A stretch of 58,354 nt of DNA, the filler included, from Dugesia japonica (taxonomy: Eukaryota), in assembly GCA_001938525.1 (NCBI GenBank). It is 5 parts of 5 records of this genome, joined end to end, with 100 filler letters (N's around TTAATTAATTAA, not from the genome) between each part and the next. Parts side by side here need not be neighbours in the genome. Positions count along the whole stretch, not along the records: positions 21,393 to 35,003 come from MQRL01607073.1; positions 35,104 to 43,625 come from MQRL01603156.1; positions 43,726 to 58,354 come from MQRL01586641.1; 2 more parts are not named here. One strand, given 5' to 3'. A program made the position numbers and the translations under genes. Below the pieces are notes generated by a model that was not told where the DNA came from, made no database searches, and saw only the letters and a list, made by a program, of their open reading frames with translations. Within the stretch, counting starts at the first letter, position 1; the number at the start of each line of letters is the position of its first letter. Positions 1-58,354 of this stretch are shown here, piece after piece.

Positions 1-984
1 AATTTTTTCTTGATTACGGATCCTATGTTGTTTCTCTTTTCCTTGTATCTTCTTTATTTTCTCTTCATTTTTTTTTACGGTTGCTTTTCTTTTTATTTCT
101 TTCCTTCTCCTTTAGTAGGTGTTTTACCCCAACACTATTATTATTATTATTATTATTCTTTAAGTTTCATTGTTTCTACGTTCATTTCTCTCTTTTAACC
201 CATTTGTACCCCTTTATCCCAATTTTAGTGCTTTTCCCTAATTTTTGCACTTAAGTTCCCCATTTCCATATTTTGCCGTATTTTGTCATATTTTACCAGG
301 GTTCAAATCCTTCGATTGAATATTTATTTTACACTTTGTTTTTTAATGTTATTACATTGTGGATAGAGATTTATGATTTTTAAATGTTTTTTCTTAATCA
401 ACATAATATTCTATATCCAATAGATATTTTGATGTTAAAATTTGAGTGATAAAAGTTTTTTTGAATATTCGGTGGTATGGTTTGATTTCTAATATTGACC
501 AACTTGTTTTTGGATTAATTTCATTATAGTTAAATATTGAAGATCATTGAATAATTAGGAAATTATAAAAAATAACAGGGATTTCATTCAGAAGCCATCT
601 AGACAACGTTGTGTCAATTGAGGTATTTATAATTTAATTACAAAATACTTTTTGCAGAATCTACATGTGAAAAGCGATTCAAACTCCGTGATGGAAAAGT
701 CAAATGCTGATGACAAATTAGTGACAACTTACGCATTTAAGAAAAAGAAGTATTGACTCATTTCAACATACTGATAGAAATTTAAAGATGGTGGCAGAAA
801 TGTCAGGCTGCTGATGTCTTTACTTATTGACCCCAAGCTGGACAAATCAATATTTACTTGTATTTTTCATGAATAAATGTTTATTCTAAGTTCAAATAGT
901 TTTAAAGATGAAATATAAATAATATGTAAAATATTTAGAATTAAATACCAATAACTAATATACATCAAATTTTTATAATTCCAT

Positions 985-1469
985 TGTGTATTTCGTTGGA
1001 ATCCAAGTAATTTCTTATTGTTATTCAAAAATGCCTCAATCTAGTTCACATTATGTGGGATTTGGAATTGGAAAATGCTAAGAAAACTTTACGCAGTTGT
1101 GATTCTCATTCGAACGGAGCTCTGGACTTTTACTGTAAAACTTGTGAGAAATTAATTTGTAAATACTGCCAGTTACCTTTGCACAAGGAACACAAGCATC
1201 AATTGATTGAAAAAAATGAAAAAGAAAATTCTTCTGTAATGAAATCAATGAAGAAAAAAATTGGATACAAAGACAAAATATTCAAAACTTACCAAAATAT
1301 TTCAAATTTTTGAAAACGTATTCAAAGCAAAGAAGAGGATGAAAAGCAAATATTGCTGGAAATCGGTTTGAAGATGAAAAAGCTAAGATCAGTGCACCAT
1401 TATGTTAATTATTTAGTGAAAATCTCTTTGTTAAGTTTTAATAACGTTTTACGATACTTCAAATCTTAG
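985..1469 (+). pseudogene. TRIM-like B-box type-2 zinc finger plus coiled-coil fragment, disrupted
   Basis: ORF 1053-1313 contains CDSH-x7-CKTC-x4-CKYC-x4-HKEH (B-box2 spacing). The K/E-rich coiled coil continues past the in-frame stop at 1311-1313 (KRIQSKEEDEKQILLE...). Upstream frames are broken. Confidence 0.55.
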
Positions 1470-1600
1470 CAATAAAGATATCTTTATTTATTTATTTTTG
1501 CATTTTATTATTAAAGCGATAATCCCATTATCAGCGATTCAAATATCGTTGTTTTTGGTTAAATTTTATGTAATCTACCAATTTTAAAAATTGTATTACA

Positions 1601-2180
1601 AGGTAGTAGGTGGATACTCGTGCACCCACGCGGAAGTGAAGCAATAACCGTCCACGCCTCTTTGTGTAAACAACAATAGGTGTGAATTTTCACACCTTTG
1701 TCGCCAATTTTCACACCTTAATGTAAANAATGGAAATTGATATCAAGGTGCGAAAATTCAAACCTTTAAAATAAACAATGACCTTAGCTGTGAAATTTCA
1801 CACTTCAGTTGACCTCCAAATTATCTTTTTTGTTTTAATTAACAATAAAAAATTTCACACATTATTTATTTAATTAAAAAATTAAGAGCGTTGTGAGCAT
1901 TAAAAAGTACTAATTTTTTTATTGTTTAATTAACATAAAAAATTTCACATTATTTTTTTAAAAATTAAAAGCGCGGCGCATTGAGCATTATAAAATTCAA
2001 ATTAATATTTTTTATTGTTTTAATTAACATGCAAAATTTCCACCTTATTAATTATTTATTAAAATTAAAAGTGTTGTGAATTGAGCATTACTATATAAAA
2101 TACAATACGATATAAATGATTATTATTATTATTATTAAAACTGTTTTATAGATGAGAATTTTCACACCTAATTGTAAACA
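1601..2180. repeat. Terminus-like repeat block: four 20-bp palindromes and three ~92-bp tandem units
   Basis: AGGTGTGAATTTTCACACCT-type palindromes at 1678, 1746, 1786 and 2150. The tandem units (about 1826-2090) begin TTGTTTTAATTAACA, a motif also repeated at 40711-40780 beside the Polinton pPolB. The block starts with GTAGTAG at 1603. Confidence 0.6.
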
Positions 2181-3391
2181 ATGAACATATATTATTATTT
2201 ACAATTTATATGATTGTTATATAAGTAGAATNATAAAGAAATAATTAATTATAATATAATAAAAAGATTATTATAGAAAGTAGAATTAAAACAAAATAAT
2301 TATTGTCCAAAGATTTATTAAATTAAACGGAAAAGAGTTATGTAATTAATTAATATTATCATTATATTATAAAATCTTATTAGTAAAGTAAAGTATTAAA
2401 TATCTAAAAATGTAAAAATATTATTATCGTATAATTATTAATTTTGTTATTATGAGTTAAATATTATTAATTGTAAAGAAGGAATCGGAATTTTGAGACG
2501 GGAATATGATATGGTAAAAAGAAATAAAAATTAAAGTAGAATTAAATATTAGTAGTAAATTATTTATATTTATTTGTGGAAATATCAGTAGTTAAATCTG
2601 AAAAATAGAATTTCCAAAATTATTATTTTAGCGATAAATATTGTTAAATTTGTTGAAGGGAATAGAATTTGATAATAAAAATTATATGAGATGAAAGAGC
2701 GGTTAATTTTATAATAGAATAAATAAATGATATTAAATTATTTATATATATGCATGTATTTATCCCAATCTATAAATCAAAACAGAGTTACAAAATTATT
2801 ATTATTATTAATAAATATTATTACTTAATTTAACATTTTCAAATGTCAGCACTGCAGTACCAGTTTAAACGTGCAAATCATCAGAAAATTATGATGACAT
2901 TTTTAATAAGCATTTCTGAGTGACGGGTGAGCATCGCACAGTATTGCAGCTATGTGTTGGGTAAGCACCGCACTGTTTTTCACGGAGTAACTCTAATGGA
3001 AATCTATGATGCCGATTGAGCACCGGTATTCATATGTAAAATAAAAATTTTAAGCAAATACACGAGCACAATATGAAAAAAAAAATAATGACTAAATTTA
3101 GTCATTTATGTAGAATCTGCGAGTGAGCACCGCACGATTCAGAGAAGTCTGAAAATATTTGAAAATATTTGATACATGAAATATCAAAATGATGATGCAA
3201 AAAATTGCTATAAAAGCAATTCGGAATTTAGAAAAAAACTCTCACAAAAAATTTTATAAAGCTAGTTATAAACACAACTTTTTTATCCTTTTAACTCTAA
3301 AAATTACACGTATAATTTGTTAACAATTTTAAAAGGAAAAATTAAAAAGTAATTTTTGGATTGTTTATTTTAATATTATTATCATTTATTA

Positions 3392-3469
3392 TGTCTAGTA
3401 TAATCATGTCATTGTATAATCATGTATAATCATTGTATAATCATAGTATAATCATGTCATTGTCTAGTA
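3392..3469. repeat. Short tandem repeat (TATAATCATG variants)
   Basis: Five TATAATCAT copies, bounded by TGTCTAGTA at both ends. Confidence 0.7.
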
Positions 3470-4487
3470 AAGTTAGCAATGATGATTATCGGAACTCAGA
3501 GATCCGATGCTGCGAAATCATACACTCTGACAAAATCAAGTTATTAAAATGTTTCCGATTAAGGGAGAAATTAAATTATTAAAAGGTTTATGATTATGCG
3601 AGATGAAAAGTAAATGGTTATGATTATGTAAGACGAGTTGTAAAAGACGATGAGAAATATGAGACGACTATTAAAGTGTATGATGGTTAGACGAGGCAGA
3701 TGTTAATATTAAGTGAGAGTCTAAGGATAAACGTAGATGTTGTGAATTAATGATGGTAATAAAAGAATATGAAAGAGTAGTTGATGAGAGTAGAGGGTGA
3801 AAATGATGGTAATAAAAGTGTTACTGAACGAAGATGATAATGAGAGATGAGGTTAAACGTTGCAATGAGATGAATACAAATTGGGTGGTTGAGTTCTAGA
3901 AATAAATACATCTCTATCTACCGATATGTGGTGGTTGAATTCTCCTATTACTGTTTAATAAATTGCTTATTGTATTGCAGAATTGTAGTTGTATTTGTAG
4001 TGAAAATATTAATTTGATGTCCAATATAATTGAGTCATTTTATTCATGCTGTTATTTTAGATTATTATTATTAATATCATAAATGAATTAAAGTTTACTA
4101 CTTCATATAATAAAATTGATATTACTTTAATTAGAAATTTATCATCATAATGCAGGAGGACCATTCGTTGTGAGGATGGAGATAGATGTTCAAGAGATAG
4201 TCTTAAATGAACTCAGATTACTACAGATTATATAAAACTTTGAGAGAATGAATACAAGGTTATAAATGTATCTAGTTGATACCAAATTATGAAGCACCTA
4301 AGATATGTGAAGAAGATCTAACTCCTTCTGCCCATGACGAATGATCGCTAATCTGCCGGAGATTAGTAATTTAGATAATTTAATTTAACAACTCGATGAT
4401 CTTTTTAGCATTATATGGTTATTATTCTGGATAAATATATGTATTGAATTTGATGTATCTTAAAGCAAGAAATATGATTTTCTCTAT

Positions 4488-5561
4488 ATGTCACAGAATA
4501 TCATATTAGAAGGGGCCAAACAATCGGTGACAGTGGCTGGATGGAGTTTCAGCGCGTCTAAGTGTAATGACATGCCTGTGTTATTGAACTCACTAGGAGT
4601 CGAAGGCACTGACATCGATAACTGGTGGATTAATCAGGATCGATTGAGGGAAAAGCAAGGTGAGATTCAACAATTACGAGCAGAAGCCAAACGACAAATT
4701 CAGCAGCATATGAAACATTTCCAACAAATAGAGGCTCAACAAGTTCGCTAGATAAACAGGAGCAATTTTATCAGCAGAGATTGGCCGAGATAAACATATG
4801 GCAGCAAGAACGGGAAAAAGAGTTGGTCACTCTGTTAATACGAACTACGGAACTGGCCGGACAACAACCAGAAAATGCGAGAGACACAGATCGAAGCGAA
4901 AGAATATTCCAAATTATTCGAAAGACTGACCACTAAAGTAGAAGTCATCTTGCGACAAATACTGTTGCCATTCGACGAAACTGAAAAAGAAACAGGTGTG
5001 TGATCTAATTTGATTTAATTGTAATATAGTTTACTGTCTAATTTCTTTCTTGTTATTAAATGCAAACGATAACATCAAGGTTTATGAGAAAGGACAGAAA
5101 TAAATTGTGAAAAACAATAAGTCTGATTATTATACTATTCCAATTTTAATGTTGATTTTGATATTATTAAATTAACAAGCTTCAGGCATAAATAGATCAC
5201 ATTGTTAATTATGAATTAAATAAAAAATGAATATTAAATCCTTCCTAATTATAGTGTCAAATCCAAAGAAGCTGACACATCGCTATCGGACATTCGTAAA
5301 AAGTGGTGTACTATGCAAAGGAAACTACAATCCGAGATCGTAGAACTGCAACAAAAGAACTCATCGTTACGTGATACCAAGTTGAGGGAAAGAGATTTAG
5401 CTTTGTCACAGTCTTGTCGGGCAATGACCGACATCATCAAGGCATATGCTGACAGAGAGGGAGTATTGATTTCCACTGTAAGGACGTTAGTACAAGTTTC
5501 CAAGCCGGAGAAAGAGATCTCAAAGGGAGCGGTCAAGGAAGTCATCAAATTAGATGGATGA
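4488..5561 (+). pseudogene. Frameshifted Q/E/K-rich coiled-coil protein gene of unknown family
   Basis: ORF 4488-4751 continues after a frameshift (DKQEQFYQQRLAEINIWQQEREKEL...), then again (QKMRETQIEAKEYSKLFERL...). A second block at 5256-5561 follows a TAG acceptor. GC is raised over these blocks. Confidence 0.45.
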
Positions 5562-8286
5562 TAAACATTGGACGAGTGATATTACTCGATATGAATAAAA
5601 TGTTGTACAAATGTATTTGTTGAATATTTGATTAACACTTAAGCTAATAATGATCAATATTTTTTAAGCCGGATAGAAATTGAAACCTAAGACGGGATAC
5701 AGCATAGTCCCGCTGAATCCGGGAAAAGGGGGGATCGTGTTACTAGAGAGAGTAACGCAAATTTCTGTGGTTGCTAGGTATCATCCCCTAGACGGAAATG
5801 ATATCTATGAGAAAGAAAAATGGTGATCGAGAGAATGGAAATAAAACTCAGGAGATCGAGTATAAATTAACATAAAAAAGCCTAGTAACCCAGCAAAGAT
5901 GAGTTTGGGTATGCATTAAATTTGAATTTGAGGCATTATATTGGTGTTGTTATTAATATTGTTATAATATTTATTATTGTTATCTTTAATTTTTTTTTGG
6001 ATGATCAATTTTTAATACTGTAAATTTATCGTTATTGAAAATAGAAGTCTGTATAATTTTTGGGTCGATTTCATTATTTTATTATTATCTTTATGATTAT
6101 TTAAGTTTTCTTTTTATAAATAGTTATAAAAACACAACGTTAACATATAAATAAGAATAATATTATTAATCTATGTTTTTTGTATTCAATAGTTAATTAA
6201 GTGGTCCAGGCCTTAATTAATTAATTCGATCGTCAAATTCCAGTTGAATCAGAACCTTAAAACAAAAGGTTTTTTAATAAAAAATGGATGATAACACAAA
6301 GTCTGTTATCTGGACAGATAAGCATCCGGAATATATAAAAGCGCGAGCACTGTTGATGTAAATTAATTGATAAAAAAAGGTGATCAAATTTATTTGGTGG
6401 ACAAAATATATTAATTTTATAAAAAGAAAATCCATTGCTCAAAAACGAGAATCAAAAGAAGTAAAAGATTTTTTTAAAAATATTGTTATGGCTTTGTTGT
6501 TGTTTTAACATGCTGATTTTTGGGTATTCATTGAGAGTAAAGCGCTATATCAAAATGAAAGTTATAATGATAGGTGTTTATAATATCAAAGAACCCGTTT
6601 AATTAATTGGGAAAAATTGAAAATGTAAAGTATCAGTCGAAAATTTGAAAATATAAATTACTAATTGAAAATAAAAATTGTTAATTAGAACTAAACTATA
6701 TCGATTTGTATCTACAAAAGACCAACTATAAAGATCCTGTGTCGACCTTAAGGAGTCGGGTCGGTAGAGGTTGCGCGGCCGTTTAAATTGAAAAATTAAA
6801 GATTATGCTGACTTGCAGCTATGAAAGACTCATTCACTTTAGTTCGAATTGCCTTAAATTTTGAAACAGAGATTATGTTGATTGTAATTATGAAAGAGAT
6901 TAAATACGGAAGTTTTCAATTCCGCGAAGTTTTTATATTTTATACTATAAAAGATTGAGTCACAGAAGTTTGCACTGTTATTAAGTACGAAAATCTAAAT
7001 ATCATATTTAATTTAAACTATGAAAATTAATCTTATTAAAGACTATATCGATTATGAAAGATTAAATAAATATAAGCACATTAACAATTAAACTTAACAA
7101 GGTAGACTCAAAAATGAATGAATAATCTTTAGGCTATGAAGGCTTACTTAGAAAGATGATATCGATTTAAACCTATTGTTCATTTCTTTGATTTTCATTC
7201 CTATTTTAAGTAGGTAATGAGTATGAATGTAAATGAACGAGTTATTGCTAATTAAATGTAAAATTCTCAGTCGAATTTGAAAAAATAATTTGTAAATGAT
7301 TCTCAATTTTAAATTAAAGATAATGTGAGACTTTCCTTTAATATTTAACTAACCGTTAGAGCAGAAATGAGAACAATCATATGATTTAGATAGCAGATAT
7401 TTTATGATTCTTAAAGAAGAAATAACCTAGAATTTGTATCTAAGTTAATCAAGATTTTTAATGGAAATTATATATTTTTTGTTGTAACAAATAAAGATTG
7501 GATTATTTTAAGAATAAATAATTATATTACTGAAAAATTTTTTTTCTGCAGAGATTTATAAAAGAAAACACTTACTAGATAAATGCTCATCATTTATGAT
7601 TTATTGATTTACATTTTCAACATTTGGTGTAATAAAAATTTCTGTTCCATTTATTTGTAACTTTTGACAATAATTAAAGTTCGGTTTCTTTTCGACCACC
7701 TTGTATTAAACATTAATTTTGTTCGGCTAGAAGGAGTATAGAAGACCTGCAACTTATTATTATGTATTTATTCATTAATTTTTTTTGTATTAGTATTATT
7801 TGATAATGATTTTCATTATAATGTTATTGACTTAATATATATTTCGTATTTAATAATACTTTGTCTTAGTTAATTTATTTTAATCTGCTTTAAATTTGAT
7901 TTAGTTCATTTACATTTATATTACATTGCATGGAATCTGTACGTAGTTTTATTTTATTTAATTTTTATATTGATTTTAATTGCGTACTATGTTGATATAT
8001 TAAGTATTTACACACGGAATGACAATAGGCTATGACTTTTATGAATCTAATTTTTCTATCGAAAAGGAATTTTTATCATCAAATTTTATAGTTTTAATAT
8101 AAGGTTTTGAGTACGATTTAGTACGACATAAGATTCGGATATATTTTGTTTTAATTGAGATAAACTGATGTTATAACTATAATTGATTGTTTTGAATCAG
8201 TGTAGTTTTGATTTGCTTAGTATTGAATAATTATTTAAGGTAATTGAGATATAATGAGTATTTATCATCTTAATTCTAATAATGCC

Positions 8287-8386
8287 NNNNNNNNNNNNNN
8301 NNNNNNNNNNNNNNNNNNNNNNNNNNNNNNTTAATTAATTAANNNNNNNNNNNNNNNNNNNNNNNNNNNNNNNNNNNNNNNNNNNN
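8287..8386. other. Artificial scaffold-joining linker (44N-TTAATTAATTAA-44N)
   Basis: Exactly 100 nt with a six-frame stop 12-mer in the centre; four identical copies in the window. Confidence 0.95.
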
Positions 8387-8933
8387 GAGTCCTGCCTAGC
8401 GCAAAATGGTGGCCACTTTCAACATCTTTGAAACCTTTAATTATGTTATAAACTTTTTGTTTGATGCATTCCAAAAATAATTTCGAGTCAACTTTTATAC
8501 TGATTATTGATTTTTCAATCAGGACCTGAAATGTAATTTAATTATCCTCCTGTCAACCAGGTACGTATTCAGCTACCATGCAATGTACACACGTGGTTCT
8601 CGACAGTCATGTAGTTCAATATTAACTGGAAATCATATCACAGAATGTTTATTCAAACTTACTCGATATTTAAAATCTAGTATTTAATAGTCCTTAAAAA
8701 TTAATTGCGACTCCAAAGATTTAAAAAGTATTTTCATTATCAAATTCTTATTATTGTTCCAGGACAGTGAAGAAATATAAGTTATCATATGAAACTATTT
8801 TCGTGTGTAAGAATCAAATATTTATTCTATTAAATATATTTGTAAAATATTAATTCGCTGCAATTAATTATTTAAATTTAAAAATAAAGTCAATATTCAA
8901 CTAATAGCAACAATAAAATTAATTTCATCAAAA

Positions 8934-9155
8934 ATGCTTCCATGCAGCCATCCACCAGGTTATCATACTAACATGGCAAGGCCAATGTATTTGCCGCCAC
9001 ATGCTAGAAGTCAAAACTGCAATTCAATGGATCGTTTTAAACAAGGTTCATTGTACCGACACGACATAGGACCCACAAATATTGGATTTAACCCAAACAA
9101 TCCTTGGAATAACACTTGCTGCATTTGCATCCCAGAATGTTGCGATAAAACATAA
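8934..9155 (+). CDS. Small 73-aa Pro/His/Asn-rich protein with Cys-rich C-terminus (orphan; CYSTM-like architecture)
   Basis: Intact ORF with AAAAATG start context, GC clearly above flanks, tail TCCICIPECCDKT, and ATTAAA about 40 nt downstream. Confidence 0.5.
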   Translation: MLPCSHPPGYHTNMARPMYLPPHARSQNCNSMDRFKQGSLYRHDIGPTNIGFNPNNPWNNTCCICIPECCDKT

Positions 9156-9667
9156 CAAATATATTTCGACTACAATTGAGTTATTTTATTTATTTAATTA
9201 AAATTTTAAATTTAGTAGATTAAATTTACAGCTATTCATCAAATCTTGACTGAACATACGATTTAAATTGGATCAGTGTGTTACAACACAAACACACAAA
9301 TTTGATCACGTACTCATTAATACAAGCAAAACATAAAGGCTAATATTTATGATTATCATCCAAATCATTAATACAACTCTATAGTTGAATAATTTATATA
9401 TGGATAAATAACCAAATTGAGGTCATCGATAGGAATAATTATAGCCAGCTGCATAATAACGTACATTCAAAATAAATCGATAACTTTACACATATCCTGA
9501 GACAAGATATCGTATAACAAATATAGCATAAGATTCACAAAATCAATAACTATTACTATATCAATATTACAACATAATTCATTTTTCTATTAATCAATTT
9601 ATTCGTCAGTCGGTGCCAAATTTATTCTATAATTGATAAACAGTAAAACTGAATCGATAGATAGCGA

Positions 9668-10767
<1,100 letters not shown>

Positions 10768-12619
10768 AATTAAATTTTCTGAATTTTAAATTAAATTAAA
10801 ACAATTTAATAAATACAAAAATAATATTATTATTGTAATCTTTAATAAAATAAGATATAATTATAAAATTAAATTGATAAAATAAGTAAAGATTTCAAAT
10901 TTCAGTAATAAAATTTCAATTCAAGGAAATTTTTGAAATTAGAAAAAATTCAGTTAAAGTTATTTTTATATAAAACACATTATTGGATGTTACAACAAAA
11001 AATTTTAAAAGCTACAAAATTTTCAAAATTGGTGAGAATTTCTTAAATTCCAATCAGTCCTAATTTTATTATCGAAAATTTTAATTTTTTAAGTTTCATC
11101 AGAAATCTTTTTGACAAATATTCAAAACAATGTAATTTAAAATACAATTTTATTCCACATAAATTAAATTGAATTTTGTATAATTCAGTAAAAACTAAAA
11201 AAAACAAATACATTTTATTATTTTGATCGAAGTTTTTTCTTTATTTTAATGAAATCTCAAATGAGATCAATAGTCCAACAATTATTCTCACAACAAATGT
11301 AATTATAAAACTCAGTAAAAACTCATCAAACTTCCAAACAGTGAGGATCTTGGTTTGAGCATTCTTAAATAAGTTTAAAAGTGTAACAAATATTAAATTT
11401 AGCTAATTAATAAAGCCAGAATCAAAAGTTTGGAAAATTAAACAAAATGAGAATAAGAAATCAGCATGTAAAAGAATTTGATGATTTTGGAAAATTGCGA
11501 ATAAAAGTTTAAATGAGAAGTTGCGAACAATAGATGATTTTAAAGAATTATATTTAAGATATTTGGTTGGTGTAGGACCGGCGTAAGCTGGATTTCAAAT
11601 CCAGCGTCGCAGGAGGGCGCCTTGTCATCAATTATATTATTACATTATTTGCATAAATCAAAATAAAACATTTAAAATTTAGACAGAGAAACTCTTTGAA
11701 ATTAATTAAAGTTACAATTTAAACAGTTAAAAAATAAGATAATTATGTTCGGAAAGAACCCAACAAATTCATTTACAATATATGCCAATAACTTGAATTA
11801 CCAAACAAAATCGTTGAAACTACGAATAAGCTTCTTTATTAAAAAAATTGGACAGAAAACAATTTTTAAAAAATAAATACGCAGATTGCTTTACGGTTTG
11901 ATTAATACAGAAAGAATTCGCAAAATTTATGATAAATTTAATCAATTTGTAAAAGAAAATGGAATTGCCTGTGAAATTAGCTCAACAAATTAAAACGAGA
12001 TATTCAAAAAGAGTATAAATACTCGCGAAAAAATAAATAAATAAAAAATTTAGAACAAAAGTAGACAATAAGAGAACAATTGTTGGCAAAAGACGTAAAA
12101 TTATAAATCAAAAACGACTTCCAATAATCGTGCAACGAGAGAATAATCATTGTGGAGATCTAATTTTTGACGATTGGAAGCAAGATACACAATCGTACTT
12201 TCCAATTCTCAGTGCAAGACAATACAATTATCAAACAATACTTAGTCAAAATTACAGTTTTTTCAACATTAGTTAATATATAAGAAAAAAAGGAAATATT
12301 ATCCGAAAAATCCCATAAAACCAAAAGTTCCGAGAAAATAAAGTGTTTTACAATGTGATCAATACTAGGCAGTAAATTGGGATAAACAGTTCTTACACAA
12401 TCGATAAAGAAATCACTAACAGAGAAAAAAATTTAAAACTATCCAAGCACATTTCACAATTAAACGATCTTTAGATGTATGTTCATTGAAAATTGAAATG
12501 CAAGTTATGGATTTTACGTGTATTTCGCTTTCAATATAAAGATCAAAAAAGAAGGAATGTTGTGTGTATATTATTTTGAATGTGCGTTTTTGAGTTGAAT
12601 TATTTAATTTTTATCATCA

Positions 12620-15340
12620 ACAGCCATAATGAGACTATTTAGTTTGGGTTATCTTTCGAAAATCTGTTCCTTATGTTATTAACCTTTAATTATATATAAT
12701 TATTTGTCATCAATAAGCCAGTAATTTTTCGAAATATTACCACCCTCGCTGCTGTTCAGACTTCAGCAACCCCAATATTAGTGACTCTAGTTCAATCTTT
12801 ACCAACAATCCTGCTTTTAATTCGGACCAAACGCTTGCTAATGATCCACAGGAACTCAGATCTACTAATATTAACCAGAATATTCACTCAATTCCTGCAA
12901 ATTAAGTTTTAATTCAAAAACCGATTCTTTATTTAATTATGCTATTCTTTTGCAATAAAAATTCCTTGATATTTCTCATTGCTTAGATACTTACTTAATT
13001 AAACCATTTAAACAAAATCAAAAAGGCGATATCAATATTAAAAATTTTGTAAATCAAGCTAATAAGATTAATCTTTTTAAAAAAGGTGACGTTACTTCTA
13101 GTATAGAAATAAAGGAAACTACTCCTGTTATTTCTTATCAAATTGCTAACGTCAACAATAAACTTTGCTTCTATCACAGAAAGTTCAGTGCTAAAGCTCG
13201 CCACTGCAAAAAACCACGTGAACTCCAAACTGCCTTCTTCCACACAATCTTCAGATTAAGGTGCCCAACAATGATGATGACGATTTCATCTATAATGCTG
13301 GGATTTGGCATCCAGTTTATTCCACCCAAATGTCGACGGAGCTCCTGAACTCTTATCGATCTGTTGATAAGAGCCCCATTTTGATCAATGATCGCTATCT
13401 TATCCAAACTTATCTTATCCGGAAAATGCTGTACTGTATCGACAATATAATATTCTGTTTCCCTGAAAGGAGAAAAGTCTTTTACTGCAATTTGGCTTCC
13501 AGTTTTCCTAAGCTCATCACCAGATCTAATAAGTTTGCCAATTTGCCACCGAGATTCCTGGATCTCTTAGCTGAGACAATCATTCACTTCGTTCTTTCGA
13601 GAAACTCTTTATTCGACAAGATTATCATATTCAGAAATAGCTTCAATTTCTCTTGATCAACTGGCACCTCTTTTAAAGTATTTGCTCCACCTAAAACTTA
13701 GCCTACTTTCTCAATCACTGCTGATATCAACTCATCTCTGAAATCTTCGTTTAGTGACGCTCATAAATCTTTGAGCGCTCAATCTGACATCTTGCTAAAG
13801 CACACACCTATTATTAATAGATCGCCGTGGCACAAAGCTTCTCCACACCCCTCGAGATGTTGACCTACTCCTATCTTTCCTGATACTCTTAAGTCCATTC
13901 TCTAGGATATCGAGCGATGTTGTTGGATGTTTGATACTAATATTCATCAATATGTTCACTCCAGAAACACATCCTTTTTGGATAAATACCCATCATGATT
14001 CAAAGATCCTGATACTGAAAAGACTTTTGAAAAAAAATTGATACTCTCAATTCTTCGCTTGATGCGGAAGTGCTGTAGATATCGGAGCTTTTGCTAACTT
14101 TTATCTGTTCAGCTGTTGGACTTAGCTGAATTCCTTTCATTGTAGGGCACTCCACAACTTCTCCCGTACCTCCAAAATTTGTTTTTTCGAGGCAAGAATG
14201 CTCTCAAATGTTGCTTTTCCAAACTTAATCTACCTCCACATCCAGGGAACTAATCTCCTGTCAAACGTTCAGGCTCTATGCCCCCAACAATTCAACTACA
14301 CCACTTTTCTCCTCCAGTATACCCAACTTATTCAGTTCAAGCTCAATTTATAACAGTTTCTTACAGAATTCCTCTCCTAAATCTTGGGTCTATCTTCACG
14401 TCTCTCCTTCTCACGAGACGACTAATAATATCAAAAACCCTGGTCTTCTCCTCTGCGGTCAAATTTACAATTTTTTAAATCAAAAAAATCTCGACAAAAT
14501 CAATTTATTCAACATCAGACAGAAGATTACCTCGATTTTCAGTGACACTAAAGGATCTATCCCCAAAATCAGTTTTCACGCAATCACTCCAACTCCGTCG
14601 CTGCACACTCGTTTATCTGAAGCCTGTTCTCTCTATATTATATATTTTATTCTATATTCTACATATTATGATGACAGAATCAATTAAAGAAGCTCTCACT
14701 AACTTTATTCCGAACAACAGAAACAAGAAACCAAAAAAACTCAATATATCGAACAAAATCGTAACTCCTCGCAACAGATTTGACTCTAAACTTCGTAAAA
14801 AAATATCAGTTACCTCAAAACTGGTTTTTTAATCAATTTTTCGCTCAGTTTTGGGCTCCTCGCTCATCACAGGAAACGTTCTATGCTGAAAAATCAAATA
14901 ATTCTCCTCTCACAGACTGGACCTCCACCGGAACCATTGTCAAAGGATCTCACTTCAATTTCCCTAATATTGACCAAGAAACAATTTTGAATATTCTCAA
15001 ACATAGTATTAAAAGCAGCCCTTGCATAAGAAACGTGACATACGCAGATATCCTTAATTGTGATCCAAATCACAGAAAACCTTATGCATTCCGATAGAAA
15101 CAGAAAAATGAAGTCACATTTTTATCACTAGAACTGAAACTTATTTTATGTTCCTGTGTCATAGTAAATGTAACAAATATTTATATCGTTATTTCTCTCC
15201 TTCTTTTTGAAATTCGGCAAATTACAGGATTCCGTTTGATTTTGATCATTTTAGAGCTTCTATCGCTCACATAACAAGAACCTAAACTAAATTGGTACGC
15301 GCCTGCACTTTTCAATAAAAGTCACAGACGCTGCCGAGAA
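12620..15340 (+). mobile_element. Decayed non-LTR retrotransposon, probably R2 superfamily (NeSL/Utopia-like); 5' part up to start of RT
   Basis: Long C/T-rich block of broken ORFs. The segment NIDQETILNILKHSIKSSPCIRNVTYADILNCDP resembles the RT-0 motif (I..EEV...L.....SAPG.D..TY..L...DP). The RT core is not present. Confidence 0.4.
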
Positions 15341-17479
15341 GACCGGTTTCAGGGTAAATTATAGGTGGGTACGAATAATCCTTAGATTCGAGTAAATAAA
15401 ATCAAGTCAATGCCTCAATAAATTAATAATTGTACAAATAAAGAATAAATAAGAAAATACCAAAGAATTGATAATTACTACATTAAAATGGACTTTAAAT
15501 ACCACTTTGTAAAATCATCAAAGTGTTAGAATTCTATTGGGTAGATATTTTCCTCATTGCAGTAGTCCATTGGGTTGCACCAGAAATTTCAAGAATTTAA
15601 TTAGATGTATCCGAATTAGATATTCGTGAAAGTGCTGTACGCTATCATTTAGATAGTATTGGTTGCATATTTCTCTTTACAAGGTGATGAAATAGAATGT
15701 ACCCAGAAAATAATCAATTAACAAGAAATTTAGTAATAAACAACTGGGAGAGCAAAAAAACGTTTTGATAGCAAACATTAGTAGGAATTCAATAAACAAC
15801 ATAACAAAAGAATTTCGTGAAAATAACAAGGTCAATCATGAGCAGATTAAAACGAAGAAAGAGAGTTAATTGACGTCTATCGGAAATATAAATAATTAAA
15901 ATGAAACGATTAATTTCAGAGATTATATAAAGATTAAATTGAATCAAATAAATTGAATATAATAAAAACGGAAAAGAATTAGAATTATATAGAAGCAAAT
16001 AAAAGAAATAGGTACGTGTTCAATATGCGAAAATAAAATTATATATATGTTCAGCAGACAAACAATTCAATTCAATCAATAATAATTAAAAATTACCAAT
16101 TTGGTGATATTTTAGTCTTTTCGGACTACTTATTATTTCTTATCTATTATTTTACATTTTTATTTGACATTTTCTGGATTTTTAATTATTTGGTTATTGA
16201 TTTTTATTTCTTTAATTTTAATTTTGTTGTAATTTTGTTGTTGTTTATTATAATTTTTTGACTTCATTTCTGTGAGTGTGTTTTGAAAAGCGAGTTGAAA
16301 TTTTTGTGTGATTGGTAATCATTTTTTTAAGAAAACTTTTTTTTTCAAAAAAGATTTAAATTATAGATAAATTTAATTTAAATAACGAATATTTGCTTTT
16401 AAATTTTGAATGACAATTAAGTAATAAATTAAAGTTTTTGACTGAATAGAAAATTGGTTTAATAATAAACTAAAGTTTTTGAATAAATTAATACTTGGTT
16501 TTAAATTTTAAGATGACGATTGAATAATAAAGCAAAATTTTTAAATAACTTAAAATAAATTTTAAATAATTAAAAAAGATGATAACCAATTAAAACACGG
16601 GATTTTAATTTGTTTGATTAAACAAATATGATGTTATAGTTTTGTTTTTGAATAAATTTCCCTATGGAGTTGAATCTTGATATTGATGATCCTTATCTAA
16701 CAATTATTATATTTAATTATTTGTTAATTAATTGTTAATTTTCTCTAATTTAGTCTAATTGAATTGTCCTTGATTAGCAATAATGAATTTTATTTTTATT
16801 ATTTTGTGGTATCTAAGGGATAATCTGATAGCATCACTACTAGCTATCAATCAGGTATAAATACATTTTTGTCAAATCACCCCACCTAAATATTTTATGA
16901 TTTGCCGATAAGGTTACCTATAAGGTTACCGAGACAGTAAAATTATTTTTTAATACTGTTGTCATTGTTAATTTTTATAAATCTTGTTACTGATAAAGTG
17001 GAAAACTAAAAGTTTTACTTAGAGATTTAAGTTAATTAAATTTTGAATTACCGAGTTGGTAACTTTTGTGGTGGTGAGTCGAGTTTCTCCAAGTATGAAA
17101 AGAGGAATGGAATCTTTAGATACTTTTGAGTTTCATTTAATTCTAAAGGAAACTGTTTTGAATTTTGTGATTGAAATATAATCTTATAAAGTTATCATTT
17201 TTATCATAATTATTTTTAAATATATTTAAATAACCTATTCACAAAGTTGAATAATAATTCTATCTATTAAAATATCAAACACCGAACTTGACAAATAAAC
17301 ATATAAATAATGTCATGATACTGCGATTAATCTTTCTTATTGATTCAGAAAAAAATTGAGTCAATCGAGTGATATGAAAGTAATGTTNAATCTATATATA
17401 TTTCCAGATAAATTTTATTAAAATAATTCGGGAAGATTTTTTAATTTCAGCAGACCGATATATTTAGTCGTATTTCTTG

Positions 17480-19610
17480 CAAAATCTATTCTAAGTTTCT
17501 AAAAAAGATGATGTGATATAAGAGTGACCAATAGAAAATAATTGTACGAGGTTGAGGGGAGATGTATACCATCCGTCACGAGAAAAAGATAACAATAGAA
17601 AAAATGAGAAATCTCAAGAACAGAAAGTTAACTGAGAAACACCAAGATCAGCAAATAGCATTCCTGGAAGTATAGGACCTGATTTTAGAGATTTCAAAGG
17701 TAACAAAATGTCATTATTCGTCAGCCAAAATTGGGCCTGAAATAACTTTCCAAACCGGTTAAAAAGAAAGAGCTCAATTAAGACCCAAAAAGAGGAAATA
17801 TTCACGTAATTCATGTGCTGTCCTTAAAAAAACGGGCATTAATAATGATTTTTCAAACAATTAAAAGTTTTAGTGATTTAAAACTGTAATTATGGTATAA
17901 GTTTTTGATAGTTCGACCGAAATTGTTAATGAAAATAATTAAATAAGTAATTTAATTAACTTCAAAAAATAAACAAATATTTTGAAAAACAAATTTAATA
18001 AGTGAAATTTGTTTTTCAAAATATTTGTTTTATTTACAGATCAATGGAAAAGTTAATTTTAAAATAACGAAAAATTTTGAAATGAACATTTTAAAATTTT
18101 AATTTCTGAAATAAAATTTCATAAAATAAAAGTAGAAAATTTAAATATTTAAAAATTTGGAATAATTTTTGAAATAATTTTCAGATAAACGTTTAAGTAA
18201 ATAATTTTATTTTTCAAAATAGTTTAATCTGAATACAGCAGATTTCAGGGCAGACTTAGTGTAAGTGTACAAATAAATGAAAGCGGATAAAGTGTCTTTT
18301 AGAGTAATTATTGTAAATTTAGATTGTTAGAGAAATTTTGGGAAATAAGCACTTAGAGGAGTGGGAATTAAAATTGCGTCACGCAAAAGATAGTGCGTTG
18401 GAAAAGGCTGGAAGAGCAAAGTTGGAAGTTTAATTAGGTGATTAGACCAAGTGGGTAACTTTTGTAGTGTGAGTTGAGTTTTTATAAGTATGAAAGAAGG
18501 CAAGGAATTTTTAAATACTTTTGGATTTAATTTGGTTCAAAATGAAATTATTCTAAAGAGTATTGAAGAAATAAATTATATTTGTAGTTTAAATGCCAAT
18601 TTCAGTAGGCCGGTTAACGACAGTGAACGTTGAAAGTAAGTATGTAATAGTATAAATTGGAATGGGGATATGCGGTTGGAAGAAATATGCAGGAACAAAG
18701 TGAGAGTATTTATGAAAAATAAGTGGGCTGTAAGAAGAACACACTTGGTTAAGCAAAGAATCGTAAAAAAGGCGGTCCAATTAATGGGAAACTATATAGA
18801 TAGAAAACATGTTTGAGAACGGTATCATTAGAAAATGCAATTCGCTATGGAACACTCCATTAGTTTGTATTTAGAAACAGAACAAAAAAGACATAAGATT
18901 ATTTTTAAATTTCAGGAGGCTGAATGCGATAACATAACGACAGGCACTCCTTATCTCAAATATTGAAGAAATGTTAGATACTCTGAACGAGACAGCTTAA
19001 TTTAGTTCAATTAATTTGGATAATGCGCATTACTTAGTAGAAGTAAAGGTAGTCACAGTAAAAAACAGCCTTTTCTACAAAGCAAGGTCAATATTGTTTT
19101 AATAAGATGCTTTTTGGTATAGCGAAAGCTCTAGGGGCGTTTCAAGGAATGATGGTGAAAGTAATTGGAGAACTAGAATGAGCAATCTTATACTTATACG
19201 GCATACTGATCTTTTCAAAAAATAAGGAAGCACATTCTGGAATGATTGAAAAGGTATTAGCAAGGAGTTTGGAAGCGGGATTGCGAATTAATTTAGAAAA
19301 ATGTTCATTTTTACAAAAATAGATAAAGGTTTTAGGGCATATTGTCAGTGGGAAAAGCATTAAGACAGATCTAACTAAGATAGAAAAGATTAAATCGTTC
19401 GGAAAACCTGAGTATATTAAGAGACTCCGTAGTTCTTTAGGCATTTGCAACTACTACAGGACATTTTATCAAAAGATATGTGAAGAAGGCTTAAAAATTG
19501 GAGCAGTTATATAGTGGATCAGGAAGCACAAAATTAGTTTGGTCAGCTAAAATTGACAGAGATCTTTGAAGGATTAAAGATAGCTCTAACACCTAGTTTT
19601 AGAATTAGTG
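17480..19610 (+). mobile_element. Ty3/Gypsy LTR retrotransposon pol remnant (protease region, RT, connection)
   Basis: Translation across stops gives MFENGIIRKCNSLWNTPLVCI, IRLFLNFRRLNAIT, KTAFSTKQGQYCFNKMLFG, LRINLEKCSF, VLGHIVS and LRSSLGICNYYR. The YxDD motif has decayed. Confidence 0.9.
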
Positions 19611-19654
19611 GGATAGTGGCGCACTGGCAAAATTTGAATACCCCACCTCACCCT

Positions 19655-19774
19655 GTCCAGATAACCACTTTTTTGTCTTTCTTTTTGTTTTTGAGATACT
19701 TTCATCAATTTTTCTACGCCTAAAAAACCTGCTAGGATTTTTGGATCCGTCCATATTGTCTTTAGTTTCCACAT
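19655..19774 (-). pseudogene. Polinton/adintovirus retroviral-like integrase, N-terminal fragment
   Basis: LKTIWTDPKILAGFLGVEKL (frameshift) KRKTKKWLSGQ matches the typical Polinton integrase start (L..IY.DP..PAGF.GV.KL...VK.WLS.Q). Truncated against the Gypsy element. Confidence 0.7.
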
Positions 19775-19867
19775 TATAACAATTCGATGTAAATTTTAAG
19801 TCAAAATTAGGTAATGATTGCAATCCGCCTATTGTTTATTAATATTTTTGTCAAAAGCTCAAATTGT

Positions 19868-20192
19868 TTATCTGAAATGAGTTAAGCCAAATGCAGCCAA
19901 TGTAATTGGTAGTAATGCTGCTAAAAATCCACCGTCTTGATTATCTTGTATTACTTTCCTCATCAGTCTCTTATATTTTATATTTACAAGCGATAGTAAG
20001 GTATTTTTTAATGTTTTTTCAATGTTTCCTTTTTAGCTTCGCTCAAATTTACATTACCACGAACAATATTTACAATAATCTCATGTAAATAGTCCATAAC
20101 ATATCGTGGCAATGATTCCGAAATTCTCATACTCATTGATTTGATGATTTAATCAAAGCAATAAAAAACGGAATAATTCTTTCTAATTTCAT
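19868..20192 (-). pseudogene. Polinton small virion protein with QxGG/FL site and C-terminal hydrophobic helix
   Basis: Frameshifted reconstruction: MKLERIIPFFIALIKSS..MRISESLPRYVMDYLHEIIVNIVRGNVNLSEAKKETLKKH..KRLMRKVIQDNQDGGFLAALLPITLAAFGLTHFR*. The EI..NI..GN and QxGGFL..LLP motifs are typical of this Polinton gene. Confidence 0.7.
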
Positions 20193-20242
20193 TTTTATTT
20201 CAATAACAAAGTCATACCAGTAAATTGTTTATAATGATATTC

Positions 20243-20467
20243 ATTTTCCATTCATCAATTCCAGTTTCTTTCCAGTACTTTTCGAAATTTTTTTAAACTT
20301 ATTCAATTGTTTTTTCTTATTTGAATACGTTTTCTTATGAGATTGTTTCTTGAAGGATTTTTTCTTATTAGATTGTTTTGTCTTTTTTTTCAAAACCAAC
20401 CTTTTCGTTGTTTAACAACATCACCATCAGTAACTGGATCAACTACAATTTTCTTAAACTTTACCAT
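20243..20467 (-). pseudogene. Small lysine-rich basic protein (putative Polinton core protein), frameshifted
   Basis: MVKFKKIVVDPVTDGDVVKQRKG then KKTKQSNKKKSFKKQSHKKTYSNKKKQL. Lies between the ATPase and the GGFL protein. Confidence 0.4.
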
Positions 20468-20487
20468 TTTTTATAATATTATAAAAA

Positions 20488-20760
20488 TTACCTATTTTGT
20501 TTATATACTGTGATACCATTAGGGTTGAATATATCTGTTATCACCCTATAATCATCTGGACATTGTTGTATAAAGTCAAGAAATAGATATCCATGTGGTT
20601 TTTCTGTTGGATCTTGGAATGATTCAATAAGAAATTGTCTGTTATTTGGATATGCTTGTCTTGGTAGAAAATCAACAACTGTCTGATCTCTAGAATCTTT
20701 GAATAAAACCAAATATGGCTCGTTTAAATATTGGATAATGCTAGTTTTTTATTTTTATTT
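20488..20760 (-). pseudogene. Polinton A32/FtsK-like packaging ATPase, C-terminal fragment
   Basis: LNEPYLVLFKDSRDQ...RQAYP...FLIESFQDPTEKPHGYLFLDF...DDYRVITDIF matches the conserved C-terminus. Walker A/B are deleted. Confidence 0.85.
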
Positions 20761-21292
20761 ACCGTAGAGTTGATGATTTCGAGTAGATACTTTAAATTGA
20801 TCTACAGAGACCATTGTATTATTATAACAGTCAAGATATGACTGATGTGTGATTCCACTGTTTTTTAGTGTTATACCCTTAGCTTTNNNNNNNNNNNNNN
20901 NGCTAAGTAGGCTATAACACTTTGGCCTAAAAAATATCCACTAGCTATATTTCTTCCCTTTACTCTCATCCTTGAATTTTCCAACGGCAATGTTAAAATC
21001 GTTTGAGTAAAGGGGATGACTTGTACTATAATTGGATGTATCCAATAACTGATCTCTCAACCTTTAGTTTTTCCAAACCTATATTTTTAACCTCCAGGAA
21101 AAAACTATCCGTATCGCCAGCTACAATACTTATTGTACATTTTTCTTCTATCCTGTACTTTTACAACTGATTATATTGTAATTGATACATTCTCAATTTT
21201 CATAGGTCCAGTACAGTATGTCCGATGTAGCTTGGTCGATCCAAACATACAATATCCTTATTGAGAAGAACAGCTATCAGGTCTTGATCGAT
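20761..21292 (-). pseudogene. Protein-primed DNA polymerase B (pPolB), C-terminal fragment, copy 2
   Basis: LDRPSYIGHTVLDL*KLRMY, IVAGDTDSFF, LLDTSNY, GKFKDE, FRPKCYS and KAKG; collinear with the copy at 41050-41620. Confidence 0.9.
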
Positions 21293-21392
21293 NNNNNNNN
21301 NNNNNNNNNNNNNNNNNNNNNNNNNNNNNNNNNNNNTTAATTAATTAANNNNNNNNNNNNNNNNNNNNNNNNNNNNNNNNNNNNNNNNNNNN
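21293..21392. other. Artificial scaffold-joining linker
   Basis: 44N-TTAATTAATTAA-44N. Confidence 0.95.
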
Positions 21393-23314
21393 TGAGGGCA
21401 TATAAAAAGAGACTACTAAACTCACACAATTGTTGATTTGCTTTGGTAACAATCCCCAAAACATCTGAACACGTTCATAGAAATAAATTAAAACTGTTAT
21501 TTTTATTATTTATTAACTATTCCTTCAACAAGTGTCGAAGCTGTAAAAGCTTACTCGACATTGGGAAAAATGTGCACTATAATTTGGAAATGCCTGTGTG
21601 ATAAAATTTTTATATACTCGTACTTTTGCAGATATTCTTCGAGAAAAATATAGAAACTATTACATGGAAAATGTTTGTATTTATAACAAGGGTAAAATAT
21701 TAAATTGCTTTTGTTAAAAATTTGCTAGTCAACAGACCGCGGTAATGCTATAACTGTGTATAGTTTTAAAATGTAGCAACAATACATGATTTTTTCGCGT
21801 AAACCAGATTTCTGGATAGGAAATCCACCCGGTTGGCTATTTTATTTTAGAATCCAAGGATCGTTTGCCAGGTAGAGCTCCGCTAAAAATTTAATATAGC
21901 ATTCCTAAACTAGATCTTGGGAATAGAGCCAAGGATAGAATTCCATAATTATTGGGAAATTTTGAATATTTTTCNNNNNNNNNNNNNNNNNNNNNNNNNN
22001 NNNNNNNNNNNNNNNNNNNNNNNNNNNNNNNNNNNNNNNNNNNNNNNNNNNNNNNNNNNNNNATCAAAATGCTAGAATACTAACACAGTGAAAAAGCCAA
22101 ATGTTCTAACACAATCTGCTGTAAGGGATAGGAGACTGCGCCATTGCACCACTATCCATCTACTTACTAATGAAAATGGTTGTAAAAGTATTTTCATTAA
22201 ACCTTATTAATATATCATGGTTAGGAGGGTAAAACCACGAATTGTTTGTTACTGTGAACTTCTAGACAGCAGTGTTTCAAGAAATGGAGAACAGAAATAA
22301 TTTTAAGATAGAAAAATAGAGTTAGAGAGATGAGTTAGAGTTAGAGGAATAAAAACCTAACAACGAAGCTTAACGCCAGGTTACCACCAATAATTTATTA
22401 CTCGTCAAACTAATAAAATTAGCAATAAATAAATGAATTGTGAAATGTGGCTGTAGACAAATAATCTTTAGTGAATCATGACTTCGGATATCTCAAAAAA
22501 AGTTTCAAATCTGAGCAACCTTTTTCGAAAAATCGTGAAACGAAAAAATATCACTTTGCGATAGAAGTGTTCGAAAACGAGCAAAGGTTATGAATACTCT
22601 TTTTGTATAGCAATTAAATAATTTGTAATAAAATTATGTAAAATTAGTTTAAATTAATTACATTAAAACACAATATTTGGAAAGATAAATTAACAAGCAG
22701 ACTATCAAAGTTCTGCAAATTTAATTTCAGTTATAATCAAAACAAAATTATATTTTTAAAACCAAATCTTGTTTAAAATACTACTAGCTTATGTTTATCT
22801 ATTTATATTCTAAAAATACGTTAGTCTAAAAAATATGTACCAAATGTAATGATGTGCACACATAAAAATCAATAAGCTAATAAACCATTGATTATTCGAC
22901 TAAAAAAGTGATAATTATAGAAACAACTAATTGAAAATTAACAAATTCCAATTTAATTATAATCCTTAAAGTTATTCTACACAAAACATTTAATATCAGC
23001 GACACAAATAAACAGAGTCATTAAAATTTAAAATCAGCTAATAAAAAAACAAATTTTTCANCATAATTTTGTCTAGAATGAAAATCAATATAAATATTCC
23101 ATCAAAATTAGATATTTACAAATATACATTAATTTTTAACTGAGTAAACATGAACAAAACTGACATGAATAAATCACAATTCTAAAAAAAATGTAATAAA
23201 TTCTTCATTAAATAAACCGAAGAAAAATGAAATATAATAAGAATAATCTTGTGTAAATTAAAATTTACATAAAATATGGTTGGAAAACATCTCATTCTGG
23301 TTTAATTAACTCTT

Positions 23315-26300
23315 TCAAATAATGCTATTTAGGCTGTCATAATTCGGTGGGTATCCAGGAAGAATTTCAATAATATTACGAAAGACCGGGCCTTTATTAG
23401 TTTTAACATAAATTTTACACATATCTGGCAAACGTAATAAAAACATATTTAGGTCATTCATATCTCTACAATAAAAGCCAACTGCACAATTAGGATCCAA
23501 CTGAGAACACGGCATGATTAAAGGTCTTTTGCAGTGAAATGTCTAAAAAGAAATTTACAATTTGAAAACAATTAACACAAAAAAAGTTAAAATTAATATT
23601 TATAACTTTTAATATATGATTAAGCTTACTTGAACAAAAAATAATTATGTTCATCAAGAGTAACAGAAAAAAATTAATAGTGTAAATTTATTGTTTCAAA
23701 AATATTTTTATAGTTTTTTTTATAAAATAATGCTATAAAATTTGTAAGATCGAATTGTCAGTGAAATTTATAAATATTTAATATATATAAATTTATTCAC
23801 TGATTTATGCAATTATAATGCCAAATGACTTTATAATAATACTTAATATTAGTTTTTAACAGCACTTGCAAAAATTCTTGGATCAATTCACTAATGTTAG
23901 GCAATATAAAAATGAGAAGCTAGTCATTTTGCATAGTTATTTGAATTCTGTTAATGGCATTTATTTCGCAGTTGATTTGAAGTGTTATTTAATAATTATA
24001 TATAATAAAGAATAGAAAATGTATTGGATCAATAGACAGCTCGTTTTCAATTGACGTATTCTGATAAAATGATTGTGTAACCTTTTAAAGAAATGCAGTT
24101 AATAAATTTTACTCCAAATTTAATTTAATTTATAATTTAAAATTGTGTTCAGTCGACGTGAAATCCATTAAAATATCTTATTAATTAAATGATAAATTAC
24201 ATTCAAAAAATTTAAAATTCTAATTTTGTCATTAAAGAAAGATGCTTTTAATTTTAAAATCAAAATATATTATGATTAAAAGTCATTACATAACCCCCTC
24301 CTAAATCCTCCGGAACATGCGAATGTTGGTTTAAATCAGTCAGTTGAAACGATTTTCCATTTATGAACTTCATAGAAAATCAAATAATTCTTAAAACAAA
24401 AAAGAAAATTCATCTATGGTTTAGAGACANNNNNNNNNNNNNNNNNNNNNNNNNNNNNNNNNNNNNNNNNNNNNNNNNNNNNNNNNNNNNNNNNNNNNNN
24501 NNNNNNNNNNNNNNNNNNNNNNNNNNNNNGAAACCATTTCACAGTGGACATACGCAGTGTGACAATTAAGTTTTAAGACTGGAACTGTAAAATCAAAAGA
24601 AAACAAAATATAAAAATTTTATTGTTTTATTTATTCAAAATAATCCTCCCTGGCTATAATGAATTAGTTGCACTAATGTAACAAAAATCGAAATGCATAT
24701 TCCAGTTTAGGTTGAGGTATTTCTACCAAAACCACGGGTTGAAGCTGCTTGTATGGTTGTAACATCATTAAAATAACACCCTTTTAATTTTATTTTAAGT
24801 TTTTGGAATAAGGAGAAGTCGTAAGGTGCTAAGTCAGACGAATACTGTGGATGATTCAATATACAGACATTATGTTTTGCAAAATATCGAGAAACAATTA
24901 TTGATTTGTGGCTGGGTGCATTATAGTGCAACAAACACCAACTGTTTTCATCGCGATATTCTGAACGAATACGATGAATTCTTGTTCTCAAGCGTTTTAC
25001 AACTTCTAAATAATATTCCAATGTAATTGTTTGTCAAGCTGATGAAAATTATTTGTGGATAATACCCTTACTATCGATTACCATTGTTTTGATTTTTAAT
25101 GGAAATTTTCTTATTTTCTTGGCTTGAGGTGAGTTCTTTGTCTTCCATTTCTCACCTTTTCTTTTAGTTTTTTGGGTATTATTAGAAGCACCATGTTTCA
25201 TCACCTGGAAATTTACGTCATTTCTCGCAGCTGAAATGACGTCTTTGCAATATGCAATTCTACTGGATTTTTGATCGTTGGTTATGGAGCACGGAAGAAA
25301 TTTAGCACAGATTTTTATTTTAAATTTTCAACATGAAAAAAATTGTTCACATGTAAAAATGTCATACTTTTGGATATTGATTTGAATTTTCTATTACTAA
25401 TAGCTAAAGATTCACGCTTGAATATGTATATTTGATTTCATATATAATGTGTCAATTTTAAAACTTAATTGTCACACTGTATATTACCTTGGAATAGTAA
25501 TACTACAATCACGTAGAAAATTGGAATAATTAAAGGTGAATAAATTAGAGCCGAGAAATTATCTTCAAATGAAGAAATGAAATCGGCTTCTCTCAAGTTG
25601 ATAAAGAGTAAATTCCGAAATAACGCCTACCCAAAAAAAGTTATAGACATATTTATCTTTAAATATAAAATTTAATAAATTCAAACAAAAAACTAATACA
25701 GTAATTAAATTACCATTTATTATCGAAAAATGTAGAAATGGTAGAAATATATGCAATAGTAAAAATATATAGGTGAAACATGCAGAACCATCCGAACATA
25801 AATTAAGGAATATGAAGAAAGTGAAGTCTTGAAACACTTTCACAAATAAAATTTCACCAGAACAACATCTATATTCTCTATTTATATTCGGAAGGCATAA
25901 TATAGAAGTCTTCAGTGTTTCTTTTATTCCACTTCCAACAATCTGGCTTTCTTCGAATAGTCCTTAATAAATATGCGATAGTAATTGCAAATTCTCAAAA
26001 AGCTCCTAATCTTCTTAACACCTTTGTATTTACCGAAGTTCTTTGTTGTTTCTATTTTAGTTGGGTCTGTGCGGATACAGTCCTTACTAATGACGTTGAA
26101 AGAAATAATGTTATTCATAGAAAGAACTTGGAGCTGCCGTGATACCAAATGGATTTCTAAAAAAAATATTCTCCCTACTTGGTATAAAACGCCGCTCTTT
26201 CCTGAGAATCGTCACTGAAACTTAGTAGTATGAATTTCCAAAGTCTATTGAGCTAAAATATTGACAACAGTCCAAAGCATTGAGCATTTCAATCATATTA

Positions 26301-28945
26301 GGCATGGATAAAGCCTATGTTTACTATTGCATTGAGTTGTCTAAAACCAAAGCATATCAATATATCTTTGAACCTTTTTCCATACGCACATTAACGGTGT
26401 ATTTTATGAGGAGTTAGAATTTCGATTGATACCGTTATCATATAAACTCTTGATGGCATGTTCGATCATCTCCAGATTCATTGATTAGAGGAAAAGGTTT
26501 ATTATTAATTGGAACTCGCTTAGTGATTATTATATGTTTGGTAAGGTGTGTGTATTCAATGCCCCATTTATCAACCATGAAAATATCCTCGTTATTCTGA
26601 ATATTTTCCGTTAATATATATTCTTTGATGATTTTTAAAATCTCCATTGAATTTTTCAATTATTTTCCTTTCTGAATTTGTCTTCTATGTTGTAAATATT
26701 TTTCTCGTTGATTGTCAATATTCACACGCATTTCATTTGTAGATGATACCAAAAATATTTTGAAATGTTATTCCACAAATTAGATCCGGTGTTAGGTTTT
26801 TTACTATTATAAATATGACTTCTTTACACATTCCAGAAACTACAACTTCCAAACGGATCTTACCGATTGTATCCAGTGAGCTATTATCTAGATATTGTAA
26901 CTATCTTTTCCTCATTTAATCTATCCTTTTCAAAGAATCTATAAACATTTCCCCCCCCAATTTATTTATCTCGTCAAATTTCTCCGAATAATCAATCAGC
27001 ATATCTTTTAGTAAACGGCTCCGGTCAACTTTCGTACTGATGGAGCCCTGTCGTATTGGTATTCTCAACATGATCAATAAAAAATAATATAACAGCAATA
27101 AATTACTGTACTCTTACTGTAAGAAAAGATTAATGATATAGGCAAATATTTTGAGATTTCGACTTTGATATTTTGAAGTTAAGAATTAAATCAATTTAGA
27201 ATAATTAAAATTTTAAAATATTAAAAATGGTTTTATTTTAAAATATCTCAGAATAAGATTTTTAAATAAATAAAATAAGATTTTAAATTTCTTTGTTTTA
27301 AAATTCTTCACGGTAAAGTAGAATTTCAAATTGTTTAGCTCAGACATCGGCAACCCACGGCACGCCAGTGAGTTTAATCCGGCCTCCATATTTTATATTT
27401 TAGGCCTGTCAATTAGTGAATCATTAATCTCCGCTTGAAAACAACTGGGCTTTTCGTGTGGTAACAATGTAATTCTCAGATGGGATTTCCATATTCTACT
27501 GCTTTTATAAGAAAACTTCAACTATGGGAATCACAACTTCAGAAGCAAAACTATTCTCATTTTCAAAATTTCCAAAACAAAAAGATAGGTAGAATACCAG
27601 ACATCTGTGTAAACACTATTAAGAATTCGATACAAGATATTTCCTCCCGTTTTGATAATTTTTAGCAATATGAAGATTTATTTAAATTATTTGGTACTTC
27701 TTACAACACAGATTCAGAGTAAGTGGCAGAAAAATATCATTTGAAGTTCATTGACTTACAATGTAAAGAATTTTTGAAAGCAAAATTTCATTCCGAATTA
27801 TTTGTTGATTTTAGCATAAAATACGTATTGCCAAGCAGGAAATATAAAAACATCTCAAATAATGCAAAACGTATAGTATCATAATATTCAAGTACATATG
27901 CTTGTTAACAGCTTTTTTCAAAAACTGAAAAATTCTAATAGTTATTTATGATCAAAGTTACGTGATGAACACCTGGACTATGTTTTGCTCCTTGAATCAA
28001 CAAATATATCAACTTGCGCACAGAAGCTTTCACACAATAAGCAGAATCAAGTGCCATTAAATTATGCCTCACTATGCATCGATTTTCGATTTCTAACTAT
28101 TACATTTTTAGTCTTAGATCATAATTGCGTTTTTTTGTGTTAGTTACAGTTTGTAATTAAAATTGTCTTAAATTATATTTTTCTTTACAATTTTACATTA
28201 TATTTAATTTCATGGCCCACTACTAGACACTACCATATCTGATTGGCTCTCACTATCAAAAAGATTGCTAGGATTCTCAATTATTCAGTAATTGAGTATT
28301 AAATTCCTCCTTAACTAGAGCTCATCTCTATAATAATTTCTGTTCTAGCTACTCACCAACACAATACAGTAAATTTCCTAATTGACATATGAATAGACAA
28401 TACTGGGAACATAGAATAATTATTTGCACAAACCATAACTTTGAATTATGAAAATCGGAACTCGAATATCACAAAAATCGTTTTAATTTAGATGAATAAA
28501 CTTTCTACTAAAGAAAATAGACTGCTAATTTATACCAATAATTCAAGCTAGATACCACATACACGCATTAATTCTACATTAAACGTAAAATTTATCACTT
28601 TTAAATGATTCTCAAAACGCTCGTACTTCAAAATATATGCATTATTTATATATAATATTTTTCATTAACTTGCTTCAAATTTCTTATAAAATTGAAAGTA
28701 ACTTACATCTGAAGAGAACTGATCACGATTGACATCCACAGTGTCCTGTAAAACGTGTGGATCTAAGTAAATGACGTTTTTATCTTGAAAACCAATCATA
28801 TAAATGGCGTGATGTGGTTTACCACCAATAATACCTATACAACATTGATCACGTAACCACTTATTCAAAACACCGGTATAAAATGAAGAACTGTGGCTTT
28901 TTGACCCCAAAAATAATGGTAGAAAAATGATTACCGACTTTGATC
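23315..28945 (-). CDS. ATG4: ATG4 cysteine protease (peptidase C54), last two exons 28945-28707 and 23542-23315; 5' exons not identified
   Basis: CIGIIGGKPHHAIYMIGFQ...YLDPH (catalytic Asp/His) is joined via a GTAAGT donor (28706) and TTTAG acceptor (23543) in phase 0 to TFHCKRP...LDPNCAVGFYC. The catalytic Cys exon (GWGCM) was not found. Confidence 0.88.
24553..25481 (-). mobile_element. mariner (DD34D) element, internally deleted, both TIRs present
   Basis: TIR CAGTGTGACAATTAAGTTTTAA at 24555 and inverted ending at 25479, with TA flanks. Motifs GDETWCF, LLHYNAPSH and HPQYSSDLAPYDFSLF. Confidence 0.92.
25484..25745 (+). mobile_element. Penelope-like element RT thumb/linker fragment
   Basis: PWNSNTTIT*KIGIIKGE*IRAEKLSS...LKLIKSKFRNNAYPKKVI...IKLPFI matches the PLE pattern (W.S.HP...K..I......RA...CS.......L..NGYP...I ... 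LPY). Confidence 0.7.
25920..26890 (-). mobile_element. Ty3/Gypsy pol remnant, similar to 17480-19610
   Basis: HLTKHIIITKRVPINNKPF, IRTDPTKIE and VKKIRSFLRICNYYRIFIKDYS; internally deleted RT. Confidence 0.8.
27341..28270 (+). mobile_element. hAT element of SPIN/GTF2IRD2-EPM2AIP1 type, deletion derivative
   Basis: Starts CAGACATCGGCAACC (hAT terminus-like). Translation fragments AFIRKLQLWESQL, SSRFDNF, IDLQC, SSTYAC*QLFSK and SKLRDEHLD (dimerisation domain). Confidence 0.8.
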
Positions 28946-29129
28946 CTAAATAATTAAATGATTTCAAATTAATTATTTCGCTTAAAAAAATTAAATAAAA
29001 CTAAGGGAAGAAATCACAAATTTATTTGGATTTGCTAGCCTTAAAATTCAAAGAAAAAGCAACTTAATTTAAATTGCACTAGTTTGATTCTTTATATGTA
29101 TTTGATATTTATAAGAACGTCTGTAAAAT

Positions 29130-30640
29130 ATACATTATTTTCTAAGATTACATGACAAAATATATTCGACAAAATATACAACGATTAATTATATTAATCA
29201 ACTAATAACAATTTAGATAAATTGTAATACACAAAATGTCTTAATATTTTTTTAAAATATAAATTATGTTTGAACTGTTAATTTCAAGTAATTTTAAACT
29301 TAAATTCTTAAATCATAATTATTATATTTGCACAGTATTTTCGTAAAATCCCAATAAAGAAAAAGAAAATTATGTATAGGTAAATTTGTTTTTTAAAGAG
29401 GAGGCGTGGAAATACGAAGTGATTACATGCAATACTAGAGTTCACACGCAAAAATGATATTTTCATTTATGAACATAGTTGCACAATCTTGTTCCGGTTC
29501 ATGGTAAGGTTCCTGTAACAATAGCCAGAGCGGATATAAAGAAATTCGCAGATGATAATGAAAAGAACACTAGGCAAATTATTCAGTATATAGTGACACA
29601 CGTTTCAATTTAACATGCCCATCTTCTTACTCAGTTGTATACGTTCGAGCAGAGATGTGTATCATCATCGTAGAAATAATGGCATGAATGATCAAAAAAA
29701 TCAGGAAAACGAAAACACTATCAATAGTAATTTATTTTTGCGAATCCAAGAACCTGATTTTCTTGTATTTGCTGCACAAGAAGCCATGGATTTTCTGTTT
29801 ACAATCAAACATTAGTTTGATTCAGCTTCTCCTTGAGCTCAGATATAATGAATGTAATCAACTTCCAATTTCAATCATCACTGATTTTGAAATGGTATCA
29901 ATCAAGATATGAAAGGTGTATTTCCAGATATTGCATTATCTGGTTGTATGATCATTTTGTGATAAAGCGTGTGAAGAAAATTGCAGACAGCAGGTAAAAC
30001 AGCTTTGTATAAAACGGATGAAGATTACGTGACGAAAGTGAGGTAGATGATGACATTGGCATTCATTCCTGAAAAATATGTTATTGATATGTTTGAAAAA
30101 TTAACAATATTGCCTCTTTCAAAGCTTATTTAGATAATGTGGATTTCCTGTTGATATTATTTGAAGACAATTATATCGGTCGTTTGCGATGTGAACGCAA
30201 ACGGCAACCTCGATTTCCAATTAGCCTATGAAATATATAAGAACGTATAGTCAGTGACTTGCTAAGAACTAATAAAGCTAGAGAAGGATAGCACAATGCT
30301 TTCAACTCCATGGTCAACATTTCACATCCAACTGTGAGAAGACTGGCTCAAAAATTGCAACATACCTCAGCAAATAGATAATGACATTAAAACCATGGTT
30401 TCTGGTAATTGTTCAGAATATCCACTGACATTTGTGAAGAATATTACTCGGGTTTTGAATGTTAATGTGATATAGTTAAGTTTTTATAATTATATTTTTA
30501 TCATAAATCTAGTAGACAAGTTATGAATAATTTTTTTAGTTAATAATTCAATAATAATAATAAATTTGTGCAAAAAAAAAGTTTTCTAATATTTTATCAG
30601 TATATTTTGTCATATATTTTGTCTCAATATATTTTATAAT
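29130..30640 (+). mobile_element. Mutator (MULE) transposase remnant
   Basis: PISIITDFE, LAFIP, FEDNYIGR, PRFP and RTNKAREG*HNAFNSMVNISHPT. Imperfect inverted GACAAAATATA repeats near 29155-29180 and 30600-30625. Confidence 0.82.
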
Positions 30641-30699
30641 AAACAATTATCATTAAGTTAAAGGCTTCAATTAAAATATATTCATTTAAAGTCAAATTC

Positions 30700-31090
30700 C
30701 TTTAAAGTCAATTCCTGACGAAGACAAAATCGAAATATAGAATTATTATCAAAAATCACAAAACAAATGTTGATCGAAGCTTTTATTTTAATGAATTCTG
30801 AAAAACGATCAACGGTTACGCCCAACAATTATTCTCGCAATAATTGCAATTGCAAAACAATTCGATTAAAATGTTGTTTTTTTATTTATTACTTTCTAGC
30901 TATTAGTATTTCAAATTTTCGACTCTTGTCTTCTTCAAAATTAACCTAATCATCCTGAAGAAGACAGAAGTCTGAAATTTGAAATAATATATTAATATAA
31001 AAAAACAACATTTTGATCGAAGCTATTAATTAAGTGAAATCTCAAATGCGATCAATGGTTAATTCCAACAATTATTCTTACAATGATAGC
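30700..31090. repeat. Direct-inverted-direct cluster of a dispersed repeat (pLTR-like); further copies near 11220-11295, 44290-44385 and 56740-56777
   Basis: Shared core TTTTGATCGAAG...AATGAAATCTCAAATG.GATCAAT...CCAACAATTATTCT. Foldback spanning 30868-31013. Confidence 0.8.
30710..30744 (+). ncRNA. Minimal type-I hammerhead ribozyme motif (Penelope pLTR/retrozyme type)
   Basis: AATTC CTGACGA A GACAAAATC GAAA TA TA GAATT: stem I AATTC/GAATT, core CUGANGA and GAAA, palindromic stem III ATAT, predicted AUA cleavage triplet. Confidence 0.65.
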
Positions 31091-31669
31091 AATTTATAAC
31101 CAATTTTATCAAAAATATTTGGTCCTAATAAATTTTTCCTCAGAACATTTTATCCCACCATCTTTTCTAATATAAGATTTGTTTGCTTCATGAATCAATC
31201 GTTTTTTACATTCTTTATTTCACATTTTTAAATCTGATTCAATAAAAAATAACTTTTATAAAAGATCTTCAAACCTATACAATAAACGAGAAGCAATTAT
31301 TTAAAGGAATTTATCAATAATATAGTTATGCAGAAATTAAAATAAATCAAATTTAATATGGCAGAATTTTATAAATGATATAGAAAAAGATGCAGTGTAT
31401 AGGAATAAGAATGAAGAATTCTTTAGAAATGTATAACTAAGTGATTGGAAGAAAATCAATTGCAATTTGACCTACAAAAATTATAGCAGTCAATTTGGAC
31501 GCCTAGACCATCTTCATTGCTTTTTATTTGAATAAAAAGATTTTACTTTGTTTTATGTGAAAAGATTTTCAGGTCTACAAGCTTGACTTTGCCGTTTTTG
31601 CCTCTGTTTTAAAAAGTCTATATAAAAAAAGACAAAGCAGTTTTTCTAAAAATTTTTATTGGGAATAAT

Positions 31670-32200
31670 TTTCATCATTTTTAAAAACATCCTCCCAAAG
31701 TCAGAGGAAATTTATGAATACCGTCAAAAAAATTTTTTTCTTTGATTTGGTGCCAATTCACTCGTTCAGGCATATTTTGACATCTTTATAATTTTTGAAA
31801 CTGTTCTCTGACAGATGATGTGCCATTGAAAGGAACAAATAGTAATCTGATGGAGCAATATCTGGAGATTATGGCGGGTAAGGTAACACATCCAATTTCA
31901 GCTGTTTTATCGTCTCAGCAACGTGTTTTGCGACATGAGGCCAAGCGTTGTCATTGTGCAATATTACTTTGCCCTGTCTGTCAGCCCATTCTGGTCGTTT
32001 GGAAGTGATTTCTTCATTTAATCACATAAGCTGTTGTTCATAACGGATAGCATTAACTGTTTCACCAGGTTTCAGTAGCACATGGGCATCATATTCCTCC
32101 AACAATACTTGCAATTCATTGTCTTCAAATTTTTTCCGTTGGTGTTCATGGTGCTTATCGTTCAGATAAAAGTTACCGGACAATGTAATTTGTCTATAGT
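31670..32200 (-). mobile_element. mariner transposase remnant (second family), internally deleted
   Basis: KKFEDNELQVLLEE joined to LLKPGETVNAIRYEQQL, HNDNAWPHVA and LPYPP*SPDIAPSDYYLF. Confidence 0.88.
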
Positions 32201-34289
32201 GCGGTTTCTAAATAACATTCCTTAACTTTTTCAAAGATATTTGAAATTGTATTTGAATTCAACGAAAAAAATTATCAATAAAGCGTTATAAAAAGAAAAT
32301 AAATAGAAAATCTAACTGAATATAAATATAAACAATTGATAAATAGCTACAATTTGACAAATTAATAATATTGCTTGAAGATTAAATAAATGGTGTAAAT
32401 AACTGTCCACTTAGTGATGACATTATATTATCTAATGAAATAATAATTGATGTAAAATAAGAGGTTTGGAATGTATAAAGCGATTAAAAAAAATTATTTC
32501 CGCTATATGGATAATATATGACAAAGTAAATGTTATTGTTACACATACACGCATATAATTGGAATTTAAGACTAAATAGAACTTTTCTAAATTTAAATGT
32601 ACCGAATGGCCAAAAAGATAAGAAATGAAAAATCTAAAGCCAATAAGACAATACGTAGAAGCATTTCAAATAATTTAAATTCAAACTAACTTTTTGTAGA
32701 TACCACTTCATCACCCGTTTGTTTAATTTTCATCAAATCGAATATTTCCTAAAACATTAAAAATCAATTCATGTTTCTCACATTTAGAAATCAAAATTGT
32801 TTTAAATTAATTTATCTAGCTTTTTTTTATTCTGTTCAATGAACAAAGTTAGACTAGTTGAAGAGCTGTATTTGTCAATATGAATGGAGTTTTGTAAAGA
32901 ATGGGTTGGATGGGATTAGTAAATATGTGGATTAATAAAACATAAAAGAGCCAACAGATACATTTTAACAAAAGTTGTTTAAATTTAATTTACATAAAAA
33001 ATTAATTAATTATAAAGAGCACTTTGTTAATACGAAGATTGTTTCTAAGTTAAATATAAAACCACAGATATTGAAAGTGTCCATAAAAAGGCAGGACATA
33101 GTTTCATTCCTAAAGTTATTAGATAAAATCGATACCATTAATTCAATAACCATCATATGAAGCAACAAGAAAAAGTAATTTTGAAAGCAAAAACAAAATT
33201 GTACAGAAAACATTCTTATTAGGTAATATAAGTGCTATCTCAATTTTTTTAAATAGGAAGTAGAGTAATATTTCCAAAATTTCCGCTTTGACTTAATTTT
33301 GGATTAAGAAATTTAATGATCACTATAATCATAATATATATAATAAGATCAAGTAACTGGAGATTTGACATCCTTTATATATATCGTTTCTCAAAGTGAG
33401 TCGTACATGAGAAAATTTTCAATCAATATGAAAAACATGTTATTTCGAAATAAGGTAAAATGTCAAGATATGGCTGATATTTTTCAAATGCAATTTAACC
33501 ACGTGTGATTATGATGTACTTATTTTTTAAAATAAAACTGCAGCATTTTAAGTCGCGTGTACTTTGACAATGAGACCTTTGTTAATGAAGAAAGTATTAT
33601 TCTACATTAAATTTATCTGAAAGTTTCAATAGAATTTAAAATAAATAGATATTAATAAAGCATTTAAGTTGTTTTTAATCCAATAACTACAGTATTTGGT
33701 TATTATATTTCAAAGCAATGGCTAAAGTAATTTTTTTTTACAATATCCCATTCAAAAAGATGTAAGCTGTAAAACGGCAAATAAATTAAGGTAAAAAATT
33801 TAACTTAAATTATTAAAAATTTATTTAGCATTAATTTTATTTAAATACTAGCAATAAGAGATCAAAAATGAACTTTTTAAACAAATTCGAATAATTTGTA
33901 AAAATTGAGAAATAATATTATCATATCTAAAGATTTAATGTAATCAGATTTATTTATTTAAAAGCTATATGATGACTAAGGTGATTTAAAAGTAGCAATT
34001 ATAAANNNNAAAAGTAGCAATTATAAAATTAATGAGTATCTATCTATCAAGTTAATCTAACTGTTAAAACACAAAAAAATTTAGCTGAACTAACTAAAAT
34101 ACCAATCGAACAAAACATAAAATATAATTTATATCTAAATTTTCTTTATTTTTAATATATTGACACTCTTCACAAAGTTTTCATAATGCTACTAAAGTAG
34201 CATTTATAATAAAAAAGTAGCAATAAATCGAATTAATGATAACAAATAAATGTGCATCACCTAAAATTTTGCCTTAATAAATTGCGTTG

Positions 34290-35003
34290 CTAATTGACAT
34301 AAAAAGATTTTCATGAACTACGTATAGTTGATCATGAGCAAAAACCATGACTGTTCTTGTGTTTTATTGATAGTCATATCAAAGGTTAATATAACCGGAA
34401 ATTGAAGACGTTTGATTTTGATTACTTGGCTCCAAATTAATTCGAGGAAAGCAAACCTCCTCACTTTTATTACTACTTGCTATAATTTCTCCTATGACAG
34501 TTTCGATGCTAGGTCTTAGCAAGTAATATTGTGCCAATCCTTTCTTCGGGTTAAAATTTCTTAACATGATGAACACACTAAATTTCAATCCGAATATATA
34601 GGTGACATTCCAAATGAACATAGAGCATGAAGAAAATCAATAAGAAATCAATTAATTTATTGAGATCATCGTATACTATTGAATCAAGGCTTATTTGATC
34701 AGCTGTTTCATCTGGTATAAGTTACAACATCTTATAGTTTAACTCCTTAATATCGATTTTTTTTGGTGTTAGGATGACTTTTTTGACAATTTCGGTTATT
34801 CTATCCTCTGTTGTATTTATTTTTTTGTCAAAAATAGAACATGTTTTATCTTCATTTCCACCATCTTTTCCGGTAACTCAATAAAGAATGAACTAAACCT
34901 TATTGAATCATTCCTTGAAAGACAAAAAAACTTTCATCCACATTTTGAAAATGACACTAATTCTTCTCTTTTATAGACGCGAAATTAATGCGATTGACAA
35001 GTA
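34290..35003 (-). mobile_element. Helitron PIF1-like helicase C-terminal remnant
   Basis: ILTPKKIDIKELN, LKFSVFIMLRNFNPKKGL, VCFPRINL and VFAHDQLYVV correspond to Helitron helicase motifs IV-VI. Confidence 0.75.
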
Positions 35004-35103
35004 NNNNNNNNNNNNNNNNNNNNNNNNNNNNNNNNNNNNNNNNNNNNTTAATTAATTAANNNNNNNNNNNNNNNNNNNNNNNNNNNNNNNNNNNNNNNNN
35101 NNN
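35004..35103. other. Artificial scaffold-joining linker
   Basis: 44N-TTAATTAATTAA-44N. Confidence 0.95.
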
Positions 35104-35612
35104 GATGAGATACATCTAACTTAAGTATCTGATGACACCTATACAAATCTGTTTCAATATTAGGTTCATCTAATGATACACCAACTTGGTTTAAAAACTC
35201 TTCCTCTTCTTTAAGGTATTTTTCAAAAATGTTGTCGTCTTCATTGATTCCATCATAATTTTAACCGTTTTCATCCAAAATATTCTTAAAAACTATATCT
35301 TCTTCTTCATTCATTTCTACTAAAGTCTTATTTTCAAAGTTTTTCTCAGTATTAACTATTGATTCATCAATTCCTATTGGTTCATCAATTGCCAATGGTT
35401 CTTGTCTTACTCTCTTAGTTAATGGAGCGCCAATATCAATCTCTTAAAGTAAGTCCCTTAATAATACTCGTTTTTTAATAATGCCGAATTGCTTAATGTG
35501 GTCTACATGCTCCTTATAAAAACTTCCATATTTACCTAGACTTAATATTTTTCATGTTGGACACATGTAGTACTTTTTCCCAGAGAATTTCATACCATAA
35601 TCGTTTTCCATA
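35104..35612 (-). pseudogene. Disrupted acidic protein gene, probably Polinton-borne; runs off the scaffold end
   Basis: MENDYGMKFSGKKYYMCPT*K...EHVDH, then after a frameshift EIDIGAPLTKRVRQEPLAIDEP...EMNEEEDIV...LKEEEEF. Confidence 0.4.
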
Positions 35613-36329
35613 CTCTCATGAAATTCTTCTTTGTGAACAAAACTCACGCAATAATGTTTATATTGTGTGCATTTGCTAAAGAAAATAGCATATTTATATA
35701 AGATAGAACATAAATGAAAACTATTAAAATGTGATATATTACTAATGAAAATTATAAAAAATATTATTATTAAAAATGTGATAATTATTATCAAAATGAA
35801 ATAAAATATAAAAATTATTATTGTTATGTATATTATTATTATGATTATCAAGGGTTAGAAAAAATGATAGTAAAGATCAGAAAATGATGTAAAAGAAAAG
35901 AAAAGGTTAGAAAATGTAATTATCTAATTGAATTTTAATTACATAATTAGATAATTTCTACCTACATAAAGAATTACTAATTGCCATTTATCATCAATTT
36001 TGAAATGATCAGTTATTTTCTTATTACATACACTTCATTTGATTTATTTTAGAATAATCAAACAGATATTTATTCTCAAATACAAAAATCAATCGATAAA
36101 GTTTTGAATGATGTCAAACATAAGAGACAAGAATAAATTGAATCCAATCCAAAAGAAATAGTGGAAGACTTACTAAAAGATAACAAAAAGCTGAGGAATG
36201 ATTTGCAAAAAGTAATCGAAATATCTGTCAAGAGGCTGACCATGATAAGAGAATTAGAAATAAATCAATTTTATATTTAATAAAAGTTTTAATAATATTT
36301 TCGGATTGATTTGACTCTTTTTTATAGCG

Positions 36330-36460
36330 GTTATTATTATTATTAGTAAAATAGTAATTATTATTATTATCAAAATAGCAATTATTTATTATTATCAAAA
36401 TATTATTATTATTATCAAAATATTATTATTATTATCAAAATATTATTATTATTATCATTA
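36330..36460. repeat. 20-bp AT-rich minisatellite (ATTATCAAAATATTATTATT)
   Basis: Exact tandem copies at 36391-36450 with degenerate flanking copies. Confidence 0.8.
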
Positions 36461-36609
36461 TGAAAATACAAATAATTATTATGATAATATATTATCAAAA
36501 ATGTTAAATAAAAACAAATTCTAAGAAAGTTTAAAATAAAATGAATAATTAAAATCTTAAAATAAAATGGAAATTTATTATTATTATGCATTATAAAATA
36601 AATAAAAAA

Positions 36610-36864
36610 CTAACGTTTATCATTTAATCCGACCATTTTCAAAGAGAAATGCATAGAAACAGGTATAGGTTTAACAGCAGCGACCGACATACGATTCACA
36701 GTCATATGAGCATTAGGCATAGTGGTTCTTGTCACATTAGATAAATTCATATTCTACAAATAATAATTCTAAAATTTATAAATAAAATACAATAATTTTA
36801 CTTCATTATTCTTCATCATGTTCATAATAGGTTTAATAGTTGAATTGTTAGTATTACTGTTCAT
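36610..36864 (-). CDS. Spliced 68-aa Met/Asn-rich protein of unknown function; coding exons 36864-36802 and 36753-36610
   Basis: A 48-nt phase-0 intron (36801-36754, GTAAAA..TTTGTAG) and a second 48-nt intron (36913-36866, GTAAG..TTTTAG) immediately before the ATG. Open frame to TAG; AATAAA about 30 nt downstream. Confidence 0.55.
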
Positions 36865-37204
36865 TCTAAAATAGAAAATTATGATATCTTAAAATAAATA
36901 AAAAAAATCTTACGTAAACTATCTCTTCGTTTATTTTTTAAATTGAAAAAGTGTAATCATTTTAAAAGTAATTACTTTTTATTCAAATGTGTGTAAATTA
37001 GTCAGCGTACATACTATTACATAATTATTTACGAATCACTATGTATGTGTATGAATTCAAAATATACAACAACGTAATATTTTTTTAACTAATTTTTATT
37101 TAAAATACCGCAAAGTAATAAGTTAGCTTTACATTAATTGTATTGTTTTTACATTACCAGTAAATAACAACAAATCAATTGAAAACACAATTTTTGACTA
37201 AAAT

Positions 37205-37555
37205 CATTTATTACATACAACAATGTTGATATTTCAACTATAATATGCAATGCAGTCTACAGGTCGTTGTAAATGGATATTGACATTAGATTCTATTGAA
37301 TACAATAGGCTTTAATAATCTTGATTGCTGAGAGATCAATATTGGTGGATAATAAAATCCAAATGGATCGAATACCAGTATATTTTCTGGCTTATTGTAC
37401 ACTGCTAACCAATGTTGTCCACCAAGATTTGATGATTGGGTGCTGACGATTTTGACTTTATTAACTGGCATAATTGGAAGCTTGTCTAATGGATACACAC
37501 CGAGAAAATCTAATCAAAGCTATTTTGTAGCAATTTGATTTATTTGAAATGAACT
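37205..37555 (-). pseudogene. Adenain-like cysteine protease (Polinton PRO), copy 1
   Basis: SFQINQIA..DFLGVYPLDKLP, STQSSNLGGQHWLAVY (His), VFDPFG (Asp), and after a frameshift QYPFTTTCRLHCI (Gln/Cys). Confidence 0.88.
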
Positions 37556-37629
37556 ATTAAAAATAAAATCAAAGTAATAATCAAAACTTACTTTATTTTG
37601 GTTAACTATTTTCATGATATTGAGATTGT

Positions 37630-38948
37630 TTACATTAGTATTGCTCTGTCTTATGTAATTTGTATTTCGTTTTCAAATACTCTGTAGATTATTACATATG
37701 CTGGTGAAGTCAAAGCAGTCCCAAACTTAACATCTAATCTCATATTTCCATGTTGAAGCAATTGACTCTGATTAATATCAAAGTCCGGAGCAAGTACAAA
37801 GGTAAAGAATGGATATTTCTTTCTAAACTCATCAAGTGTTATTCCACAATTTAAATTCTTGTTTAGATATCCCATATTTTTATAATGTATTATAATTATC
37901 ATTTTCAAAATCCTGAACATATGATTTTGATAATTGCTGTTTTTTGAAAGAGTTATGAATTTGACATTGAAATGATCAAAATTCGAGCTGGATGTTTTAG
38001 GTGTCCATTATATCGATTTCTACTATGAAATATTACCAGCAAAAAGTTTGGTAATCAACGATCTCCAAAGATTTGCGCCTTATAAAACGTTGTACTATCT
38101 TTACTGATTGCATAAACTACAATTTCCTTGGTTCTTATTGGATAAACAACATTTTGCTTAGCAAGTCCTATTTGATGACCTGTTAGTACAGATGATTCAA
38201 CTCGAACTCTTCTAACCATCAATTTNNNNNNNAGCAATACAAATTTTGGTTCTTCAGTTACAGATTCTAAACCCATTCTATTGGCTGCTCTCTTCAATCG
38301 AATGTGTACAATAACACCAGGAATAATGTACTTTGGTTGATCCATGAAATCAAGTTGCAAAGAACCGCATAGAGACAACGACTTTGATAATTTAATCGAA
38401 TTTTGTCTGTCATCTTTATCTCCATAACAAATTGCTGCAAGATAAATTTTCTTAGTATCTCCATTATAATTCAAAACAGTTTCAATCATAGCCTTTTGAA
38501 TATAAGTTTCATTATCCCCTTCGATTTTGTTATTNNNNNNNNNNNNNNNNNNNNNNNNNNNNNNNNNNNNNNNNNNNNNNNNNNAATTCAAAACAGTTTC
38601 AATCATAGCCTTTTGAATATAAGTTTCATTATCCCCTTCGATTTTGTTATTGTTGAATCAAAGGACAACATCTTTAAACAGAGTATGAAACATATAGTTG
38701 CTCGGTACTACATCAGATTTTTCACTCAAGTCTTTTCGAATTTTATCAACAACTCTTACTTGTACATACAGTAATGTATCATTCAAATCGAGATAATTAG
38801 TTTGCGATCCATTTATAAAAAACTCTACATCATTTTTACTTTCAGAAATTGAATTCATTGGAAACACATCTTCAAATGATCCATATTCAATAACACCTTG
38901 AGGATTTGGACTATCAAAAATATATAGTTCAGTTTTTCCACAAATCAT
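37630..38948 (-). pseudogene. Polinton major capsid protein (double jelly-roll), copy 1
   Basis: KTELYIF, VEFFING, YLDLNDTLLYVQV, MFHTLFKDV, KAMIETVLNY, LDFMDQPKYIIPGV.VHIRLKR, KLMVRRV and GNMRLDVKF..AL; contains stops and frameshifts. Confidence 0.9.
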
Positions 38949-39318
38949 TTTTCAAATATAGTTCCATTGCCATTCTTTTGTTTATACTTGAATGATTACG
39001 CTTTATTCCAGCACCTTTGAGTTTTGATTCATTTGTAGTGTTGTCTTTTGACATTATTTTCGTTACTTCTGGAGAAGCCATAATATCCTTGAATTCTGTC
39101 ATAGCACTTGTTTTGATAGAAGGTAAAATATTTGCTTTATTATTTATTACATCATGTGCTGTTTTCATGCCAATAGCTCCAATACGTCTAAGAATAGGCA
39201 AAACAAATCTACCTATTGTTTGCAACCATCCAGATCAAAGCTGTTTTTCTACAAAGTATGGTAATTCACCACCAACTTGACTAGTACTATAAGGTTTAAT
39301 AATATCGGGATTAGACAT
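38929..39318 (-). pseudogene. Polinton core/membrane-active virion protein (QxGG site plus amphipathic helix), one in-frame stop
   Basis: MSNPDIIKPYSTSQVGGELPYFVEKQL*SGWLQTIGRFVLPILRRIGAIGMKTAHDV... lies between the minor and major capsid genes, the usual position. Confidence 0.75.
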
Positions 39319-39870
39319 TTACTTTGTAGATGTAGAGGGAAATGAGTTTTTGAGTCTTTAGCAAAGTTGATTAATTCTCCATTATCACTTCGGATATTGA
39401 TTTCCATATTGTTTATTCATGAAGTGGCAACTGGTAAATACATTAGATTCTTGATTATTATCTGATCATCTTCATAATTCTACAACCATACAGATTTCAA
39501 CAAAAAAACATTAACATCACCAACAATTATAGATTCAACAATATTACTATAGATGATCATTTGATGTGGATTAGTGATTAATTTCGGATATTTAACAACA
39601 ATGAATTAAGTGTGGACTATATTTCTATAATCACGAGTATATGTTTGTCTGTCTAATCACAATGATTTTGCCAAAAAATTGTCGAACTTAACACTTTTGA
39701 CTTTTTCCAACCACGAAAATCGGAATGGTTCATAGTTTTTTATAGTAATTTAAAGTATTCAATCCAAATCTTTTGGCATCTTCTAAATTGTCAATTATTA
39801 CAAAATAATTATGATGTTTTAATATGATAGACAATGTTCTTTCATTAATCACCTCAAAACCAACTGCTTA
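39319..39870 (-). pseudogene. Polinton minor capsid protein (penton), 3' part, copy 1
   Basis: HQMIIYSNIVESIIVGDV, LLKSVW, MYLPV, INNMEINIRSDNGELINF and LHL. Confidence 0.8.
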
Positions 39871-40429
39871 CTATTGTGCCCGATTTTTTGTGCTCGTAGT
39901 TTGGAGCTCGATTTTTTTTCTAAGATTTTAAGAATCAAATTTTTTTTGATCCTGAGGTTGTGTGTGTTTGGGTTGCTAATAAGGTTTCTAAAAAGTAGGT
40001 CAAGTTGAGTTTATGTGTATGTGTGTGAAAGAGTGAACTTGGACTCGAGGAAGAGTTGGAAATCTTGGAAATAACTTTTTTTTTAAAGTTTTTTTAGATT
40101 TAGTTGTTGTTGGACAAAGATTTGGTCTATATATTGTCTAAAAGACTTATGATTTGGTATGGATGGTTTGTCCTAGGACTATAGTAGCGCACTGGCACAT
40201 GCGTATGAGTTATCGTGGGGTGTTTGTTTGGGAGGTTGTAGGTTTGTATGTGGTTGATGGATTTGGATGGTTGATGAATTGTAATGTGATGGAGAACATT
40301 TTGAATGTCGATTGTGACTTAATTTCTGATTTTTAGTGCCTGAATTTGATTTGTTGATATTTGCAAGTAGTATAAGTGTGTTAAAAAAATTTCGGGAGGG
40401 GAAGAGTGGTACTGGTGGAAAGAATTAAT

Positions 40430-40880
40430 TATCGGATTTTTTAAGATTTATTTGAAATTTTTCTGCAGGCGGGTGTGACGTAAAAGTGTTTTGAAAATAT
40501 AAAAACAACGCAGATAATATTTTTACTCATGTAATGTGTTATCGACCCACCCCCCACATTACTACTACTGTGTCGTGTGTAAGTTTATTTATTACCTACT
40601 TACTCATTATATAATAACGTGGGGGGCTCGGTAATACATAACGCATAATTGTGTAATTGCGTAAAATATTAAAAAAAAATTAAATAAGTGATAAAATAAC
40701 AAAATTTTCTTGTTTTAATTAACAAATAATTTTTTTTGTTTTAATTAACAAATAATTTTTTTTGTTTTAATTAACAAATAAATTAAGTGGAAAATTCAAA
40801 TTTCAAAAAACTTTTGTCGGAAAATTTAAAGAAAAATATTTTTTGGCGGGAAATTTAAAAATATTTTTTTGGCGGGATAA
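40430..40880. repeat. Two abutting inverted Polinton terminus (TIR)-like sequences
   Basis: ACTACTACT at 40561-40569 (AGTAGTAGT on the minus strand). The minus-strand arm AATGTGGGGGGTGGGTCGATAACACATTAC mirrors the plus-strand arm AACGTGGGGGGCTCGGTAATACATAAC at 40616-40642. Tandem ~26-bp repeats at 40711-40780. Confidence 0.6.
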
Positions 40881-40981
40881 CATTTTAAAAAAACATTTAG
40901 AAACCAAATAAATAACTACCATTGTTTGAGGTTTTGTTCTTGACCAGGATGAATCGAATGAACGGTTTTATGGAAAAAAAA

Positions 40982-43337
40982 TTATATGATACTATAGTGA
41001 CCATATATGGACACTTTTATTTTTGCCTATCCATATGCGCTTATTATCTGTATTTGTTAGCGCTATTTTATTTCACTTAATGCTGTAGATGGTTTTTAGA
41101 TGTTAATCTAAATTGCTCTAATGACGCCAATTTGTTTTCATTATAACGGTCAAGGAAAGACTGGTGAGAAATTTCAGTTTTCTTCAATGTTAAGCCTTTG
41201 GCTCTCATGCTGTTCTTTTCTCTCATCAGACTATAGCATTTCGGCCTAAAAAATACCCATTCTTGATACTTCTTCCATTTATTCTTATCTTTGAATTTCC
41301 CTATAACTGATTGCATACTGTTACTATAAAGGGTATGATCTATATCATAATTCAAAGTATCAAGTAACTGATCTCTCACCATACTTGCTGTTATTTTTAC
41401 TAATTTAATATTTTCTATTTCTAGAAAAGAACTACCTGTATCGCCGGCTACAATATTAATCTTACATTTAAATTCCTTCCTATACTTGTCCAACTCAAGG
41501 TAGTGAAGTTTGTACATTCTCAATTTTGAGAGGTCAAGTACAGTTTGTTCTATGTACCTTGGACGATCTAAGCAAACATCTCCTTATTGAAATGAACAGC
41601 TATCAAATCATCATCAATTTTTGTTGTTTTCTTAAATCTGACTTTTGATGTATATGTAATCAGCTTCTTTGCTAAATTTTATAAGCACAGATTAATCCTG
41701 TTCTTAAGATTTTCTACTGATTTTCCATATAAACTATTATTTAACAGTTTATAATAATTTTTATTCAATTCCGTAACACAATTTGATCTTAGAATTGTGT
41801 TGTTGTTGATATAATTCTCGAAAATTGAAGCCTGGCTGAATTTAACTTCTCGATGAACCTCTGTTACTTGAACTACTAAATTTAAATACATCTGCAGCAA
41901 TTTCCAGTGCACTACGTATTTGTTCTTAGAGTAGTGCGTTAATATTAATTTCTTCACTTTACAACTTGGAGCGCTTCTATGTTCTGCTGCAATTGGTAAA
42001 TCACTCAAATAATCATGAATTTCTGCTGGAATCACTATGTCCACCTTTAGTGTGTATCCATATGGCAATGAATCTAGGTATGCATTCTCACACTCTTCCA
42101 AAACCCTTTCTAATCCATTATTGATTCATTCAAAATTTGCAAAGGGTAACTTTTGACTAAGTGCACAACCATATAGATTATTAATATCTAAATACAACAA
42201 GTCAACATTTTCACTAGTGGCAACATGGTGCTTGTTAACGAATGTTAACCCTCCTCTAATACCTCCTTGAAAATGGTATAAATATCGTTATCTTGAACCA
42301 ATCAATTAGTTTTTCTAATGACATTAACGTAGATGCCCATGACATTCCAGGTATTCCAAAGAAATTCAACGGCTTTAAGTTGTTGTGTGCTAAAGACTTT
42401 GCACAAAATTGCTAGAAAAAATCTGCTAATTAATACACATCCAGCTTTAAATATAACAACATATAGTCCAGCAAATTTGGGAAACTGAATATTTCCCACA
42501 TCGATAATGCTTTCTTATACTTTTCACTACCAACATCCTCCCATTTTGGTGGCATTTGCTTTGTTTCTTCCAGATCCTGTAGGTTCGTAACAAAACTGTA
42601 CGGAAATATCCCCTTTGACTTGGTAATAATCTGATTCTGAAACTCATCTGTAGTCAAAGGTGTCACTTTTAAGGATTTGACAGCAGAGTCTTATGAGAAA
42701 TTTATGAACTGATAACTGTCGATTAATTTAATTGTTGTTTGATTTTGCCGTACAATTAAACATAGAAAATTTTCTGATGTTGTGGGGATGCAGGATATTT
42801 CCCGATTCTTGAACTTGTTAAAACCATACTTGTGGATATGATGAAGATCATATCCTCGTAAATTATGAAAGACCACTGGTAGTTGAATATGGAATTTCCT
42901 ACTTAAATTGCATTGGTTGCATGTTGCTTCTCTATATTTCCCTGTGGAATGGTCATGGTCACGAACGGGATCTCTTATTTCCTTCTTACATAAATAACAA
43001 ATTTTGGCAGCTTTGAATTCTTTATCTTTATCTATTGTTATTATAATTTTACTTTTTCATTTTGTTTCATAATACGGAAACACAATTTTTTCGCTTATTT
43101 TCTCCTAAGCCTTTAAAAAATTTTACACACAGTCATCTCCAATAAACTGTCTGTATTTTGTTTCGTTGGTAAAATTATTAACCAACAACAGACCAGCCAA
43201 AAAAGTTAAATGTTTCTGGAAATGCTTCTATTTTGGAGGTAAAACCAACTCAAAATCCGCAGATATCACAAAAGGTGGTGTTATAGTTTTCGAATAATCC
43301 TTAAAAATCAAGTTCTTCTCCGATGGCATCGTATACA
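40982..43337 (-). pseudogene. Protein-primed DNA polymerase B (pPolB) with endonuclease-VII insertion, copy 1
   Basis: PPFVISADFE, VRDHDHSTGKYR..CNQCN, VVFHNLRGYD, IDSYQF, KGIFPYSFV, YLKLDV, GIRGG, YLDINNLYG, YKLLNNSLYGKSVEN, AGDTGS, RPKCYS, DNKR and YGHY; many frameshifts. Confidence 0.95.
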
Positions 43338-43625
43338 TTGTTCATCAATTATTTCCAAGCTGTTCCAATCAACTGATTCAATATTTATTGCTTCTTGTAC
43401 AATATTTGCTGTTTCTTCTTCCGGTTCCAAATTGATTATTTCTTAGACATATTCAATTAATTCAACAGGTTTACCCTTAATTATTATTTCTTCAACATCA
43501 TCTTCCATAACAATTATTTCAACTGGTTCATTCTTAACTGTTATTTCGTCCATCTTAATTCTCTTATTTACTGATGCTTCATAAAATTCACTATCTATCT
43601 GTCTATCTAATATTGATTTTAATAT

Positions 43626-43725
43626 NNNNNNNNNNNNNNNNNNNNNNNNNNNNNNNNNNNNNNNNNNNNTTAATTAATTAANNNNNNNNNNNNNNNNNNN
43701 NNNNNNNNNNNNNNNNNNNNNNNNN
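43626..43725. other. Artificial scaffold-joining linker
   Basis: 44N-TTAATTAATTAA-44N. Confidence 0.95.
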
Positions 43726-44296
43726 AAAACTTTCAAAATAAGTAAAAAGCGCGACTTTCTTTAGTTTCTTGTTATTTTCTAATATTCAAATATCTATTAA
43801 GATAAATATATTTTTTTGAAATTGTAAAATATTTCTAAAAACGATTTCAATACTTAAGTCCAATAAAATTTCTCCTAATAATTACAATTAATTTACATTT
43901 AGAAATTTAGTTTTTCTTTTCTTCATAAAAATTTCACGTTAAGTTCATTTATACAATTTTGCTTTGAAGAAATTTATGTCTACTATTAAATAGTAATTGT
44001 TTTAAAGTTTTTGCTCTTGCTATTTATCTAATTGAAAAAATTATCTTCATGTTTTATAGAGCAGTGCTCTGCAACCTGGGTGCCATGCTACACATTTGTG
44101 CGTGGGCCGATACAGGTGTGCCCAGATCAAATAAAAAAAATTCTNNNNNNNNNNNNNNNNNNNNNNNNNNNNNNNNNNNNNNNNNNNNNNNNNNNNNNNN
44201 NNNNNNATGTTTAAAAGATGACCCAAAAAACACAAGATAAAAAAACCCCCAAAAATTACACGTTTCAAGAATACATTTTTAAACTTTTCAAAAGTC

Positions 44297-44331
44297 AATT
44301 TCTGACGAAGACAAAGTCGAAATATAGAATT
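44297..44331 (+). ncRNA. Minimal type-I hammerhead ribozyme motif, second copy
   Basis: AATTT CTGACGA A GAC AAA GTC GAAA TA TA GAATT: perfect stem II, and stem I with one U-G pair. Confidence 0.65.
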
Positions 44332-44489
44332 ATTATCTAAAACCAAAAAAAACAAATTTTGATCAAATCTTTTATTTTAATGAATATATAATTTATGTTA
44401 AAAAATAACCCTAAAATTTAACATTTTCAAAAAAATAAATATGTTAAAGATTTACACTAAAAAATACATAATTATAATATAATTAAACA

Positions 44490-44607
44490 TTCAAAATATG
44501 ACCCTAAAAAAACACATGTTTAAAATATGACTCTAAAAAACACATGTTTAAAATATGACCCTAAAAAAACACATGTTTAAAAAATGACCCTAAAAAACAC
44601 ATGTTCA
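44490..44607. repeat. ~28-bp minisatellite (AAAATATGACCCTAAAAAAACACATGTTT)
   Basis: Four tandem copies; related copies flank the gap near 44210. Confidence 0.85.
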
Positions 44608-46142
44608 AATTCTACACCTGGGTTCATTTTTTGAATAAGATCCAAAATTCTAACTAAATGGTTTTTAAAAGTTCATTTCTTAGAAACAAAATAAAGAGAG
44701 TACGTGTAATAAAAGAAGATTTTTAATAAAATATATTGAAGAATTCAATTTTTTTAAATAAAACATATTTTAAATTTGAAAATTTTATTTTTCAAATTAT
44801 TATCTATAGAGTTTAGTTTTACCAAAAATATGAATTATCATAAACAAAAAAATTAATTTTCAAATCAATAAACATACTCTCCAAGTATGTTAATTCACAC
44901 CGTGTTTACAAATTATTTCTGTTCAACACTAACTTTTTGCGTTTGATATCTAGTAACAAAGAGCATGTTAGATNNNNNNNNNNNNNNNNNNNNNNNNNNN
45001 NNNNNNNNNNNNNNNNNNNNNNACGCAGCTAACACAAAATAGAAAAACATAATTGATCAAAATGATTTCTTTGGAATCCCGAAAATTTGATATCATAACT
45101 TTATGAGCCGATTTCATAGTAATCGCTTTCTTTGGAAACGGAGAATTTCAAAGTTTCCACGGTTTAGACTGTTGTTTAGTTTTAGCATATCTCATCTGTG
45201 TTAATAAATTTTCACATAAAATCATTTGTACTCCTTTGAAAACGATTAAAACCCTCTTGAGAAATATTCATTCTTACGAGTCTTTGATAATCTCTAAGCA
45301 AACAGGACCCCCATTTTACACTTAACCTTTTCCTATATTATTCTTTATGTAATAGTAGATAGATACTTGCGGATTGGAATACCCACCACTGGGAGTGTTT
45401 TACTATTTTTACTTTCCTTGTATTTTCTTTGGCAGACACAATTGACTTGAAAAGTGTTTGGTTTTCAAATTTTATTGGTCGAAAATCGGCGTAAGAAATT
45501 TTGAATTTCAGTTTGAAATATTCTTGGTCAAAAGTTGTTGTATTGCATCGAATTTGAAACCATTTGACTATGAATTAAAACTGTCTACACGTTGTTTTTT
45601 TGCGATAAACTGTTCCTTCTCGAGATAAAATATAATTACCCTTTTAAATATAAATTATAACTATAACTATAAAAAAATAATAATTCTTAAAATATTTTGA
45701 TATCATTTAACTCAGTGTTAAAAACTGCCTATATTGNCTAAAGAACTACTTTCGAAAATTCCTTACTTATCATCTGAAGAGATACAAGCGCACTTGAAAT
45801 CCCTCAACTGTGTTTTACTATTTTGACTGTTTTATTTTCTTTCATTTTTAATGGTCAATAAATTTCAATGAATAATTAATGTGTTTTATGTGTAAAATAT
45901 TGTTTTTCAACGTGAAATCTTTTTAAATTATGTTTTGTTTAAAAATTTGCACACGTCATTTCATTTTTAGAGTAAAATTTTGAATTTTAACGAGTTGTTA
46001 AATTGAGCTAATTACATAAATTAAAAACTTTTATTAAAAATTTCAAGTATTCTATAAATTTTATAATATTAATTTATTTTTCTAATAACTGGTAAAATTT
46101 TTTATTAGTATTGAAAATTTCAAATTTTTATAAACTTTATTT

Positions 46143-46400
46143 TTGATAAAATTTAAAACTAATGATTTAAAATTTAAATTGATAAAATTTAAAACTAATG
46201 ATTTAAAATTTAAATTGATAAAATTTAAAATAATAAAATTTACATTGATAAAATTTAAAATAATAAAATTTACATTGATTAAATTTAAAATAATAAAATT
46301 TACATTGATTAAATTTAGAATAATGAAATTTACATTGATTAAATTTAAAATAATAAAATTTACATTGATAAAATTTAAAATAATAAAATTTACATTGAAA
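46143..46400. repeat. 30/36-bp AT-rich minisatellite
   Basis: Tandem TTGATAAAATTTAAAATAATAAAATTTACA units; these explain the spurious ORFs 46143-46514 and 46203-46409. Confidence 0.9.
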
Positions 46401-46476
46401 GCATACCATTTACATTATAAAACTTACAAAATTATTGACAAAAATAAAAACAACTTATTTACAGGATTTATTAAAA

Positions 46477-47298
46477 TAGGGGCGCAAAAAGTCCGTGGAC
46501 TTTTAAATAGGTGATTTAAATAGTAAAAAAATAACTAAAATAATAACAACATGAAATGCATAAAATTTTATTTAATAGTAATTATTTTCAAAGATTACTC
46601 CATTTGTGTTGATACAAGCTTGAAGACGTCTTGGAAACTAGTCGATCACGACGCACATTTTTTTCGATAATTTTTTTCTATACTTTCAACAGATCACGTT
46701 TTAATGACTTCAACAAATTATAGGACTTATCACAAGCTTTTGCCAAAAGAATTCAGCATATTGTATAATCAGGAGAGTTCAAATCTGGCGAGTAACGACG
46801 ACCATTCATGCGATACGAAAAAATACCATTTTTGACAAAGTTCATCTCTGCTTTACCTGAAAATAACATTGCAACCAAATGCATGGTTTCTGTAGGTCTG
46901 TAAGTGCAAGAAACAATTCTATATATTTTGTTGGCTGGTTTAGAGCTAGGAAAAAGCACTATATTGCGTTGGATGTTGTGTGCTTGCTCTATGCTAAAAG
47001 ATTCATCCTCCGAAAAATCATACTTTTATCAAATTTCTTCCCACTCTCGCCCTAGCCGGCGACATCTTTCTAGTCTTGTTGAACATTTATTTCTCGTTGA
47101 AGTGCTGATATTCTTTGAGCTTCAAGGACTTAAACTTAAGCTCATTTTTGACTAAATTGTGTATGCTGGACTCACAAAAGTCTATTTATTTTGCTATCTT
47201 TATCATTGTTTCTCTGACGTTATGCCTTACACAATACTTAACGAATTTGTGATTTTCAGGAGTGTTTGAATTTCAAGGTCGGTCCATTGTGTGTCCTA
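46477..47298 (-). mobile_element. Tc1/mariner superfamily element, maT (DD37D)-like, deleted
   Basis: YSPDLNSPDYTIC*ILLAKAC...LKSLKRDL...ID*FPRRLQACINTNGVIFE matches the maT/mori C-terminus. Confidence 0.75.
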
Positions 47299-48696
47299 AC
47301 TATTTCAAAATGCTGTTTTTTTAATTAGGTAATGCAATTATAACTACACGTTTACTTATCTTATCAAATAACATATTTACAATGTCATATTAAACAAAAA
47401 AATATAATCAAATGATACATAATTAAATATGGATTATATCAATATTCAATTTTATGTTTTCTTTGTTACTTTGATCGCATTTCATATGATTTGCATTTAA
47501 AGTCTAAAAATAAATACATTAGAATATTGAAGTAATAGTGAATCAATCAAGTTACTTGAATAAATTGATTTGATCGAACACTAGAAAAGTATCACATGTT
47601 ATGTAATGTGTGGTGTCCATATGAAATGCTTATGTTCATGTTTATCTAGACTCTTGTCATTATTTAGTGATGAAAGAAAATACTTCTAATATAAAATTAT
47701 CATATAATGATAATAAATTGAAATTTGGGAAACTTGAAAATGTAAAACGATTTGGATTTGACAATTTAAATAATGACATTGAAATTGCAGACACTTTTTT
47801 TTCTTTCTGACGTTAAAAAACGATGATTCGATAAAACCATAAAAATAAAGTTATTTTATTCAATAGAAACTATCAATGTCATTCAGTTTAAAGATGATTT
47901 GTACATAAGGGAAATATATCAATTGAATAAATATTTGGTAAGAAATTGTTTTAATATTGTTAGGGTGAAACACTTTGTATAAGAAGTAATAATGGTGATG
48001 AGTAAGACAGGAATTGAAGAAAGGATATGAAAAAGAGAAAGGAAGAATCTAGCTGATAAAGGGTCGGAAAAAATTAGTTGAGGAAATTAGTAGGAATTTA
48101 AAACTATGCCATAACTAAAACAATCTGGAAATAAAAGGAATAACTTAGTAAATGAAAGAAAAAAAACGACAGAAACTATCAACAGACAGAAAAGACAAAG
48201 ACAGTGACAAGTAATTACAAAGCGATCAATTCCGTAGGCGAAACAAAGAAAATCAAATTAAAATAATAATTGAAGAGGAAGAAAATAATTTAAACGAGTT
48301 AATTAATAAAAGAAAACGACGAAATTAAATTAAAATTCAATTTGAAAACGAAAGTCGGCAATCCAATTAATAAATTAAGAAGAAAAGAAAATAAATAATT
48401 TATTTTATTAAATAGAATAAATTATACAAATTAAAATAATTTATTCTAAAAAGAAATTTAATTTATACAGAAATATTGAAAAAAGAAGGCTTATGGTTTA
48501 GAAAAAAATTATCAGTAAAAAAAATTAAAGTTGAAAAAACCCAGAGATTTCAAAAATCCAAACCAGAAGACCATAGCTAGATCAGGAAAGAATGTTGTAA
48601 AGATTTTAAAATTAAACAATCAAATTCAAATAATTTTGGAATTCCAATTGTCTGTATAATAATAAGAAGTCAGGTGACAGAATATGAGTATCTTGT

Positions 48697-48777
48697 CCAA
48701 TGAAAACACAAGAAAAATAAGAACATGTGTATTGGCCAATGAGAAAAAAGAAGGCGTATTCAAATTTAGTATAAATA
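48697..48777 (+). promoter_or_regulatory. Pol II promoter-like cluster (CCAAT boxes and TATA)
   Basis: CCAAT at 48697, ATTGGCCAAT at 48731 and TATAAATA at 48770; GTAAGA donor at 48852 downstream. Confidence 0.4.
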
Positions 48778-49758
48778 CCGCTCAATTTTAGACATCAATC
48801 ATCATAAATTTCCACTAAAAATAAGCAATTGGAATTATCGATATTGAAGTGGTAAGAATTTGTCTGATTTGTATTTTTCAATAACGGTTTCCAACTTGGC
48901 AGATCTATCAATTAGAAAAAAAATCAAATGAACTAGTTTTCATAGCAACCAACGATAAAATATAAGGTTAGTAATCGTAGCATATAAGTGCATGTATGGT
49001 AGACAATTGCTGGCGTACTGAAATTATGCATCAATGATTAATCAATTCATCACAAGAAAAATAGTTGCGCACGAATGCACAGCAGTAAAACAGTGGTCAT
49101 CAGTGGGAAATAATACTTAAAAATTGTCATAACAACTACAAATCAATCAGGTGCTTCCTATTCTACAGTTTAGAAATTAATAGAATTTTAGTAATGATAA
49201 TTAAGTTTCCTGTAATCAAATGTTTTTTGTTAATTGTAAAGAGATAGGTAATTTATTAAAAAGTTACATAATGGTAAATAAGTTTTCATTGAGTAATGAT
49301 AGTAATTAAAATTTCCTATAAATGATTTATTACAGTAATATTTCATTAATGGTTTACATTTATAATGTCTTATCATGATAATTTATAACTATAATATAAA
49401 GATATACCTCCCTCTTAAAATAAATGGGAATGAACCATCCCTAACTAATAATATTGATCTATTAAAGACTGTAAAAATAGAAATAAGGATAAGTATGTTA
49501 ATAATAGTTAATGATGACAATAATAAATATTTCCTCCTAATAATAATTCATTGGGTAGTAATGCTAAACAATAATAATTATAAAATTGACCCTCAATAGT
49601 TGATAAATATTGATAATAATAATAATTTTCTTTAATGAAATCCGGTTATTTAAAAGGGATAGTTTCCATTATTAGCAATAACTAAATTAATGAAAAATTG
49701 TAAGAGTATAAGTGATAAATATTAACAACCAATAATAAATCACAATCTTAATGCTTAA

Positions 49759-50028
49759 CTAATAACTATAAGGCATATGAATGATTTCTAAGTATGGATT
49801 CAGAACGTTAGAGCATAAAGGACAAACACACTTTTCCATAACCCTCGATATTAAATCTTGATGACAACAATAATAGCCATAACTCCCGTAATATATTTTT
49901 AATATCCTGCTAAAATGATAATCATGAAAGTAATAACATTCAGATATCATGATATGATTCAAAAAACTGTCGCTATTATCATTGACAATAAGGATTAGGC
50001 GCGCTTCATCGCGTAAAGCGAGTATCAT
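49759..50028 (-). CDS. Hypothetical Cys/His-rich protein with RING-like C-terminus (possibly degenerate Polinton accessory gene)
   Basis: YYCCHQDL...KCVCPLC near the C-terminus; lies immediately upstream of and divergent from the capsid module. Confidence 0.3.
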   Translation of the reverse strand: MILALRDEARLILIVNDNSDSFLNHIMISECYYFHDYHFSRILKIYYGSYGYYCCHQDLISRVMEKCVCPLCSNVLNPYLEIIHMPYSY

Positions 50029-50149
50029 GAATGCGAGTCTGTACTCTAACTACAGGTTGAGAGTCTACGGCTCCATTCCAAAAATCTAGTTTTCGAGATA
50101 ATAGAAAAAATTCTTCGCGGGGTTTTATTAGGCCAGATCACCCTAGAAA

Positions 50150-50560
50150 CATTTTAATTTTAACCCATCTTGATGGAACTCCAACAATATATTCAAAATT
50201 CTTTATAGAAAAAAGGTTGAACCATTCAGATTTTCGTTGTTAGATAATGTTAAAAGTGTAACATTTAATAAAATCCTAACAACAAAAAAGCACTTTGATT
50301 AGTCAAACAAAAGTATTTACGGGTCGATTTCATTGTAATTCAAGGAGCTGTTGAATTCATTGCACCTAAAAAACTGAAAATATTGAACTATCATCAGCAA
50401 ATTTTTATCTATAGTAGCATTATTGAACCTGTTATTGTTAGTGATGTTATTGTTCCGTCGTTAAAATCTATATGGTGGGAAAAGTATGAAAATGATCGAG
50501 TGGTACAAATAATTGTTGAAAATCAAATATATTTACCAATTTCAACATCGTGTATAATAA
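50150..50560 (+). pseudogene. Polinton minor capsid protein fragment, copy 2
   Basis: HQQIFIYSSIIEPVIVSDVIVPSLKSIW...IYLPISTS; homologous to 39400-39750. Confidence 0.8.
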
Positions 50561-50618
50561 ATCAACAATATCAGGTATAAACAAACGAATAAAAGGTTAA
50601 AAAAACTATAATTGAAAA

Positions 50619-51823
50619 ATGATTTGTAGAAAAACTGAACTATGTAATTTGGATAGTCCACCTCCTTAAGTTGTTATTGAGTATGGTTCATTTGAAGATG
50701 TGTTTTCAATGAATTCGATTTCCGAAATGAGAAATAATGTAATTTTTTTATAGATGGATCGCAAACTGATTATCTAGATTTAAATGATACTCTATTATAT
50801 GTACACGTAAAAGTTGTCGATAATTTTGGAAAAGACTTTGATGAAAAGACTGATGTAATACCAAGAAACTTTGTGTTTCATACTTTGCTTAAAGATGTTA
50901 TCCTGTCACTCAACAATACCAAAATCGAAAGGGAAATTTACCCAAAGCAATGATTGAAATTGTTTTGAATTATAATGGAGATAGTAAGAACATTTGCCTT
51001 GCAGAAATTGGTTATGGCAATAAATTGGAAAGACGAAAATCAATTAAATTATCAAAGCCATTGTCTCTATGTGATTATTTGCAATTGAATTTCACGGATC
51101 AACCAAAATATCTTATTCCAGGTGTTAATGTTCACATTCGAATGAAGAGAGAATCCAATAAAATGAGTTTGGAAACTGCAACTGAGGAACGTAAATTCGT
51201 ATTGCTTGATGCCAAATTCATGGGTAGAATAGATCGAGTTGAATCATTGGTACCAATAAGTCATCAAATTGGATTAAAGAAGCAAAATGCAGTATATTCA
51301 ATAAGAACGAAAGAAATTGTCACTTATGCTATCAGTAAAAATAGTGCAACGTTTTATAAGGAGCAAATCTATGAAGATTGTCTATTTCACAACTTTTTGT
51401 TGGTAACATTTCAAAGCAGAGATGGATATAATAGACACTTTAAAACATCAAGCTCAAATTTTGATCATGTAAATTTTAAATCAATAACTCTATTGAAAAT
51501 CAGTGATGATCAAGAGAAATATACTCAAGACTTTGAAAATGATAATTATAGCACATCATGCTTGAGATCAGTAATTAAAAATATGGAATATCTAAAAAAG
51601 AATATAAATTGTGGAATAACAGTTGAGATTAAAAACGAATATCCAATATTTACATTTGTACTTGCTCCGGATTTCGATATTAATCAGNGTTAATTGCTTC
51701 AACAAAGAAATATTAGATAGATATCAATTTTGAAAATGATTTGACTTTCCAGTATATGTAATAATTTATGGAGTATTTGAAAATGAAATTCAAATTACAT
51801 CAATCAAAGCAATACTAATGTAA
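50619..51823 (+). pseudogene. Polinton major capsid protein, copy 2
   Basis: Collinear with 37630-38948 from MIC.KTEL to AILM*; includes ORF 50950-51693; stops and frameshifts. Confidence 0.9.
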
Positions 51824-51897
51824 ACAATCTCAATATTATAAAATTGTTATCCAAAATGAAGTATGTTTTGGTTATGTCTTTGATATTACTTTATTAG

Positions 51898-52190
51898 TTT
51901 CTCGGTGTAAATCCATTGGTCAAGCTTCCATTTATCCTATTAATAAAGCTATGATTGTCAATACTCAATCGTCAAATCTCGGTGGGGAACATTGGTAAGC
52001 AGTATACTATATACCATCAAATATACTAGATTTCGTTGCATTTGAATTTAATAATCCACTAATATTGGTTTTGCATCTATTAAGATTATCAAAATCAATT
52101 ATGTACAACAAAATTTGATATTAACTATGGTTTACAAAAAGTTGTGGACAAGATTGCTTATTGCGGTTGAAATCTCAACATTGTAATGTG
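51898..52190 (+). pseudogene. Adenain-like protease, copy 2
   Basis: FLGVNPLVKLP, IVNTQSSNLGGEHW*AVY and FTKSCGQDCL. Confidence 0.85.
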
Positions 52191-52630
52191 TGAAAAGATT
52201 AAAAAAATGTATTTTGAAAATGTGTTTTTTTTATTGATTTTGATATTTTATTGTACTTGTTAAAAAAAATTTTATTATTATCCAGATGAAATACAATAAT
52301 AATAATAACAAAAATAATATTATTTGATTTTTACCAAATTTTAAAATTNNNNNNNNNNNNNNNNNNNNNNNNNNNNNNNNNNNNNNNNNNNNNNNNNNNN
52401 NNNNNNNNNNNNNNNNNNNNNNNNNNNNNNNNTAATGCCAATGTTGTCACGGAGAAGAACTTAGCCTAAATGTCTAAAAATCTTAGTTAATTTGAGCAAA
52501 AATATCTTTTCCATCGAGTTTCTATAAAAACTCATAAAAATCCTCAATTTCACTTAATTTAAATAAAAAATCATTCCTTTCAATTAAAAAACCTGACATT
52601 GGCATACTAATGATTGTCATGGAATAATTC

Positions 52631-52785
52631 TGACCTACATTCATTTGACCTTGACATTTTCTACCATTCAAAAAAATTGGCCTTTAAAATTTCAACCAAT
52701 CAGAATCAATTATACTGTACAATTGACCTTGAAAATTTTCAACCAATCAGTATCGAGTATACTGTACCAGTGACCTTGAAAAAAT
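52631..52785. repeat. 47-bp tandem repeat carrying TGACCTTGA and AACCAATCAG
   Basis: TGACCTTGA at 52646, 52724 and 52771; AACCAATCAG at 52694 and 52741. Confidence 0.75.
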
Positions 52786-52935
52786 TCTTCTCTGCGGGAT
52801 GGTACAGTACATCATTATTTACCTAATGGTTGTTAATCACATGAACATAAAAATCGACTGGAAAAAGATATTCTTGAACTTCTGGGCTATTTAAAAATCT
52901 GGCAATACATCCCGAATGACCTAATATAAAATATA

Positions 52936-53353
52936 CCATATATACTCACATATAAGCCGATCCCCNNNNNNNNNNNNNNNNNAATGTCCAAAATAGATAA
53001 CCCACTTATAAGCCGACATATTAAAAATAAAATTTGGGGAATAATTAATTATGCAACTTTAAATTTAAAAGCAATATCATATTATAACCGCTTCTGTTTA
53101 ATGGCACCAAAACGCATTGTACTGACTTCGATAAGCAAAAAAATAAACTGAGTCAAACAAAGTATTAGTAATTTAATTTATTCTGTATATTAATTGACAA
53201 AATATCAATTAGTAATTGAAACATTTAATTTATTATCAATTAACTATTGAATCATAATTATTTTAATTAAAAGTAGGTTCGTGTATAAGCCGATTCATCA
53301 ACTTTAAAAAAAAATAATCCAAAATTACTCGGCATATACGCGAGTATATACAG
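52936..53353. mobile_element. pogo/Tigger-like MITE
   Basis: TA-flanked imperfect TIRs CCATATATACTCACATATAAGCCGA / TCGGCATATACGCGAGTATATACAG, with internal TATAAGCCGA repeats. Confidence 0.75.
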
Positions 53354-54476
53354 TACTTGCAACAAAATATTCTAAAATTCCAAGTCAAATTTCAATAGCA
53401 ACTTTAAAAATGGAGTTTTATTTCAAATATAACTTAAACAAGGTACATAATTCGAATAAATTTGGAATTTATAAATACTATTTTATTTATAAACAATGGA
53501 TTTGTCCAAAATGCAACGTTATAGGGTAATTAGACAAAAGTCCCCAGAGTCGAAAATTTTTAATATTTCTTGACAGGAGTGAAATATTTAATTTTAGTCC
53601 ATAAAAATTACGATTTAAGGTAGATTTAAGTAAGATAGTAATTATAGAACAACAGAATTTTAATAAATGGAATTTTAAAGCAGGTAAAAATCGAGTTAAA
53701 TAACTTAACAAAAAAAGTGATTAATAAAGTAATCATCATTAATTTGATTGATATCTTATATTCAATCTCATATTTTAAAGAATTTAGTCAACTTATAAAG
53801 GTCAAGATTTATTTCTAAAACGATCTCAAGTCTAACAAGGTTTAAAAGATTACTTCATAATTTATGTTCAGTTAAGGTTTTAATAATTATCTAATTAGTG
53901 AAGTTTTACTATATTATTCAATTTAAAAAATAAATTCTCTCTTAAGATTATACTTTACTCCTATCATAAAATTTTTTAAAAATGTTATCCTAGTTTTAGA
54001 CTCGGAGATCATTTGTCCAACACCCATGTTATACTGTTAGATTTTTTATATCCTTGAAAAGTATAAAATTTTATGTGAGAAATCATCATTAATTTAATAA
54101 AATATTTTCTCATACACATCCAATATGCCAGAAAACAGTAATTCCAATAAAATAGATATAAATTTATTTTCAACACATCTTGTCATTGATATCGAATCTT
54201 ATTAATATTGTCGAAAAAGGAAAGGTAGTTACAATACCAATTAACGAAACAATAAAATTAGAGAAATTAATCGTTGAGAATACAAATCTTTAAATTAGGA
54301 ATGAATTGTAATTTTTAAAACTTAAATATTAATATTTTTACAATTATATTTACTTATTGTATCATATTAGTAAATTCACCAAATAATTAATAATATTAAA
54401 GCAGTTTGATAAAAAGAAAAAGATTAAAGAGATCCCATTAAGTTCTTGACAAAGAAAAAAAAACCATTTATTCATT

Positions 54477-57113
54477 TCAAGGAGCATCATTTCGCAAAAC
54501 GAAGCGTTTAATAGCTTCAAGATCTAAATTTTTATTCCATTCTGATGAATATTTCTGTTTCTTCAAATCAGCTATACTAGCTGATCGGTAATAGTAATAA
54601 GCAACAAGACTAGTGACCATCACAACTAACAAAATAAGAGTCGTCATTACAACAAATTTAACGAAAAACATTCCATCTGTAGAATGATAGTGAAACTCGG
54701 ATTCTATTCGAGAACAGTCTTCATTAGATTCAATTATATTGCTCACTTGATCCTTGATTTTCGAATTCGTCGATATTGATTCTATATGTCGTTCACGTAT
54801 ATCATTGTCAACAAATTTTAATTCAGGTTCAATTTCCTAGATAAAAGAAAATAATATAACAATTACAACAAATAATTTTGTTTTTGTGAATTCTATTTTC
54901 ATTTTATTTTCAAAATTTTAATCTATAAAAAAAGAAATGAAATACTGAAATAACGTAAAATAAACAAAATAAAAGGCTTTTTGAAATAGAAAAGAGAATC
55001 AAGATCAAGAATAAATATTAATGAGATCAAACTTCTACAACAAGGCTTCTTAATCTTTTATACTTCATACACAAAAGTGAATTTATTTTCCTGGTTTCAC
55101 ACTTTTAGACGAAATAATCAAAATAAAATTTACATGTTAGTTTTATCATATCCTAAAATAAAAAAAATGAAAATTTTCAAATTACAATTTTAAAAATTAA
55201 TTTTTTAAAATATATTTATAATTTTTTGTGTAAATAATATTAAGTTATACCTCCCTTTGAGAGGCACACCTCACNNNNNNNNNNNNNNNNNNNNNNNNNN
55301 NNNNNNNNNNNNNNNNNNNNNNNAATTTTTAGAAAGATTTATTATTGATTTAATTAAATTAATTCTACTTCTGATCGCGGAAATAATGTCAGTTATCGCA
55401 CGTGAGTATTTATTGACATTGTGTATTCGTATTTCTTCCTTGATGACTAATCATGATAGGAATAATTTAATGTTTTAAATAAGTTGTTGGGTATTATCAA
55501 ATTTTAAGGAATATAAGTGGATTCAGATTTTAAAATTCTTACTAAAAGCTAACTCAAGTCCTTAATTTTTCAACATAGATTGCTGCGTTTTACAAAGAAT
55601 ACTTTAAAGCCTTTATTAATATCCCAGTCAACATTTTTGGAATAATTAATAATCCACCATTTCGATTGGCTGAAAGCAAAATCATCGAATACTAAAAGAA
55701 AATACTTAAAATTTAATTGAATAATTCTGTTATCTGCCTGAACTATGGTTTATTAAATATGATATTAAATATCATAATTTGGTAGTAGAAGAATTTTTGG
55801 ATTTAAATTGTAAAAAAACATAATTATTAAATTTATATATCAAATGAGCATGAGTATTCAGTTTCTGCTGTATTAGAATATGAGTATTAATTTTTTACAT
55901 TTATTTGTTACCAATAAAAGTCAATTTTCTAACATATTTGTGTGAAAAATACTATTAAGATTTCAATTTTGGACAAAACCTCCAGTAATCAATAGCTCTT
56001 TCAATTTTTGTTGTTTGATTGTAATTAACAAGTTAATACTATTATAATATAATCCGTTTCTATTGACAATGAAAAAAGTTGATTACTAATCATTTTTTTA
56101 TAGAAAAAACCATAATAATTACCTTTCTTTTGCTTAAATTACAATACTTTGAAAATAAAAATGGTCCTGCAAATTATAAATTGATGGCGAATCTTGATTT
56201 TATTTCAAGTTAAATTTAAAATAAAATATTACGTGATTATATTTGACAATAGTGATAATACTAAAATATCCAACAAAAACTTGTTTTTAATTATCTTTGA
56301 GAAGACGGACTTTTCTAAGTTTGTAAAATGATAAATTTTCAATACAGCTAATATTGTACTCGGGTTTTACGCGTGCACTGTACTTTTTTGTGAAATTATG
56401 AATGTTTTTTTGTCTAAAGTTATGCTTTTTATTATAAAATAATGATTAAATGAATTGTTTCTTTTCTTTTACTGTTTGTTTAAATAAAATGTGTGTATAA
56501 AGCACATGCGAATTATGAATTTACATTATGCTTTATTCATCTTATTTTAACTGATATTTAAAATATAGAACCAATTCCATCATTTTATGATATCCATACG
56601 ATATCCATTTTTGGTTAAGTTGCCGTGGAATGTATCTATCGCGTAAAAACATAATTAGATGTAGATAAAAATTAATTTAAATTGGCCATGTCAATACTAT
56701 CAATAATTAAAAAAAAATATAAAATAAGGAAAACGATATTTTGATGGAAGCTTTAAATCTAATGAAATCTCAAATACNNNNNNNNNNNNNNNNNNNNNNN
56801 NNNNNNNNNNNNNNNNNNNNNNNNNNNNNNNNNNNNNNNNNNNNNNNNNNNNNNNNNNATTAATTTTATATTTGATTATATAAATTTTCGAAATCATAAA
56901 CAACTTCATCATAATTTTCGAGATTTGAAAATATTGATTGAACTTCTAAAGATTCGACAGGTTCTATGATTTCCTCAATTTGATTTTGCTCGAAATTTTC
57001 CAGTTCTGATTCGTTAATAGACCTTTCTTTCAAAGAATCACCTTCTAAACTTACAGTTTCATAAGACAATGGATTTATTGATGCTTCGTCTTCTGATCTA
57101 CTTTTTTGAAAAT
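54477..57113 (-). CDS. Partial host gene: single-pass membrane protein with acidic extramembrane region; last exon 54836-54477, probable upstream exon from 57113
   Basis: Both blocks begin after polypyrimidine-CTAG acceptors. The last exon encodes a hydrophobic stretch FVVMTTLILLVVMVTSLVAYYYY followed by basic residues. The upstream exon's donor is uncertain (adjacent N gap). Confidence 0.5.
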
Positions 57114-57625
57114 CTAGAAAATTATAAACACTTAGAGTAAAAAAAAACAATAAATTAAATCAAAAAAATATTCTTCTTTGGAATAGCAGTTTCAATAAAT
57201 AAAACAATTATTGAAACGACAAAAATCGAAAAATGTACCGATTTTATTATTAAGTATTGTCGTGTTTAAAGAATATAAAGCTTTAAAAATTGGTAAAATG
57301 CAATGAAACGGACTTCAAATAAACATTTTCAAAATGCGAAAATCAACATTGTTTTCCTTTTGTACTAGATTGTTCAATTTATTCAGATAAAAAATCGTAA
57401 ATAGTAACGAAATTTGAATTATTACAATTTCAATGGATTTACCGCATTAAATAAATATAAAATATTTACAGTTTATTTTTCGGTTATGATCAATATTTCT
57501 ACAGTCTTCAACAATCAGTTTCTTCTTTTATGGTTTAGGAAGACTCAGTTTTTTAGAATAAACAAGCTCGAATCCTTCTGTATATTAGTAAATGGATGCA
57601 GGTACATGAGGCGAAAATTGTTTTT

Positions 57626-57820
57626 ATGACTTCTATGATATTTCAAAAAATATTTATTTTATGCATTTTTATAAACTTTTTAATGACTTCTATGCAATTT
57701 TCTAATTATTTTCCCATTCTTTTACATAGGAATTTGAAAACTTTATCGACTTCTATGCAATTTCATAAAATATTTAGTGACGTCTATACAATTTCTATAA
57801 ATTTTGTGATACTTCTATNN
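57626..57820. repeat. Degenerate tandem repeat with GACTTCTATGCAATTT core
   Basis: Core recurs at about 57628, 57685, 57749 and 57779; explains ORF 57596-57928. Confidence 0.65.
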
Positions 57821-58354
57821 NNNNNAAAAATTTCGCAAGTGGTCTCATGTACCTGCATCAATCTACTTATATTTTCTTCCCAATTATCACATCAACAAAA
57901 CAGTGCCATATTTTGGTTAATAATTTAATCTTTAATATAGAAGATCTTATTGCATTAATATTTTTCAAAAATATAAAATAAACCGTGAAAAAAAACCCAG
58001 AAAATCCTATTGTGAATTTCGTAAGAATTATTGAGTCTGAAAGTAAAATATTACTTAAATCCTTTTAATAATGAACAACTACTTGGCTGTTATTAAGGCT
58101 CTGAAATTTTTCATTTAAAATTCTCTGGTGCATAAAGTCATTTCCAATGGACGTTCTCTATGTACAACTACCATATTGTGATCAGGAAAGTTACTGTTTG
58201 AACTATAGATTCATTTTCATACAAGGGTATGATGAAAATGGCTTAAATGAGGAGACGTAAACTTTAATATTTTTTACATTGTCAAATTGTACAATTGTCT
58301 ACTGCATTTTATTTTTGTGTAATTCTTTTTAGAAATAAATACATTTTTATAAAA

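Follow-up and report, generated by a model that had tools for sequence, protein, structure and literature searches.

Minimal type-I hammerhead motifs are an already known class, and thousands of them have been reported from animals. The motifs that Cervera & de la Pena 2014 (PMC4209133) describe in metazoan Penelope-like elements (PLEs) have one base between positions 9 and 10.1, a G10.1-C11.1 pair, a palindrome at 15.1-16.1, a short helix I, AU-rich flanks, and high variability. They are mostly single and dispersed, with pairs on opposite strands, and the table of that paper also includes a UAUA at the cut and a U3 core. PLE pseudo-LTRs (pLTRs) that hold the first 12 to 22 codons of the ORF, inverted head-to-head pLTRs, and solo pLTRs have been described as well (PMC3846280, PMC8557442). 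For the anole element, internal initiation and the use of uncut RNA have been demonstrated in vitro (PMC11167929).

We analyzed a stretch of 58,354 nucleotides from Dugesia japonica (the window), in which the initial annotation had reported four copies of a hammerhead motif. All four were located at the coordinates it gave. Each motif sits inside a repeat ~155 bp long. The repeat begins some 11 nt ahead of the core and extends to roughly codon 19 of a PLE ORF. The features are listed below, with residues numbered on P0001, an intact PLE protein of 843 amino acids (aa).

30704..30858, plus strand: copy c1, a solo pseudo-LTR (nhmmer E 2.6e-36), laid out as a leader of ~11 nt, the hammerhead, a 5' UTR of ~64 nt, and ORF codons 1-19
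30710..30744, plus strand: minimal type-I hammerhead of c1, with a 5-bp helix I, an extra A after A9, a private stem II mismatch at 30729, a palindromic ATAT helix III, and a predicted cut after 30739
30803..30859, plus strand: ORF start of c1, the first 19 PLE codons, start codon decayed
30826-30846: hairpin of c1, 8 bp (z -1.39), just ahead of the family 3' end
30650..30680, minus strand: possible short inverted remnant upstream of c1, weak (nhmmer E 0.24)
44291..44385, plus strand: copy c2, 5' end as in c1, 3'-truncated
44297-44331, plus strand: hammerhead of c2, the best preserved, stem II GAC-AAA-GTC, predicted cut after 44326
30861..30947, minus strand: copy c3, inverted and decayed, with a U3 core, an AATT helix III, and a 2-bp helix I (E 4e-10)
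30951..31101, plus strand: copy c4, decayed, ATG intact at 31046, hammerhead without a palindromic helix III
11195..11311, plus strand: copy c5, 5'-truncated, no hammerhead, 3' end common to the family (E 1.4e-21)
56720..56777, plus strand: copy c6, 5'-truncated, no hammerhead, entering an N gap (E 8e-11)
24360..24551, plus strand: PLE remnant, RT core (aa 525-546 and 607-613, N gap between)
25481..25840, plus strand: PLE remnant, RT thumb, linker, and GIY-YIG (aa 614-698 and 767-794)

The window motifs share the core of the published PLE hammerheads, and the extra A between 9 and 10.1 is present in c1, c2, and c3. Their stem II, with 3 bp and a 3-nt loop, is the smallest when set against the listed rows of PMC4209133, where the closest is that of C. 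briggsae (3 bp and a 5-nt loop). The exact window motif is absent from the rows compared (supplement 2 part 2), and a search of the published papers found no description of the repeat family. The window repeat is an additional PLE-hammerhead family of the type described by Cervera & de la Pena.

The link to a PLE comes from the protein. A Penelope RT fragment had been placed at 25484-25745; we confirmed it and found it larger than claimed, covering 24360-24425, 24531-24551, and 25481-25840, the last with stops, a frameshift, and a deletion. The broken RT at 25481-25660 and P0001 share 73% identity (E 3.9e-18). The single ORF of P0001 encodes RVT_1 (476-573) and then GIY-YIG (753-794; 21.6 bits, just below the 22.6 cut-off), the same order as in the window remnant. 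Pfam did not recognize the decayed PLE pieces of the window; the homolog search did find them. In a tblastn search, P0001 residues 2-20 matched the ORF start of c1 (68%, E 7e-4). A six-frame scan of the window with the first 19 residues ranked c1, c4, and c5 as the top three (scores 74, 45, and 43), against a mean of 30.6 and a maximum of 45 in 200 shuffles, so that the c4 and c5 scores taken singly lie inside the shuffled range. Because the repeat encodes the first 19 residues of P0001, we identify it as a PLE pseudo-LTR.

Related loci point the same way. There are 14 related PLE loci in all, and eight of them include the ORF end and its flank. Five of these eight (L001, L002, L004, L006, and L012) carry the core on the sense strand past the stop; no core was detected at the ORF ends of L009, L010, and L011 (flanks of 263, 568, and 69 nt). 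In L001 and L002 the core lies 29 to 30 nt past the stop, an ATG follows 55 to 56 nt past the cut, and the common sequence stops about 25 nt farther on. In the window family, represented intact by the protein P0001, stop codon, hammerhead, and ATG would follow in this order on one molecule. The repeat is thus very probably the pLTR of an endonuclease-bearing PLE, made up of the hammerhead and the first ~19 ORF codons, and likely spread to thousands of sites by the element's own RT and GIY-YIG endonuclease. The initial annotation had proposed a PLE pLTR or a retrozyme, and its first half stands: the repeat encodes the N terminus of the PLE family to which the RT remnant belongs, and relatives carry the motif 3' of the ORF.

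By eye, P0001 is nearest to the PNL2_SM row of Fig. S2 in Craig et al. 2021 (PMC8557442), from the Nematis group of C-terminal EN+ PLEs. In both, RT precedes GIY-YIG, the GIY-YIG core contains a CxxC, the Cys linker is short (CxC...C), and the flanking residues are similar; only about half of the residues match by eye. A Nematis placement is therefore a lead from motifs compared by eye. P0001 has a DKT, a WK motif, a CxCx5C linker, and, at RT4(B), a canonical GLAMGN, and it retains the CxxC and His of the CCHH motif. The Hydra clade of the same paper likewise has DKT, a WK motif, a CxCx5C linker, elements of <3 kb, and a hammerhead near the 3' end. However, CCHH (CxxC and His) and canonical RT4(B) are absent or divergent there. 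Since P0001 retains both, the Hydra-clade membership suggested by DKT and CxCx5C was ruled out. In Hydra hammerheads, helix III also spans 4 bp and carries a loop, unlike in the window motifs. A search of 1.84 billion proteins returned only relatives without names.

The claim of a dispersed repeat family was borne out. In run X1, 28,717 contig pieces align to the repeat stretch. The contigs contain thousands of scattered copies that end sharply on both sides, and head-to-head inversions like that at 30861-31101 recur among them. Loose ends in X1 concentrate at 30704 (432) and 30857 (240), with a flank agreement of 0.45 to 0.49, and the ends at 30704 and ~30857 appear in both contigs and reads. 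The low agreement at 30704 could alternatively reflect indels in a common AT-rich upstream stretch. We dropped a division into two distinct 3' ends (30852 and 30857), which is likely an alignment effect of base 30853, private to c1 (98% T elsewhere). Joints between opposite strands, from 30704 to 30760-30783, recur in X1. Within the window, c3 stands head-to-head with c4 and abuts the 3' end of c1. Together with c5, c6, and the recurrent joints, c3/c4 resemble the 5'-truncated and inverted head-to-head copies of C-terminal EN+ PLEs. Copies c1 and c2 are 91% alike (89% in a separate comparison over 95 nt), c3 and c4 are 79% alike, and identity between these types is 59 to 65%, so the family has at least two sequence types. 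Copy c2 sits within a 28-bp tandem repeat of unrelated sequence. Because no empty site turned up for this copy, no target duplication could be defined.

The fixed ends suggest that the copies derive from an uncut 5' leader by internal initiation. We suggest, tentatively and at somewhat less than even chance, that the majority of copies arose as run-off cDNAs of the PLE mRNA, made from its uncut 5' leader, with ~30704 as the transcription start and ~30857 as the internal start of reverse transcription. Under the pLTR reading itself, reverse transcription probably starts within the ORF near codon 19, which sets the 3' end, and cDNA synthesis runs back through the uncut hammerhead. It halts early, as in c5 and c6, or at one constant position ~11 nt ahead of the core, the probable 5' terminus of the RNA. 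An inverted partner, as in c3/c4, would arise by template switching or self-priming. A close parallel is PAc, the Poseidon element of Anolis (Frangieh et al. 2024, PMC11167929), which likewise carries its hammerhead where the pLTR meets the ORF, has genomic 3' ends within the ORF start beside a stem-loop, and shows no RNA-seq ends at the cut site. However, the PAc ORF begins inside stem II, whereas that of the window family begins 64 nt past the cut, as read from sequence alone. If the leader origin is correct, internal initiation, which has so far been seen only in vitro, would be documented in this genome by tens of thousands of naturally made copies, and these would also form a natural collection of variants of a hammerhead that is among the smallest known. 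In any case, the family is very abundant, has sharp ends, and has an intact protein relative, and is therefore suited to tests of PLE transcription and reverse-transcription start sites and of hammerhead cutting in vivo.

The same repeat could instead be an independent SINE-like family, derived from a pLTR but with its own master copies and mobilized in trans by the PLE, which would differ only in the source RNA. This would fit the very high copy number, the two sharp ends, and the multiple sequence types. However, the unit has no non-PLE content, the PLE RNA itself explains both ends, and neither an internal Pol III promoter nor a tail was seen by eye. We regard this origin as rather unlikely, at perhaps one chance in a few.

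The second half of the earlier proposal, a retrozyme family with circular RNAs, fared worse. Non-LTR retrozymes (PMC7229834; bioRxiv 10.64898/2026.07.22.740005) are likewise short, noncoding, of PLE origin, and equipped with a type-I hammerhead, and they are defined by tandem hammerhead units and circular RNAs. Here, a tandem-monomer transcript of a nonautonomous unit would be cut by the hammerhead, circularized, and reinserted by the PLE machinery. The short unit with fixed ends and a type-I hammerhead would suit this, animal retrozymes reportedly derive from PLE pLTRs and may leave many monomers (bioRxiv 10.64898/2026.07.22.740005), and in one X1 contig 31055 is connected to 30704 through intervening letters, a joint whose kind is not given. 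However, the window has no tandem hammerhead units, and no joint from 3' end to 5' end is among the 15 best supported of 111. The unit ends differ from the cut site and enclose a whole hammerhead, and the helices are minimal compared with the canonical type of retrozymes (PMC7229834). RNA reads continue into unlike flanks in 95 to 96% of cases. No pile-up of RNA starts or ends was found at the cut site in X21 or X22, a weak test in oligo-dT/cDNA libraries, and the RNA joints listed include no go-back junction of a circle, which oligo-dT libraries would miss. With neither tandem monomers, circle junctions, nor cut-site ends, a retrozyme with circular RNAs is unsupported, and we consider it very unlikely. 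Strand read counts at the core, from a stretch that holds no control gene, were 225 versus 384 in X22 and 14 versus 4 in X21. The window copies are likely inert, decaying insertions that are carried along passively in host transcripts.

With a strict type-I descriptor, which requires the core, stem II, helix III, and a helix I of at least 4 bp, the motif search gave two matches in the window, at 30715-30739 and 44302-44326, which sets the predicted cuts of c1 and c2; 100 dinucleotide shuffles gave a mean of 0.09 matches and a maximum of 1. A looser pattern from the published consensus gave three matches, the third being c3 with its core at 30938 (200 block shuffles: mean 0.06, maximum 1). The core CUGANGA ... 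GAAA ... UH is exact in c1 and c2, has U3 in c3, and fails in c4; the c4 motif at 30955 fits neither descriptor, and its helix I, like that of c3, is just 2 bp. Helix I is kept in only two of the four copies. Stem II is GAC/GTC in three of the four. The exception is 30729, which is A in c1; 95% of the X1 contig depth and 518 of 595 X22 reads have G there, and the mismatch is private decay of c1, with G in 87 to 95% elsewhere. Position 17 changes from A to C in about 30%, and the cut site allows both. Stem III had been described as always palindromic, which is true of c1 and c2 (ATAT) and c3 (AATT) and not of c4. This ATAT-to-AATT change, in one decayed copy, is the only two-sided change in the window.

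The stems had also been said to covary. This was not seen for stem II among the four window copies, and it was seen across PLE families. In an alignment of seven motifs from about three to four independent lineages, with ends chosen by hand and c4 and L012 excluded, 84.3% of cells were paired, versus 64.9% after shuffling. Covariation was 0.638 versus 0.213, with 0 of 500 shuffles as high and slid controls at or below 0.196. The G10.1-C11.1 pair is GC in all seven, helix III is paired in 100% of cells, and related loci with the motif 3' of the ORF show two-sided pair changes. No motif folds as a full hammerhead as a monomer, and the active dimer fold is not favored (+3.8 kcal/mol for c2, +4.8 kcal/mol for c1). 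The motifs are likely self-cutting RNA; in a master element we would predict weak cutting after position 17, either in a dimer formed via the ATAT palindrome or with the PLE protein assisting. A chance likeness, in which an AT-rich repeat happens to hold the core letters, would fit the lack of an Rfam hammerhead match in the window (E up to 10), the lack of a stable fold, and the two broken copies, but it is extremely improbable, with 0.06 to 0.09 matches expected per window, the motif at the same place in the five related loci, and agreement with the published consensus down to the extra base, G10.1-C11.1, and the palindrome.

The word CTCGCA, ahead of the 3' end, is common to c1 and L004/L006; we dropped it as a meaningful link, as the hairpins there fold differently. 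The exact motif pattern had no matches in viral contigs. The best Rfam match in the window, MIR837 (35.4 bits versus a cut-off of 117), is the c3/c4 inverted repeat, which folds into a 97-nt hairpin at 30901-30997 (-32.9 kcal/mol, z -7.56). This hairpin should be annotated as an inverted insertion and not as a microRNA precursor.

The repeat family has six members and one weak remnant in the window, as found by BLAST and by a copy profile that was built from the same six members it then searched. The copies are listed with the matches to P0001, an intact Penelope-like element (PLE) protein.

Repeat copies and P0001 matches in the window
30704..30858 (+), copy c1
44291..44385 (+), copy c2
30861..30947 (-), copy c3
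30951..31101 (+), copy c4
11195..11311 (+), copy c5
56720..56777 (+), copy c6
24360-24425, 24531-24551, 25481-25733 and 25766-25840, P0001 matches forming the PLE remnant
30806-30862, match to P0001 residues 2-20

Homology extends from about 11 nt upstream of the hammerhead core to about 120 nt past the cut. Copies c1 and c2 start at the identical base, and their flanks are unrelated. The hammerhead is absent from c5 and c6, and the 3' end of c5 is common to the family. Copies c3 and c4 lie head to head, forming a 97-nt hairpin (z -7.56). A 16-bp tandem repeat of about 2.9 copies (30666-30716) takes in the c1 5' end, which may have been restarted or duplicated. A 28-bp tandem repeat stands on both sides of c2 (44207-44290 and 44490-44609).

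The four hammerhead motifs of the initial annotation are present where it placed them, and the observation is real. A strict type-I descriptor matched twice in the window, in c1 (30715-30739) and c2 (44302-44326), against a mean of 0.09 in 100 dinucleotide shuffles. The published minimal consensus also matched c3 on the minus strand (mean of 0.06 in 200 shuffles). The c4 motif matched neither pattern, and helix I is down to 2 bp in c3 and c4. An Rfam search of the window returned no hammerhead, and no single window motif folded as a full hammerhead. The active dimer fold is predicted at +3.8 to +4.8 kcal/mol, an unfavourable energy that agrees with the weak activity described for minimal PLE hammerheads (PMC4209133). 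The repeat hammerhead shows the testable features that Cervera & de la Pena 2014 describe there, and its stem II and loop are the smallest among the table rows listed (PMC4209133). By analogy, it would work like those hammerheads, with cleavage at the predicted site.

The annotation had also correctly recognised the PLE link. Querying with 25451-25672 (stops as X) gave one protein among 20 candidates, P0001 (73%, E 3.9e-18), which has 843 aa with RT and GIY-YIG domains; the nearby remnant is its relative. The three best six-frame window matches to its first 19 residues were c1 (74), c4 (45) and c5 (43), of which c1 alone exceeds chance singly (shuffles: mean 30.6, maximum 45). Because all three are repeat copies, the repeat is a pseudo-LTR (pLTR) with the ORF start. 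This is the layout described for rotifer PLEs, together with inverted head-to-head and solo pLTRs (PMC3846280).

Relatives of the PLE protein are encoded at 14 loci (23-45% identity). The ORF end with flank was available in 8 of the 14, and a core followed the stop on the sense strand in five of these eight; in the other three, no core was found after the stop. In L001 and L002, the core lies 29-30 nt past the stop and an ATG 55-56 nt beyond the cut, and their common sequence stops about 25 nt after that ATG. L004 and L006 carry a U3-A8 core, of a kind already in print. At L012:2069-2105, 160 nt past the ORF stop, is a variant that has an extra U ahead of GAAA and whose palindromic helix III is longer. 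A TG(A/G)TCGAA-like word about 20-30 nt past the cut (window ~30770-30778, L001 ~2419-2427, L002 ~2078-2086) may be a promoter or binding element or may be a chance likeness.

We aligned seven motifs (c1-c3, L001, L002, L004 and L006; c4 and L012 excluded). Paired cells reached 84.3% versus 64.9% when shuffled, and covariation was 0.638 versus 0.213 (slid controls, at most 0.196). Because the analyst set the ends and the motifs represent three or four independent lineages only, this pairing supports, and does not prove, selection.

Four runs were aligned to 30560-31200 at 80% likeness. X1 contributed 28,717 contig pieces and X7 4,641, nearly all of them within 30692-30867 and the corresponding part of c4. 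This implies thousands of family copies, although summed depth is not a copy number. Loose ends piled up before 30704 (432 X1 contigs, 234 reads from RNA run X22) and after 30857 (240 and 215), and the flanks there agreed at 0.45-0.49. Joints between opposite strands, running from 30704 to 30760-30783, recurred, the one to 30770 in 18 X1 contigs, 8 X7 contigs and 12 X22 reads. Therefore, the c3/c4 inversion pattern is general in the family.

Among 40 of 138 variant rows, two variants fell inside the c1 hammerhead. At 30729, G makes up 95% of X1 depth; the c1 mismatch is therefore private decay, not covariation. The claim of covarying stems was overstated: it was not borne out among the window copies, and covariation holds across PLE families. 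At position 17, C makes up about 30%, a change that the hammerhead cut-site rule permits.

RNA reads on the repeat came from both strands and numbered 2,701 of 13.6 million in X22 and 78 of 10.5 million in X21. Of these reads, 95-96% continued into dissimilar sequence, which is what copies within host transcripts would give. Neither library, both poor at cut ends, showed an RNA start or end pile-up on the repeat. The proposed retrozyme or circle output was likewise overstated: the best 15 of 111 joints included no 3'-end-to-5'-end joint, in libraries poor at showing circles, and on the data seen the repeat lacks the tandem arrangement of non-LTR retrozymes.

The repeat belongs to an already known class; a search of the literature, Repbase aside, found no published account of this particular family. 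The planarian PLE has two marks of the Hydra clade, but its CCHH is retained and its RT4(B) is canonical, and we rejected membership. By eye, the nearest row is PNL2_SM, placed with Nematis, an affinity that we take as a lead only. Hydra-like DKT and CxCx5C with intact CCHH occur in the PLE proteins P0001-P0004, P0016-P0018, P0024, P0029, P0032 and P0033; judged from sequence, this group falls between Nematis and Hydra as these have been described in print.

The analysis establishes that the repeat is of PLE origin and dispersed, that it has sharp ends and inversions, and that its motif fits the consensus. In the copying scheme that we propose, the PLE protein would nick AT-rich DNA, and reverse transcription would begin within the ORF near codon 19, beside an 8-bp hairpin (z -1.39). 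The cDNA would be copied back through the uncut predicted hammerhead, and the fixed 5' end would correspond to the start of the RNA. This last step is the least certain, because flank agreement might equally be reduced by indels in an AT-rich stretch common to the copies upstream. The scheme is modelled on in vitro results for the anole element, which include internal initiation, uncut RNA as the main template and a hammerhead that needs the PLE protein (PMC11167929).

The window DNA is AT-rich and eukaryotic (GC 23-34%), and its host exons (metallophosphatase, Peptidase C54, B-box protein) are interspersed with decayed mobile elements. It is divided at 8287, 21293, 35004 and 43626 by four 100-base linkers of one sequence (44 N, six-frame stop, 44 N), which are likely joins between contigs, and distances across them may not be real. 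The PLE remnant lies in the same segment as the 30.7-31.1 kb cluster; two linkers separate the 44.3-kb copy from that segment, and little can be read from its distance to the other copies. A mariner-type element (~24553-25480; terminal inverted repeats matching 26/29, TA on its flanks) interrupts the remnant precisely at the junction of P0001 residues 613 and 614. Where the remnant ends, 25927-26211 (-) is presumably a Gypsy-like RT fragment, and ~29400-30450 (+), upstream of c1, we take to be a MULE-like transposase remnant, both by eye and without Pfam support. Decayed Polinton/Maverick-like pieces (20491-20748, 37289-39234, 41080-43056 and 50738-51690) include a protein-primed polymerase B (PF03175), an adenain-type protease (PF00770) and one ORF without a Pfam match in two inverted copies, 81-87% alike, which we assume to be capsid-like.
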